A stretch of 54,970 bases of DNA, filler included, from an uncultured virus (IMG/VR IMGVR_UViG_2049941000_000201) (Duplodnaviria > Heunggongvirae > Uroviricota > Caudoviricetes). It is 8 parts of one record of this genome, joined end to end, with 100 filler letters (N's around TTAATTAATTAA, not from the genome) between each part and the next. Parts side by side here need not be neighbours in the genome. Positions count along the whole stretch, not along the records: positions 316 to 28,113 come from IMGVR_UViG_2049941000_000201; 7 more parts are not named here. One strand, written 5' to 3'. Within the stretch, counting starts at the first letter, position 1. Every line of letters starts with the position of its first letter. The notes under the pieces are model-generated. The model was given only the letters and a program-made list of their open reading frames with translations. It did not search any database and was not told the DNA's origin. Below, piece after piece: positions 1 to 54,970 of the stretch. The position numbers and the translations under genes were made by a program.

Positions 1-328
1 ATCGCTTATACCACTTATTTATCCATTTGGCATACCACTCTCCGTCTTCAAATTCACTCATAATTCCACACATTTTCGCCATCGCCAGGAACCGCTTATA
101 CTTGTGGTGGGCAATCACCTTGTCGGCTTCGGACTTGAGGTAGACCTCGGAAGGTATCACGCATAAACAATCCGTGCAATACTTTTCGTCTACCATTTTA
201 TATGCATTCAGTTCGNNNNNNNNNNNNNNNNNNNNNNNNNNNNNNNNNNNNNNNNNNNNTTAATTAATTAANNNNNNNNNNNNNNNNNNNNNNNNNNNNN
301 NNNNNNNNNNNNNNNAGCCTTTAGGCTA

Positions 329-358
329 AAAAAGCCCACCCCTTGAGGGTGGGTTTTT
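329..358. terminator. Intrinsic terminator, bidirectional-looking
   Basis: AAAAAGCCCACCC-CTTGA-GGGTGGGTTTTT, directly after the stop of the minus-strand ORF 359-730. Confidence 0.75.
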
Positions 359-730
359 CTATTTGGCCTTTTGTCTTTTGTACCACTCCTTGTGGTACGC
401 TCGGATGTGTTCCTTGTGCTCGATGTAGTACGCCTTCTTGCGCTCCTTGTTCTTCTCGTACCATCGGCGGTTCTTCTCGCTTACCTCTTCCTTGTGCCGT
501 TGGTAGTAGGTTCTATTTGACGCGTTGTGCGCCTCGGCATAGTTCTTGTATTTTCTGGGCTTCGGTGCTACGTGCTTGCCGCGCTTGATGGCCCTGCGCA
601 GTTTCGAGGACGTGCGCGCCTGCTCCCAGAACTGCGCCTCCTCGGGCGAGTCCTTGCCGAACGCGGCCTGGATGCTCCGCAGCTTGACAAGCTCGGAGAA
701 GGTGATGGTGGGCTTGCGACCGGCCTTCAT
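359..730 (-). CDS. Hypothetical phage protein with charged helical repeats
   Basis: 123 aa ORF with repeated YY..HKE/WYE.NKE motifs, last gene of the leftward operon. Confidence 0.6.
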   Translation of the reverse strand: MKAGRKPTITFSELVKLRSIQAAFGKDSPEEAQFWEQARTSSKLRRAIKRGKHVAPKPRKYKNYAEAHNASNRTYYQRHKEEVSEKNRRWYEKNKERKKAYYIEHKEHIRAYHKEWYKRQKAK

Positions 731-908
731 GCCTTCTCCCGCATCACGCGCCTATATTCTTCCGCGAGTTCCTTGTTGCCGTCATCCGGGATTTGCGCGA
801 ACACATCGTCGGGTATGTTCGCAAGTTGTCCGAGTTCGTGTTCGATAATCTCGCAAGTGAGTGACGATTTTTTCATCTTCGCGTAAGTGCAGGCCACANN
901 NNNNNNNN

Positions 909-2147
909 CTCCTTTTGCGTTTTCTTCATCGACCTTCTTGCCTTGGCGCGGTATTCCTTGAGCCAGGCATCCAGGGCAATGTGAGCCTTCTCGCTCGGCT
1001 CTATATCGTCCTTGTCCTCGTCGGCGTAGAATTGCCCCAGGGAACCGTCCGGCTTGATTTCTGCGGTCGCCACGGGCTCCCCAGCCTTCGTCCGAACGAA
1101 TACCAGCACGAGCTCTTTCTTGGCCATGCGCCCGATGTAGTCGGCGCTCACGAGGCATTGGTGCAGGGCCTTCGCCTGCGCTGCGACGGTCTTTATGTCG
1201 CCCGGAACGGATACTACCAGGCCGGACTTGCGCACGATCGCGTTTGCGAATTTCTGCGCCATCGCAAGAAAGTTCTTTTTCTTCTCGCGCTCGCGCTTGT
1301 TTTGCAGGCGCTTTTCCTCAAGCCTTCGGGCTTCAAGGATGTTGTTATATTCGGCCACTACCTTATTATGCGCTGCGGTTAAATCCTTGGGGAATTTCCA
1401 ATATCTATCATTTACGTCATGCCCGCAGCGCTTCGCAGTTTCGATGTAGTCCCGATAGTAGCGCACCTTCCATCGGCTATAATCTTTTAGGTTGGTGGCG
1501 CTCAAATACTTGTAGACATCGAAGGCGCACTTTCCGTCTACAAAGCAGAAGTCCTGCCACTCTTCATATTCCTTCGCGGTATGGCCGTTCATCACGAAAA
1601 GGATTTTTGCAAGCGCCCACTTGCTTGCTCCTCGGGTATCGCGGATAAAGGCGAGCACCCTTTTCTGGCGCTCGGGCTTCATCCTGGAAAAGTTACCGTT
1701 TCCCACGAGCTTGTCGAGCTTCGCCCCGACAAGTAGTTCCGTTTTCGGGTTTTTCTTCCATGCGGAAAGGATGCGCATGGCATCGGCCTTGCTTATCCTC
1801 CCGGCCTTCTGCAAAGTCCAGCGGAATTCGGGGTGGGCCTCCACGATGGCGGCCTTTTCCGCTTCGGTAAGCGGCAACGAGAGCATGGCGGTTCCCTTCT
1901 TGAGTCCGGGGCATCCCCCTTCGATTCTGCACCATTTTTCCCGCAAAGAAGGCTCGATAAAATAGCCGCCATAAAGCGAAATATAGAGGTTGCGGACGTA
2001 TTCCACGCCGTCCTCGTCGATGCGGTAGACTTCGGATTTACCCGAGCCGTGGGAGCGGGTCTTTTTCCATTCCCCCACGACATATCGTGTAATCGTTCCG
2101 CATTGGTTCACGATGTAGTCGGTGAATTCTGCGCGGGTCATTGTCAT
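909..2147 (-). CDS. PcfJ-like phage protein
   Basis: C-terminal YRDY..A..G, FPKDL..AH, L.HCL..DY and LVFVR motifs. Lies next to a PcfK-like gene. 3' end runs into a gap. Confidence 0.8.
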
Positions 2148-2690
2148 TTATACCCCCAGCATATCAAGAAAGGAAATCTGCCCCTTCACCGGCTTAAATG
2201 CGGGTTTCTGCGCAGGATGCAGAAGCGCATGGCAGGCAGGGCAAAGCCCCTTTTCAAGCTCCAGGACTTCAGTTCCGCACCTTGCACACTTGGAGGCTTT
2301 TTCCTCTTCTGTTTTCGCCTTCTCGGCCTTATTCTTCGCCTTCTTGCCCTTCTTGTCCTTTGACTTCTTCTCGGCTGCGAGTCTTGCACGTTCTTCTGCC
2401 TCGGCATTCTCGCGGGCTTCCTCCTCGTCCTCCTTCTTCCAGATTTCGTCATTGAAGTAGTCGCGGCAAATTCGGAAACATACCTCGTCGGGTACGTCGC
2501 CGTTCTTTCCTTCGAGAATTTCACTGGCGCATTCCTCAAGATACGAGATGCAGCGCTCGAACTTGTCCTCGTTTCCAGCGAACTTGTCGCAGGTGCGCTC
2601 CAGGTTCTCGCGGATCTGGGTTTCCATGCTCGGGCATTCGCTATCCTTCGCCATGGCCTTGTAGGCCTCAATCGTTGCTTCATTAACCAT
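2148..2690 (-). CDS. PcfK-like phage protein
   Basis: K.FERCISYL and VPDEVCFRICRDYF motifs, charged tail ending GQISFL, directly upstream of PcfJ. Confidence 0.7.
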   Translation of the reverse strand: MVNEATIEAYKAMAKDSECPSMETQIRENLERTCDKFAGNEDKFERCISYLEECASEILEGKNGDVPDEVCFRICRDYFNDEIWKKEDEEEARENAEAEERARLAAEKKSKDKKGKKAKNKAEKAKTEEEKASKCARCGTEVLELEKGLCPACHALLHPAQKPAFKPVKGQISFLDMLGV

Positions 2691-3320
2691 TTTTTACCTC
2701 GCTCTTGCGCGCGGGTCTAGGTTCATACGAACCTCCCCTTGCTGTATTTGTATTCGCTTACCTTCGTGTCGCGCCTGTAGGGACTCAATCCCTTGTTCAC
2801 GCGTTCGCGCTGCTCCGGCGTCAAGTCGTCGGAATCGTCGAAGCCGTGCTTGTACAGGCTGTTTGCTGCCCTCGGCATGTCGTTTTTTACGGCCATTGTG
2901 TTTTATCCCTCCCTGTTCAAGATGTCCTCTAGTGTATCGCACTTTTCCGGCCTGTCTCCATTACGGATCCTTGCACCATATACCTTGCCAAAAAAGAAGC
3001 CGATGAGGTAGCACACGACGCCCATGCACACGATGAAGATGTCGCCAGTCATTCCGCGCTCCTCAAGAACTCGCTCACAAGATGGCGAATAAGTGCACTG
3101 GAATTTCCGGCTATATCCGGGTCGAGACCCTTCTTCATTGCGGCAACCTTCGCCGCCTTGACTTCTTCNNNNNNNNNNAAGTGACGGTGATGCTTTCGGG
3201 ATTTTCCGCGAACACCTTAGCGGCAATGGCGGAGCGTTCTTCTGAATTGGAGCCGCACACGATACCTTCGATGCAGCCATTTTGGAGAGTGGAAATTTGC
3301 GTTTTCATGATCCGACCCCC

Positions 3321-3650
3321 TTATGCATGACACCAAGTCACGGTGACGCTATTGATGACGGAAAGATACGTTTTGACTTCGTGCTTGATGTTGGGGAACG
3401 TTTCAGCAACCCACTTGCAGTAGTCGCGCGTTTTCGCGTTCAAAATCCAATCGTTCTTCGGCTGGAAAACAAGGCACTTATTACCGAAGTCATTATCATA
3501 CGTGCGAATTGCTTCAATCTGCGATTTCGGAAACCACTGTTTCTTAATCGTGAAATCTTCGCCGTAAAGATCGACCACAAAGGAAAGGCAGAAAGCCTTT
3601 TCTGTTTCTTTTTCAATCACGGCGGTGCTGCCTTCAAATTCAATAGCCAT
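3321..3650 (-). CDS. Hypothetical phage protein
   Basis: 109 aa with ETEKA and WFPKSQI motifs. RBS AAGAGG and an AT-rich promoter region upstream. Confidence 0.7.
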   Translation of the reverse strand: MAIEFEGSTAVIEKETEKAFCLSFVVDLYGEDFTIKKQWFPKSQIEAIRTYDNDFGNKCLVFQPKNDWILNAKTRDYCKWVAETFPNIKHEVKTYLSVINSVTVTWCHA

Positions 3651-3989
3651 TTTGTTACCTCTTGTTTCTTGATTACGTCTATAATTTATATAATTTTCGA
3701 ACTAAAAACAAGGGGTGAAGCCAACATTTTTGCTTATTTTTTACTTACATCGTAAAAAAAACGCGGAAAATCGTACATTTTGTATGGTTTTGTGAGAATT
3801 TTTCGCATAAAAACCACATTTTCACGCATTTATTTCAACTTTTTGCAAAAAATTTTCAAAAAACGGCCTAAAATAGCGACATTTGCCCGTTTTCGTCGCA
3901 TTTTTGCGCGATTTCATGCGTTATTTGGGCGATTTGTGGCGATTCTGTAGGCGCAACCGCAGGCGCCTCTTTAGGCTCGNNNNNNNNNN

Positions 3990-4236
3990 AAGCTCATGAT
4001 TGAAGATGACGGAAGCCAGAAGAACACGGACTACGTTTTCCATTTCACTTTTGGCGATGTTACGCTTAACAACTCGACAGAACAGAGCAACCTTTACAGG
4101 CTACGCCAGCTTATCATTGTAGCAGGAGGCAAGGCCGAATTTTACGGCGGACGGCTCGCCGTATGGGTTGACGGTTCTACTGTAGGCATAACGGGCCAGC
4201 TACCGGACAATTTCAACATCTATGCCGGAAATACAG
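3990..4236 (+). CDS. Fragment of a second, divergent baseplate J-like protein
   Basis: KNTDYVFHFTFGDVTLNNST and VGITG.LPD align with the insert region of 9847-11292. Confidence 0.8.
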
Positions 4237-4247
4237 NNNNNNNNNNG

Positions 4248-4733
4248 GAATCCGCAAGACGCTATATAGCGCAGAACGTAGCCAAGGGACAAAAGACACG
4301 CGAACAGGTTGTTAGCGAAGTTGTAGTCCAGCAGGAAGGAATGAAGGCTAGGGCTAAGAAACTGCAGGAGCGTGCCGCTATGGGTGGCGACGAAGGAAAA
4401 GAAGCGTCAAAGGAACTTGAGTCTTTACAGATGAACATCCGTAAACGAGAATCCTTTGTAAACGCATTGAAGGATGTTTACAAGGAAAAGACCGGCATGG
4501 AGTTTGAAGTAAAGGCTGGTGTAGTCAAGTCTCCGTTGTCCGGCAGTTCCGACTTGGCAAAGCAAATCGCCGAAATGACGAAGGCGCTAAACGAAAGTTC
4601 TAAATCGACGAAAAAGAACACGAAGGCGGTCGAGGACAACACGCGCAAGTTCAACATTAGCGATATTTCCCGACAGGCTTTCGATGCCGCCTTCAATACA
4701 AAGCTCAAGGAAGCCTTCATAACTACAATCTAG
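4248..4733 (+). CDS. Tape measure protein, C-terminal fragment
   Basis: Helical, charged sequence directly upstream of the baseplate genes. Complements the TMP 5' part ending at 53329. Confidence 0.65.
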   Translation, partial: ESARRYIAQNVAKGQKTREQVVSEVVVQQEGMKARAKKLQERAAMGGDEGKEASKELESLQMNIRKRESFVNALKDVYKEKTGMEFEVKAGVVKSPLSGSSDLAKQIAEMTKALNESSKSTKKNTKAVEDNTRKFNISDISRQAFDAAFNTKLKEAFITTI

Positions 4734-4742
4734 GAGCGGGTC

Positions 4743-5420
4743 ATGGTTAGCGTACTCAATTCTATTTTTGGCGACAGGCTCGACATTAAGTCTCTTATAC
4801 CTACAAGCCTTTTTTACCCGAAAGAAGGCTACAGCGTAGGCGAAATTGACATTGACCTTATACTTGACGAGAACCATTCGAAACATGCCGTAGTGACGGA
4901 GAATCCGTTACAGGACGGGCGCGCTGTTAGCGATGGCATTTATCTACAGCTCCGCGAAGGCTCACTCACTGCTCTTGTGTCTAACCATTCATTGAAGCAC
5001 GTCCAGAAAATCGACGATGAAAAACAGAACGCCGAGACATTGTTGAACATGGCGCAATGGAAAGACCAGCTCAAGAACCGCGCTAGAGACGCATGGAACG
5101 ACTTGAAGGACTTGATGGACAAGAAACAGACCGTCAAGATCGTTACATCGCTCGAAACTTACGACAACGTAGTCATTACTGACATCGAGACTGATCGAGA
5201 CGGAGAAACAGGCGAAGCGCTCGAAATAAAGATAAATTTCCGGCAGATTCAGACGGTAAGCCTAACGGAGACTGTAGTATCGGGGCCGGTTCAGCCGAAG
5301 GACATGAAGTCCGGCATAAACCGTTCTGCGGCGGTCGGCGTGAACAACGGACAGAAGGTAGCTGCGGAGCCGAGCGATGCCGACAAGAATCAACTTATCA
5401 TAGGCAAAATAGTTCCGTGA
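4743..5420 (+). CDS. Baseplate protein (Dit-like / tail tube initiator)
   Basis: E.H...VTENPLQDG..VSD and VTSL..Y.NVVI motifs, position after TMP. Confidence 0.75.
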   Translation: MVSVLNSIFGDRLDIKSLIPTSLFYPKEGYSVGEIDIDLILDENHSKHAVVTENPLQDGRAVSDGIYLQLREGSLTALVSNHSLKHVQKIDDEKQNAETLLNMAQWKDQLKNRARDAWNDLKDLMDKKQTVKIVTSLETYDNVVITDIETDRDGETGEALEIKINFRQIQTVSLTETVVSGPVQPKDMKSGINRSAAVGVNNGQKVAAEPSDADKNQLIIGKIVP

Positions 5421-5430
5421 GGCTTTTACC

Positions 5431-5787
5431 ATGTTGCGTATTCCGTTTAATCCTTCCGTAAGTGCAGACCAGACCGTAAGCGTACTTATTCCAGAACAGC
5501 TTGTAATGACATTGCGCCTGGTATGGAGCGAACGCGCAAAGGCGTGGGACATCGTTGTTTCATCCGACAACGGGGAACTGGGCATGTTCCGCATTACGGA
5601 GCGGTTCCCAATATTGTACGAGCACAGGGCCATTTCACCGATAAAGGGCGATATAATCGCGCTTCCGTTGTCCGAAGGCAAGGGCAAGCCCCTTTCCGAT
5701 TATGACGCTATTGGCGATTCATGGGGCTTGTTCTACATCGACGAGAACGACTTGAAGGCATGGGAGAAGGCTAATGGCTTGGGGTAG
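5431..5787 (+). CDS. Small baseplate protein
   Basis: 118 aa with LRLVWSER..AW, between the Dit-like and hub genes. Confidence 0.65.
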   Translation: MLRIPFNPSVSADQTVSVLIPEQLVMTLRLVWSERAKAWDIVVSSDNGELGMFRITERFPILYEHRAISPIKGDIIALPLSEGKGKPLSDYDAIGDSWGLFYIDENDLKAWEKANGLG

Positions 5788-6653
5788 AGTTGTACGCCTT
5801 GTGGCACAGAACCGCGACATGGTGCAGGTCGATGTTTCGGCATTGCGTATTGACGCACGATGCGTCCGTTCTCGCGTTTTCAACGATAACGAGATGGAGG
5901 CGACAATTCTCAACGCCAACAGCGACACTATATCGAAGTTNNNNNNNNNNCAACGGAACGGACACGGTGACTACTATTCGTTCCATAGCTATGCGCTCTC
6001 TCAAGCGTCCGTTCACTTGCACTCCAGTATGTCTTGGATTCAAGCCCGGTGCAACCGCTGCCGATGTAATCGACTCCATTTGCGCAATATTGGGGCTTGT
6101 GCCGTATGGCAAGGAAATGGCTACAGAAGTTTCTTTCCCGTCCGGGTGGACATTTGTAGGCAACGTGATGAACGCCATGAAGAAGCTTGCGCAGGATTTG
6201 GAAACAAAGGGCATGGGCATATATGTAGACCTTGCCGAAATGGTCGTTTTCCGTCACAGGACGGACAGTTCCTATTCAATCGCGTACCTTACGCCAGACA
6301 GCGGCCTTCTTAACCTCGAAAACACCACAGACTATGTAGGCTTCGCGAGGACAAGCATTGACGACATGGCGAGCAAGGTAGGCGAGAAGCCGAAGAGAGG
6401 CGAAGTAGTCTTGAAGCCAGAAGATGTAGACGATGTTTACTCGCAACTGGACAAGATTTTTACGAACATGAAAAAGACCTATTCCGCGAAAACGATGGTC
6501 ATCCCGAAATTGCGCCCTAACGCTCTTGTGCGTATAAACGACGAACGGCGCGGGGTGCATGACGGCCTGTTCGTAGTTGACAAAATGGAGGTAAGCGTTG
6601 GCAACGGCCCAAATTCTGCCTTCTCGATGGACCTTAACCTGATTGAGGCGTAG
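5774..6653 (+). CDS. Baseplate hub protein (gap-interrupted; a missing piece likely at 6854-6955)
   Basis: N-terminus in the 5774 frame, C-terminus with LTPDSGLL and IPKLRP motifs. Displaced fragment LYAGYEQ..LMWQGNI. Confidence 0.7.
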
Positions 6654-6655
6654 CT

Positions 6656-6843
6656 ATGAGTTTGCCATCAATGCTAGACGCTTATTTAGCGAACGCCTTG
6701 AGCGGAGTCCACACATCGCTTGTGGCGACCGTCACGGCATACGACGAGAAAACGCATAGGGCCACTGTAAAGCCTTCCGTGCGAATGCTGATGGATAACG
6801 GAATACAGATTGAATTGCCGGAGCTTGTCGATGTACCGGTGGT
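6656..6843 (+). CDS. Baseplate spike (gpV/Gp138-like), N-terminal fragment
   Basis: VHTSLVATVTAYD..ATVKP..LPELVDVPV. Continues as 53900-54317. Confidence 0.8.
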
Positions 6844-6975
6844 NNNNNNNNNNCCTGCAACGCGGAACTAACATAATGCTTTATGCAGGCTACGAGCAGG
6901 GCGGCGAACCCGGTCTCATGTGGCAGGGTAACATTATAGACTCAAAGACTTTGAGNNNNNNNNNNCGGTGGTTCA

Positions 6976-7305
6976 TCATTCCTCCCAGCTAATCACGAAA
7001 TACATCTTTCCAGGCTCCGCACCCCATTCAGGGCGACCCGTGCCGATGCGGATTTTCGGGTTCTTGAACACAAGCCTGCGCTCGGTGTCGTCCGCCTTTG
7101 GGTAGCCGAGGGTAAAGACGAGGCGGTCAAAGTGCTTTAGCGCAATTTCGCCAACATCCTTAATGCAGAACTCGTTAGCCCATACATCACGCCCTGCAAA
7201 TCGGACTCCCCAATAATCACAGATTTCGCGATATTCCTCTTTCTTCTCGCCCGACTTTATCATGTCGAACCACTGCTTTTTCAGCGATAGCGTGAGCTTT
7301 TTCAT
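6976..7305 (-). CDS. ASCH-domain protein
   Basis: LSLKKQWFDMIKSGEKKEEYRE and G.G.PEWGAEPG motifs. Confidence 0.85.
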   Translation of the reverse strand: MKKLTLSLKKQWFDMIKSGEKKEEYREICDYWGVRFAGRDVWANEFCIKDVGEIALKHFDRLVFTLGYPKADDTERRLVFKNPKIRIGTGRPEWGAEPGKMYFVISWEE

Positions 7306-8140
7306 GGTGATATTTCCTTGTCTATTTTTTCCTCCGTCAGTTTGCGACTGCACATCGGGCAAAACTTGATTTCTGCGTACATATTCACTCCTTGAATTTG
7401 TGCTAATACGGCGCAAAATTCTCTTTTTCTCAAGTGCGTTTTTTGAAATTTTACGAGCTGTATAAAGTCTCGATAAATTTCATCTTTCCTTACCGAAAGA
7501 TTTTTGCCGCGCCCTGTAACATCCAGGTTTTCGCAATACTCGCACATCACTTCGCCTCCTTGAATTTTTCGGCAAGGAGCAATAGCTTGTTGCATCTATC
7601 GGCATAGTGGTTTCTCTTTCGCTTGTACTTTTCGATGTTTGGGATATAGTCCGTATGCCTTGAGTATTGGTCGAGATATTCGGATTTGCATGCACACCAC
7701 TCGGCAATATCAATGTACCGCTTATACTTTTGGTGGCGAATTTCCTCGTCGTTTTGGAGTAATCCAGCTCCCATTGATTCAATCGCTTCAATGTGAACTT
7801 TGCATATGGCCTTGAGCCTTGCGATTCCTCCAAGTCCGCGATCACCTTGTCAGCTTCAGACTTGAGGTATATTAGCTCGTTGTGCCTTCCCTGCATTACA
7901 AGTTCTCTCGGTCTGTACGCTTTCAGTTCTCTCATTTGCACTCCGTTATCATTTTGTTGATGCTAACAATATGTTTAAATTGGGTGGCCNNNNNNNNNNA
8001 TAAGTCATAGCATACTGCCATCCACCCTCCCCAAATGAAACTGCATGAGTTCATTAGTAAGATGTGTCGGTACTTGTCGCCAAGCTCGACTGGGATTTTA
8101 TCAGGTACTTTATGAAAGTATTTGCAGTTCTCACACTTCC

Positions 8141-8449
8141 TCATTTGTACTCCTTCGCCTTGGCTAGGCACTTGCCTAAAGCCTTTTTCCATTTGTCAAA
8201 TTCTTGTCTAGCGCCATCTTCGGGATTCATCGTTGATATGCTGGCGTTCCACAATTTGAACCAAGCGATTTTCTCCAACGCCCGTTCAGCCCTCGCCAGC
8301 CACAATGCACGTTTCAGCCTGCGGTTCTCCATTCCGGCGTCCACGCTCTCCGCGTATGCACTCGCTTGCACGTTCTCAAGTTTCGCCTTGAGTTCTTCGT
8401 TTTCGCGCTTGAGGCTCTCGTATTCCTCAAGCGGTATCTCGCACGTCAT
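8141..8449 (-). CDS. Hypothetical coiled-coil early protein (one of several small leftward ORFs in 7302-8470)
   Basis: Overlapping small ORFs with phage early-region character. Confidence 0.55.
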   Translation of the reverse strand: MTCEIPLEEYESLKRENEELKAKLENVQASAYAESVDAGMENRRLKRALWLARAERALEKIAWFKLWNASISTMNPEDGARQEFDKWKKALGKCLAKAKEYK

Positions 8450-8498
8450 TATCGGCGGGTGCGACTGGTTAGGNNNNNNNNNNTTTCATGCTATCTCC

Positions 8499-8958
8499 TT
8501 AGCGTTTCTCAAAAACCATTATTTCTTCGTGTTGAACTCTCTGTTCTCTATTCTGCCCGAATCCCATTCTCCTAGTAGGTATTGACAAGGTTTTGACAAA
8601 GCAGAAACCATTATTTTCAAGGGCTTTCTTGTGGAAAGAAACAACGTCAACCTCTATACCACCCCTAATAAAATTTGAAACGTTGCAGATAAACTTTCCG
8701 CCATTCCTGCATACTCTGTTACACTCCTTGTAAATCCGCATGTGTTTGTCCATATATGCGTTTCCGAATTGCATTTTTCCAGTGTTCCCTTCGTTCAAGT
8801 CGTGACCTATGCAATGCGTGTATGTCATGTATTTGCGGTTTGACGTGGTCTTGAAATGGTCGGCCATTCTATTTCCGTATGTGGGCGAAGTACAAATGGC
8901 GTCCACACTTTCGTCGTTTAGGAAATCCATTTTTTCTGCGTCGCCTATGTTCCACTTG
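8499..8958 (-). CDS. DNA methyltransferase (N4/N6 family), C-terminal fragment
   Basis: GDA..M.FL.DESVDAICTSPTY (motif IV-like) and RV.R.GG.F..NV. Confidence 0.7.
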
Positions 8959-8968
8959 NNNNNNNNNN

Positions 8969-9415
8969 TTCCTGCATGGCGCAATTTGACGACCTTGAGA
9001 CGGCCTTTTTTGAAATTCTGCAAGCCTTGAACCTTGCCGACGCCATAGGACCCGCATTGGACTACTTGGGCGCAATCGTCGGCGTAAAGCGCAATCCGGG
9101 TGAAAGCGACACGCAATACCGCGAACGGATCGTAAGCGGTTTGAACCTATTGAACCTTCCGGGGCCGGAAGCGTTGCGCATGGTTATAAAGTTCCTCACG
9201 GGTGTAGATTCAGTCGGCCTTTTTCCGAACTGGCCCGCAGAAATGTACTACGTTCTTGACGGTGGAACGGACGCGAACTTGTCGAACCTTGAGAAGAACA
9301 GCATGACAAGCGGCGCCTCGCTTGTTCGTGGGACGTTCCTTTGCGCCGAAGAGGGCGAAGGCGGCTACATCGTGAATGACGATAACGGGATGCCGTTCGT
9401 TGTCGATTACGTGGA
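8969..9415 (+). CDS. Baseplate wedge protein (DUF2612 / gpI-like), paralog fragment
   Basis: A.G..LDYLG.IVG..R..ESD..YR motif. Homologous to 11308-11927. Confidence 0.75.
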
Positions 9416-9480
9416 NNNNNNNNNNAAAATTTTGTCATATATAGGAACGAAATAAGTTATATTTAAAAACGGATAAGACT

Positions 9481-9843
9481 ATGGAACTATCACTCGACAA
9501 AGCCACATGGGACTTGCATCTTGACGCAACGGGCAATATCGCCACCGTTGGCGAAGCCGATTTTCCGTCGTTGCTTTCGCAGCGCATTACGCACAGATTG
9601 CAGACTTTCAAGGGCGAGTGTTTCCTTGACCGTGAAATAGGGGTTCCCTATTATGAGGAAATCCTAAAGAAAAACCCGGACCTTGGACGCATACGATCGC
9701 TTCTATCTTCCGTAATTTCGGGTGTTGACGGAGTGGACAAGATACTATCGCTTGATTTGTCGTTTGACAGAAAAACAAGACTGCTGTCTGTCACATTCCG
9801 AGTACTGGATCAAGACGGATCAATCGCTACAGGAGAAGTTTAG
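9481..9843 (+). CDS. Baseplate wedge subunit (gp25/gpW-like)
   Basis: QRI..RL.TF.GECFLD..GVPY motif, directly before baseplate J. Confidence 0.85.
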   Translation: MELSLDKATWDLHLDATGNIATVGEADFPSLLSQRITHRLQTFKGECFLDREIGVPYYEEILKKNPDLGRIRSLLSSVISGVDGVDKILSLDLSFDRKTRLLSVTFRVLDQDGSIATGEV

Positions 9844-9846
9844 ATT

Positions 9847-11292
9847 ATGGGAACTTATGTAACCGAAAGCGGTCTCAAGAGAAAGACCTTGCAGGAGTTG
9901 CGCGTCGAGTTTGAAAACAAGTTCAAGCAAGTTTTCGGCGTAACCTTCGAAACCGCCGTGGACAGCCCTAACGGGCTCCTCGTTTCGCAGCTCGCCCTGT
10001 CCTATAACGACCTTTGGGAACTCGCACAGGAGATTTACTCCAGCCTCGACCCGAACCAGGCCGTAGGCGCGGAGCTCGACGCACGTGCTGCCTTCAACGG
10101 CGTTTCGCGTAAACCGGCGCTGCCCTGCACAGTCGATGCCGTCCTCTATACTAGCGGTGACAGCGCGACGATCCCGGCCGGATCACTCGCAAAGCGGCAA
10201 CGCGGCAACCTGAATTTCTCGCTTGACGAGACCGTGACAATTTCCCGCGCCTCTTGCGACGAACTCATGATTGTGGATAACAGCTCCGCGAAAAACACGG
10301 AATACGTTTTCCATTTCACGTTTGGCGATGTGACGCTGAACAACTCAACCTCGGCGTCCAACATTTCCGTTCTCGCGTCCGCAATCGCATCAGCGGGCGG
10401 CACAGCGACCGAAACGGCACGCGGGCTTCGGGTCTATGACGAAGACTGCACGCCCGTGGGAATCACCGGGACCATGCCAGACGATTTCATCATATTGTCC
10501 GGCAAAAATGGCGACTTTACTGCAGTCGATCTGGGCTACCAGACTTGCGAAATTGGCGAGCTTGATACCATTGCCGTCGGCGTAAGCGGCTGGAACTCCG
10601 TCTACAACTACGTGGCCGGTGACCCTGGCGAGGACTTGGAATCCGACGAATCTTTGAGGGTTCGCCGTGCAGCCGCTGCAAGGATGAGAAAGAGCCGCGC
10701 GACAGACCCGGCAATAGAAGCCGCCCTGCTCGATGTTCGAGGCGTTTCTTCTGCCCTTGTCAAGTCCAACCGTGGTTTTGATACCGATTCGGACGGCATA
10801 CCGGGCAAGGCGTTCACTTCGCTTGTCATTGGCGGCAACGACAACGAAATAGCGCAGTGCATTTACGAGAACCAGCCCGCGGGCATCCAGTCATACGGCA
10901 ATACTTCGGTAAACATCACCGACAGCCACGGGATCGAGCAGCAAATCAGCTTTAGCCGCCCGACGGCGGTATATCTTTGGGTAAAGGTCACGTATTCGCT
11001 TTACGACGAAGAAGCCTTCACGGGACAGGACGCGGTAAAGGCGGCACTTGTCGAATGGGCAGAACGTGAATATACGCTCGGCAAGGATGTGATTTCGACA
11101 CGAATAAACCAGGGCCTTTACGATGTCCCTGGAATCGGCGTCGCAACGTGCGCCGTGGCGGTGACGGAAAACCCCGACACGCCACCGAGTTCGTCTAGCT
11201 ACGAGACGGACAAACGGATTCCCGTTTCGTTCTTCAGCTACGCGGCCCTCGAAGATGATAGAATTTCCTTTGATGTATTGCAGAATAGTTAG
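9847..11292 (+). CDS. Baseplate J/gp47 family protein
   Basis: 481 aa with DP..A.G..LD, G.D.ESDE.LR.R and PAGI.SYG motifs. Confidence 0.92.
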   Translation: MGTYVTESGLKRKTLQELRVEFENKFKQVFGVTFETAVDSPNGLLVSQLALSYNDLWELAQEIYSSLDPNQAVGAELDARAAFNGVSRKPALPCTVDAVLYTSGDSATIPAGSLAKRQRGNLNFSLDETVTISRASCDELMIVDNSSAKNTEYVFHFTFGDVTLNNSTSASNISVLASAIASAGGTATETARGLRVYDEDCTPVGITGTMPDDFIILSGKNGDFTAVDLGYQTCEIGELDTIAVGVSGWNSVYNYVAGDPGEDLESDESLRVRRAAAARMRKSRATDPAIEAALLDVRGVSSALVKSNRGFDTDSDGIPGKAFTSLVIGGNDNEIAQCIYENQPAGIQSYGNTSVNITDSHGIEQQISFSRPTAVYLWVKVTYSLYDEEAFTGQDAVKAALVEWAEREYTLGKDVISTRINQGLYDVPGIGVATCAVAVTENPDTPPSSSSYETDKRIPVSFFSYAALEDDRISFDVLQNS

Positions 11293-11307
11293 TATTGGTA
11301 GTATTTT

Positions 11308-11927
11308 ATGAGCGAGCTGATAACAGATTATTCTTCGGAACAGAGAAAGTACGTTCCCGAACAATACAAGCGGAGTACGAAGCTACTCGGCGTTATCGAC
11401 GCAACCCTTGGATTCTCGGACGAACTGGAAAAGGCGTTGCGCGAGATTTCCGACAACTTCAACATTGAAGATGCCGTCGGCCCGATGCTCGACTACTACG
11501 GCCTATATTTCGGAATCGTCCGAAAAATTGGCGAGACCGACGAACAGTTGAGAATGAGAATCCGCATAGGCAGCGGAACCGAAGACCTGCCGACACCAGA
11601 GGCCATCTATAACTATTTCAAGATTGCGTTCGGCATTTCGGACATGATTCTTTGTCCCGTATGGCCCGCGGGTCTTTATTTCGTTCTCGACCAGGGAATG
11701 CCCGAACCGGATGTAGACGAAGTAACAACCATAGCGGCGGCTTCCGGCGTTGATATTGGTCAAGGCACTTTCCTTTGTTGTGAAGAAGGGGAACCCTGGG
11801 GACTCATAGTTTTGGAGGACAACGGACAATCGCTAGTGATAGACCAGCGGTGGCCCGATACAGAGTACGCTATGGTAGACGATGAAGGATACTTGATTGT
11901 GGACGATGCGGACAACGTAGTGGTCGG
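11308..11927 (+). CDS. Baseplate wedge protein (DUF2612 / gpI-like), 3' end in gap
   Basis: Follows J. A.G.MLD.YG..GI.R and D..LR.RI motifs. Confidence 0.85.
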
Positions 11928-11937
11928 NNNNNNNNNN

Positions 11938-12280
11938 CTAGGCTCCGCAGATTCCAGCGAGCATTATCACGCAAGAAGAAACATTCCAAGAACATGGAGC
12001 GGTGCCGCAAATTGCTGGCTAGAATACACAGAAGGATTACCAATATCCGAATCAATGCGGCTCACCAGCTTACCGCTGACCTCACGAAACACACGAAGCC
12101 AAAGGCTATCGTCATCGAGGACTTGAAACCGAAGAATATGTGCAAGAACCACAAGCTGGCTTCCGCTATCCTTGATGCCAACTTCGGAAGGATGCGGCAG
12201 TTCCTGGAATACAAGTGTGCATGGCTAGGCATACTGCTGTTCTTCGCTCCGCAGTTCTATGCGAGCAGCCGTTATTGTTC
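11938..12280 (+). mobile_element. tnpB: IS200/IS605-family TnpB fragment
   Basis: LRRFQRALSRKKK.SKN, HQLT, IVIEDL..KNM.KNHKLA..I.DA.FG..R.FLEYK and F.ASSRYC (RuvC-II region and start of Zn finger). Flanked by gaps. Confidence 0.9.
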
Positions 12281-12516
12281 NNNNNNNNNNAACTTTCGGC
12301 TGGATCGTTTGCAAATCAAGCTCTGTCAAAACAGACGAAAAAAAGAAGAAAGTGCATGTCCCATGCTGGAGTAAGTGGTCTAACGATTGGTCGTTTATCG
12401 TCTTACCTGTCAAGAGCATCATATCTGTTGAAGAAACGACAGAACTAGCTCAAATTTAACAACAAAAAGATGATAAACAAATCAAATCAAATCCACACAA
12501 TCGACACAATATCAAC

Positions 12517-12537
12517 AGCCCCGACAGGGGCTTTTTT
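12517..12537 (+). terminator. Intrinsic terminator
   Basis: AGCCCC-GACA-GGGGCT followed by a T tract. Confidence 0.75.
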
Positions 12538-13027
12538 CGTCTGTTCCGCGTCAAACTATGCAAATATTCGAATTTACGCATATAGCTTAATTGCACAGAA
12601 ACGCACTTTCTAGCCATTATTTTTGCCTGCTATACACTTTATAGCCCTATAACGAAAAACAAGCCTACAGCGCACGAAAAACGAAAGCGGAATGCAAAGC
12701 GGAATATTCCGCGCTGGATCACACGCCGGAATAAAAAACGATCTAAAAGAGATTCATTTTCGTGACCCCACGAAAAAGCCCGGTCGCCAAGGGGGAGCAA
12801 GCGAACCGGGCCAAGAAGGAGAAAGTCCTGAATGGACAATTCCAATTTAATCAATTTCTCGCCAGCGGTCAACGGGTCGTGAAAAAAAAACAGAATTTTT
12901 TTTTGGGGGTGAAGCACAACGCGCGCACGCGCGTTATCACGCTCAGTAAAATGTCCTTTATAAGGATAAATATTAAAATTAGAATAATAGTACTCTCTTT
13001 ATTACTTACTGCTTACTGAAAGTAAGA

Positions 13028-13093
13028 GTCGCTACAAAATCGCTACAAAGTTGCTAGCGATTCGCTACCGATTTACTAGCGATTCGCTAGAAA
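13028..13093. repeat. Six tandem 11-bp iteron-like repeats (putative origin)
   Basis: GTCGCTACAAA ATCGCTACAAA GTTGCTAGCGA TTCGCTACCGA TTTACTAGCGA TTCGCTAGAAA, flanked by AT-rich DNA upstream of the replication operon. Confidence 0.75.
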
Positions 13094-13156
13094 AAATGGC
13101 GTTTTTGTCTAAATTTCGCAAGTTCAAAATAATTTTAAAATTTTTTCAAAAAAAGT

Positions 13157-13185
13157 TTGATTACTGCGAAAAAATTTGTTATATT
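13157..13185 (+). promoter_or_regulatory. Sigma70-type promoter with extended -10
   Basis: TTGATT-17 bp-TATATT with TG just upstream of the -10 box. Confidence 0.65.
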
Positions 13186-13212
13186 CTTTTCTGAACCTAG
13201 GAGAATTTAAAA

Positions 13213-13362
13213 ATGTCAGACTACAAACAGGCTAGCATCACGAAGCAGACCGCCGAAAAAATCGAGAAGCTTAAATCGGTATTCGAAGAGAAAGGGACAC
13301 CGATGCAGGCGCCAACGATCATCGGCATGGCCATCAACAAGATGGTCGAGGAGATGAAATGA
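13213..13362 (+). CDS. Small putative DNA-binding regulator (49 aa, not in ORF track)
   Basis: MSDYKQASITKQTAEKIEKLK...IIGMAINKMVEEMK, RHH-like pattern, RBS GGAG, abuts the next gene. Confidence 0.65.
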   Translation: MSDYKQASITKQTAEKIEKLKSVFEEKGTPMQAPTIIGMAINKMVEEMK

Positions 13363-13363
13363 A

Positions 13364-13957
13364 ATGGCTGGCATCTGGTGGACAAAGGTAGACCTCAAGG
13401 AAGATTTCTGCGAGCATTTCTGCGAAATGACAGACAAGGAAATTGTCAGCGACATAAGGAAGTCCATCAACTCGATTTTGAAGCAGAGACCGGATGGTAA
13501 CGACTTTGGAGCCAAAATGGTAAAAAAGGCAATCGAAAGGGTCAAGTCAAAGCATGACAAGGCAGTTTCAAGCGGTGCGCTTGGAGGAGCCGCGAAGGCA
13601 AGAAACAAAAAGGAAAATGAAAAAAAAACGGAAAATCCTGTAGAAAGACCTACGAAATCCGACAGTAAGGGACCTGGTGACCTTGTTTACGGAAGCTGCG
13701 AAAACGTGTTCCTTACTCAAGACGAGTTCAACAAGATAGCAATGGATGTCGGCAACCTTAAAGAGGCGAACAGTCTCGTAGAGGACTTGTCGCTGAACCT
13801 CGCAGACGGTAAAATTGAATCAAGCAACCATTTCGCCACATTGCAGAAATGGGCGAAATGGAGAAAGAACCACCCCAACGACGAAAGGCTTGAGACTTTC
13901 CACGAAAGGGACGACAGAAACCAAATCGAAACAATGAGAAGGGTTTTCTCGATGTAG
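13364..13957 (+). CDS. Putative phage replication initiator
   Basis: SG.LGG.AKA linker and YG..ENV.LT.DE C-terminal domain seen in phage initiators, near the iteron-like array. Confidence 0.6.
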   Translation: MAGIWWTKVDLKEDFCEHFCEMTDKEIVSDIRKSINSILKQRPDGNDFGAKMVKKAIERVKSKHDKAVSSGALGGAAKARNKKENEKKTENPVERPTKSDSKGPGDLVYGSCENVFLTQDEFNKIAMDVGNLKEANSLVEDLSLNLADGKIESSNHFATLQKWAKWRKNHPNDERLETFHERDDRNQIETMRRVFSM

Positions 13958-14073
13958 GAGAAAAAACAATGAAAATAGACATTAACGAAATCATGGCCGT
14001 CGTAAATACAGCGTCGAATGGCGGCGTGTCTGGACAGGTACAGCCGAAAGAAAAAGCGTTCAANNNNNNNNNN

Positions 14074-14903
14074 ACCTTTGCAATGGATGGTGTCCGAAGC
14101 CTTCGCATTGCTCGGATGTTATGCACGCAATTTGGGACTACTCTAAATTCGGAAATGCGTACATACAACTTGTCGGCAATCACGATGATAATTCTTGGTG
14201 GGAACAAAATTATGGTGCGAACAAGCCTGCGGGTGTTATAACTCCAGAAGAATGGCACGATATGGCGTACAGCAAGACGAAGGACTACGGAGTGTATATG
14301 CCATATGGTAAACGTTACGGCTCTTATGACGATGTGCCAAATAAGGTTCGATACATTTTCCTTGACACACTTGATATTGACTACACATTGCTTAATGCAG
14401 ATGGCACATTGAAATATGAAGGACAATGGAAATCGGCGATTAGACAAGAACAACTTGATTTCCTTTGTCAAGCATTGTTGACCCGTAGGGATTTCCGAAT
14501 TGTCATTCTTTCGCATCACCCTCTACATTCAAATGGAGGCGTTGTCAATAGCGACCTTGTCCGTGGAATACTTGAGGCTTACAAGAACAAGACAACATAT
14601 ACTGGAACATCTACCATTACCGACTTTGAGGCTTCCGTTTCTGTAGATTTTAGTGGAGATGGGACGATGGTGAACGCAAAACTTGTGGGATGCTTCAATG
14701 GTCACACACACGCAGATGCTATTGTTCTTGAAAACGGAATCAACTATGTCGGTACTACTTGTGCCTTTGTTCCGAGTGATTCCCAAGATAGAAGCTATAG
14801 CGATGAAACAATGAATGCCTTTGATGTTGTCGCTATAACGAGTACCACATGCTACTTGTATCGCTTCGGATATGGAAGTGACAGGTCTTTCGTTTTTGGG
14901 TAG
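14074..14903 (+). CDS. Calcineurin-like metallophosphoesterase domain, C-terminal part of a virion protein
   Basis: GNHD, SHHP and GHTH motifs. Confidence 0.85.
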
Positions 14904-15079
14904 CCCAATTGAAGGACGCGACCACTAGCCCTTAGAAATTATAACATCAAGGAGACAAATTATGTACAGAATAATGGCGAGATTTCCTGCGCCCTTTGGT
15001 CGAGGCGGCGGTGACTGCCCTTGCAGTGTACGCAGCCGGNNNNNNNNNNTATTAATAACCAATAATCGTAGGACTAATT

Positions 15080-15287
15080 ATGGGTAAACGATTTAGACAA
15101 CTTACACAGACGGCAATCGATGCGGATCTTGTCGAGGGTAATTACTTCGGGGTCGATACTCCGAAAGTAACAAAGAAAGTACCGGCGAACTTGATTGCAA
15201 AGCAAAGCGCACTCGAGACGACGAACGGCAACGTAACGTCGCTCACCACCTACTCGCAGAACGTGGCTGCGAGTATCGCCCCGCCGT
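15080..15287 (+). CDS. Tail fibre/appendage protein, N-terminal fragment
   Basis: RBS plus ATG, KRFRQL.QT..YFGVDT..TKKV anchor-like start. Confidence 0.5.
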
Positions 15288-15445
15288 NNNNNNNNNNAAA
15301 AATATTAGGTGATGTGGGGGGGGGCTGTGAACTCACAGAAGGACAGGCTAAATTCTTTGACATGAAGAGGAGGCTTGTCGATACTCTCCAGGAAGGCGCC
15401 ACGGACAACGAGAAAAAGCTTGCCGGTATCGCGAANNNNNNNNNN

Positions 15446-15857
15446 GAAAATATTAGGTGATGTGGGGGGTGGGGGCTGTGAACTCACAGAAGGACAGGAT
15501 AAATTCTTTGACATGAAGAGGAAGCTTGTCGATACGCTCCAGGAAGGCGCCACGGACAACGAGAAAAAGCTTGCCGGTATCGCGAAGCTGTTTATCAACT
15601 ATTCCGAAAACATGCAAAGGAAATTGAACGGCATGAAGCAGAAGCTTGAATCGTCTGTTAATGAGAAGGACAGAACAATAGCCAAGTCCAATGACGAAAA
15701 GTTCAAGATGTGGAACTGTCTCGTATCCTGCTACTGCGCCATAAACAGGCATTTTGGCGACAGGATACGCGAAACCGTAGAGCTCAACCTGCGCACGCAG
15801 AAGGAAGGACAGCTAAGGAAGGCAATGGCCGAAGTCGAGCGGCTGTCTAAACTTTAG
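15446..15857 (+). CDS. Hypothetical coiled-coil protein fragment (variant copy at 15298-15435)
   Basis: Open frame with a near-identical duplicate. Confidence 0.55.
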
Positions 15858-16734
15858 AAAAAAAAGATTTAGGCCGATGGGCGTATAACAGATTATCCAT
15901 TTTTACCTCGTTTTTACCGCGCCCGGAGGCCACCCAATTTAAACNNNNNNNNNNATCGGAATCGTCGAAGCCGTGCTTGTACAGGCTGTTTGCTGCCCTC
16001 GGCATNNNNNNNNNNAGCTAGCTCGTTAGCGTTTTCGTGGCACAGCTTGAGCCATTGAATCGTATTCTTTGCGACTACNNNNNNNNNNCGAAATCGTTGC
16101 CCGGAAACACCATTGCAAAAGCAAGTGACGTTCAAAATGTCGAAAAAAAATTTGATGTGGTTCCTAGCATATCGTTTAGGACTGTTGTCGATAATTTACA
16201 GGGACTGACAACGTCCGAATACAATAATTCGGACGGNNNNNNNNNNNNNNNNNNNNNNNNNNNNNNNNNNNNNNNNNNNNNNNNNNNNNNNNNNNNNNNN
16301 NNNNNNNNNNNNNNNNNNNNNNNNNNNNNNNNNNNNNNNNNNNNNNNNNNNNNNNNNNNNNNNNNNNNNNNNNNNNNNNNNNNNNNNNNNNNNNNNNNNN
16401 NNNNNNNNNNNNNNNNNNNNNNNNNNNNNNNNNNNNNNNNNNNNNNNNNNNNNNNNNNNNNNNNNNNNNNNNNNNNNNNNNNNNNNNNNNNNNNNNNNNN
16501 NNNNNNNNNNNNNNNNNNNNNNNNNNNNNNNNNNNNNNNNNNNNNNNNNNNNNNNNNNNNNNNNNNNNNNNNNNNNNNNNNNNNNNNNNNNNNNNNNNNN
16601 NNNNNNNNNNNNNNNNNNNNNNNNNNNNNNNNNNNNNNNNNNNNNNNNNNNNNNNNNNNNNNNNNNNNNNNNNNNNNNNNNNNNNNNNNNNNNNNNNNNN
16701 NNNNNNNNNNNNNNNNNNNNNNNNNNNNNNNNNT

Positions 16735-18254
16735 CCGGAGGAATAAGCAGCATCGAGTTCTGTAATAGAGACATTGATGGAAGATTAGGTGTTGCTTTCT
16801 ACGATACGAATAAACAATTTATATCGGGTGTAAGCGCCGGAGCGACTGGTACGCTGATTGCGTATAGTTGGTACTATTCAAACGTGGTCCCGCAAATTCC
16901 GGAAGGGGCTGTCTATATGCGCGTTGCAGGAAATGTACCGCTAGGACATTCCATAAAATTTACGTGCGAAGAAAAAATAGTACCTCCGCCCGGTGTAGAT
17001 TACTTGACTGCGGAAGAAATAAGCAGAAACACGTTGATGTCTGTGGAAGGCATTGTAGATAACGAGGTGGAGTATTCGGCAATAGAATCGACAAACTATG
17101 CTATAGGCACAGATGGTTCCTCGGTATCATCTGACAACAGCTCAATATCTGACTACATCAAGATTACTGGCCCTATTCGCGAAATAACCTATTGCAACCA
17201 TACGGGCGATNNNNNNNNNNAACGATGCTATAGCCTTCTCTACGAACAGCTTATATGCGTTGAAGTCTAGGGCTACGACTAATCCTCGTTTCTATTGGAT
17301 TAAAGAACTTTCTCTACCTTCCACAATTCCCGCCAGTTCCGTTAGCGGTATCCGTGCTTGGTGCTCTTATCCCAATAACGACAATACTGAATGGTGGACT
17401 GGCATTCAGGTAATTGCAGGAAACGAGTTCTATAATTTCTATCGTATATTCGATAACCAAACGGATGCTTCATCTTTTGCAACATCAATTTTTGACATGG
17501 CCAATAATCATGGGCGTTTGCTTGCATTTGTTGATTGGGATGCTATTGGAGGGGTTGGTCATAAGTTTGAACTTTCGAGAGCGATGCTTACTCCCGACTG
17601 CAACAATGTGGCTTATATGCCAACTCTGAACGAATACGAAATTGAAAAAAAAATTGAACTTGAAAACACGAATGACAAAGAGGCGATAAAGGTATATCAT
17701 CTCACCCTAGCTGCTGGTGTTCCTTCTTCAAGTACCAATCGTGCATCTAGTGGTTTTATACGCACGTACAAGAACTCTAAAATCGTTTTTCAAAACTTGC
17801 ATAACATGTATGTAGGTTTTCAGATATACTACTACGATGTGCTTGGTAGGTACATTAAGAATGACACGACACACTGGACTAACGAAACTATTGACCCGAA
17901 CAATTCGTTTGTTTTGGATTGCGTTGAAGATGGTTTCGTCCGTTTCTTGTTCCGTATAAGATATGACAATACTATTACCGATGAAATTATTGGGAAACTT
18001 GAAAATGGTATAAAAGCGATTGCAAAGGAAAAGATTTGGCAGAACGGGAAGAAAAACTCGTTTGACATTTTTACGGATGTCATTGCGGATTCGTACTATT
18101 CGCAGTTTGCAGACAAGGTGAACAATTCTGCAACGACAAAACTTTTTGCGATGCAGACCGACACGCATTACTCCTATTTTAACGGCTATTCCTCGTACAC
18201 ACAGATTAGGCAGATGCGAAAAGCTTTAAAACTCGCCCTAGTTCCTACGATTGT
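16735..18254 (+). CDS. Fragments of large tail fibre/spike-like proteins with beta-rich repeats and the start of a metallophosphoesterase domain
   Basis: FYD.NKQFISG and IPEGAVYMR modules, plus FAMQTDTHY (DxH motif I). Variant copy at 18684-18877. Confidence 0.6.
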
Positions 18255-18264
18255 NNNNNNNNNN

Positions 18265-19313
18265 CTGTTACTGATAATAGCGCAAGCGGGTGGACGTCTT
18301 CTTCGATTAAACTATTGCTTAAACGTGGTTATGCTGTTCTTTTTGTCAACGGAATACCGCAAGCGTTCCGCAATACGAAGTATTGCAACGGTGAGCAGAA
18401 CGGTGCCGCAGCGCACATGGCAGGAATTATATTCTTGAGGTCGTTCAAAAAGGCATATGATTATGTAGTATGCAAGTACAACGTCACGAGAGAAATAGTG
18501 GCTCTCGGAGAAAGCATGGGTGGACTAGCCGCTTTGAATATAGCCTTGAGCGGAATTGTCCCTGTAAGAGCCGTCGCATTGGACGCACCAATAATCGACT
18601 TGTATCGTGACGCTTATTTTTCGGGCGCATGGTCTTCCGGTACATTGGGTGCAGGTACGTTCGGCATCATTGCNNNNNNNNNNATAAACAATTTATATCG
18701 GGCGTGGACGCCGGAGCGACTGGTACGCTGATTGCGTATAGCTGGTATTATTCAAATGTAATACCTCAAATTCCGGAAGGGGCTGTCTATATGCGTATTG
18801 CCGGAAATGTCCCACTAGGGCATCCTCTTTACCTCGAAATGGTGAAAACTTCTGTAGAATCCACAAAGGCTATTCGANNNNNNNNNNATGGCGGACTTGC
18901 CGTCATACCCGGAAGACTGCGAGGCATTGTGGGAGTTGAACAAGGATAGGGTGGCGGCGTTCAACGCATATTTGACGTCCAACGCACTTGTCAAGAACTT
19001 GGACAACGAATACGTCTATGACAAAAATTCAGATAATTGCCCGGACTACTACGCCAAGGCACTAAGATGTCCGTGCAAAATTTGGTTCGGCACGGATGAC
19101 AACGTAAACAAGTTATTCATCACTAAGAACTTCGTGTCACTTCTCCGTAATGCAGGGACTCCGGTTTGGATCCGCGAGATACCAACATCGACTCATTGCG
19201 TATGGAATATGACAACTACATCCGGCGGCGTTGATACTTCTATTGTAGAGGATGGCCTCACTTGCGGAGTTTGCGGTGTTGAACTTCGCAATTGGATTGA
19301 CAGTATAGTATAA
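18265..19313 (+). CDS. Alpha/beta-hydrolase (esterase) domain fragments, C-terminus of a virion protein
   Basis: GESMGG nucleophile elbow (18265-18673); KIWFG.DD and candidate catalytic His (18888-19313). Confidence 0.75.
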
Positions 19314-19527
19314 AAAAGAGGTAAACTATGTACAGTGTATATGCAGTGCTTGATTCGAGCTACACCTTCACGGGTAACGCAAGACAGGCTTCGTTCGGTG
19401 TCGAGGCAGATGCGGCGCTGTCGAAGCCGCCCTGCTCGATGTTCGNNNNNNNNNNGGTGACTGCCCTTGCAGTGTACGCAGCCGGTGTGCAGCACTTTAA
19501 AACAAATTAACAAAGGAGAACTCCCCT

Positions 19528-20456
19528 ATGCCTTACAACAGACAAATTCCTGATTCACCCATACCGGGCTCAATGTTGCCGCGAGCCAGTGAACTCACAT
19601 TGGCTGATTTGCTGCTGCTAATTCAACCCGGTAATCCAATCGGACAAAGAAACAAAAGTTTGACTTTGGAACAACTTTCAAACTTTTTAAAAAGTGTTTT
19701 TGAGGACAAACTGGCAGTTAAAGAATTGGACATTCTTGGAAATGAAGATTCCACCGCCCAAATTCCAAAAGNNNNNNNNNNNNNNNNNNNNNNNNNNNNN
19801 NNNNNNNNNNNNNNNNNNNNNNNNNNNNNNNNNNNNNNNNNNNNNNNNNNNNNNNNNNNNNNNNNNNNNNNNNNNNNNNNNNNNNNNNNNNNNNNNNNNN
19901 NNNNNNNNNNNNNNNNNNNNNNNNNNNNNNNNNNNNNNNNNNNNNNNNNNNNNNNNNNNNNNNNNNNNNNNNNNNNNNNNNNNNNNNNNNNNNNNNNNNN
20001 NNNNNNNNNNNNNNNNACTTTCCGCATATTACTATAGGAAAGTTGCACGCCACAGGTGCAGCAACATTTGAAAAAGATGTTACAATAGACGCCGATTTGA
20101 ATGTAGCAAAAACAGTCACATTCAAAGACTTTAAACCACAAATAAGTAATTTATTAAAAATTACGGACGTATCACAAACAAATTACACTTACGAACCGAC
20201 CGAACAAGACACGCAAGAAAAAGCGCTTTCAGTTCCGGCAAAAATTATAGTAAACGCCTCCGCAATAGAACATCGGTTGCTATTTGCGGGACCGCAAATA
20301 AGTCCGGGCGGTTATGTTTCCATGAATGTTGTGTTGCCCGTTGGTTATGCGGTTACACTAATTCCAGTTGATGCCCTTCAAGATATAGTTACTGGCACAT
20401 GGAAAACACTTTTTGCCGTAATTGGCGGAATGGATAAAAATTTATACACACCATAA
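19528..20456 (+). CDS. Tail-associated structural protein (gap-interrupted)
   Basis: Strong RBS, LPRASELT.ADLLL anchor-like N-terminus, beta-rich C-terminal part. Confidence 0.5.
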
Positions 20457-20470
20457 AAGGGAGGTTTATT

Positions 20471-20842
20471 GTGGATATAACTGGAATTGACATTGCCGCA
20501 ATCGTGACCGGGTTTGGAAGCCTTGGGGGCTGCATTGCCGCCGGAGTAAAGGCAATCAAAAGCGGAAACGAGGCACGGGCTGCAAAGGCGCAAACCGAAC
20601 TAATTCAGGAGCAGCGCAAGGCGCAAACCGAGCTTCGCGACGAACAAGTGCAGGAGCTAAAAACCGGGCTTGCAGTTGTTCAAGAACAAATTAAAACGCA
20701 CGCAACCCGCCTAAATGACGGGGACGAAAAATTTGAGGCGTTTGCAAACGAACTAAAAGAACAGAACGGGCTCCTCCGTGAAATTTTGGTTGCGCTTAAA
20801 ATAAAGTTTAATTTGCCCATTGGAAAGGAGCTTGGAAAATGA
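20471..20842 (+). CDS. Membrane-anchored coiled-coil protein (holin-like)
   Basis: N-terminal hydrophobic segment followed by a coiled coil. RBS GGGAGG with a GTG start. Confidence 0.55.
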   Translation: MDITGIDIAAIVTGFGSLGGCIAAGVKAIKSGNEARAAKAQTELIQEQRKAQTELRDEQVQELKTGLAVVQEQIKTHATRLNDGDEKFEAFANELKEQNGLLREILVALKIKFNLPIGKELGK

Positions 20843-20981
20843 TTGCTTTGGTACCACATTGAACTCTTTGTGCGCAATGCAGTTTATTTGCGTTTTACAT
20901 CAAGTAACGCAATCAGCAACATACAACGAATGGGCGCCGCTAGGAAATGCTACGGTAACCTGGTCGTAAAGGAGATAAAAC

Positions 20982-21413
20982 ATGGCAAGTACATTCGGTG
21001 AATTTAGCGTTGTTCATTACTTTGATGCTGAAAAGAATGATCTTATGTTTGTCCGCTTTTGGGTAAACAGTCATGAGGTTCTCATGCCTTTGTCCGAACT
21101 TGTGTACGGGCTGAAAGACGGCAAAGACATTGAAGTCGTAATACCCGAAGATACAAGCGAAGAAAACAAGCTCGTAAACATGAACGAAGTCCTTGAGGCT
21201 ATCGGACGTTTGCAGGAAGTGACAACGCTTGCGGTTGCCAACAGAAAGGAGGTTGAAGCTACAAGGAAGAAGGCGCTTGAAGAAAGCAAGAATAATTTGA
21301 ACTTGAAGGACAACGCCGAAATTGAAGGCGTTGAACCCGGTACGGATACCGAAGAAATTAAGGTTTCCGAAACAAAGAAATTAAACAAAGTACAGGAGGC
21401 AGAAAATGTCTAG
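20982..21413 (+). CDS. Short paralog of the N-terminal domain of the DGR target protein
   Basis: GEFSVVHY.D..FVRFWV and IPEDTSEENKLVN match GDLSIVHY.D..FIRAWV and IPEGTSEQNPLVN in 21406-22887. Confidence 0.75.
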   Translation: MASTFGEFSVVHYFDAEKNDLMFVRFWVNSHEVLMPLSELVYGLKDGKDIEVVIPEDTSEENKLVNMNEVLEAIGRLQEVTTLAVANRKEVEATRKKALEESKNNLNLKDNAEIEGVEPGTDTEEIKVSETKKLNKVQEAENV

Positions 21414-22887
21414 CAACAACGTATTGCCGCAGACCAGCGGAGACTTGAGCATCGTACACTATGCGGACGCTCAAGGAAACGAGAACTTTTTTATCCGTGC
21501 ATGGGTAAAAGGCAGCAAAGTGCTTATCCCGTTGAAGGAAGTGATGGACGATGTGAACTCGTCAATCGAAAATATCAAGAAACTTATCCCTGAAGGAACA
21601 AGCGAACAGAACCCGCTTGTAAACAACTTAAAACTCTACAAGGAGTTGCACCGCGTACCCAACGGCGGTACATTGCTTGCAGGTGCTAAAGTTGGCGACA
21701 TCCTTTGGGTGGACCCGGATAACGGCGACAAGTACTTCTTTGACAAAGACGTCTATCCTGTATCGCAGGCAGTCGCTGACGGGCTTGAATCCGTTGGCGT
21801 GGTGGCGGACGTTGACGGGCGAAAGCTTCTTATTCTCCACAAGGACGAATCCACCGATTTGATGTTCGTTAACTGCTGGTTGTTCAAGGTAACCGGCATC
21901 CATCTTGATGGCACGACCAACACGCTCAATATGCAGCAACACGCGTCTAACGCTTCCGCGGTTCCGGCAGGAACATTCACGGACAGCACTTCCACGACGC
22001 TTGCCGAGTTCTGTACGGCGCTTGATACGTGGCTCCGCGAGCACCAAACCGTGGCAGGGGCTTCCGTGACCAACTGGCACTGCGAACTGATGCCGGACGA
22101 TGGCGGTGTGGATTCTTGCTTCATCGTTGTCGATACGAACAGTTATCAGAATAGACTTACTCCTATTGCAAGCGGTTCAACGGCAACGGCTACACTTTAT
22201 ATGTGGCAATTTGCCGGACAAACGACTGACAGAACAACGATACTTCGAAACAACGGCTCCAGTGTCTATTATGCCGGGTTGAACAAGGAAAGACTTATCG
22301 AATGGTTCAGCGACCCGTCCAACGTATCCGTCTCGCCGACAAACGACCCGAATGGAGAAGGACTGCTCAACTTGTCGGACTTCAACGGCACAAGCTATCC
22401 TGCCGTGAAGGAATACTACGGCGACTACGAGACCTACATGGAGGCTATGATGATGAAGTGGCCGAGCGAAACTGGGTCACAGGCTGCATTTGCCGGAACG
22501 GGTAAAAACATCGGGCTTGTCCTCGGAACTCATACTCACAAGAACCTCGCTGGAGAATCGGTCTACACGTTCCCTGCTAACAGATTCTCTTATACGAGAG
22601 CCACGGAAGCTACACGAAATAGCGATGACCTGGGCGATGGTTGTTGGTACTTGCCGGACGTTGTAGACTCGTTTAAGGTGTTTTCAAAGATGAAAGTTGA
22701 CGGTACGGACGCGATAAACGATAGTTTGTCTGCAATTTCATCGCGCCGCGCGTTGGGTGTGTCGCGCTGGTGTTGCTCGCGTTCTACCAGCAATGGCAGT
22801 TGGTTGATGCGCCTTAGGGGCCATTTCAACGCCGACGCCTTCACCAGTAGGTATAGGAGCTGCGCGGTTGCGCTCTTGGAATATTGA
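21406..22887 (+). CDS. Putative DGR target protein (CLec-like C-terminus, receptor-binding/adhesin)
   Basis: WYLP motif and terminal RW.CSR...SW....GHF....F....RS.AVALL. Followed by a hairpin and an avd-like gene. Confidence 0.8.
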   Translation: MSSNNVLPQTSGDLSIVHYADAQGNENFFIRAWVKGSKVLIPLKEVMDDVNSSIENIKKLIPEGTSEQNPLVNNLKLYKELHRVPNGGTLLAGAKVGDILWVDPDNGDKYFFDKDVYPVSQAVADGLESVGVVADVDGRKLLILHKDESTDLMFVNCWLFKVTGIHLDGTTNTLNMQQHASNASAVPAGTFTDSTSTTLAEFCTALDTWLREHQTVAGASVTNWHCELMPDDGGVDSCFIVVDTNSYQNRLTPIASGSTATATLYMWQFAGQTTDRTTILRNNGSSVYYAGLNKERLIEWFSDPSNVSVSPTNDPNGEGLLNLSDFNGTSYPAVKEYYGDYETYMEAMMMKWPSETGSQAAFAGTGKNIGLVLGTHTHKNLAGESVYTFPANRFSYTRATEATRNSDDLGDGCWYLPDVVDSFKVFSKMKVDGTDAINDSLSAISSRRALGVSRWCCSRSTSNGSWLMRLRGHFNADAFTSRYRSCAVALLEY

Positions 22888-22901
22888 TTATTAACTTATT
22901 T

Positions 22902-22921
22902 GCAATCCCTTACGGGATTGC
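22902..22921. promoter_or_regulatory. DGR target-recognition hairpin/cruciform
   Basis: Perfect 8-bp stem GCAATCCC/GGGATTGC with a 4-nt loop TTAC, 14 nt after the target stop. Confidence 0.75.
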
Positions 22922-22931
22922 GGAGCTTAAT

Positions 22932-23135
22932 ATGAACAAGGACTACAAGGCAAAGCTTCTAGAAAAAGCTGGAATTTATGTAGACTGTTGCCAGCTTCTC
23001 AAGTGCGTGTACAAGTTGCTTTTTTCAATGCCGAAGAAAGACAGGGTTATTATCGGTGACAAGATTATAGAATACAACTTGTCCATGATAGCCCACTTTT
23101 CTAAAGGGTTTCAGTTCAAGGAATGTAGGCATTGA
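22932..23135 (+). pseudogene. avd: Truncated Avd-like four-helix-bundle accessory protein
   Basis: IY.D..QLLK.VYKL.FSMPKKDRVIIGDKI is an Avd-like N-terminal half. Stops after 67 aa. Confidence 0.7.
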
Positions 23136-23296
23136 ACAAAAACGAAGGATGTGGCTATTTGTCGAAAAGGCTTTGTCCGAGTTCAAAAATGTATTATATT
23201 GGAATAGTGAGAAAAATTCTTTTTCGACAAAGGAACCAAAGCACTCATGACATCGAAATTATAACTACCATTATCGCATACATCGGAGAACTTATT

Positions 23297-23581
23297 ATGT
23301 CCAATTCCAACGAAAAAGAAAACGAAAAATGGAGAAAATTCCTCCAGCCAATCATCACCGGCCTTGTAGCCATGATGACCGCTGTTGTGGGCTACTTGCA
23401 GTATTTGCAGAAGCAGGAGAGCGACAGGCGCGATTCCCGCATTGCCGTTCTCGAAGTGCAGGTAGGCGAGCAGTCCAAGCGCAGCGACAAGTTCGATGTC
23501 GATATAGACAACTTCAAGACACTGCTCTCGGACATACGTTCGGACGTGTCATTTATCCGAGGGAAGATGGAGAAGCGCTGA
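23297..23581 (+). CDS. Holin-like membrane protein
   Basis: One TM segment plus coiled coil ending SFIRGKME. RBS GGAG. Confidence 0.55.
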   Translation: MSNSNEKENEKWRKFLQPIITGLVAMMTAVVGYLQYLQKQESDRRDSRIAVLEVQVGEQSKRSDKFDVDIDNFKTLLSDIRSDVSFIRGKMEKR

Positions 23582-23709
23582 TGTGGATTATTACGTTGCT
23601 AATGGTGCTAGGTTCGCTAAACGCGGAGTTTACCGATGATAAAGAAAGCATTGATAACGGCAAACGTGATTAACTTGGTCACGTTCGTTTACTTTATCTT
23701 GGAGAATTT

Positions 23710-24225
23710 ATGAATAGAACAAAATGCACCGTCAAAAGCGTAAAGGCTTCGCCGTTCATTACAACCGCCGGGCGCCCCTTTGTATTTTTGGGCGCCGCCC
23801 GCATTTTGCTAGAACTTGTTCGAACATATACGGACGGCACAACTGAAAAAGCGTTGCTTACCATTAAAATTCGTCCGGGCTACAAAACGGACGGGGCAAG
23901 CACATTTTTCCCGATTTCGTTGCTTGTACCGCAATGGGTTCCGGGTGACGACAATTACAACGCCGCCCCGGTTGCTCACGATGTGTTGTACATGCTCGGC
24001 GGTATAGTCGATGGTGTACACGAGCCCGTGAAGTTAAGCCGCGAAGAAGTGGATGACATTTTGCGCGGTGTCTGGCGTTGCTGGGGAATGTCCCGCTTTG
24101 TTGCAGCGTGCGCAGACAAGGGAGTTGAGGTTTTCGCGGGCGGAAAAGATCACTGGAAAAATGACAGTTATGGCGTGCGCCAATTTGTCGAAGTAAAATG
24201 GGAGGCTGCTTCATGCTTACTCTAG
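23710..24225 (+). CDS. DUF1353-like phage protein
   Basis: PGYKTDGAS, A..AHD.LY and SREEVDDIL motifs. Confidence 0.75.
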   Translation: MNRTKCTVKSVKASPFITTAGRPFVFLGAARILLELVRTYTDGTTEKALLTIKIRPGYKTDGASTFFPISLLVPQWVPGDDNYNAAPVAHDVLYMLGGIVDGVHEPVKLSREEVDDILRGVWRCWGMSRFVAACADKGVEVFAGGKDHWKNDSYGVRQFVEVKWEAASCLL

Positions 24226-24605
24226 TCCGCTACACTCGAACAGAAACGGCTGTTCTAGGCTCTCTTTACATGAATGGTGCTTTTGTCTGCTACACTCTAG
24301 AAAACGCAGACAAGGCGATTCCGTGCGGGATGTACACGGTGCAGAACTCGAAAAGCCCGAAGTTCAAGCGGGAATTGCCGTTGCTATTTAGCTCGAACGT
24401 TCCGCAATCACGCGGTATAAGGATACACCGCGGAAACACGGCTAAGGACTCGCAGGGGTGCGTCCTTGTTGGCATGGGGCGAAGTACAGAGAAATCCTCG
24501 GTGACTGAATCCACAAACGCCGAGGTCATGGTAACGATGCTGTGCCGTAACGAAACGAATCTTGTCATTGTCGATAACTACAAGCATGGAATTACGGATA
24601 AATGA
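24213..24605 (+). CDS. DUF5675-family protein (candidate lysis peptidase)
   Basis: CYTLE, IP.G.Y, SPKF and GIRIH.GNT..DSQGCVLVG motifs. Confidence 0.85.
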   Translation: MLTLVRYTRTETAVLGSLYMNGAFVCYTLENADKAIPCGMYTVQNSKSPKFKRELPLLFSSNVPQSRGIRIHRGNTAKDSQGCVLVGMGRSTEKSSVTESTNAEVMVTMLCRNETNLVIVDNYKHGITDK

Positions 24606-24985
24606 TATTCACGATTCCTTACGACACGCCGAGCAAGAAGAACAGCCGCATAGTAAACAGAAGGACTGGCCGTAGCTTTCCAAGCAAGGCTTACAGCGAT
24701 TGGCATGTAAGGGCTTCTCTTTGGATAAGGACGCATTACTCGATCAATGCTTTGGGCAACGGGCCGTTTTCGGTCATCATGGCTTTCAATCACGGCACGT
24801 TGCGCAGGTGCGACAGTGACAACAAGGCAAGCTCCATTCTGGACTTGCTTGTCGATTTGGGCGTGATAGAGGACGATAGCTGGCAGGTAGTCCGCAGCCT
24901 TAGCGTAACGAACTATTACGAGAAGGCTATGCCTAGCGTAACGGTGAAGATTTTCCCATATACGGAAGAATTTATAAGCAAGTAG
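24602..24985 (+). CDS. rusA: RusA-family Holliday junction resolvase
   Basis: PSKKNS, RRCD.DNK.SS.LD.L and G...DDS motifs. Confidence 0.85.
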   Translation: MIFTIPYDTPSKKNSRIVNRRTGRSFPSKAYSDWHVRASLWIRTHYSINALGNGPFSVIMAFNHGTLRRCDSDNKASSILDLLVDLGVIEDDSWQVVRSLSVTNYYEKAMPSVTVKIFPYTEEFISK

Positions 24986-25011
24986 AAACCCGTAGTCGGG
25001 GAGACTACAAA

Positions 25012-25046
25012 AAAAGGCCCTCGGTGGGAAACCATCGGGGGCTTTT
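25012..25046. terminator. Bidirectional terminator between convergent operons
   Basis: AAAAGGCCCTCGGTGG-GAAA-CCATCGGGGGCTTTT. Confidence 0.75.
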
Positions 25047-25052
25047 GCGTAC

Positions 25053-25137
25053 AAAAAAAAGAACGCTCGACAACTTAGGATTGTCAAGCGTCAATTAACA
25101 AGAGGGTTCAAACAATATAGTCATTGCTGATGATTGA
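25053..25137 (-). ncRNA. Candidate ~85-nt small RNA
   Basis: Own promoter TTGACA-17-TACATT (25172-25144) and own terminator (stem 25063-25091 plus U8). No ORF with an RBS. Confidence 0.55.
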
Positions 25138-25216
25138 TAAATCAATGTAGCAACGAAACCTTTATTTGTCAAGCGTGCATTTCTCGTCCTGGAAAACGAA
25201 AGAAGGTCCTCGTGAA

Positions 25217-27708
25217 TTATCGCTGGCAATGCCTTTGAATCTCGGACAAGTCCTCTCTAGTGACAATTCGTTTCTCCTTCAATAATTCTTCTCGTGTCAT
25301 TATTTGGCGACCCTTTTTCGAGGCGTTGTGAATAGCAGCAATGCATCTACAGCAAAAGTGACAAGGCGCGCCACCCCATAATACAAATCTAGCTTCGTTC
25401 CTTTTTATTTTATCCTGGCATCCTGAACAGATGATAATACGATTTTTGTATTGTCCCCATACATGATTATTAGTTTTCATTTCCATAAATTACTTGCTCA
25501 GATTTATTCCTTTTAAAAATTCTTCAAACTTGTCGTAGTCGCAATATTCATCGTCATAGCACATTTCTGGATCGTCCTTGAACGGGCATTTCGAACAGGT
25601 TTCTTTTCCAGAAATCGCACCGTAGAAATTGCACATCCCGCACCAGATTTTCGTGATGTATTCTTGTTTTGAATCTTTAATTTAAATCCTAAAATTCCTT
25701 CTCTTGGTGGTTCGTAATGTAGCGCTTTTAGTATTCTTCTTTTTCTTGCGTTCAGTTTATTTGGGTGTTTTTTGTAGAATCTTAAACTAAATCGTTGTTT
25801 GTTCTTTACAGCGTACCTCGCTTCGTAGGCTATAATTTCTTTTAGTTCTCTTTTTATATTGTTCATTCACTCCTCCAGCTTCCTGCCGCACATCGGGCAT
25901 AACTTGATTTTGAAAGCTCCAGACATACGGGAACCGTCCGAGTTGTCAAATGTTATTGTGTTGTCTTCAAGGTAAATTGAAGCGGTCTCGTAATCGCTTT
26001 CGCAATTAAATAAATCGGGCCCATGTCCGTCAAAGTCGTGGCAGTACGGGCATTTATTCTGTTTTATCGTCTCGTCGTTTTGCTCCGCTTTCTTGACGCG
26101 GATGTACATTTGGAGCTGTGGCATTAGTGATTCGTAGGATATTGGACCGACAATCGTAGATTGATAAAACAAATTTTCAAGCCATTCTAACGAGTACGGC
26201 TCTATTTTCTTTCCGGTTTCTTCCTGTATTTCCGGGTAGCTGTTCTCGTCGTCCGTGACAATCACGAACGGACTGCCTTCGAGAATGATACGGAAATATG
26301 TAAGGTCGCCGTCTTTCCATTTTTTGTACAGGCGTTTGATATACCCGAATTTCAAACCATTTTTTTTGAGTTGCTGTTTGAAATCGTCCTCCGTGACGCA
26401 CATAGGCCCGATCAAAAATTTTTTCATATTAAACTCCTATCTTCCTACGCATTGGGTAGATTGAATTTTCTGTAAGGCGTCATTGTACGCTTTCTTTGCT
26501 TCTTCTGGATTTATATACCGTCTGTTCATTTATGCGTACCACTTATCTTCGCTGTCGTAACGTTCCACAAGTGCGCCAAACCCTAGTTCATTGAGCAGGT
26601 CGCACAATACCTGGTCCGCTTTCATGTGATATAGCTCGCAATCATCCTTTTCGGCTTCTTCAAGCCTATCGAGATACTTTCTTTCGAGCCTATTCTTATC
26701 TTCTTCGATGATGTCGATTTTACGGTTCATGGTAACTGCATTGTTCGCAATCGTAGCGTTCGTTTTCTGCAAGTCCGCTATTATTGCGTCCTTTTCGTCC
26801 ACATACTGCTTGCGCATGACGAGCGTGCTTTGCGGGTATTTGGCGTAAGCATCGCCAAGCGTCTCAAATTTGTCTTTTTCTGCCATAATATTACCTTCTT
26901 TACTTTTCCCCTTTATCCGCGGACGTTCCCCATTCGCCGGAGTAGATGCCGTACATGTTCATGCAATGCGGGGCGTTTGTCTCGCCTGCGTAACGTTCCG
27001 TAAGGACGCGGACTTGAAGCCTGCTGGGGCGTGTATAGGTTCTGTGGATTCTGTACCACGTTTCGCGGCAAATGTTGACTAGTTCCGCATGGTCGTTCTC
27101 TATGTCGATCGTTACGGCTTGCGGCCCCGCATTATCCGTCCTTGCCGTGTCCGCTGTCTGTTGTTGATCCTGCTTTAATTGGCTTGCGAGAGCGTTTGTA
27201 AAGAATTGTGCGTTTGCGAATGTGGCGAGCAATGCCACGGTCATGATTAATTTGGTTTTCATTGAATTTTCTCCTTTATTTTTTGCAGTTCTTTGAAAGG
27301 AATAATCTTTTCCAGGTCTTGGCAGGCATGCCAAGGGTTAATCCAGCGGTTAATCATGAGGACAAGTTGTACATCGCTCGGGCATTCGTTCTGGTGATCC
27401 ATGCGATGAGGAGCTACAATTGCATACAGCTTCTTTGCTTTTTCTAGACGCTGTTTATCATATTCTGTTAGCGCCATTGTTTACCGTTCCTTCTTGAAAA
27501 ATAGTTTTCCTTCTGGAGTTATCCATAATGACGGCCTGTTTCCGTCCGCCAGTTCGTTGGCGTTTTCGTGGCACAGCTTGAGCCATTGAATCGTATTCTT
27601 TGCGACTACTTTCGCCTTCTTGTCCTTTGCCATGCCTTCGGATTGCTCAATAAGCATGCGAATTGCGGCCCTGTAGCCTTCCATGAAGGCGATGTTTATG
27701 CGTTGCAA
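25217..27708 (-). CDS. Cluster of small leftward hypothetical early genes (25217-25486, 25513-25866, 25867-26427, 26530-26886, 26900-27262, 27259-27477, 27481-27708)
   Basis: Tightly packed co-oriented ORFs. Several carry CxxC motifs, and 26900-27262 has a signal peptide. Confidence 0.65.
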
Positions 27709-28238
27709 ATCTTCACCTCCGTTATTTTTTCCCTAAATCCGTTTGCGCAGCATTCGCACAACGGAACGAACCCGCGCATCCATCGCATGCGATACTCCTT
27801 GCACTTGCGTTCACGTCTGCACCACCAGCAATTCATGCGTCATTCCCCAGTGTGGATAATGACCGGCTTTACATCGCCTTCTATGGNNNNNNNNNNCTTT
27901 CGTTCACGTCTGCACCACCAGCAATTCATGCGTCATTCTCCCGTGTGGATAATGACCGGCTTTACATCGCCTTCTATGGCTAGAATAGCGTCAAGTAGTG
28001 CATCTTCCAGGTCAAGATCAACGGCGCATTCTTTAGCGTTTGATGGCCTGCAAGCCGCCTTGGCGTAATCGTACACGCCTACAGCCAAACGAGCGCCATC
28101 CGGCAAAGTATAGNNNNNNNNNNNNNNNNNNNNNNNNNNNNNNNNNNNNNNNNNNNNTTAATTAATTAANNNNNNNNNNNNNNNNNNNNNNNNNNNNNNN
28201 NNNNNNNNNNNNNTGCAAAAAAAATTTCAAAAAACTGC

Positions 28239-29459
28239 CTAAAATAGCGACATTTGCCCGTTTTCGTCGCATTTTTGCGCGATTTCGAGCGTTTTTTTTG
28301 CGTTTTTGGGCGATTCTGTAGGCGCAACCGCAGGCGCCTCTTTAGGCTCGATTCCTGGCGATCCTGGAGCCTTCGGAACGGTGGCACTTTGTGGATATTT
28401 GCCTTGTCCTATGCGCCGCTTGAAGTGGGGCCATGCAATCAGGTAGGCGGGCGTGAACCACGCCTCGCGATACTCCATCGCTAGAGCGTCGCCGAGCCTC
28501 ACGACTGCAGGAACGCCGAGAAGCGATAGCGTGAGGTATGTCATGTGTACGCACCTTGAGTCAATGTCGCCGCAGTCAACAAATACGTTCCACGCGTAAT
28601 TTACGCCGTACCCGTTGAGAACATCTATGCTCGCGACGATAAGGCCACCTGCACCGCATGTAGGCTCGTAAAGCGTAAGAACNNNNNNNNNNTCTTGAAG
28701 TGGGGCCATGCTATTAGGTACGCTGGCGTGAACCACGCCTCGCGATAATCCATCGCTAGAGCGTCGCCAAGCCTGACTACAGCAGGAACGCCGAGAAGCG
28801 ATAGCGTGAGGTAGGTCATGTGTACGCACCTTGAGTCTATGTCGCCGCAGTCCACAAATACGTTCCACGCGTAATTTACGCCGTACCCGTTGAGCACGTC
28901 GATGCTTGCGACGATAAGGCCACCTGCACCGCATGTAGGCTCGTAAAGCGTAAGAACGTGGTCCGGGTCGTTCTCGAAGCGTCCAAGCACTTCGTCCTTA
29001 TCCAGCGTGCATTCGCTCATTAGATGGCTTACGTGNNNNNNNNNNCCCCAGCACTTCGTCCTTATTCAGCGTGCATTCGCTCATTAGATGGCTTACGTGG
29101 TACGGAGTGAAGAACTGCCCCGCCTTGCCGTTGCTTGTGCCGGAGTCCATGTAGATTTCTCCGGCAAAGTCGCGGAACTCGCCAGATCCGTTCTTTGCTG
29201 CCTCTATCTCGCCAATGAACAGGCCGAGGCATGACGCGAACGTTTCGAGCTGGTCCTTGGAGTACTGCTTCGCCACGTTCATGTACCGCTTTTCGAACTC
29301 ATCGCGCTTCGTGAAGTCGAACGTGTTGCGAACAGAAATCGCTGAAAGCTCGAAGAAGTCGCGGACAACGGAATAGTAGTCGCGGTCACGTATCGTCTGC
29401 AACATGCGCGGAATTTCTCGCCGTGCCTCCGTAACGGATGGCGGTCGTTTGTTTGCCAT
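28239..29459 (-). CDS. N6-adenine methyltransferase-like protein (overlapping variant fragments; another copy at 29969-30307)
   Basis: GQFFTP and YEPTCGAGG SAM-binding motifs, GDID, GDAL. Confidence 0.8.
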
Positions 29460-30834
29460 GCCTACACCCTCACCATTTTGCAGCGTCCCATTCGTGTCGT
29501 TCCCTGTACCACCCTTCCGGGAGTGTAGGCAGTATGCGCTTCGCTAGCTCGTAATCTTCCTTCGTGAGCGTCCGGCGGTCCTTCGGCCCCATGTAGTAGT
29601 AGTCTAGTCCGAGGTGCACGGCCTCGCAAATCTTGAAAGTGCGTTTATCCATTTTTGATTTCCTCCTTTATCTTGTCTGCGTTTTCGGCCATGTAGTCGG
29701 CAATCTTGCCGTAGGCCGTTGTCCATGTCTCTTCCTTGAATCCGCGCCACGTTGTACGCATCGGGTAGGCCCTGATGAAGGTNNNNNNNNNNCGCGGATA
29801 GCGTCAAGTAGCGCATCTTCCAAGTCAAGATCAACGGCGCATTTTCTATCAATCGAAGGCCTGCAAGCCGCCTTGTCGTAATCGTACACGCCTACAGCCA
29901 AACGAGCNNNNNNNNNNNNNNNNNNNNNNNNNNNNNNNNNNNNNNNNNNNNNNNNNNNNNNNNNNNNNGGCCTTGCCGTTGCTTGTACCGGAGTCCATGT
30001 ACAGCTCTCCGGCGAAGTCGCGGAACTCGCCGGATCCGTTCTTTGCCGCCTCAATCTCACCCATGAACAGTCCGAGGCATGACGCGAACGTTTCGAGCTG
30101 GTCCCTGGAGTATTGCTTCGCAACGTTCATGTACCGCTTTTCGAACTCATCGCGCTTCGTGAAGTCGAACGTGTTGCGTACAGAAATGGCTGAAAGCTCG
30201 AAGAAGTCGCGGACAACGGAATAGTAGTCTCGGTCACGTATAGTCTGCAACATGCGCGGAATCTCTCGCCGTGCCTCTGTAACGGATGGTGGTTGTTTGT
30301 TTGCCATGCCTATACCCTCACCATTTTGCGGCATCCCATTCGTGTCGTTCCCTGTACCACCCTTCCTGGAGTGTAGGCAGTATGCGCTTCGCCAGCTCGT
30401 AATCATCCTTTGTGAGCGTCCGGCGGTCGTTTTTCGCCATGTAGTAGTAATCGAGTCCGAGGTGTACGGCCTCGCAAATCTTGAACGTGCGTTTATCCAT
30501 AATTTTAAAACTCCTTAAATTCTCCAGTTATGGTACTGGCTTTATATTTCTTTTTACACTTTGTACATTCAAACAAAGCGTAACCGAAAACTATTTGCAT
30601 TAACGGTGATTTGTCAATCAAATCAAGATCACCGCCANNNNNNNNNNNNNNNNNNNNNNNNNNNNNNNNNNNNNNNNNNNNTTAATTAATTAANNNNNNN
30701 NNNNNNNNNNNNNNNNNNNNNNNNNNNNNNNNNNNNNTCCCTCCGGCGGCGGTACGGTATGTTTACGGGACCGATGAACAAGTTTGTGTGATTAGTGTTG
30801 TGTTCATGTGTCATGCCTCCATCGGGATAATCTC

Positions 30835-31266
30835 TTATGCGTTGTACTTCTCCGCTTCCTCTCGCGTTCGGAAGAAGTGGAACCCGCTCGCGCATTCAAC
30901 GTTGTACATGTGGTTGAACTCCTCGATTTCGATGTCCTGCATGAGCCGGTACTCGAAATTGTTGTCGTATGAGCTGTGCAATACTTCGTTCTGTCCCCCC
31001 ATGTCGATTATGCGTGCCTTGTTCGCACGGCACTTGCTTCCGTTGATGCAAAACACGATTGCTCCGGCAGGAATCGTGGCGGTAATCACTACGCCCTCTT
31101 TCGTTTTCTTGTAGACAGTTATCGGCTCTTTTAGAATTTGTCCGAGACGGAACTTTTCTTTTTCTTCGAGATTTGCTCCGTAGAGATTTGCGCCTGTGAG
31201 ATTTGCGTTTTTGAGATTTGCTCCGTAGAGATTTGCTCCGTAGAGATTTGCGTTTTTGAGATATGC
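30835..31266 (-). CDS. Pentapeptide-repeat protein with DUF5758-like C-terminal domain (5' truncated)
   Basis: ANLYG/ANLKN repeats at 31170-31266; KCRANKA and ECASGFHFF motifs. Confidence 0.85.
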   Translation of the reverse strand, partial: AYLKNANLYGANLYGANLKNANLTGANLYGANLEEKEKFRLGQILKEPITVYKKTKEGVVITATIPAGAIVFCINGSKCRANKARIIDMGGQNEVLHSSYDNNFEYRLMQDIEIEEFNHMYNVECASGFHFFRTREEAEKYNA

Positions 31267-31833
31267 NNNNNNNNNNNNNNNNNNNNNNNNNNNNNNNNNN
31301 NNNNNNNNNNTTAATTAATTAANNNNNNNNNNNNNNNNNNNNNNNNNNNNNNNNNNNNNNNNNNNNCGTAACGCTGGCTCACGCCTTGCGCGAAGTTACG
31401 TAGCAGGTTGATTTCTTCGTTCATGGGGGCGAGGTTGTTCAGGATGAACTGCGAGAGAATCCGTTCCCANNNNNNNNNNGAATTTGTCATTTTCTGCCAT
31501 AATATTACCTTCTTTACTTTTCCACATTATCCGCGGACGTTCCCCATTCGCCGGAGTAGATGCCGTACATGTTCATNNNNNNNNNNTTGTCGTAAACCCG
31601 CCGTTTCCCACGATGCTCTTCACGTTTCCGAGGAACTCCTTACGTTCGAGGCTGGAGAGCCGCCTGATTTTCGCCTTTCGGTTCTCCTCGTCAATTGCGG
31701 CTTGCGGACGCTGTTCCGGCTTCGGTTCTTCTAGCTCGTCCTTGTGGGCTTCGAGTTCAGCCCAGATGGCGTCAAGCCTCGCCATTTCCTCCGCTGTCTT
31801 TACTTTCGCCAGTGCCATCGTTGATTAGTTCCT

Positions 31834-31985
31834 TTAGAGATCCATAAACTCGATTTCATTTTTTTCCTGCAACTTAAAGATTACGCTCCCAAAAGCAGGG
31901 CTCTTTTCGTTTCTTCCGAGTCCACTCTCAAACTTGATTCTGCCATTGAACAAATACAATCTTATCCCCTCCTTATGTTTGGTTG
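31834..31985 (-). CDS. Phage Dam-like methyltransferase, C-terminal fragment
   Basis: GRIKF...PAFGSVI, typical of phage N6-adenine MTase C-termini. Confidence 0.55.
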
Positions 31986-32691
31986 NNNNNNNNNNGAGTT
32001 GAGTGTCCATTTTAACGGCTTGCGCAAGGTGCGCCTTGCTTTGGCTTGCCAGTGTTGCAGCCCTTTTGTGCAGGAGGTCGGCTCCGAATGGGCTGTTCTG
32101 CAATGCACAGTATGCCGAAAAAAGAGCATCGAACATAAGCGCCTTGGATTCNNNNNNNNNNNNNNNNNNNNNNNNNNNNNNNNNNNNNNNNNNNNNNNNN
32201 NNNNNNNNNNNNNNNNNNNNNNNNNNNNNNNNNNNNNNNNNNNNNNNNNNNNNNNNNNNNNNNNNNNNNNNNNNNNNNNNNNNNNNNNNNNNNNNNNNNN
32301 NNNNNNNNNNNNNNNNNNNNNNNNNNNNNNNNNNNNNNNNNNNNNNNNNNNNNNNNNNNNNNNNNNNNNNNNNNNNNNNNNNNNNNNNNNNNNNNNNNNN
32401 NNNNNNNNNNNNNNNNNNNNNNNNNNNNNNNNNNNNNNNNNNNNNNNNNNNNNNNNNNNNNNNNNNNNNNNNNNNNNNNNNNNNNNNNNNNNNNNNNNNN
32501 NNNNNNNNNNNNNNNNNNNNNNNNNNNNNNNNNNNNNNNNNNNNNNNNNNNNNNNNNNNNNNNNNNNNNNNGGACTCGTTGCAGTTGATGGCCTTCTTTA
32601 CGGGGTCGTCCGGCAGCCACGTGGAGCATGGGTTCTTCCACACCGTCTGCTCCGGCTTCGGCGGGTTCGGTTTGAAGTTTGGCATATTCCG

Positions 32692-33144
32692 CTACCCCTG
32701 TCTGCTGTACCCAATTAATTCTTGTTTTTTCATTTTCTCAAATTCGATTTGTTCGAAATTCGAAGCGAGATAGCAGACTTTTTCGCCCCACAATTCCTTG
32801 TCCGTAAGCTTAGGAAGCCTCTTGTAAGCCTTGCCGCTATAAGTAACGCTTTGCGATGTAGCAAGATTTATGGCGACTTCCAGGTCTCTGTAAGTAATAG
32901 GAGTTCTCACTTCGTCATACTGTTTTCTTTTTATGGCCTCGACAAATGCCCATTTCATGTGGTAATTGCTGATGTCCGCATTTTCCGCTATAATGGCGGC
33001 CTGCGTCATGATGATGTCGTCAGCAGGGATGCGTATGCCCATTATGATGTAAGACTGTATAAGAAGCCTTGAGACAATCTCGATTCGGGCCTCGTTGAAC
33101 GCTTTTTCTTTCGGCTGTACCTGTCCAGACACGCCGCCATTCGA
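32692..33144 (-). CDS. Replication-operon protein (possible helicase loader). Its N-terminus is at 13969-14062.
   Basis: Overlaps 13969-14062 (NGGVSGQVQPKEKAF), which follows the initiator. Confidence 0.5.
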   Translation of the reverse strand, partial: SNGGVSGQVQPKEKAFNEARIEIVSRLLIQSYIIMGIRIPADDIIMTQAAIIAENADISNYHMKWAFVEAIKRKQYDEVRTPITYRDLEVAINLATSQSVTYSGKAYKRLPKLTDKELWGEKVCYLASNFEQIEFEKMKKQELIGYSRQG

Positions 33145-33389
33145 NNNNNNNNNNAATGATGTCGTCAGCAGGGATGCGTATGCCCATTATGATGTAAGAC
33201 TGTACAAGAAGCCTTGAGACAATCTCGATTCGGGCCTCTTTGAACGCTTTTTCTTTCGGCTGTACCTGTCCAGACACGCCGCCATTCGANNNNNNNNNNN
33301 NNNNNNNNNNNNNNNNNNNNNNNNNNNNNNNNNTTAATTAATTAANNNNNNNNNNNNNNNNNNNNNNNNNNNNNNNNNNNNNNNNNNNN

Positions 33390-33536
33390 ACTACAATCTA
33401 CAGGCCGAGGCGATCCCAGCCAGGCACTTACACAAGAGTCACGACCAACACGACCGGAACTGGGCGCGTTATCTCCACTTCGCGTTCTGTCGTCCGCCGC
33501 GTACCGAGAGGCGCAACCGTTTCCAGTTCGGGCTAG
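33390..33536 (+). CDS. Short R/T/S/G-rich peptide ending in SSSG (5' truncated, not in ORF track)
   Basis: TTIYRPRRSQPGTYTRVTTNTTGTGRVISTSRSVVRRVPRGATVSSSG-stop, 6 nt before the next ATG. Confidence 0.6.
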   Translation, partial: TTIYRPRRSQPGTYTRVTTNTTGTGRVISTSRSVVRRVPRGATVSSSG

Positions 33537-33542
33537 TCGTTC

Positions 33543-34034
33543 ATGGCTACAGACCTTCTAAAGTGCTTCAGGACTTTTCGCGACGATCCGCGGAAAGTCT
33601 CTTTTTCATTGTCTTGCGGCAAGGATTCCGCCGTAATGCTCGACTTGGCATCGAAGTTCCTGGACCTGTCGAAGCACAGGTTCTTTTACATGAGCTTCTA
33701 TCATGAGGTGCTTCCGTACAAAAGAAAGTATCTTTGCGCTCTCGAACGTAAGTACGGCATCACAATCGACATTCACGAAAACCCCGTAAGGTACGGGCTC
33801 AAGCAGTCCGAGCTGTTCCGCAAGATCATGGAGCAGGACGGTACGCAGCTAATCGGCATCGGTTACAAGATTTACGACTCGCTCCAGCGCAGAGCAATTC
33901 TGAAGGGTTCAGAGGAAAACGGCATCGCCATTAATTTCCCGTTCTTCGCTCCGCTTAGGGACTGGAAGAACAGGCAGGTCATGGCTTACGCCAAATCACA
34001 CAGGCTCGCACTGTCGCCAGAATACTCTTTCGAT
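33543..34034 (+). CDS. PAPS-reductase-family (PP-loop) protein
   Basis: SLSCGKDS PP-loop, G.K..DS..RR and PL.DW....V..Y motifs. Confidence 0.85.
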
Positions 34035-34045
34035 NNNNNNNNNNC

Positions 34046-34630
34046 ATGCTGCCAGTTTCCGAGGTTCGACCCTACGAAAAGAACCCGCGAAAAAACGCCG
34101 AGGCGGTAAAATATGTCAAGGCGTCCATCGAAAAATTCGGATTCAAGCAGCCTATCATCGTAGATTCCAACCGCGTCATTATTGCCGGTCATACACGACT
34201 GGAAGCGGCGAAGTCTCTCGGCATGGCGGAAGTCCCCTGCATCGTGGCCGACGATCTCACCGACGCCCAGGCGAAGGCGCTGCGTCTCGCGGACAACAAG
34301 GTCGCCGAGTTTTCCGAGTGGGATATGAACCTGCTCGGCGGCGAGCTGGGCGAGCTTGCTGAGATTTCCGACATCGACATGGGAGATTTCGGTTTCGAGG
34401 ATGACGGCATCAGCGCCGACGACTTCGGCGACGAATTCAGTCTCCCCGATGGCGAGAAAAGCAACATTACCCAATGGACGCTCACTTTTGCTGAAGAGCA
34501 GAAGGCCTTTATCGAAAATGCCCTGAAGGAAGTGGGCGAGCCGGAGGAAACTTTCGGGAACGTGAACGAAAGCGGGAACAAGATTTACGAGGTGGTGCGT
34601 CAATGGGTCGAGCAAAAGAAATCGAACTGA
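34046..34630 (+). CDS. ParB/Srx N-terminal domain protein (true N-terminus seen in variant 37781-37935)
   Basis: PYEKNPRKN, SI.KFGF.QPIIVD, IIAGHTRLEAA and LRLADNK motifs. Confidence 0.93.
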   Translation: MLPVSEVRPYEKNPRKNAEAVKYVKASIEKFGFKQPIIVDSNRVIIAGHTRLEAAKSLGMAEVPCIVADDLTDAQAKALRLADNKVAEFSEWDMNLLGGELGELAEISDIDMGDFGFEDDGISADDFGDEFSLPDGEKSNITQWTLTFAEEQKAFIENALKEVGEPEETFGNVNESGNKIYEVVRQWVEQKKSN

Positions 34631-35313
34631 AGGTCATCCCGTCCTCGATAGCGAACCCGTTTATCAAGGCGCACCATTATTCGGGCAAGGTAGTGAACAA
34701 CTCCTGCCTGCATTTCGGCGCGTTCCTGGATGGCGGCCTGCACGGCGTTATGAGCTACGGACCGAGCCTCGACAAGCGGAAAATCATGGGCCTCGTCGAA
34801 GGCACCGGCTGGAACGAGTTTCTGGAATTAAACCGCATGGCTTTTGACGAATACCTCCCGCGCAATAGCGAGAGCCGCTGCATCGGTCAAAGCATCCGGC
34901 TTATCAAGAAAAGGGCTCCGCAGATCAAGTGGATAATTTCATTTGCGGACGGCTGCTCCTGCGGCGACGGCACGATTTACCGCGCCTCTAATTTCGTTTT
35001 GACCGACATCAAGGAAAACAGCGAGCTCTGCGAATTGCCGAACGGCGAGAAGGTGCACTGCATGACCTTGAAGTCGAACCCCCTTACTCCCAGGAAGGAT
35101 CTGGGGGGGGGTACGTTCTTCTCGGTGACCGGCGGGACGTACAATTTCAAGAAATACGTGGAAAAAGCGGGCGGGAAAATCCTCACGGGCTATCAAATGA
35201 GGTATATTTACTTCATCGACCCGGCCTACAAGTCCAGACTAAAAGTTCCTATTATTCCGTTCTCTCGAATAAATGAAATCGGGGCAGGTATGTACAAGGG
35301 TGAAAAACGATAA
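34603..35313 (+). CDS. mom: Mom-family GNAT DNA-modification enzyme
   Basis: HHYSGK, ELNRM, NSESRCI, IISFAD and GTIY.ASNF motifs typical of Mom-like proteins. Confidence 0.8.
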   Translation: MGRAKEIELKVIPSSIANPFIKAHHYSGKVVNNSCLHFGAFLDGGLHGVMSYGPSLDKRKIMGLVEGTGWNEFLELNRMAFDEYLPRNSESRCIGQSIRLIKKRAPQIKWIISFADGCSCGDGTIYRASNFVLTDIKENSELCELPNGEKVHCMTLKSNPLTPRKDLGGGTFFSVTGGTYNFKKYVEKAGGKILTGYQMRYIYFIDPAYKSRLKVPIIPFSRINEIGAGMYKGEKR

Positions 35314-35322
35314 ACTTTTTTA

Positions 35323-35393
35323 GCGTGAGTAGTTCAAGCTAGAACGCGCAGCATTCCTGCTGCGAGATGTTGGTGCAAGTCCGGCTTCACGCT
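35323..35393 (+). tRNA. Atypical tRNA-Gly-like gene (TCC), probably non-proteinogenic
   Basis: Cloverleaf: acceptor GCGTGAG/TTCACGC, D arm GTTC/GAAC, anticodon arm CGCAGC-ATTCCT-GCTGCG, T arm GTTGG-TGCAAGT-CCGGC, discriminator T. Confidence 0.8.
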
Positions 35394-35421
35394 CTAATTT
35401 GTTTTCGCTGGAGAACGGAAT

Positions 35422-36421
35422 ATGGCTAAAGCAAAATACGACGGCAGAAAAAACCTCATACCGGTGCACGACCACGAAACGGCGGTCATGCTCGGCAAGC
35501 GCAGTGCCGAAGCCAGAAGGGAAAAGAAGAACCAGAAGGCGATGCTCCTGGAGGACATCAAGAATACCGTCACCGAGCGCATCAAGGTTCCCGAACCGCT
35601 ATACCAGNNNNNNNNNNNNNNNNNNNNNNNNNNNNNNNNNNNNNNNNNNNNNNNNNNNNNNNNNNNNNNNNNNNNNNNNNNNNNNNNNNNNNNNNNNNNN
35701 NNNNNNNNNNNNNNNNNNNNNNNNNNNNNNNNNNNNNNNNNNNNNNNNNNNNNNNNNNNNNNNNNNNNNNNNNNNNNNNNNNNNNNNNNCCGTCGTTGAC
35801 GAATTTTCGTGGGGGTGGGGGGCGTTTTTAGACGATTTCCAAAAGGACATCCCGTTCGAGGAAATCTCAAAGACGCTTTATGCCGTTGGTATGGGCTCGG
35901 TGCCTTCCTGGGTGCGGCCTTTTCACGTTCTTTCAAATGGCGAGAAAATGCGCGTCACCTTGGCGCGTGGCTTGCTAGAAAGAGACTTCTTTATTTTCGA
36001 CGAGTTTACGTCCGTTGTGGATCGTCAAGTCGCCAAAGTCTAAATGCCCATNNNNNNNNNNACGCTCAAGGGCCTCGGCATCAAGATAACCCGCCTCGAA
36101 AGGGTTGACAAGCTCATCTTCTACCGCGCCCTCCTGAAGGCGCTCAAGGACGGCGAGCCCGACCGCCTGCTCAAGATCGCGGAGTTTGCGGGCATGAAGT
36201 TCCGCGACGATGACGATGGCTCCGCAACATCAATGACGCCGGACACAGAAATGATGCTGTCCACGATCTTTGCACAGGGTCGCAAGGTCGAACCGAAGCA
36301 GCCTAAATCGAATGCGGTCGATAAAGCGGACGGCGGAAGTTCCGCAAGCAATGAATCGGCAAATGACGATGGCGCTGTTCATTCGGAGCCTGCCATAACC
36401 GTTTTTTCCGGGCTGGGGTAA
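35422..36421 (+). CDS. Putative terminase small subunit (fragments 35422-35607 and 36062-36421; variant 36945-37130)
   Basis: NLIP..E.A...G.RS..ARR N-terminus. The C-terminal piece directly precedes terL. Confidence 0.65.
35790..36043 (+). CDS. Phage ABC-type ATPase fragment (displaced; likely partner of the GNAT at 37141-37563)
   Basis: VPSW.RPF.VLSNGEK.R..LAR signature and FDEFTSVVDR Walker B. Confidence 0.85.
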
Positions 36422-36424
36422 ACG

Positions 36425-36933
36425 ATGGCTTTTGTATGGACTCCGGATTTGCTTTGCAGGGTGCGCGACTATCCGCACCTTTTGGGCCACATGGTCGGAA
36501 AGACCAAGTTGACCGAACTGCACAGCGACTGGATCAAGCTCGTATGGGACACCCAACCCGGAAAGCACTTCTCGCTCATGTCTCACCGTGGCGCCTACAA
36601 GACTACGGCGATAACGGAGATGGGCATTATTTACCATCTGCTATTCCATCCGTCGGACCGTATAGCGCTTATCCGTGAGACCTACACCGAGGCGGCAAAG
36701 ACGCTCGACACGATTAAGAAGTACATGGAAAGCCCGGCGCTAAAGAGCCTTTTCGCATTCGCCCACCACAAGGAGCCTTTCGCGGTGCGTTCGCCCGAAG
36801 GTTCCGTACTTTACTCGTTCAAGAGGACGGTGACGAAGGAGAACAGCATCGACGCCTACGGAATCAACCAGGTTCCGACAGGATCGCACTACGACCGCAT
36901 ACTTTGTGACGACATTGTTACGATAAATTCCCG
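36425..36933 (+). CDS. terL: Terminase large subunit, N-terminal ATPase part
   Basis: HRGAYKTT Walker A and ILCDDI Walker B. Confidence 0.88.
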
Positions 36934-37140
36934 NNNNNNNNNNCAACTGAAGGGCCTCGGCATCAAGATAACCCGCCTCGAAAGGGTCGACAAGCTCATC
37001 TTCTACCGCGCCCTCCTGAAGGCGCTCAAGGACGGCGAGCCCGACCGTCTTTTGAAGATTGCGGAATTTGCCGGCATGAAGTTCACGGAAGAAGAGACGA
37101 ACGCTTCCGCAATGACGCCGGACACAGAAANNNNNNNNNN

Positions 37141-37563
37141 CGGAATTGATTAAACTCTTGCTAAAGTTTTTTAATGTCGTTACAATTCTAAAATCGTAAC
37201 CTTCTTTCTTGTAAAGTTCGGCAACGGCGGTAAGGAACTTGACGCCAAGGCCTATTCCCTGGTAGTCCGGCAAGATAACAAGACGAGAGCAACGCCTCAT
37301 GTTTTTAACTTTCGGATGCGGAAACGGCATGACCGCGCAAAAACCGACTATTTTATTTTGTTCGTCATACAGCCCATAGCATTTACACGCAGACGCAATA
37401 TCGTTATTCAAATAGTGATAACGGCTAAATTTTGTCCATTCTTCGCGCCCGCACTTTCTAACAAAGAAGTCTGTTTTTGGGTGCGGGCCAATGGAAAATT
37501 TTGCTTGTAATCGTCCGTGCAAAAAGTGAAATCCGGTTCTAGCCATTCTACCACGTCCTTATG
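37141..37563 (-). CDS. ABC-ATPase C-terminus and GNAT acetyltransferase joined by a -1 frameshift
   Basis: Frame 0: HKDVVEWLEPDF. Frame -1: W..F.RYHYL and SRLVILPDYQGIGLG (acetyl-CoA-binding motif). Confidence 0.8.
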
Positions 37564-37945
37564 NNNNNNNNNNNNNNNNNNNNNNNNNNNNNNNNNNNNN
37601 NNNNNNNNNNNNNNNNNNNNNNNNNNNNNNNNNNNNNNNNNNNNNNNNNNNNNNNNNNNNNNNNNNNNNNNNNNTGCTTACATCGAGGCTTATTTTTTTA
37701 CTCCTTGCGCTTTTTATTGTCTTTTTGCTTATAAAAAAGTTACATTTTTGATACAAAGTCTCTAAAATCAGGAAAAAATCATGGCTAAAACAGAAAAATC
37801 AACCCCGACTTCCGAGCGAAAGGCAGCAAGGTCCATCGTAATGCTGCCAGTTTCCGAGGTCCGGCCTTACGAAAAGAACCCCCGGAAAAACGCCGAGGCG
37901 GTAAAATATGTCAAGGCGTCCATCGAAAAATTCGGNNNNNNNNNN

Positions 37946-38710
37946 TTTCTTTTCGGGGAGAATTTCCCAATCCTCGTAAAATCCTACGTCGAAGTAATCT
38001 ACCATAGAATTGCTCTTGTTGTAGTTAAAGGAATTGACGATTTTCGTCATTGCTTCCCAGCGGTCGAAGAACTGCGCCGTGAACATCGGGGCTTCTTCGC
38101 GCTTCAATTGCCAGCCGTGGCAAATGCTGAACGGGTAGCCTTCGGTGTAACTTTCGTATTTCTTTGAAGCCCAGAGTTCAAGCGCTCTCTGCTGCTTTTC
38201 GCCAGACCAATCAAAGAACTTGCTGGAGGGTACTTCTATGCCTTCCGCGTTGTCTGGATCCTTGACCCAGCCGGAGGTAAGATAGTGGTTGGTGTTAAGG
38301 TTCATGAGCTCGTTCTTGCAATCCTCGAACGGTCGAACGTCGCCGGAGGCGATTCTGAACTTTATCGTGACATGTGGCGTGTAACCAGCCCATTTCTTCG
38401 ATACTGTCACGCCCTTGATGCCGCAGGCCTTCATGATTTCTCTAATTTTCACGGTCAATTCGGAGCTGCTGACTCCGCTGTTGCTTCCTTCGTAGCCGCT
38501 ACCGCCAAGATAGGCTTCGACTTCCTTCGTGTAGCAGGTTTTCAAGATTTCTTCTTTTTCCGTTTTCACATCGGCTACCTTGACGCCGAGTATATTTTCA
38601 ACGGTCGAAAGTTCGGCGCGGCCATACCAGCACTTTTTCATGCCGTGCCAGCGGAACTTTATTTCCTTGAGTGCGGAACGGATTTCTTCGGAAGGCTTTT
38701 CGTCGAAGTA
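37946..38710 (-). CDS. LPD29-like domain protein (fragment)
   Basis: C-terminal SFNYNKSNSMVDYFDVGFY motif. Confidence 0.6.
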
Positions 38711-39553
38711 NNNNNNNNNNNNNNNNNNNNNNNNNNNNNNNNNNNNNNNNNNNNTTAATTAATTAANNNNNNNNNNNNNNNNNNNNNNNNNNNNNNNNNN
38801 NNNNNNNNNNCAAAATCCGCGAACTCCGCGTCTATCCGCGCACCCGCGTTGAACTCGGAATGATGGAAACGGTCAAGATGCCCGAATCGCTCTACTTCGA
38901 GAAGTACGAACGCTATATCCTGCGATCCGCATCGGGAACTTTCTTTACAGTCCACGCCTCGCGCTGCATCATTTTCAAGTCTGGAACGAAAGTGGATGCC
39001 GCCTTCCCAGGCTGGCTCGATTACGAGCGCTTTTGGGGTCTTTCGGCTATTTACGAAGGCCTTGAGGACGCCCACCACTTCGGAACGACCGTACAGGGAA
39101 TTTCGCATCTCGTCAAGGAATGCTCCATCGTCAAGTACAAGATGTCCAACCTCGAACAGCTTGTTGCCGAGAATAACTACAAGGCGATCGAGACACGCAT
39201 GGAGGCCATCGACGAACAGAAGAGCATCATCAACGGCGTAATGCTGGGCGAGGGCGAAGACTGCACCCGCGAGAANNNNNNNNNNNNNNNNNNNNNNNNN
39301 NNNNNNNNNNNNNNNNNNNNNNNNNNNNNNNNNNNNNNNNNNNNNNNNNNNNNNNNNNNNNNNNNNNNNNNNNNNNNNNNNNNNNNNNNNNNNNNNNNNN
39401 NNNNNNNNNNNNNNNNNCGCCGCTGGCATGAACGCCACGGGTCAGGGCGACGATGACAACTTCAACTCATACATAGCGGGGCTACAGCAGACCCAGGTAT
39501 TGCCACAGCTCCTGCAGCTCATGGGAATCTTGAACGCCGGCCTNNNNNNNNNN

Positions 39554-40523
39554 GTTCGCGGTGCGTTCGCCAGAAGGTTCCGTGCTTTACTCGTTCAAGA
39601 GGACGGTGACGAAGGAGAACAGCATCGACGCATACGGAATCAACCAGGTTCCGACAGGCTCGCACTACGACCGCATACTTTGTGACGACATTGTTACGAT
39701 AAATTCCCGTCTTTCGCGAGCATGCCGCGAGAGAGTGAAGCAAGGCGTCCTCGAAATCGTGACTAACATCATCGACCCCGGCAAGAGCTGTTATTTTGTC
39801 GGTACGCCGTGGCACTACGACGATGCGTGGGCGATGAAGAACGACGAAGGAAAACTTGTTATTCCGGAGGCGTTGAAGTTCAGGCCGCAGGACACGGGCA
39901 TCTTGAGCCCGCAGGAACTTGCCGAGAAACGCTCGACAACTACGGCTTCTCTTTTCGCCATCAACTACATGCTCGACACTTCCGTAAAGGACGAGGGGCA
40001 GATTTTCGACGAGCCCATCTATGGCGATTGGGATTACACCATACGGCCTACACGCATTCACGGCCATCTTGACGCCGCGTGGGATGGAACTTGTACGAAC
40101 GCGCTTACCATCATGGCGGAGCGACCCGACGGGAAGATCCAGGCTTACGGCAAGATTTACCCCGGAACGTTCGAGGACTGCAAGGGCGACATTGCGCGCG
40201 AATGCCGTTTGCGCAACGTTCGCAATTTCCACATCGAGAAGAACCCCGACAAGGGTATGGCTGCGGGCGAGCTACGCAAGGTGCCGGGATTCCCGACGGT
40301 TCACCCGTATTCCGAAAGCATGAACAAGGACATCAAGATCGTGGCGTTCCTCAAGAAGTGCTGGCAGCGTATCGTATGGGATCCGAACACAGACCCGAAT
40401 TACTTAAACCAGATAAACGACTACAGACCTGGGCAGGACCCGCGCGACGCTCCCGACAGCGCAGCCTCGTTGATTAGGCAGGCCATTTACAAGGGTGGCG
40501 GTCCGGGCGCTCTCTACACATGA
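39554..40523 (+). CDS. terL: Terminase large subunit, C-terminal nuclease part
   Basis: Overlaps the 36425 fragment. VGTPWH, HLDAA and DAPDSAA motifs. Confidence 0.9.
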
Positions 40524-40556
40524 GATGGATAAATTTTTAACAAAGGAAAAACAACC

Positions 40557-41825
40557 ATGAAAAACTTATCAAGCCTATTCCGACTGGATGCGTGGAAGAA
40601 CGTTCTTGCAGGCATCGGCTCCCGAAAGGACAAGTCTGCACTTCCCGTTGACTCAGTTCCAGGTTTCCCGCGACTTGTCGATGTGCAGCTTGAAGCGCTC
40701 TACTATACCGACGGGCGCATCAAGAACGCCGTCAACATCGTAGCCGAGAAGATGATGCAGAACGGCTTCGAGGTGGAAGGCGACGACGGCAGTCTCTTCA
40801 AGGCCTTCGGCAACCTGAACGGACCGGCGGCTTTCACCGAGGCGCTGAAATGGACCAGAGTTTTTGGCGGTGCCATAATCGTACTCGATGTGGCAGGCGC
40901 CGGTGAATGGGATACGCCGTGGGACCCGTCCAAGGGCGGAAAGATACGAGAACTACGTGTCTATCCGCGCACACGCGTTGAACTCGGCATGATGGAAACG
41001 GTCAAGATGCCCGAATCGCTCTACTTCGAGAAGTACGANNNNNNNNNNNNNNNNNNNNNNNNNNNNNNNNNNNNNNNNNNNNNNNNNNNNNNNNNNNNNN
41101 NNNNNNNNNNNNNNNNNNNNNNNNNNNNNNNNNNNNNNNNNNNNNNNNNNNNNNNNNNNNNNNNNNNNNNNNNNNNNNNNNNNNNNNNNNNNNNNNNNNN
41201 NNNNNNNNNNNNNNNNNNNNNNNNNNNNNNNNNNNNNNNNNNNNNNNNNNNNNNNNNNNNNNNNNNNNNNNNNNNNNNNNNNNNNNNNNNNNNNNNNNNN
41301 NNNNNNNNNNNNNNNNNNNNNNNNNNNNNNNNNNNNNNNNNNNNTTTCTCCTTTGCCGGGTTGCCCGAAATTTGGGACCGTCAGGCGATGAGCGTTGCTG
41401 GCTCCTACCGCATCCCGGTAACGTTGCTGTTCGGCCGTTCAGCCGCGGGCATGAACGCCACGGGTCAGGGCGACGACGACAACTTCAACTCATACATAGC
41501 GGGGCTACAGCAGACACAGGTATTGCCACAGCTCCTGCAGCTCATGGGAATCTTGAACGCCGGCCTAAAGGCTGTCGATGTCTCGGACGGACCGCTTACA
41601 ATCAATTTCAACCCGCTCTCGAAGCGCGACCAGAAGGCAGACGCCGAGACGAGGGAAATTCAGAGCCGTACCGACAAGAACTACATGGACGCTGGTGTAT
41701 TGAGCCAGGAGGAAGTGAGGAAGAACCGCTTTGTCGGCGGCTATGCGCTTGACACCAGCGTAGAAGATGAAGTTCCTCCGGCTTTCAGCCTGGAAGGCAA
41801 AGGCGATGGCGGTAAGGGGGAATAG
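40557..41825 (+). CDS. Portal protein (DUF1073-like); gap largely filled by variant 38811-39543
   Basis: Follows terL. W.R.FGG and IP.T.LFG.S.AG.NATG motifs. Confidence 0.88.
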   Translation: MKNLSSLFRLDAWKNVLAGIGSRKDKSALPVDSVPGFPRLVDVQLEALYYTDGRIKNAVNIVAEKMMQNGFEVEGDDGSLFKAFGNLNGPAAFTEALKWTRVFGGAIIVLDVAGAGEWDTPWDPSKGGKIRELRVYPRTRVELGMMETVKMPESLYFEKYXXXXXXXXXXXXXXXXXXXXXXXXXXXXXXXXXXXXXXXXXXXXXXXXXXXXXXXXXXXXXXXXXXXXXXXXXXXXXXXXXXXXXXXXXXXXXXXXXXXXXXXFSFAGLPEIWDRQAMSVAGSYRIPVTLLFGRSAAGMNATGQGDDDNFNSYIAGLQQTQVLPQLLQLMGILNAGLKAVDVSDGPLTINFNPLSKRDQKADAETREIQSRTDKNYMDAGVLSQEEVRKNRFVGGYALDTSVEDEVPPAFSLEGKGDGGKGE

Positions 41826-41828
41826 TTT

Positions 41829-43775
41829 ATGAACCCTACAAGCAAATTCATAAACGACCTGAAAAGGGCGGGAGGTATGACGCGCGTAAAGTTGCGCCGT
41901 TTGAAGGCGCGAACGTGGAAATATCCGCTTGCCCTTGAACGGCAATATACTTCGTCCATTTCAAGCTTCCTGCAAAAGCGGTGGAAGGCTTACGCCGCCG
42001 TTGCTGTACCGATGATGGTTCCGCGAGAAGATGCGCTTGAAGATTTGGAGCCGGAGCCGGGAACTAACGGCCCAGCTATCGGCGGTATCGTCAATATCGC
42101 AAGGACTGTTGACAAGTTCAACAGGAAAGAACTGCAGGCGTTCAAGGAAATCGCCATCGGGGAGGCGTTCGCAGAAGATGAACCGTGGGTGAAGAACGTT
42201 ATAGACTCATGGTCTCGCGAGCAGGTCACTCTCATAACCAAGGCTTCGCAGGACATGCTGGACACCGTAGCCCGTCGCATACGCGAAGGCGTTAAGGCTG
42301 GCAAGAGCGCAAGGCAGGTAACCGCCATGATAAATGCGGACCTTCCGGGCATTAGCTACAGACGGGCTAGAATCATCGCACGTGACCAGACCGCAAAGCT
42401 GAACTCCGCGCTTACGCAGGGCAGAATGGCTGACGCCGGAATAGAGACCTACATTTGGAGCACGTCCGAGGACGAGCGAGTAAGAGGAAATCCTACAGGC
42501 CTTTATCCTAAAGCGTTGCCGAGCCATTATGTGATGAACGGCAAGATTTGCCGCTGGGACGATCCGACCGTATGGCTTGAGAACGGCGAGTGGGTGAAGC
42601 GTACCGGCGATGCGCCGTATTTTCACCCCGGAATGGCTATCATGTGCCGTTGCGTGGCTATACCTAACTGGGATGAACTTGAGGGCGTCGGTGCAAGCGA
42701 ATTGCCGGATATTGAGCCTACCGAGGCGCCTAAAACCGAAATCAAGGAAACTGAAATCGACGAGAACTTAGGCGTTTTCACCGATGAAAAGATTTTTATG
42801 GACATGCTGTCCGTAAGGTTCCCAGATTCCTCAAGGATTTCCAGTTCAGTAAAGAAAGACGCCTTTTCAAGAATAAAGCGGCTTGACGGAGCCGTACAGC
42901 TCGCCTATTCAGATACATTTACGAAGTTTGTCAACAATGTAAAAAGCAGCAGCCGGAGTTCTTTTGGCGTTTTCGGCAAGGAAGTCAATATAAAGAAAAA
43001 CGGCTCCACCGGTGGCGATGTTGTCCATGAGCTAGGCCATGCCCTTGACCGTAAGATAGGCGTTGCGCACAACGCTCTTTACGCTTCGAAAATAAAGATG
43101 TCAAAATATGGCAACAGGAACCTTGGCGAAATTGTCAAGGACGATCTTGTAACTCCGATTGTCGAAGCCGTTACAGCCGAACGCAAGGATACTGTCAAGA
43201 GGCTGTTGAAGGAAATCCCGAATGAATGCAAGACGGCCTTGAAGGACGCTTTGAATAGGGCTGGGTCTTCTCGATACGACTGGATAATGGCCGTTCGCAA
43301 GTCGGCAAAAAACATGGATGATTACAGCAAGGTCATTACGGTTGTAGGCACCATTGAAGACAAGTCCATGTTCGAGGCTCTTGTAAATGGCGAAAACAGT
43401 AAACTTGTTGACTATATCCTTGAAAGGCTTGAACGAAGAGAATTCGCCGGGAACCTTACGGCTGTTGACCGTTACAGCAAGACTTTGAACGGGCTTGTGG
43501 AACTTTCAAAGAAGGGCGGTGACGAGCATTCTGTTTATGGTGCCTTGTCCGACATGTTCGAGGCCGGAACGGGCATACAGAACTACTTCGGCATATACGG
43601 TCACGGTTCAAGATATTGGAGGGGTTTTGACGGCGACAGCAACAAATGCACGGAGGCGTTCTCGGAAATTCTCGAAATGCTTTCTAGCCCGAACGATAAC
43701 GCAAGGAAAATTCTTGACAAGTACCTTCCGACGGCACGCGACTTTGTATTAGATTTGATAAAGGAGACAAAATAA
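41829..43775 (+). CDS. MuF-like minor head protein with C-terminal HExxH metallopeptidase extension
   Basis: RA.IIARDQT.K, Y.WSTS.DERVR and HPG..I.CRC, then HELGH, GHG..YW and EAFSE. Confidence 0.88.
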   Translation: MNPTSKFINDLKRAGGMTRVKLRRLKARTWKYPLALERQYTSSISSFLQKRWKAYAAVAVPMMVPREDALEDLEPEPGTNGPAIGGIVNIARTVDKFNRKELQAFKEIAIGEAFAEDEPWVKNVIDSWSREQVTLITKASQDMLDTVARRIREGVKAGKSARQVTAMINADLPGISYRRARIIARDQTAKLNSALTQGRMADAGIETYIWSTSEDERVRGNPTGLYPKALPSHYVMNGKICRWDDPTVWLENGEWVKRTGDAPYFHPGMAIMCRCVAIPNWDELEGVGASELPDIEPTEAPKTEIKETEIDENLGVFTDEKIFMDMLSVRFPDSSRISSSVKKDAFSRIKRLDGAVQLAYSDTFTKFVNNVKSSSRSSFGVFGKEVNIKKNGSTGGDVVHELGHALDRKIGVAHNALYASKIKMSKYGNRNLGEIVKDDLVTPIVEAVTAERKDTVKRLLKEIPNECKTALKDALNRAGSSRYDWIMAVRKSAKNMDDYSKVITVVGTIEDKSMFEALVNGENSKLVDYILERLERREFAGNLTAVDRYSKTLNGLVELSKKGGDEHSVYGALSDMFEAGTGIQNYFGIYGHGSRYWRGFDGDSNKCTEAFSEILEMLSSPNDNARKILDKYLPTARDFVLDLIKETK

Positions 43776-44017
43776 TGACAACCGACGAACTTCTGAAAAA
43801 CAGCGAGCTCGAAGATTACTGCCTCTTGAACGGCTATTCAATAGTTTATAACAGATGGACCGATTCGCTTGTATTTTCCCGAGACGGTAATGATTACATT
43901 GTCAAGGAAGAATTTTCAGACGATGATGTCTTGAAGGCAATCGAAGGACTGCCCGAAGGCGATCCTCTGATTCAGTTCCTTGAGCAATACGAGCCGCCAG
44001 CCGACGAAATCTTGTGA
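43775..44017 (+). CDS. Small acidic protein, candidate immunity protein
   Basis: 80 aa, translationally coupled (TAATG) to the MuF gene, RBS AAGGAG. Confidence 0.6.
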   Translation: MTTDELLKNSELEDYCLLNGYSIVYNRWTDSLVFSRDGNDYIVKEEFSDDDVLKAIEGLPEGDPLIQFLEQYEPPADEIL

Positions 44018-44132
44018 TTTTGCAACGAGGGATGGTATTGAAGGCGGTGTTTTGCCGTTTTCAAGGCCGTTTTTTGTACATTATGCTTAAAATTTTGTTA
44101 TTATTTTCTTAAAATAAAATTATATTTTGGGT

Positions 44133-45341
44133 ATGAACAAGAAAAAAGACTCTTTGCAGGTGTCCCAAAGCCGCCTAGACTGGTATCAGGACGCCATCAA
44201 TTACGAGACGAACCCGGCTGAAAAGACCGCCGAGGGATTCTTGATTGCCCGTGCTCCGGTGACTTCCATCGGTGTTTTTTCTTACAGAAACCCGGACGGT
44301 TCCGAACGCCGAGAGCTTCGCCTTCCCGAAGAAGTCTTTGCCGAAGAAAGCCTTGCGTCGCTAAAGATGAAGCCGCTCACGCTTCTTCACCCTGACGAAA
44401 AGGTTACGCCCGAAAACGTCGGCAAGTTGTCCGTCGGTTCTGTAGGCTCCGACGTGACATATGATTCATACAGAGTTTATGTGTCTTTGACCGCGACGAA
44501 AAAAGACGCCATAGACTCCGTTGAAAACGGTTCTGCGCGTTCCCTTTCTTGCGGCTATGATTGCGACATCGAATGGACTAGCGGTACGTGGATGGGCATG
44601 AAATACGACTGCATCCAGCGCAAGATCCGCTACAATCACGTCGCTCTGGTCCCGGTTCCGCGAGCTGGCGACGGAAACGCTATCCGCATGGATTCCGCAG
44701 GAACTCCGACTCTCCCCGACATGAACAAGCACGAAAATAACACGAACCAAGAGGACAAGATGGACAAGATTCACCTTGACGGGGCTGATTATCAGGCGGA
44801 GCCCCAGGTAATTGCCGCCTATAACAAGGCCGTGGACCGCGCCGACGGGCTTGAAAAGGAACTCGAAAAGGCGCGTACTGACGCCAAGGAACAGCTCGAC
44901 AAGCTTACCGCCGCAAAGTCCACCGTCGAAGCCGAACGCGACTCCATCAAGGAACGCCTCGACGCAATGGAAAATGAAATGCCGGGCAAGATTGAAAAGG
45001 CAATCAAGGACCGTCTTGAACTTGTTGGCAAGGCTACCGCCGCAGGCGTTGAAGTCAAGGCCGACATGGCCGATGCCGACATCAAGAAGGCTGTCATTTC
45101 CAAGGTATTCCCGTCCGCAAATCTTGATGGCAAGGATGATGCCTACATCGCAGCGCGTTTCGATTGCGCTTGCGAACTTAGCGCCACCAAGGGCGACGAA
45201 AAGAGCCGCAAGGACGCAGCGGACATTCCGTCTGCAAATCACGAACTTTCCGCCCAGGATCAACTCGATGCCGCCAAGAAGCGTTACAACGAACGCATGG
45301 ACGGCGCCTGGAAGGATGAACCCAAGAACAAGGAGGCCTAA
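44133..45341 (+). CDS. DUF2213 prohead protease/scaffold protein
   Basis: EGFL, ELRLPEEVF, LSCGY and NHVALV..RAG motifs, coiled-coil C-terminal half. Confidence 0.9.
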   Translation: MNKKKDSLQVSQSRLDWYQDAINYETNPAEKTAEGFLIARAPVTSIGVFSYRNPDGSERRELRLPEEVFAEESLASLKMKPLTLLHPDEKVTPENVGKLSVGSVGSDVTYDSYRVYVSLTATKKDAIDSVENGSARSLSCGYDCDIEWTSGTWMGMKYDCIQRKIRYNHVALVPVPRAGDGNAIRMDSAGTPTLPDMNKHENNTNQEDKMDKIHLDGADYQAEPQVIAAYNKAVDRADGLEKELEKARTDAKEQLDKLTAAKSTVEAERDSIKERLDAMENEMPGKIEKAIKDRLELVGKATAAGVEVKADMADADIKKAVISKVFPSANLDGKDDAYIAARFDCACELSATKGDEKSRKDAADIPSANHELSAQDQLDAAKKRYNERMDGAWKDEPKNKEA

Positions 45342-45343
45342 TC

Positions 45344-46078
45344 ATGGCTGCTTATGGTAATATGGACAAGGGCCTGCCGGGCGAACTGGTTGGCCTCACC
45401 AACACTCATCAGATTGACTCCCGTCTCGCAAAGGGCGCCGTTCCGTTCGGTGGTCTTTGCTTTGGCACGGGCGATGGCGAACAGGTGACCGCAAAGGGTG
45501 ACGGCGCCATTCTCGGTATCGCCGCTCGCACAGCACTCGACACTCCCGAATACGTAGATGGCGAAGCCGTCAACGTTTGCCGCACCGGCAAGATTTTCGG
45601 CGTTGCTGGCGAAGCAGTCTCCGCCGACGACGAAGTGTCCGTGAACGCATCCACCGGCAAGATCGTCGCCAAGACTTCTGCTGCCGCTGGCGCAAAGCGC
45701 ACCGTGACGATTACCGTTTCCGGCACGTCCGCCGCAAGCAAGGTCGTTACCGTCGTTGTCGGTGACAAGGTCGCCCAGGTGAACACCACCGACGATGTGA
45801 AGGCCGCCACCGATGTTGCTGCCGCACTTAAGGCCGCGCTCGCCGCACTTGACATCCCGTTTGTCGCAAGTGTCGCTTCCGCCGTCGTTACCCTCACCGC
45901 AAAGGAAAAGGGTGCCGCCGCCAACGACATCGCCGTGACCGGCTCCACCACCGACTCCACGCAGACCGTGACCGTTGCAAATGGCACTTCCGGTTCCGAT
46001 GTTGTCCTGAACCCCGGATGGTTCGCTCGTTCCACTGCTGAAGCTGCCAATGACTTGGTCATTGTGGACCTCGGCTAA
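45344..46078 (+). CDS. Head decoration/cement protein with an inserted domain
   Basis: Between protease and MCP. VPFG, G..VNV.R.GKI motifs and an A/T/V-rich insert. Confidence 0.75.
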   Translation: MAAYGNMDKGLPGELVGLTNTHQIDSRLAKGAVPFGGLCFGTGDGEQVTAKGDGAILGIAARTALDTPEYVDGEAVNVCRTGKIFGVAGEAVSADDEVSVNASTGKIVAKTSAAAGAKRTVTITVSGTSAASKVVTVVVGDKVAQVNTTDDVKAATDVAAALKAALAALDIPFVASVASAVVTLTAKEKGAAANDIAVTGSTTDSTQTVTVANGTSGSDVVLNPGWFARSTAEAANDLVIVDLG

Positions 46079-46096
46079 TTTAAGGAGAATTTAAAA

Positions 46097-47140
46097 ATGG
46101 CTGAACAGAATATGAGACTCGATGCTAACGAGCAGGTGTTCTTTGACAACCAGCTTGCTCTTGTCAAGAGCCGCACCTACGACGTGCAGCACAAGGCCCT
46201 CAAGGCCTTACAGCTTCTCCCGGTGTCCACTGAACAGGATCCGGGCGCAACCCACATCATTTGGCGTTCTTACGACAAGGTGGGCATGGCAAAAATTATC
46301 GCCGACTATGCAAACGACTTCCCGCGCGCAGACATTGGCGGTACGGAACACTCCAGCCCGGTCAAGGACATCGGCGCTTCCTACGGCTACTCCGTCAAGG
46401 AAATCCGCCGCGCACAGAAGGCAGGCATTTCTCTCGACACCAAGCGTGCCGAAGCTGCCCGCCGCGCAATCGACGAAAAGCAGGACTCCATCGCCTGGAA
46501 GGGCGATGCAAAGTCCAAGCTCCCCGGTTTCTGGAANNNNNNNNNNAGTCAACGTTTGCCGCACCGGCAAGATTTTCGGCGTCGCTGGCGAAGCAGTCTC
46601 CGCCGATGCCGAAGTGTCCGTGAACGCATCCACCGGCAAGATTGTTGCAAAGACTTCNNNNNNNNNNCCGAGTACGTCGCCGCCAACAATGCCGGCGGTA
46701 CGTCTAAGGCATGGGCCAACAAGACCGCAGACGAAATGGTAGCCGACTTCTCCGGCCTCGTTTCCGCAGGTCCGGAATCCACCAACGGCATCGAACAGCC
46801 GGACACGGTTATCTTGCCGCTTTCGCTCTACTTGAAGCTCCAGAACACGCCTTACGGTTCCAACCGCGACAAGACAGTTCTCGGCTTCATCCGCGAAAAC
46901 TTCCCGCAGATTACCCGTATCGACTGGGTTGCCGACCTCGCTACAGCAGGTGCAGGCGGTGTGTCCCGCGTTGTCGCATACGCACGCGACCCGATGAAGG
47001 TCGAAGTGCAGATTCCGCAGCGCTTCGAACAGATGCCGCCGCAGCTCAACGGCATGGTGTACGACATCCCGTGCTTGCAGTCTACCGGTGGTACCATCGT
47101 GTACTACCCGATGTCCGTCGTGTTCTGCGACGGTCTCTAA
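46097..47140 (+). CDS. Major capsid protein (DUF2184 family); 46547-46657 is a misplaced decoration-gene fragment
   Basis: YDKVGMAKII.DYA.DFPRAD, YGYS..EI and GG...YYP motifs. Confidence 0.92.
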   Translation: MAEQNMRLDANEQVFFDNQLALVKSRTYDVQHKALKALQLLPVSTEQDPGATHIIWRSYDKVGMAKIIADYANDFPRADIGGTEHSSPVKDIGASYGYSVKEIRRAQKAGISLDTKRAEAARRAIDEKQDSIAWKGDAKSKLPGFWXXXXSQRLPHRQDFRRRWRSSLRRCRSVRERIHRQDCCKDFXXXXEYVAANNAGGTSKAWANKTADEMVADFSGLVSAGPESTNGIEQPDTVILPLSLYLKLQNTPYGSNRDKTVLGFIRENFPQITRIDWVADLATAGAGGVSRVVAYARDPMKVEVQIPQRFEQMPPQLNGMVYDIPCLQSTGGTIVYYPMSVVFCDGL

Positions 47141-47358
47141 TAGAGTCTCCTGTGTAGAGACAACCCCCGGCATACGGGGATGCAAGATTTAACGGTTTTG
47201 TATAAAATAGTANNNNNNNNNNAATCGTGTACTACCCGATGTCCGTCGTGTTCTGTGACGGTCTCTAATAGAGTCTCCTGTGTAGAGACTACCCCCGGCA
47301 TACGGGGATGCAAGATTTAACGGTTTTGTATAAAATAGTATGCCAAACCTTTAATTTG

Positions 47359-47394
47359 GGTGTAGGGTCATGCCCGGCCCTACACCTTTTTTTT
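47359..47394 (+). terminator. Intrinsic terminator downstream of the capsid gene
   Basis: GGTGTAGGG/CCCTACACC stem plus T8. Confidence 0.8.
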
Positions 47395-47429
47395 AACAAA
47401 GGGCTATTATCTAAACAGGAGATAATATT

Positions 47430-47816
47430 ATGTTGGTTAATTACAAGAACGCAAACATGCTTGTTGTCGAAATGGGTAACGGCAAGCAGAAACTCATGCT
47501 CGTTCCAGGCATCAATGTCCTCGATGACAAGGTTTGGGAAGGCGCGAAGGCTACTCTTGACGCAAAGATCAAGGACGGAGTTGTCGTTCCCATCTACAAG
47601 ACCACGAAGAAAGACGGCAAGGAAATCGAAGAGCCGTGCAAGCCCGATGAAATTCCTAACGACAAGCTCGATGGCGTAGTGAACGAAATCCAGTCTGAAG
47701 CACAGGCGGACAAGTTTGTCGAAGCCTCCACAAAAGAATCCGTGCGCGCAAAGGGCATGAACCGCAAGAACGCTATCGCCAAGGAACTCAAGGAACGCGA
47801 AAGCGAAAACAAGTAA
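47430..47816 (+). CDS. Hypothetical head-associated protein
   Basis: RBS AGGAG, L.PG.N motif, lies between MCP and adaptor. Confidence 0.7.
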   Translation: MLVNYKNANMLVVEMGNGKQKLMLVPGINVLDDKVWEGAKATLDAKIKDGVVVPIYKTTKKDGKEIEEPCKPDEIPNDKLDGVVNEIQSEAQADKFVEASTKESVRAKGMNRKNAIAKELKERESENK

Positions 47817-47951
47817 TAACGATTGGGAAAGACCATGAGCGTAAATCCTTTGTCTGTTGAACAGTATATCCAGGNNNNNNNNNNAAACGCAATCGCCAAG
47901 GAACTCAAGGACCGCGAAAGCGAAAACAAGTAATAACGATGGGGAAAGACC

Positions 47952-48368
47952 ATGAGCGTAAATCCTTTGTCTGTTGAACAGTATATCCAGGCCGTGGCTC
48001 CTGCATTGATGCAGGACCCGTCTTTGAACGTGTTTATCGAGATGGCGAAGGAACGCACCGACCGCGAATTTTACGGCGTTAAGTACAACCACGCCGTAGC
48101 GCTCATGGCTGCCCATATCGCTTTCCTATTGGGTTCTGGAACTCTTGGGGCTGGCTCCGGTAATGCCGAGGGCGGCTCCACGGGATCCATTACTTCCAAG
48201 CGTGAAGGCGATTTGTCCGTTTCTTATGGCTCCGGTGCCGTTTCTGCTTCTGCCGGTAATCTTGGCGATGCGGAACTTTCGCAGACCCGCTGGGGCCTAA
48301 TGCTCATTTCGTTACGCAAGGGTTGCAAGCCGTTCTTTGGCGTTTGCGGCTCAAGGGGCTGCAGATAA
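47952..48368 (+). CDS. Head-tail adaptor (DUF4054-like)
   Basis: AL.AAH, SK.EGDLSVSY and L.QT.WG motifs. Confidence 0.85.
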   Translation: MSVNPLSVEQYIQAVAPALMQDPSLNVFIEMAKERTDREFYGVKYNHAVALMAAHIAFLLGSGTLGAGSGNAEGGSTGSITSKREGDLSVSYGSGAVSASAGNLGDAELSQTRWGLMLISLRKGCKPFFGVCGSRGCR

Positions 48369-48835
48369 TGTCCGTTTCGTTCGTAAGCAGGGATTTGGGC
48401 AAGGCGAAGATAGAGAGCGAGCTAAAGAAGGCCCGTCGTCTCGTCGCACTTGTCGGTATTCCAAGCGACTCCGAACCCGAAAAGGACTCTGACATCCCGC
48501 TTGCGACAATCGCATACATTAACGAAAAGGGCTCGACCGTGAACAAGATACCTCCGCGCCCGTTCATGAAGCAGACTAGGGAGAGGGCTGAACGCGGCAA
48601 TTTTCCGAAGTTCATGCGCAAGCTGCTGAAAGGACTTTCTAGCGGTTCCGTAACTGCAGAAAAGGCGATAAAGAGACTTGGCGCCGATTACGAAGGGCGC
48701 ATGAAGGATATATTCATCCACGGCTCGTTTGTCGAAAACGCAGAAAGCACTAAAAGGCGCAAGAAAAGCTCAAGACCTCTTATCGATACCGGCCATTTGC
48801 GCCAGTCCATCAAGTACAAGGTGGTAAATCTATGA
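48368..48835 (+). CDS. Neck/tail completion protein
   Basis: IA..NE.G, IPPRPFM and PLIDTG.LRQSI motifs. Confidence 0.85.
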   Translation: MSVSFVSRDLGKAKIESELKKARRLVALVGIPSDSEPEKDSDIPLATIAYINEKGSTVNKIPPRPFMKQTRERAERGNFPKFMRKLLKGLSSGSVTAEKAIKRLGADYEGRMKDIFIHGSFVENAESTKRRKKSSRPLIDTGHLRQSIKYKVVNL

Positions 48836-49109
48836 GCACGCTTTTTCCTAGAACTATATCTATCTTGCGCCGTGTCGGTTCTCGCGTAAACGGCCGTTGG
48901 ACTTCCGAAGAGACATCAATGAATGTTACAGGCTCCGTACAGCCCGTAAGCGGCAAGGATACGCAGTTTTTGCCGGAAGGCCGACGCGATGTCGGAACGG
49001 TAAAGGTCTATTGTAACGAGCGCCTGAACGTAAGTGTTGAGGGGTCTGAAAATTCAGGAGATGTAGTCATTTGGCGAGGAAAGAAATGGGAGGTTTTCCA
49101 GGAGCTTGA
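48832..49109 (+). CDS. Head closure protein (fragment)
   Basis: GSVQP..LPEG.R and D.V.W.G..W motifs. Confidence 0.75.
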
Positions 49110-49131
49110 NNNNNNNNNNGGAGGCTTCCTT

Positions 49132-49665
49132 ATGAGCGTTACAGACAACACTCAACTTTGGGATGTCCTTTATTCGTGGGCAAGCTCAGTATTGAACGGG
49201 GTCGAAGTAACCGAGAGCCACGAAAACGCACCTACGCCTAGCGGAAACTTTGTCTGCATAGACTATGCAGGATCATGGAGACTCGCCGGGACAACCGCTT
49301 CACGTATGAACGTGAACGATACTGAACATGTGGCTCCTCGAATATATGTGTACAAGGGCGAAATCGAGATAAGGGATGTTGACGGCAACGGCGACAACCT
49401 TATGAAACTTGTGGAATCGCTCGAAACGCAAGCGGTGCTAGACTTGTTCGCAGACGCGGGAATCAGCGTGTTAAAGACGAACGGGCCTAACGACTTGCCG
49501 GCATTGCAGCAGACGAAATGGAGGCGCGAGAGCGTCCTCACTCTTGAAATGACTTGGGCTAGGGGCTATGCCGGCGATACTCTTGCAATGAAGTCCGTTG
49601 ATATTGAGCAGCACGACCACGACAACCCGCAGGAAGTGATTAACGAAATTTTTGTAGAAAGTTGA
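49132..49665 (+). CDS. Tail terminator-like neck protein
   Basis: Position directly before the sheath. RBS GGAGG. Confidence 0.6.
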   Translation: MSVTDNTQLWDVLYSWASSVLNGVEVTESHENAPTPSGNFVCIDYAGSWRLAGTTASRMNVNDTEHVAPRIYVYKGEIEIRDVDGNGDNLMKLVESLETQAVLDLFADAGISVLKTNGPNDLPALQQTKWRRESVLTLEMTWARGYAGDTLAMKSVDIEQHDHDNPQEVINEIFVES

Positions 49666-49717
49666 TTTTTGGACATTCAAAAAGATTAAATTTATATTGA
49701 ACAATAGGAGGCCACAA

Positions 49718-50767
49718 ATGGCACTAAAAGACATCGTAGAAGTGAACATCACAAGGCAGACAACCTCTGTCGCGGTTGCGGCCTTCAATGTCCCGCTTAT
49801 TCTTTCCCAATTCGCTACGAACAAGACCACCACGGCGTTTACACGCGCCCGCGTCTATGGCAGCGTTGCAGAAATGGCAAGCGACGGATGGACAAGTTCC
49901 GACGCGGTTTACAAGATCGCGAACGCCATCTTTTCGCAGAACCCGAGCGTAAACAAGATTGTCGTGGGCCGCAAGGACTCGAACGACGCAACCGTCGATG
50001 CCGCGCTCAACGCAATCGCAAACGAGAACAACGACTGGTACGGCATTGTTGTTGACCAGGCATTGGTCTCCAGCTTCGCTGACGTTGCTTCCTGGGTCGA
50101 AACGGCAAAGAAGTTCGCAATCTTCTGGATTACGGACGTGAACGCATACGACCCGAGCAAATCTACTGACTTGGCATCAGTCCTCAAGCTCGCCAATCGC
50201 AACCGTTCCGCGGTCGTTTGGCACGCAACTCCGGCTGGTGGCGCAGACTATCCCGATGCCGCTTGGATGGGCGAAGGCTTCCCGTATGAACCGGGTACAT
50301 CGACATGGGCATACAAGACGCTCAACGGCGTTACTCCCGATACGCTTCTTGCAAGCCAGGAAACAGCGCTCAAGAACAAGAACTGCAACTATTACATGAC
50401 CGTCGGCGGCGTGTCCATCACGCAGGAAGGCAAGGTTGCAAGCGGCGAATACATCGACATCATCATCGGTACGGACTGGATCGAAGCCCGCCTCCGTGAA
50501 GCCGTATATTCCGCACTTGTGAACAACCGCAAGATTCCGTATGACGACACGGGCATCGCCATGATTGAAGGTCTTGTAAAGGGCGTCCTCAACGAAGCCG
50601 CAAGCAAGGGCATCTTGCAGGCGGATTCTATCGCCGTTACGGTTCCGAAGTACGCGGACATCCCGCAAGCAGACAAACTTGCAAGAAAGTTGCCCGATGT
50701 CAAGTTCTCTGCACTCTATCAGGGCGCAATCCACAGCGTAACAATCAACGGCACGATTTCCGTGTAA
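49718..50767 (+). CDS. Tail sheath protein (DUF3383-like)
   Basis: IVEVNI, TWAYKTL.GV, G.YID...G.DW, KIPY.D.G and GAIH motifs. Confidence 0.92.
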   Translation: MALKDIVEVNITRQTTSVAVAAFNVPLILSQFATNKTTTAFTRARVYGSVAEMASDGWTSSDAVYKIANAIFSQNPSVNKIVVGRKDSNDATVDAALNAIANENNDWYGIVVDQALVSSFADVASWVETAKKFAIFWITDVNAYDPSKSTDLASVLKLANRNRSAVVWHATPAGGADYPDAAWMGEGFPYEPGTSTWAYKTLNGVTPDTLLASQETALKNKNCNYYMTVGGVSITQEGKVASGEYIDIIIGTDWIEARLREAVYSALVNNRKIPYDDTGIAMIEGLVKGVLNEAASKGILQADSIAVTVPKYADIPQADKLARKLPDVKFSALYQGAIHSVTINGTISV

Positions 50768-50784
50768 ACTAAAAGGAGTCTATC

Positions 50785-51216
50785 ATGGCAGACTTGACCG
50801 TAAAGACTTACGACCCGAAGCAGGTCGTCATTACATTCGGCGTCATTCCAATCAGCGGTTATGCCGATGGAACGTTTGTTTCCGTCAACCGCTCCGGCGA
50901 CGCTTTCACCAAGAAAAAGGGCGCAGCCGGTGATGTCGAACGCGTGAACAAGAACCAGGGCGATTTCGAAGTCACCGTTACGCTCTTGCAGACCGCGGCT
51001 GTAAATGCCGAACTGTCCGCAGCACTTGCTGCAGACCAGCTCACCAACGCTGGCGTTTTCCCGCTCACCATCAAGGACTTGCTCGGCAATACGTTGTTCT
51101 TTGCTCCCCAGGCCTGGATTCGCAAGGACCCGGAATGGGAAGATGGCGACGATACGAACAGCCGTGCATGGGTCTTTGACACCGGCATCGGTTCAAACCT
51201 CGTCGGAGGTAACTAG
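50785..51216 (+). CDS. Tail tube protein (DUF3277-like)
   Basis: TYDPK.V, G.ADGTFV and TL.QT motifs, directly after the sheath. Confidence 0.9.
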   Translation: MADLTVKTYDPKQVVITFGVIPISGYADGTFVSVNRSGDAFTKKKGAAGDVERVNKNQGDFEVTVTLLQTAAVNAELSAALAADQLTNAGVFPLTIKDLLGNTLFFAPQAWIRKDPEWEDGDDTNSRAWVFDTGIGSNLVGGN

Positions 51217-51218
51217 TA

Positions 51219-51916
51219 ATGCTCTCCCCGATTACTAAGGACATTTCCGACTACTCCGTCCATTTCAGACCGCTTCCGGCAACAAGGGCTTTCGTTCTTG
51301 CAAAGAGGGTGGGCGCCTTTGCGCTTCCCGTCTTGAAGTCTATCGACCTCTCGAACCTTGGCGGCGAAATCGACTTGAACAAGATAATCGACGGAATATC
51401 GAACGCACTTGCATCGTTGCCCGATGACGAGGCCGTTGACATCATCGTTGACAGCCTCCGCGGTTCCACTATCACGGCGCCCGGACAGGCCCCGGTCGAG
51501 ATTACGGACAGGGCTCAAGTCGATGCGCTTTTTGCAGGAGACCTTGAAACCATGTACCAGATTGTTTTCGAGGCGTGGAAATACAACAAGCTCGCCCCTT
51601 TCAAGTTGGCGGCTCGCTTTGGTCTGCAAACGAAAGTAACAGATACCTCAAGCGAAGCCGCAGGCACAGAGACGAAACGTGGGCCGCGATTGGCAATGTC
51701 GGGAGTCTCGCCGATGAAGTAGAGGACAGGTGGCCCATATTGCGTTTGGTCGTAGATATGGGCGTTTCCTTGTCCGAGGTCGAGAAATGGGACCTTGACG
51801 ATATAAGGCACTTCAATTCCATTCTCGATATGCGCCGCGATTGTGAAGCCGCCGCGGACGCATACCAGGCGATGCAAATGGAGCAGATGCGGCAAGCGAA
51901 CGAAAGGAGACGCTAG
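51219..51916 (+). CDS. Tail assembly chaperone pair (short form 51219-51722; -1 frameshift form ending 51916)
   Basis: Between tube and TMP. Slippery site C CCT TTC at 51596-51602 and an overlapping -1 ORF. Confidence 0.82.
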
Positions 51917-51918
51917 GC

Positions 51919-53329
51919 ATGGTTATCGAGGAACTATTTACACGGCTCGGCTTTCAGGTAGACCCGAAGGGAATCGACAAGGCGAAGGACGCGCTTGGTA
52001 GTTTCAAGAAGTGGGTCGGCGGTCTCGCTCTAGGCGCGGGCTTGATTTCGCTTGCAAAGACAGGCGTAGAAGCCGCAATGACGATGGAAGGGCTAAACGC
52101 CCAATTTACCGTCATGACCGGGAGCGCTGAAAAGGCGCGTGACGTAATCGCACAGATTGCGGACTTCGCGGCCCATACTCCGTTCGACAAGCTCGGTCTT
52201 TCAAGTGCAGCAAAGACGTTGATGGCGTTCGGCCTTGAATCCGAAAAGGTGGTCCCGACGCTAAAGATGCTCGGTGACGTTGCTGGTGCAGACCAGAACA
52301 AGCTAAACGGTCTCGCTCTCGTTTTCGGTCAAATTCAGAGCACAGGCAAGCTGATGGGGCAGGACTTGCTCCAGCTCATCAACCAGGGCTTCAACCCTCT
52401 TACGGAAATATCGAAGCAGACCGGCATTTCTGTAGCCGACCTCAAGGACAAGATGTCGCAGGGCGCAATTAGCGCCGACATGGTGACGCTCGCATTCAAG
52501 AGCGCCACAAGCGCTGGAGGCCTGTTCTACGGAAACCTTGAATCACAGAGCCAGACATTGCAGGGTCGCATTTCGACGCTAAAGGACAACTTTGTTACGG
52601 CGTTGCAGAACATGGCNNNNNNNNNNNNNNNNNNNNNNNNNNNNNNNNNNNNNNNNNNNNNNNNNNNNNNNNNNNNNNNNNNNNNNNNNNNNNNNNNNNN
52701 NNNNNNNNNNNNNNNNNNNNNNNNNNNNNNNNNNNNNNNNNNNNNNNNNNNNNNNNNNNNNNNNNNNNNNNNNNNNNNNNNNNNNNNNNNNNNNNNNNNN
52801 NNNNGGGTGGCCTGTTCTACGGAAACCTCGAATCACAGAGCCAGACCTTGCAGGGCCGCATTTCGACGCTAAAGGACAACTTTGTTACGGCGTTGCAGAA
52901 CATGGCGGAGGCGTTCCTTCCGCTGCTAAAGAACGGCGTCGATATGCTTGTTGCGTATGATTGGACGCCCATTGTCGAAACGGTAAAATCTTTCGGAAAC
53001 GCCTTGACATCAATTCCGTTCGAGACCGTCATTACATGGGTTAGGCGTCTTTCTATCGCCGTGATAGCATTTGCGACAAGGGATTTGCAGAGGACCTTGG
53101 TAACGTCTTTTGCAAGGGCGGCAGAAGCCGGAATGACGGCTTTCAGCAATCTTACTTTGTCTTTTACAAGTTTCAAGGGCATTGCCGTTGGCGGTATAAA
53201 GTCTATCGGAATCGCCATGAAAACGGCACTAGGTCCAATCGGTATTGCGTTGATCGCTATCGAAGGTTTTGTAGAGGCTTACAACTGGCTTGAAGGAAAG
53301 TCTAGGGAAAAGGCAACGGAGGAACAACG
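51919..53329 (+). CDS. Tape measure protein, N-terminal part (two overlapping variant fragments)
   Basis: IEEL.T.LGF.VD, TPF, LGDVA, GKL.GQDL.QL and G..STLKDN motifs. Confidence 0.92.
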
Positions 53330-53899
53330 NNNNNNNNNNNNNNNNNNNNNNNNNNNNNNNNNNNNNNNNNNNNTTAATTAATTAANNNNNNNNNNNNNNN
53401 NNNNNNNNNNNNNNNNNNNNNNNNNNNNNGTTCCCTAGTTCTAAGGCTTTTGACATGGAGTTTCCTTTGGACAAGGGCGACGGGGTGCTTCTCGTATTCC
53501 AGGAGCAGGATATTTCCGCGTGGAAGAACGGAGACAANNNNNNNNNNNNNNNNNNNNNNNNNNNNNNNNNNNNNNNNNNNNNNNNNNNNNNNNNNNNNNN
53601 NNNNNNNNNNNNNNNNNNNNNNNNNNNNNNNNNNNNNNNNNNNNNNNNNNNNNNNNNNNNNNNNNNNNNNNNNNNNNNNNNNNNNNNNNNNNNNNNNGGT
53701 ATTTAACGAGCAAGTCGTTTTCAACGATGATGTAATCGCCCGTACTGATGTGTACGTAGGCGCTGGGGTCGGCCCCGGCGTATCGCTAAAGCAGCACACG
53801 CACATAACGCCTGCGGGACCGTCTAACGCACCGTCACCCCTTACACCCATACCGCCGGAGAAATAGAACATGGCATTGAACTTGACACANNNNNNNNNN

Positions 53900-54317
53900 A
53901 TTCCCTAGTTCAAAGGCGTTTGACATGGAATTTCCTTTGGACAAGGGCGACGGTGTACTTCTCGTATTCCAGGAGCAGGATATTTCCGCGTGGAAGAACG
54001 GAGACAAGAACGCGGCGCCATCCGTATCTTCGAGATTCGGCCTTGATGCCGCCATTGCCATTCCTGGCTGTTTCCCGAAGCCGACGAAGGGAAAGGCGCG
54101 CATTGTGGTGGACTCGGACGGTGTGATTACCTGGGAAGCGAAGAAGATCGTATTCAACGAGCAAGTCGTTTTCAACGATGATGTAATAGCCCGTACTGAC
54201 GTGTACGTAGGCGCTGGGGTCGGCCCCGGCGTATCGCTAAATCAGCACACGCACATAACGCCTGCGGGACCGTCTAACGCACCGTCACCACTTACACCCA
54301 TACCGCCGGAGAAATAG
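53900..54317 (+). CDS. Baseplate spike (gpV/Gp138-like), C-terminal part (variant at 53430-53866)
   Basis: FPL.KGD.VLLVF..DI..W, DA.AIPG and SL..HTH apex motif. Confidence 0.85.
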
Positions 54318-54320
54318 AAC

Positions 54321-54683
54321 ATGGCATTGAACTTGACACAATTCAAGAAAGACCTAAAGGCGTCGATGAAAGCCGCCGCAGAGTCCAACAAGGAACTTTC
54401 TCCGAACGACCCGGCAGCGGCTCTCGACAAGGCGNNNNNNNNNNTAGACCTAAAGGCGTCAATGAAAGCCGCCGCGGAGCCCAACAAGGAACTTTCTCCG
54501 AACGACCCGGCAGCGGCTCTCGACAAGGCGATGGAAAACATTGCGAACGCCATAGCGGAAAAGGTGGACGCATACATAAAGACAATGACGATAACGCTTG
54601 ACATTGGAGTCGTGCAAGTCGAGGGATCCGCAACGGCACAGAAAAACTTGTCTCCGATTGTAGTCGAAAACGGCGTATCATGA
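54321..54683 (+). CDS. Hypothetical baseplate-region protein (variant duplication across a gap)
   Basis: IA.AIA.KVDAYIK motif, follows the spike. Confidence 0.65.
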   Translation: MALNLTQFKKDLKASMKAAAESNKELSPNDPAAALDKAXXXXDLKASMKAAAEPNKELSPNDPAAALDKAMENIANAIAEKVDAYIKTMTITLDIGVVQVEGSATAQKNLSPIVVENGVS

Positions 54684-54869
54684 CGGATTAAGTCCGGGCA
54701 GGGTGAGCGCCAGCCCGGATTCGGGAGGCCATCTTGTCCGGGCGCCTTTTTAGGTAANNNNNNNNNNTGTTGTCCTGAACCCTGGCTGGTTCGCTCGTTC
54801 CACCGCTGAAGCTGCCGATGACCTCGTCATCGTTGACCTCGGCTAATCCATCCAAAAGGAGTTTTTATC

Positions 54870-54970
54870 ATGGCTAACATGAATGAAATGAGACTCGATG
54901 CTGACGAGCAGGTGTTCTTCGACAACCAGCTTGCTCTTGTCAAGAGCCGCACCTACGACGTGCAGCACAA
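54870..54970 (+). CDS. Start of a second, diverged major capsid gene (preceded by the end of a decoration gene, 54768-54846)
   Basis: MANMNEMRLDADEQVFFDNQL versus MAEQNMRLDANEQVFFDNQL, with a different intergenic spacer. Confidence 0.85.
   Translation, partial: MANMNEMRLDADEQVFFDNQLALVKSRTYDVQH

What the first reader, a model, noticed from the sequence alone, without database searches (positions are those of the whole stretch)
21406..23250. Frozen DGR: intact target, VR and hairpin, but avd fused to a possible RT tail with TR and RT core deleted
Seen: the target ends in a VR-like stretch (about 22760-22880) rich in NNC/NNT codons such as TCT ACC AGC AAT GGC and AAC GCC GAC GCC, as expected from AAY mutagenesis. 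It is followed by GC-rich GCGCGGTTGCGCTC, an 8-bp/4-nt hairpin and an Avd-like ORF that stops at 67 aa. At that point, with no N gap, another frame reads IEQKRRMWLFVEKALSEFKNVLYWNSEKNSFSTKEPKHS-stop (23131-23250), which resembles the tail of gut-phage DGR RTs. I find no TR or RT core in the window. Inference: a deletion locked this receptor variant, although it could still be diversified in trans by relatives with a full DGR.
Basis: partly seen in the sequence, partly recalled or inferred. Interest (0 to 1): 0.72.

Follow-up and report, generated by a model that had tools for sequence, protein, structure and literature searches.

The report
Phage DGR disabled by a deletion
A gut phage has lost the engine of its tail-protein diversifier through a 1.46 kb deletion, which fixes one receptor-binding variant, and related phages have lost the same engine many separate times.

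Summary

- **Intact parts.** The target gene (21406-22887) ends in a variable repeat (VR, 22742-22872). An 8-bp/4-nt hairpin follows at 22902-22921.
- **Remnant.** The first 66 codons of avd (22932-23130) join at 23130|23131, out of frame and without microhomology, to the last 39 codons of a 378-aa reverse transcriptase (RT, 23131-23250).
- **Intact relatives.** L028, L030, L031, L036 and L027 carry target-VR-hairpin-avd(155 aa)-TR-RT. 67 of 68 differences between the template repeat (TR) and the VR lie at TR adenines.
- **Window VR against those TRs.** 20-21 of 23-24 core differences lie at adenines (Fisher p about 1e-9).
- **No TR or RT core in the window.** About 1.46 kb is missing.
- **Junction is real.** An independently built contig from the likely source sample spans it. 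Contigs from two other studies run on into intact avd and RT exactly there.

- The hairpin loop (TTAC) is the reverse complement of the relatives' GTAA, so diversification in trans is doubtful.
- Relatives show more than 20 different deletion junctions. Their left ends are spread over avd. About half of their right ends fall in RT codons 336-354.

This is a broken member of a known kind, with an interesting population pattern.

The parts
21406..22887 (+). DGR target gene (493 aa plus stop). It is the last gene of the tail-fibre/baseplate block and is presumably a receptor-binding protein.
   Evidence: ORF. It is 80-90% identical to the target genes of relatives. The upstream context is baseplate and tail genes. 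No Pfam or PHROGs family matched. The fold is inconclusive.
22742..22872 (+). Variable repeat (VR), 131 nt, now without a cognate TR.
   Evidence: Aligns to the TRs of L027, L028, L030 and L031 at 76-77% identity. In the 105-nt core, 20-21 of 23-24 differences are at TR adenines, Fisher p 1e-9 to 4.5e-9.
22859..22875 (+). GC-rich 3' end of the VR (IMH-like), where TR and VR homology ends.
   Evidence: Identical in the window and in all close relatives. The TR/VR alignments of intact relatives end here.
22902..22921 (+). Hairpin/cruciform with an 8-bp stem and a 4-nt loop. The loop TTAC is inverted relative to the relatives' GTAA.
   Evidence: Run X3 shows no other letter at 22910 and 22913. 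Role of the structure and loop in BPP-1: PMC3240598.
22932..23130 (+). avd remnant: codons 1-66 plus one base. The ORF runs on to a stop at 23133-23135.
   Evidence: 66 of 66 identical to P0005, P0014 and P0015. Full-length Avd of relatives is 155 aa. It has sub-threshold hits to bAvd PF22296 and to NF033474.
23130..23131 (+). Deletion junction. It is blunt, with no microhomology, and shifts the frame by +1. About 1.46 kb is missing: avd codons 67-155, the TR, the spacer and RT codons 1-339.
   Evidence: 1458 nt relative to L030. Loose ends lie at 23130 and 23131 in X5 and X6, and X3 record 6 spans 22856-23236 with 0 differences.
23131..23250 (+). RT remnant: the last 39 codons plus the stop of a 378-aa DGR reverse transcriptase.
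   Evidence: 37 of 39 identical to P0004 residues 340-378, E 9e-18. P0004 matches PF00078 at E 2.7e-12.
23173..23200 (+). Promoter-like site inside the RT tail, just to the right of the cluster of deletion end points. This is a hint only.
   Evidence: Sigma-70-type match in 9 of 12 positions. The scan found 4 sites against 1.5 +/- 1.4 in shuffles. It was not tested further.
23299..23581 (+). Downstream gene (93 aa, one hydrophobic stretch plus charged helix). It is context and marks the right limit of the former cassette.
   Evidence: Homologous DNA follows the RT in L031 and L038.

Best explanation
This is the remnant of a phage diversity-generating retroelement (DGR). In the intact form, seen in close relatives, the order is target gene with a 3' VR, hairpin, avd (155 aa), TR, RT (378 aa). 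Avd and RT copy TR RNA into cDNA that is mutated at adenines, and that cDNA replaces the VR. This varies the C-terminal binding surface of a tail protein.

In the window one blunt deletion of about 1.46 kb removed avd codons 67-155, the TR, the spacer and RT codons 1-339. Nothing left in the window can make cDNA, so the VR now encodes one fixed variant.

Shown:
- the anatomy;
- the homology of both flanks;
- the adenine-specific pattern;
- the junction in independently built contigs;
- the existence of intact alleles and of many other deletion alleles.

Inferred:
- the target is a receptor-binding protein;
- the VR is no longer diversified;
- why the cassette is lost so often.
For: Window anatomy and flanks
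- avd part 66 of 66 identical and RT tail 37 of 39 identical to full-length proteins.
- The breakpoints map to L027 coordinates 5644 and 7108. The missing piece is 1458 nt relative to L030.
- No TR or RT elsewhere in the window.
- Window VR against relatives' TRs: 20-21 of 23-24 core differences at adenines.

Intact relatives
- 5 of the 17 metagenome loci found with the target protein have the full architecture.
- Their TR/VR mismatches at TR adenines are 19 of 19 (L027), 18 of 18 (L028, identical in L036), 15 of 16 (L030) and 15 of 15 (L031).
- RT and avd ORFs are open in L028, L030, L031 and L036.
- More distant cassettes, L006 and L026, have the same order and AAY-rich TRs.

Contigs laid on the window
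- X3, the likely source sample in Logan's own assembly, spans 22856-23236 with 0 differences at depth about 66.
- X5 and X6, from other studies, continue at 23130 into the avd sequence.
- X6 enters 23131 from the RT sequence.

Avd identity
- 11 of 20 full-length homologues hit bAvd PF22296 at E 2e-9 to 9e-3.
- L028 Avd hits NF033474 at E 8.5e-5.
Against: - The window has 71 N runs. A TR and RT hidden in a gap of unknown size cannot be excluded, although the locus itself is gap-free.
- The avd remnant alone matches no Pfam, PHROGs or NCBIfam model.
- Full-length Avd hits stay below the curated cut-offs (best 38.2 against 40 bits; 22.8 against 80 bits).
- A profile of Avd homologues found no solved Avd structure.
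- The C-type lectin fold of the target could not be confirmed. Models have pLDDT 69 and 55, Foldseek gave nothing at E <= 0.001, and the best VIA Z is 6.8.
- 9-10 non-adenine differences separate the window VR from each relative's TR over the full 131 nt (3 of them in the core). Their origin could not be settled because the window's own TR is gone.
- 'Frozen' is a deduction. Only contigs were available, not raw reads, so VR heterogeneity in the source sample was not measured. One low-depth contig (3.2 against about 55) shows a different VR there.
Confidence: 0.92

Rival explanations
1. The VR is still diversified in trans. A co-infecting relative, a second DGR in the same genome, or a host DGR would supply Avd, RT and TR RNA. 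These would home into this VR through its retained GC-rich end and hairpin.
For: - The VR 3' end and the hairpin stem are identical to those of intact relatives.
- Related phages co-occur in the source sample, seen as a variant VR contig and an alternative downstream gene in X3.
- Retrohoming in BPP-1 was assayed with a separate donor construct (figure legend text of PMC3240598 seen).
Against: - The loop is TTAC on the sense strand instead of GTAA. In BPP-1, replacing the loop GAAA by CTTT cut homing to near background (PMC3240598).
- No contig in X3 shows an intact allele at 23130, but contigs drop rare variants.
- The window VR differs from known TRs at non-adenine sites in its 5' part, which would lower homology.
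Confidence: 0.1
2. The junction is an assembly artefact, and the real phage carries an intact cassette.
For: - The window is a heavily gapped scaffold.
- DGR loci are hard to assemble because of the TR/VR repeat.
Against: - Logan's separate assembly of another run of the same sample spans the junction without a difference at depth about 66.
- The junction has no repeat that could mislead an assembler.
- Other deletion junctions recur in contigs of different samples: L001 and L002; L038 and L040; X5 and X7.
Confidence: 0.02
3. On cause: the many deletions are not selected 'locking' of a good receptor variant. They are recurrent mutational accidents at a fragile site, followed by further erosion of the dead remnant. 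Each allele would be rare and short-lived.
For: - Among 15 protein clusters with this Avd N-terminus, 4 are full-length (155 member sequences) and 11 are fused or truncated (39 member sequences). That means many different alleles, each with few members.
- Several junctions are nested and could be secondary. X7's 22967->23170 encloses the window's junction.
- Junction microhomology is 0-13 nt, as in illegitimate recombination.
- L027 shows another kind of damage, a stop at avd codon 32.
Against: - In the source sample the deletion allele is the main form, at depth about 66 with no intact contig.
- 9 of 14 metagenome loci that can be judged are deleted, though intact loci assemble less well.
- No deletion confined to the TR was seen among these alleles. 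Within the RT the only one seen is P0006, an RT that lacks 24 internal residues. That is odd for random damage.
Confidence: 0.5

Closest known systems
Bordetella phage BPP-1 DGR (mtd-VR, hairpin/cruciform, avd, TR, brt)
   Same: - Same gene order in the intact relatives.
- VR at the 3' end of a tail gene.
- GC-rich VR end followed by an 8-bp/4-nt hairpin.
- A small Avd-type accessory protein.
- TR-to-VR differences only at adenines.
- Hairpin requirements in BPP-1 were read in PMC3240598.
   Different: - The window lacks the TR, the RT core and the C-terminal 89 codons of avd.
- The hairpin loop is not GRNA. It is GTAA in relatives and TTAC here.
- Avd is 155 aa and matches Avd models only below their cut-offs.
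- The target has no recognisable family, and its lectin fold is unconfirmed.
Gut-phage DGRs (Hankyphage, Quimbyvirus, crAss-like and Faecalibacterium phage DGRs)
   Same: These are also tail-associated targets in phages of gut communities, judged by adenine-specific VR variation. This was read as passages in PMC6199706, PMC8008677 and PMC11792537.
   Different: - Those papers discuss frameshifted RT ORFs or temporarily inactive DGRs.
- In the passages returned by my term searches none describes a cassette deleted from avd into the RT tail, or a series of such alleles.
- None of these papers was read in full.
Small inversions of hairpin loops (flip/flop of a palindrome with an asymmetric loop)
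   Same: The stem is unchanged and the 4-nt loop is exactly reverse-complemented between the window and its relatives.
   Different: This resemblance is recalled from general knowledge and comes from no call. The mechanism was not tested here.

Membership tests
Diversity-generating retroelement (functional cassette) | A reverse transcriptase gene of the DGR type in the locus | tested here: not met
   Only the last 39 codons remain. No RT family match among the 82 long ORFs of the window. In relatives the 378-aa RT is present and matches PF00078 at E 2.7e-12.
Diversity-generating retroelement (functional cassette) | A TR/VR pair that differs almost only at TR adenines | tested here: not met
   No TR in the window. 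The feature is met in relatives: 67 of 68 mismatches at adenines over L027, L028, L030 and L031.
Diversity-generating retroelement (remnant or derivative) | VR at the 3' end of the target gene carrying adenine-site substitutions relative to the family's TR | tested here: met
   20-21 of 23-24 core differences are at TR adenines, Fisher p about 1e-9 against four relatives' TRs.
Diversity-generating retroelement (remnant or derivative) | Hairpin/cruciform downstream of the VR with a 7-10 bp GC-rich stem and a 4-nt GRNA loop (PMC3240598) | tested here: inconclusive
   An 8-bp stem and 4-nt loop are present, z = -5.0. The loop is TTAC here and GTAA in relatives, and neither fits GRNA. Other lineages have different GC-rich hairpins at the same place.
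Avd (bAvd PF22296 / NF033474 DivGenRetAVD) | Match to the family model at its curated cut-off | tested here: not met
   The 67-aa remnant has no hit. Among full-length homologues 11 of 20 hit PF22296 at E 2e-9 to 9e-3, best 38.2 bits against a cut-off of 40. L028 Avd scores 22.8 bits against a cut-off of 80 for NF033474. A profile search against PDB sequences found no Avd. Position between VR and TR in intact cassettes supports the role.
DGR variable proteins with a C-type lectin fold | The VR lies in a C-type lectin-like domain | tested here: inconclusive
   The models are weak over the VR: pLDDT below 50 at residues 447-486, and mean pLDDT 55 for the C-terminal domain alone. Foldseek found no match at E <= 0.001. 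VIA-align gave a Bacteroides fimbrial protein 4eps_A at Z 6.8. Lectin-like chains scored only Z 3.0-4.5: Lcl C-terminal domain, invasin, CLEC12A and struthiocalcin.

The most novel reading that the evidence does not exclude
In this clade of ruminant-gut phages the diversifying module is shed again and again. More than 20 different junctions run from anywhere in avd, or further upstream, into a stretch of about 55 nt in the RT's 3' tail. That stretch lies just upstream of a promoter-like site. Natural populations would thus keep switching from an evolvable to a locked receptor-binding protein. The bias of the end points would reflect one of two things:
- selection to keep the downstream gene expressed while removing avd, TR and RT together; or
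- a mechanism tied to the element itself, such as template switching of the RT on its own transcript followed by recombination of the cDNA.

The inverted hairpin loop in the window would then be a second, independent way of closing the target to homing.
Probability: 0.3. Interest if true: 0.75.

Novelty: new member of a known kind. Interest (0 to 1): 0.52.

Why it matters
DGRs are usually catalogued as present and active, or not detected. This locus, with its relatives, gives a natural series of intact and deleted alleles of one element with base-exact junctions.

The series lets one ask three questions:
- What does carrying a targeted hypermutator cost a phage?
- Does loss go with a particular receptor variant?
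- Which cis elements decay once the engine is gone?

It is also a practical warning for DGR surveys that start from the RT. Targets such as this one carry a clear hypermutation footprint, but such surveys will miss them.

Tried and rejected
**Searches that found nothing**
- Whole-genome searches were not possible, because no genome is held for this window.
- Megablast of 20017-27886 against the phage collection found no match.
- tblastn of the two remnants against that collection found no match for the 67-aa ORF and only a chance hit for the tail at E = 3.
- An exact DNA pattern from the tail found only the two IMG/VR contigs already known.
- Earlier findings of this scan: none for this place.

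**Structure and profile tests that did not settle anything**
- The full-length target model has pLDDT 69 and the C-terminal domain model 55.
- Foldseek against PDB gave nothing at E <= 0.001, and VIA-align gave only Z <= 6.8. The lectin fold therefore stays open.
- An Avd profile against PDB sequences gave only chance hits to ribosomal protein eS17 at E about 0.5.

**'Frozen VR' test by comparison**
- I compared alleles that share a junction. L001 and L002 have identical VRs (125 of 125), but their flanks are identical too (400 of 400).
- The intact pair L028 and L036 is also identical throughout. The test therefore has no power.

**Read mapping**
- All runs were available only as Logan contigs. 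VR heterogeneity and rare intact alleles in the source sample could not be measured.

**Ideas considered and rejected**
- Site-specific or programmed excision is rejected. The junctions differ, have no common motif and carry 0-13 nt of microhomology.
- An ancestral state without a DGR is rejected. Partial avd and partial RT at both sides cannot be ancestral.

**Literature**
- Three full-text searches and term look-ups in five papers returned no passage on cassette deletions of this kind.
- This is not proof that none is in print. The supplements of these papers were not opened.
Full report
**1. What is in the window**

The window is a heavily gapped scaffold with 71 runs of N. It is a tailed-phage genome. 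Its ORFs include portal, MuF, major capsid, sheath-like DUF3383, tape measure, Dit-like, baseplate J and others. The stretch 20017-27886 has no N.

Within that stretch lie the following features.
- ORF 21406-22887 (493 aa) is the last gene of the tail and baseplate block.
- GCGCGGTTGCGCTC sits at 22862-22875.
- The stop codon is at 22885-22887.
- A hairpin GCAATCCC-TTAC-GGGATTGC lies at 22902-22921. As single-stranded DNA it folds with z = -5.0, and 0 of 200 shuffles fold as well.
- An ATG ORF of 67 aa runs from 22932 to 23135.
- In the +1 frame an open stretch ends ...IEQKRRMWLFVEKALSEFKNVLYWNSEKNSFSTKEPKHS-stop at 23250.

**2. Identity of the two remnants**

Neither piece matches Pfam, PHROGs or NCBIfam on its own. 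Neither matches the phage collection by tblastn.

A word-seeded search with the 52-aa open frame 23092-23247 against longer proteins gave 12 hits.
- P0004 and P0008 are 378-aa proteins with PF00078. They end in the window's tail, which is 37 of 39 identical to P0004 residues 340-378.
- P0004 matches RVT_1 at E 2.7e-12.

An exhaustive phmmer search with the 67-aa ORF gave 44 hits at E <= 0.001.
- The closest longer proteins (P0014, P0015, and P0005) are identical to the window over residues 1-66.
- Full-length relatives are about 125-156 aa.
- 11 of 20 scanned hit the bAvd model PF22296 at E 2e-9 to 9e-3, all below the 40-bit cut-off.
- The 155-aa protein of L028 hits NF033474 (DGR protein Avd) at E 8.5e-5, which is 22.8 bits against a cut-off of 80.

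So the ORF is the N-terminal 66 codons of an Avd-type gene. That call rests on homology and position, with only sub-threshold support from the family models.

**3. Intact relatives and the adenine test**

The target protein found 3 loci in IMG/VR and 17 in metagenome contigs.

Five of the 17 carry target, VR, hairpin, avd, TR and a 378-aa RT: L027, L028, L030, L031 and L036.
- avd and RT are open in four of them. L027 has a stop at avd codon 32.
- Their TR/VR pairs are 131-133 nt long.
- Mismatches at TR adenines are 19 of 19, 18 of 18 (L028, identical in L036), 15 of 16 and 15 of 15.
- These are therefore true DGRs.

More distant cassettes found with the RT have the same order and AAY-rich TRs. 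L006 has 74% RT identity, and L026 is another.

The window's VR (22742-22872) aligns to these TRs at 76-77% identity.
- In the 105-nt core, 20-21 of 23-24 differences are at TR adenines, Fisher p 1e-9 to 4.5e-9.
- The non-adenine differences lie mostly in the 5' 26 nt, where the TRs of different lineages also differ from each other.
- Two of the core non-adenine differences are partly shared with the VRs of L034 and L043. They probably come from the window's own lost TR. That is inference.

**4. The deletion**

Against L027, the window matches up to position 5644 (in avd) and again from 7108 (in the RT tail). Against L030 the missing piece is 1458 nt.

The joint lies between 23130 and 23131 and shares no bases between the two sides. 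It shifts the frame by +1, so avd ends after codon 67 at a TGA. The RT tail is not read in frame with it.

The lost piece holds avd codons 67-155, the TR, the spacer and RT codons 1-339. Nowhere else in the window is there an RT or a TR.

**5. Is the junction real?**

All public runs were served as Logan contigs, not raw reads.
- In X3, another run of the likely source sample, a 381-nt contig at depth about 66 covers 22856-23236 with no difference. No listed loose end lies at 23130.
- In X5 and X6, from other studies, contigs match up to 23130 and then run on into the sequence that follows codon 66 in intact avd.
- In X6 a contig enters 23131 from the sequence that precedes codon 340 in the intact RT.

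The window's junction is thus exactly where intact alleles continue. Misassembly is very unlikely.

VR heterogeneity could not be measured from contigs. One low-depth contig in X3 (3.2 against about 55) has another VR and may belong to a co-occurring relative.

**6. The hairpin is not quite intact**

The stem is identical to that of the relatives. The loop is TTAC in the window, and also in X3 and in the X7 contig.

All 11 distinct relatives' contigs with a complete hairpin have GTAA, which is the exact reverse complement of TTAC. L034 is cut within the loop.

Passages of PMC3240598 report the following.
- In BPP-1 the stem sequence can vary.
- Changing the loop GAAA to CTTT, or enlarging it, drops homing to near background.

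If the same holds here, which is inference, this VR is a poor target even for a cassette supplied in trans. Other lineages have different GC-rich hairpins at the same place. That supports a conserved structural role.

**7. Many other deletion alleles**

Distinct junctions seen in DNA, given as avd codon to RT codon:
- L001 = L029 and L002 = L032: 5 to 363, with 2 nt shared.
- L033: about 95 to 277, with a 13-nt shared stretch.
- L038 and L040: 85 to 352, with 4 nt shared.
- L037: about 17 to the tail of an L028-type RT, with 11 nt shared.
- L041: 26 to the last RT codons.
- L034: from the hairpin loop to beyond the RT stop.
- L043: from the last target codons to the next gene.
- A contig of X7, and probably X5: 12 to 353.
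- A weaker joint in X5, with only 28 nt on the shorter side.

Of the 17 metagenome loci, 5 are intact in architecture and 9 are deleted. In 3 the contig ends too early to judge.

Further junctions appear only as predicted proteins and were not checked at DNA level.
- P0005: 122 to 344.
- P0011: 101 to 349.
- P0012: 86 to 353.
- P0002: 46 to 313.
- P0001: 43 to 315.
- P0063: 42 to 336.
- P0016, P0020 and P0062: out of frame.
- P0014: complex.
- P0007 and P0009: the left end lies in the upstream gene or in the target itself.
- P0017: an avd of another lineage joined to an RT-tail-like end (E 2e-6).

Every distinct junction needs its own event, but nested ones could be later erosion of an older deletion. 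Some pairs each keep sequence that the other lacks, so neither can derive from the other.
- Among alleles with the L027-type tail, P0005, the window and P0002 are mutually independent in this sense.
- L037 and L041, which both carry the L028-type tail, are independent of each other in the same sense.
- That gives at least five independent losses.

About half of all right ends (12 of 23) fall in RT codons 336-354, and none falls in codons 1-276. Left ends are spread over avd.

Ascertainment matters here. The protein-only alleles were found with tail or avd-start queries, and intact loci assemble less well than deleted ones. Even so, the DNA loci found through the target gene show the same right-end bias (277, 340, 352, 353, 363, two in the last RT codons of L028-type tails, and two beyond the stop).

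Among 15 protein clusters with this avd start, 4 are full-length (155 member sequences) and 11 are fused or truncated (39 member sequences). Intact forms still dominate. The deletions are many, and each has few members.

**8. Why the tail is kept**

A sigma-70-type promoter-like match lies at 23173-23200, immediately to the right of the end-point cluster. It matches 9 of 12 positions, and the scan as a whole is barely above shuffles.

From memory, this stretch also resembles the Bacteroidetes promoter pattern (TTTG, about 19 nt, TAnnTTTG). That comes from no call.

In the L002-type relatives the RT stop overlaps the ATG of the next gene. The window keeps only a 5-codon remnant of that gene's start, and its own next gene begins at 23299. 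A need to keep the downstream gene expressed could explain the right limit. This is a hypothesis only.

**9. Comparison and verdict**

The locus works like nothing any more. It is a DGR that lost its engine.

It descends from a canonical phage DGR of the BPP-1 layout. The defining features of a functional DGR (RT, TR) were tested and are not met in the window. They are met in close relatives.

I found no description of such avd-to-RT-tail deletions, or of a series of them, in three full-text searches and five papers consulted by term look-up. Supplements were not opened.

The finding itself is a new member of a known kind in a decayed state. The recurrent, patterned loss and the inverted loop are the parts worth following up.

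Noticed in passing
window 22910-22913: The hairpin loop TTAC is the exact reverse complement of GTAA. GTAA is found in 11 of 11 distinct relatives' contigs with a complete hairpin. This looks like a flip of the loop within an unchanged stem. The X7 deletion allele also has TTAC.
   Followed up: partly
L027:5451-5920: The otherwise complete cassette of L027 has a stop at avd codon 32. Its VR still differs from its TR at 19 adenines. This may be another route of inactivation, or a sequencing error.
   Followed up: no
window 20982-21413 and 21406-21640: The 143-aa ORF just upstream shares its N-terminal roughly 70 residues with the target, so the two have a paralogous attachment domain. P0009 is a hybrid of the two N-termini joined to the RT tail.
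   Followed up: no
window 23248-23298: After the RT stop the window keeps a 5-codon remnant of the start of the gene that follows the RT in L002 and L027. A different small gene then starts at 23299. The downstream gene therefore differs between lineages, and L031 and L038 share the window's arrangement.
   Followed up: partly
window 11886-12371: An ORF fragment matches OrfB_IS605 and the Cas12f1-like TNB domain (TnpB-type). It lies inside the baseplate and tail-fibre block, next to a 10-N gap.
   Followed up: no
window 33537-35310: A DNA-modification cluster is present: a PAPS-reductase-like protein, a ParB_N protein and a Mom-family protein (E 2.6e-49).
   Followed up: no
window 216-315, 28114-28213, 30638-30737, 31267-31366, 33290-33389, 38711-38810, 53330-53429: Seven blocks have the same pattern, 44 N + 12 bases + 44 N. 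They produced spurious 100-nt 'repeats' in the repeat finder. They are probably masked or scaffold-joining blocks. The 12 bases between the N runs were not examined.
   Followed up: no
window 28000-30300, 36000-41600, 45500-48100, 52500-54400: Many direct repeats of 100-300 nt at 88-99% identity lie close to gaps (families D2-D19). They may be duplicated assembly fragments or allelic contigs placed in tandem.
   Followed up: no
window 31165-31269: A 15-nt tandem unit (GAGATTTGC plus 6 variable bases) repeats at least 5 times and runs into a gap.
   Followed up: no

Follow-up and report, generated by a model that had tools for sequence, protein, structure and literature searches.

The stretch of DNA analyzed here (the window, 54,970 nt at its full length) derives from an uncultured virus of the Caudoviricetes. 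Its plus strand contains a ParB-like ORF, a gene of the Mom family, a short tRNA-like RNA and the beginning of a further ORF at the position of the small terminase subunit (Table 1). It is a rumen phage, and the sequencing runs that contain it come from ruminant gut samples. The initial annotation had described the mom ORF as a GNAT of the Mom family, and our profile and structure searches agree: PF25680 is matched with 168.8 bits (cut-off 27.1), with residues 7–221 aligned to profile positions 2–201 of 202, phrog_1384 with an E-value of 6.1e-46, and the structure of Mom from phage Mu (8bv8) with an E-value of 1.9e-23. In the alignment to 8bv8 (offset +9 from the chain numbering) the equivalents of Mu H58, Y59, R111, S124, D149 and Y159 are conserved as H25, Y26, R78, S91, D116 and Y126. 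The residue R151, which is essential in Mu, corresponds to Cys118. This replacement is found throughout this Mom clade, whether the RNA is present or absent, in a motif of the form SFAD[GA][CT][SQ]CGDG; a search of the clade for a Mom residue that tracks the presence of the RNA found none. From its sequence, the mom product is presumed to be a Gly-tRNA-dependent modifier of N6-adenine in DNA.

The 3' end of the ParB ORF overlaps the start of mom by 28 nt, and the same order of the two genes is found in a related locus (L001), in Psychrobacter phage Y8A and in Microbacterium phage Warren; we regard the ParB ORF as a conserved neighbor of mom that provides context only. The ORF downstream of the RNA, which is cut by a run of Ns, had been labeled terS. 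The support for this label is positional: in L001 a complete homolog of 176 aa is followed by terL (phrog_38) and the portal gene (phrog_146), and Pfam and PHROG searches returned no family match for either the ORF of the window or its complete homolog.

Table 1. Features of the mom locus (positions are those of the window)
Feature	Position	Strand	Evidence or remarks
ParB N-terminal-domain (ParB-like nuclease) ORF	34046..34630	+	PF02195 E 1.1e-9; phrog_620 E 1.2e-51
mom, Mom-family GNAT of 236 aa	34603..35313	+	PF25680 E 1.6e-49; phrog_1384; stop TAA 35311-35313
Spacer ACTTTTTTA, 9 nt, mom stop to RNA G1	35314..35322	+	Read directly
tRNA-Gly-like RNA, 71 nt, G1 to U73	35323..35393	+	ARAGORN, Rfam, family model R1, fold
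Acceptor stem GCGTGAG/TTCACGC	35323-35329 with 35386-35392	+	G1:C72, C2:G71, G3:C70
D arm	35332-35345	+	Loop AAGCTA, without GG
Anticodon-arm equivalent	35347..35364	+	6-bp stem CGCAGC/GCTGCG closing loop ATTCCT (35353-35358)
T arm GTTGG-TGCAAGT-CCGGC	35369-35385	+	G55; wobbles U50:G64, U51:G63
Discriminator T (U73)	35393	+	Read directly
CTA in place of CCA	35394-35396	+	Read directly
ORF at small-terminase position, start only (cut by N run)	35422..35608	+	Position

A tRNA-Gly-like RNA downstream of mom

The initial annotation placed a cloverleaf 9 nt after the mom stop codon. It listed G1:C72, C2:G71, G3:C70, U73 and the TCC of the anticodon loop as elements recognized by glycyl-tRNA synthetase (GlyRS), and a set of departures from a translation-competent tRNA (no GG in the D loop, GTGC in the T arm, wobble pairs in the T stem, a loop of 6 or 8 nt, CTA for CCA). 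All of these can be read directly in the sequence. It had also expected tRNA finders to give a low or odd call, and they do: ARAGORN reports a 'tRNA-???' with a two-base anticodon, its sole tRNA call in the window, and the Rfam tRNA model (RF00005) is matched over positions 1–71 of 71 with 38.2 bits (gathering score 29; E-value 9e-7 for the 321 nt searched). Our own family model, R1, whose seed alignment includes the window sequence itself, gives 67.1 bits (E-value 6.5e-15). The cloverleaf is also the fold of lowest energy (-27.9 kcal/mol), with an energy that is unremarkable in itself (z = -2.09; 9 of 200 shuffled sequences fold equally well). Conservation and covariation beside mom in relatives are what set the RNA apart from a chance fold; the support from thermodynamics alone is weak. 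One natural variant, seen in L001 and in contigs of sequencing runs, carries the compensating changes 35350 A>C and 35361 T>G in the anticodon stem.

The bacterial glycine identity set, in the accessible part of PMC9976931, consists of U73, G1-C72, C2-G71, C35 and C36. The window RNA has this set together with G3:C70, with the CC of ATTCCT standing for C35 and C36, a correspondence that we assume. The 7-nt anticodon loop, U33, purine at position 37 and unpaired 32/38 of an elongator tRNA are all missing: the loop has 6 nt (AUUCCU), or 8 nt if the stem is limited to 5 bp, contains A33 and U37, and is closed by a C:G pair. The elbow is also atypical, with no G18G19 in the D loop and TGCAAGT rather than T54-Psi55-C56 in the T loop. 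As the RNA is followed by CTA in place of CCA, 3' trimming and CCA addition by host enzymes would be needed. The tRNA-Gly genes of a Lachnospiraceae host (genome G007) also have no encoded CCA. Contigs that span mom, the RNA and the next ORF are present in four RNA-library runs; contigs of this kind cannot show transcription, RNA ends or CCA addition.

Structure and conservation of the RNA family

The window RNA has numerous homologs, and their pairing is maintained by compensatory change. In alignment A2, 95.8% of the cells are paired, compared with 75.2% in shuffled alignments, and the covariation score is 0.575 (shuffled 0.187). The corresponding values for alignment A3 are 97.9% (69.7%) and 0.675 (0.155), and in neither case is the value reached by any of 500 shuffles. 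The pair 32:38, i.e. the sixth pair of the anticodon stem, covaries as well (CG 40 and UA 4 in A2; six pair types in A3). Among the elements collected from Mom genes (the Mom-seeded set), pair 1:72 is GC in 45/45, pair 2:71 is CG in 46/46 and U73 is invariant, though acceptor pairs 4–7 vary freely with compensation. Pair 3:70 is GC in 36 elements, GU in seven and AU in three, the last being weak hits from outside the family. Across 112 distinct members of the family the GlyRS identity nucleotides and the CC of the loop are kept, and these invariant or nearly invariant nucleotides match the bacterial glycine identity set as presented in the part of PMC9976931 cited above. G3:U70 occurs in 10 of the 112; charging of such variants might take another course and lead to another adduct.

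The remainder of the molecule is far more variable. An anticodon loop of canonical format (7 nt, U33, NCC, R37) is found in 13 of the 112 members and in none of the 40 Mom-seeded ones, position 34 varies, and loop size ranges from 3 to 10 nt. This range, together with A33, U37 and the covarying loop closure, led us to reject the reading of the 8-nt form of the window loop as a +1 frameshift suppressor. The D arm is absent from 22 of the 112 members. An extra base on the 3' strand of the T stem, at positions 63–65, is present in 35 of the 40 Mom-seeded members, and the window type has instead the wobbles U50:G64 and U51:G63. D-loop GG goes with T55 (41 of 43 members), and the lack of GG or of the whole D arm goes with a nucleotide other than T at position 55 (62 of 69). 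Staphylococcal non-proteinogenic tRNA-Gly has GUGC in the T arm. The combination of GUGC with a D loop devoid of GG, initially taken as the signature of the RNA, does apply to the window RNA, but in the family as a whole it delimits one structural class (62 of 112 members, in which T55 is lacking together with either the GG or the entire D arm). The features common to the entire family are the nucleotides of the acceptor end and the CC in a closed anticodon loop; the irregular T stem is a feature of the Mom-seeded set. CCA is encoded in 34 of the 39 distinct Mom-seeded elements and replaced by CTA in five. The hosts served as a control: in three genomes that contain prophage copies, each of the 10 host tRNA-Gly genes shows a canonical loop and a regular T stem.

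Linkage of the RNA to Mom

Should the RNA belong with Mom, a conserved, covarying cloverleaf was to be expected beside related mom genes, and the search seeded with Mom found it: among related IMG/VR loci, model R1 detects a homolog on the strand of mom in 64 of 80, and for loci from prophages or genomes the figure is 32 of 51. The RNA usually lies 6–75 nt past the mom stop codon, and where mom is tandemly duplicated it comes after the second copy. In all seven IMG/VR contigs that hold the RNA type of the window, the Mom match ends 12–17 nt upstream. The window RNA is a member of the Mom-linked family defined here, as it matches R1 and adjoins a PF25680 gene on the same strand.

The linkage also holds in the opposite direction. 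With a motif built from the RNA only we collected at least 120 viral stretches and examined 80 of them. A Mom ORF adjoins the RNA in 72 of these 80 loci, a figure that refers to this RNA family only, since the motif was derived from Mom-adjacent elements; 73 of 74 such ORFs belong to PF25680. The RNA and mom are co-oriented in 71 of the 72 loci. In five of the eight loci without Mom, the RNA is situated at the contig edge on the side where mom would be, with terminase genes after it as in the window.

The RNA is dispensable, not obligatory, for Mom in some relatives. It is missing in 16 of the 80 close Mom relatives (three of the 16 loci are too short to judge), it was found nowhere in two phage records that are 97–98% complete and contain Mom, and a search near distant Mom genes found none in seven of the nine GenBank phage records inspected. 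For the closest relatives we also compared the nucleotide identity of mom with that of the RNA, but the mosaic nature of the genomes made this comparison uninformative.

Members of this family are missed or mislabeled by tRNA finders. ARAGORN called the RNA in just 29 of the 64 loci in which R1 finds it, the cultured Psychrobacter phage vB_PmaS_Y8A (OQ059336) carries downstream of mom two D-armless copies in tandem that are unannotated, and a blastn search of GenBank phages with a family member returned only generic similarity to annotated tRNA-Val genes.

A candidate glycyl donor for Mom

Mom of phage Mu uses Gly-tRNAGly to attach glycine to adenine N6 in dsDNA and accepts all three tRNAGly isoacceptors of the host, according to the accessible text of Silva et al. 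(Nat Commun 2026, PMC13219725; preprint bioRxiv 10.1101/2023.03.24.534169; structure PDB 8bv8). This is the work on Gly-tRNA as the Mom donor that the initial annotation had mentioned, and it covers roughly 9,600 Mom homologs. In that text the use of Gly-tRNAGly, published in 2023–2026, is framed as scavenging of host tRNA, and we found no paper that describes a phage-encoded partner RNA for Mom. Others have demonstrated this chemistry for Mu Mom only; for the Mom of the window we presume it by analogy.

Because the same odd RNA adjoins Mom genes in many other phages, it is probably Mom's own glycine carrier. We estimate at roughly two in three the probability that the window RNA, which is part of a large, mom-tied phage family of glycine-tRNA mimics, is a dedicated, non-decoding glycyl donor for Mom. 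Such an RNA would be transcribed together with the late mom and packaging genes and excised by host tRNA-processing enzymes, and the host CCA-adding enzyme would supply the CCA of the window RNA. Host GlyRS would then glycylate it, reading G1:C72, C2:G71, U73 and the CC of the loop. The RNA should be unable to decode, because its anticodon loop does not have the right size and is closed by a base pair. It would probably also be a weak binder of EF-Tu, as the elbow between the D loop and the T loop is lost and irregularities affect the first three T-stem pairs, which set EF-Tu affinity (PMC7826273, in its accessible part). The glycine would therefore not enter translation; Mom would transfer it to adenine N6 in the dsDNA of the phage, where the adduct would rearrange to the carbamoylmethyl form and block restriction.

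We have counted several observations against this donor reading. The window RNA has no encoded CCA. The RNA is dispensable, and R151 is replaced by Cys irrespective of its presence. Reading of the CC by GlyRS in a loop of 4–6 nt is an assumption, and the argument about EF-Tu is qualitative. Since each of the three host isoacceptors serves Mu Mom, the chemistry does not call for a private donor.

Alternative explanations

The RNA could act without being charged, as a cis-acting element of the mom/packaging transcript: a processing site for RNase P/Z, a stabilizer or a regulator of mom. It abuts mom, it shares the strand of mom in nearly all RNA-seeded loci and in every Mom-seeded family match, and a scan for promoter-like and terminator-like sites, limited to sigma-70-type consensus sequences, found none in the spacer after mom and none near the RNA that could be its own. 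In 32 of the 43 RNA-seeded cases with the RNA on the 3' side, the called mom ORF even reads through the RNA, so that excision would cut the mom message. A tRNA shape would suffice for any of these roles, yet G1:C72, C2:G71, U73 and the loop CC are kept though the other acceptor pairs are free to covary, and neither the encoded CCA of 34 of the 39 distinct elements nor the exclusive association with a Gly-tRNAGly-consuming enzyme is explained. We consider a cis-acting role unlikely.

The loss of decoding features from a molecule that keeps its acceptor end would also suit a decoy or regulator of tRNAGly-binding proteins, which could sequester the GNAT toxins of the host, which acetylate Gly-tRNAGly, hold Mom inactive until late infection or, in its uncharged form, act on a T-box to induce host GlyRS. 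The GNAT toxin TacT in fact recognizes its tRNA by the same U73 and G71 (PMC9976931, accessible part). An anti-toxin decoy would have no reason to adjoin mom in 72 of 80 RNA-seeded loci, a closed loop of 4–6 nt would present the anticodon poorly to a T-box specifier, and we found no such partner in the neighborhood, which makes a role of this kind improbable.

Little credit can be given to an ordinary phage tRNA-Gly that serves translation, by decoding GGN or replacing a cleaved host tRNA, with Mom merely benefiting; we rank it just below the decoy. The window RNA passes the Rfam tRNA threshold, 13 of 112 members have a loop of canonical format, and in Microbacterium phage Warren the Mom-like gene has as its neighbor an annotated tRNA-Gly(CCC), whose 7-nt anticodon loop is ordinary. 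The window RNA itself, with A33, U37, a 6/8-nt loop closed by the covarying pair 32:38, no G18G19 and G55, is poorly suited to decoding, as are family loops of such varied size with a free position 34; there are members that have no D arm, and RNAs of this family are almost never found away from Mom.

Finally, integration into tRNA genes is common among phages, which then carry part of the target, and relatives occur as prophages. We rejected as highly improbable the idea that the RNA derives from a host tRNA-Gly gene, as a remnant or a copy, and is retained as an attachment site (attP). The RNA has its full length and is placed between mom and the genes for packaging, and no integrase is annotated or matched among the neighboring genes checked. 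The family diverges widely with compensatory changes where an att core must match the host, and the RNA differs from the tRNA-Gly genes of the hosts that carry it.

Implications

If the RNA is indeed Mom's glycyl donor, it would be the first non-proteinogenic tRNA encoded by a virus, and Mom the first DNA-modifying enzyme with an RNA cofactor of its own. For the family as a whole we favor, somewhat less firmly than for the window RNA, the view that phages have evolved non-ribosomal aminoacyl carriers: tRNA-Gly mimics, from near-complete cloverleaves to D-armless minis of 64–67 nt, that would be charged by GlyRS, would be unusable by EF-Tu and the ribosome, and would serve as a dedicated glycine cofactor of Mom-type DNA hypermodification. 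If many phages do bring a glycine carrier that is dead for decoding, EF-Tu-free Gly-tRNAGly would be a limiting resource for this modification. The family would then form a natural series that shows how little RNA suffices for GlyRS and Mom, namely the acceptor/T helix plus a loop with CC, and could provide a ready-made orthogonal carrier for enzymatic DNA modification.

Comparison with known systems

Ordinary phage tRNAs, such as those in the tRNA clusters of T4-like phages and of actinobacteriophages, are likewise phage-borne and tRNA-shaped, and some family members, as well as the tRNA-Gly(CCC) of Warren, look usable in translation. The ordinary tRNAs differ in having canonical loops, in covering many amino acids and in not being tied to any single enzyme gene, whereas the present family is of the glycine type only and is linked to Mom in 72 of 80 loci. 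Toxins of the TacT type share the GNAT fold with Mom and select tRNAGly via U73 and G71 (PMC9976931, in the part accessible), the same nucleotides that are invariant in the RNA family. They acetylate the amino acid on the tRNA and thereby block translation, whereas Mom takes the glycine off the tRNA and puts it onto DNA, and no toxin gene plays a part here.

Mu Mom is the closest counterpart of the enzyme: both proteins belong to PF25680, the six equivalent active-site residues are conserved, and glycyl transfer to N6-adenine of dsDNA is presumed for the window Mom too. The two differ in that the essential R151 of Mu is Cys in the window Mom, and in the source of the glycine: Mu, as portrayed in the accessible text of Silva et al., encodes no donor and scavenges the three host isoacceptors, whereas the window phage and most of its Mom clade encode a non-decoding tRNA-Gly look-alike adjacent to mom.

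The closest counterpart of the RNA is found in Staphylococcus aureus and S. epidermidis, whose tRNAGly species NP1–3 are donors for FmhB/FemA/FemB. There too, as far as the accessible literature goes, extra tRNAGly molecules that keep GlyRS identity are diverted from translation to a transferase of the GNAT fold (Fem). The loss of GG18/19 and the weak pairs at the first three T-stem positions of these tRNAs, the former already stated in the initial annotation, are described in the accessible part of PMC4052509 (for the pairs that contact EF-Tu see also PMC7826273), and the window RNA likewise has no GG and has irregular pairs at 50:64 and 51:63. If the donor reading is correct, viruses would have arrived independently at the staphylococcal arrangement, in which a transferase and translation each draw on their own part of a tRNA pool. 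NP1–3 differ in being cellular tRNAs that serve the synthesis of peptidoglycan and whose 7-nt UCC loop and cloverleaf are normal; the RNAs of the phages, in contrast, are viral, have closed or wrongly sized loops, often contain an extra T-stem base or have no D arm, and are tied to a DNA-modifying enzyme.

The mom locus of the window

The stretch 34046–35608 contains no N and accommodates three ORFs and one RNA, in agreement with the gap-free run of ParB, mom, RNA and following ORF claimed by the initial annotation. The assignment of the second ORF to the Mom family was confirmed by profile and structure-based searches: PF25680 score 168.8 bits (cut-off 27.1), a match to phrog_1384, and Mu Mom structure (8bv8) E-value 1.9e-23. 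Judged by these similarities, the window enzyme is a member of the known Mom family, and its chemistry is presumably the known Mom chemistry. The ORF 3' of the RNA, previously called terS, matched no family, and the call stands by position only: a 176-aa homolog in L001, a contig near-identical to the window, is followed by terL and portal genes.

Features of the mom region in the window
Feature	Position	Strand	Evidence or remark
PAPS-reductase-like (DndC-like PP-loop) ORF	33543–34033	+	PF01507 E 3.8e-8
ParB N-terminal-domain ORF	34046–34630	+	PF02195 E 1.1e-9; phrog_620
mom, 236-aa full-length Mom-family GNAT	34603–35313	+	PF25680, phrog_1384, 8bv8; overlaps ParB ORF
Cloverleaf RNA, 71 nt	35323–35393	+	starts 9 nt past mom stop
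ORF start at small-terminase position	3' of RNA, up to 35608	+	position; no family match
ABC-ATPase-like fragment	within 35609–36062		weak PF00005 match
GNAT	36740–37546	-	Acetyltransf_1 E 1.3e-8

The PAPS-reductase-like ORF, located just 5' of ParB and mom, is a further DNA-modification-type gene of the mom block. A 181-nt run of N comes after the first 62 codons of the post-RNA ORF, and the ABC-ATPase-like fragment found past it, together with the minus-strand GNAT farther 3', recalls the ABC-ATPase and GNAT pair predicted by Iyer et al. (2021, PMC7824862) to acylate a DNA base. In relatives the post-RNA ORF runs directly into terL and portal genes, hence colinearity between them and the window is lost there. 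The ParB N-terminus MLPVSEVRPYEKNPRK... is coded twice (at 34046 and about 37840), as is the protein-coding stretch TLKGLGIKITRLERVDK... (at 36063 and about 36950), with ten-N gaps separating the pieces; this looks like a strain-variant assembly or a scrambled scaffold.

Sequence and fold of the window RNA

The sole ARAGORN call in the whole window is a "tRNA-???" with a two-base anticodon at the position of the RNA, which also passes the Rfam tRNA threshold (38.2 bits against 29); an odd or pseudo call of this kind had been anticipated. Each structural detail listed in the initial annotation was found in the sequence: the acceptor end G1:C72, C2:G71, G3:C70 and U73, the D loop AAGCTA, a T loop (TGCAAGT) whose position 55 is G, the T-stem pairs U50:G64 and U51:G63, a 6-bp anticodon stem around the loop ATTCCT, and CTA where CCA is expected. 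The minimum-energy fold is the cloverleaf, its energy alone being unremarkable (z = -2.09). A natural variant of the L001 type combines 35350 A>C with 35361 T>G, retaining the pair, and occurs also in contigs from two RNA libraries. The RNA type of the window is represented by 7 IMG/VR contigs, all from the Mom-seeded set (copies found starting from Mom relatives), in which the Mom match ends 12–17 nt before the RNA.

Linkage of the RNA and mom

In IMG/VR, 201 relatives of the window Mom were confirmed, of which the best 80 loci (59–99% identity) were kept. At 29 of these best 80 of 201 loci, ARAGORN placed a tRNA next to mom: 16 tRNA-Gly (14 TCC, four of which have two tandem copies, and 2 GCC) and 13 "tRNA-???" with anticodons of two bases; a single unrelated tRNA (Gln) was called in the same 80 loci. 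Direct reading of the DNA 3' of mom revealed many further look-alikes missed by ARAGORN. The covariance model R1, built from an alignment of 39 distinct copies (A1), detects the element in 64 of the best 80 of 201 loci (E ≤ 2e-3; one of them, L012, is a degenerate copy), and all family matches there lie on the strand of mom. The RNA usually starts 6–75 nt past the mom stop, or approximately 500 nt from mom where an opposite-strand ORF comes between; it follows the second mom where the gene is tandemly duplicated (L012, L019, L025, L026, L028, L068 and L070), and lies upstream of mom in three Mom-seeded loci. R1 found no RNA in 16 of the best 80 of 201 loci, 3 of them too short to tell; nine of the 16 constitute one clade (75–78% identity) with another ORF directly 3' of mom, and two records of this clade, 97–98% complete, contain no copy anywhere in the record. 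Among prophage and genome contigs the RNA is present at 32 of 51 Mom loci; most of these contigs come from MAGs of gut Clostridia/Bacillota, and Bradyrhizobium isolates are also represented.

Some of the same phages contain another unusual sequence of tRNA shape (L062:526–594, L078:1839–1907, L079:1156–1224). It has the acceptor GCAGACG/CGTCTGC, A or G at position 73 and an "anticodon" loop of about 10 nt, matches R1 weakly and receives no ARAGORN call.

In the reverse direction, an RNA-only pattern (T arm, acceptor 3' strand and CCA) retrieved at least 120 viral stretches, 80 of which were fetched. In 72 of these 80, an ORF adjoining the RNA was matched by a local Mom HMM, and Pfam confirmed PF25680 in 73 of 74 such ORFs, corresponding to 71 loci. 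RNA and mom share the strand in 71 of the 72 loci, the RNA being placed at the 3' side of mom in 43 and just upstream of it in 29. In 32 of the 43 3'-side cases the called mom ORF extends through the whole RNA, so that the same DNA would encode the RNA and the C-terminal tail of Mom, and excision of the RNA would remove the stop codon from the mom message. Of the eight loci with no Mom match, five break off on the mom side less than or at 75 nt from the RNA, which has terminase genes 3' of it like the window RNA, and one offers just 256 nt on that side; L090, where a different GNAT adjoins the RNA, and L095 are true exceptions.

GenBank phage records include 189 with a Mom-like match, all less than 60% identical to the window Mom, nine of which were inspected. 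Psychrobacter phage vB_PmaS_Y8A (OQ059336; Mom 47.5% identical, ParB-mom-terS order like that of the window) carries two tandem D-armless copies directly 3' of mom (L081 3162–3226 and 3234–3299; E 3e-7 and 6e-7), neither annotated nor called by ARAGORN, and would be a tractable experimental system. In Microbacterium phage Warren (MK737944), a tRNA-Gly(CCC) whose 7-nt anticodon loop is ordinary is annotated 33 nt past a ParB/Mom-like pair (L082 3175–3249), though on the other strand from that pair, which hints that ordinary tRNA-Gly genes too may be recruited beside Mom. The other seven inspected phages showed no such RNA near the Mom-like gene; thus, much of the Mom family shows the pairing, though not every member does.

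Covariation, conserved nucleotides and arms

The cloverleaf is supported by both RNA alignments A2 and A3. Paired cells amount to 95.8% in A2 (75.2% in shuffled alignments) and 97.9% in A3 (69.7%), with covariation of 0.575 (shuffled 0.187) and 0.675 (shuffled 0.155), reached by 0/500 shuffles in either case; fitting the alignments to the model biases them towards the structure, yet compensatory changes are numerous. Slid controls gave 33–49% of cells paired. The scan beside Mom homologs proposed by the initial annotation therefore did reveal a conserved cloverleaf with covariation above shuffles.

In the Mom-seeded set, whose copies were collected with no requirement on RNA sequence, pair 1:72 is GC in 45/45 and 2:71 is CG in 46/46, and U73 never changes. 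At 3:70 the pair is GC in 36, GU in 7 and AU in 3 (the last in three weak non-family matches), and as many as five pair types occur at each of pairs 4–7. Giege and Eriani (2023, PMC9976931) give the identity set of bacterial tRNAGly as U73, G1-C72, C2-G71, C35 and C36; the nucleotides fixed in the Mom-seeded RNAs are those of this set, if the loop CC is read as C35 and C36. G3:U70 accompanies U73 in 10/112 family members, e.g. L039, L057 and similar types. G3:U70 serves AlaRS as its identity pair and the D-aminoacyl-tRNA deacylase DTD as a determinant. These members might be charged with alanine, or edited.

For the loops, 112 distinct members were parsed on the basis of a fixed 5-bp stem; 9 of the 121 distinct sequences remained unparsed, including 4 weak non-family matches, 1 truncated and 1 degenerate copy. 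Unlike in the anticodon arm of a tRNA, positions 32:38 form a covarying Watson-Crick pair (A2: CG 40, UA 4; A3: six pair types), closing a short, variable loop with CC in 112/112 elements, as the parse required. A 7-nt loop with U33, NCC and R37 occurs in 13/112, all with complementary 32/38, and in 0/40 Mom-seeded members; the others have loops of 3–10 nt, or of 7 nt with A33 or pyrimidine 37. The D arm is missing in 22/112. An extra base in the T-stem 3' strand (positions 63–65) is present in 35/40 Mom-seeded members; the window RNA type is among the five without it and has its two U:G pairs at the same place. D-loop GG is accompanied by T55 in 41/43 members, and a non-T55 base (mostly G) occurs in 62/69 members lacking GG or the D arm. 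The previously noted signature "no GG + GUGC" hence marks an elbow-less class, to which the window RNA belongs, and does not extend to the whole family.

As controls, the family model was run against three genomes in which prophage copies occur: Bradyrhizobium valentinum and one MAG each of Limiplasma and Lachnospiraceae. It also matched their own tRNA-Gly genes (n=10). In all of these the loop is ordinary (CUUCCAA, UUCCCAA or UUGCCAA) and the T stem is a regular one of 5 bp, in contrast to the three prophage elements, where the loop is closed and the T stem has the extra base. The Lachnospiraceae tRNA-Gly genes do not encode CCA, so such a host must add it post-transcriptionally, which makes the CTA at the window RNA less of an obstacle. 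L274 (G006:C37:59260–59331), a tRNA-Gly(GCC) by ARAGORN with G33 and C73, is 1.7 kb from a prophage copy and may be another non-standard glycine-type RNA of the same prophage.

Proposed function and relation to known systems

Published work on Mu confirms Gly-tRNA as the Mom donor, as the initial annotation expected (Silva et al., Nat Commun 2026, PMC13219725; 2023 preprint): Mu Mom takes glycine from Gly-tRNAGly and attaches it to adenine N6 in dsDNA, and rearrangement of the adduct then yields the carbamoylmethyl form. All three E. coli tRNAGly isoacceptors serve, Gly-tRNAAla does not, and the process is framed there as harvest of a host resource. A term search of that article's text found no phage-encoded tRNA, "tRNA gene" being used there for E. 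coli constructs only, and our literature search found no paper linking mom genes with a phage-encoded tRNA-like RNA. As far as these searches show, the partner RNA, its family and the linkage to Mom are new to print.

We have found a conserved structured RNA that retains the nucleotides read by GlyRS, has lost the requirements for decoding and is linked to mom both ways. Most likely, it is a glycyl donor for Mom. Because a scan for sigma-70-type consensus promoters and for terminators found none of its own, we suggest that it is transcribed as part of the late mom/packaging transcript; it would then be processed like tRNA, given CCA and glycylated by the host GlyRS, would bind EF-Tu poorly, and would be used by Mom. 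With such a private carrier, the phage would not have to compete for a scarce pool against EF-Tu at the time when, just before packaging, adenines must be modified by the thousands. Against the donor role we count that some close relatives do without the RNA, that the predicted GlyRS target CC sits in a tiny loop, that the essential R151 of Mu aligns with Cys throughout the clade of the window Mom, and that Mu Mom functions without such an RNA. Poor binding to EF-Tu is inferred from the rule that the first three T-stem pairs set the affinity (PMC7826273) and from the staphylococcal non-proteogenic tRNAGly, which evade EF-Tu through weak pairs in these three positions and loss of G18G19 (PMC4052509); the window RNA, with its GG-less D loop and U:G T-stem pairs, resembles them.
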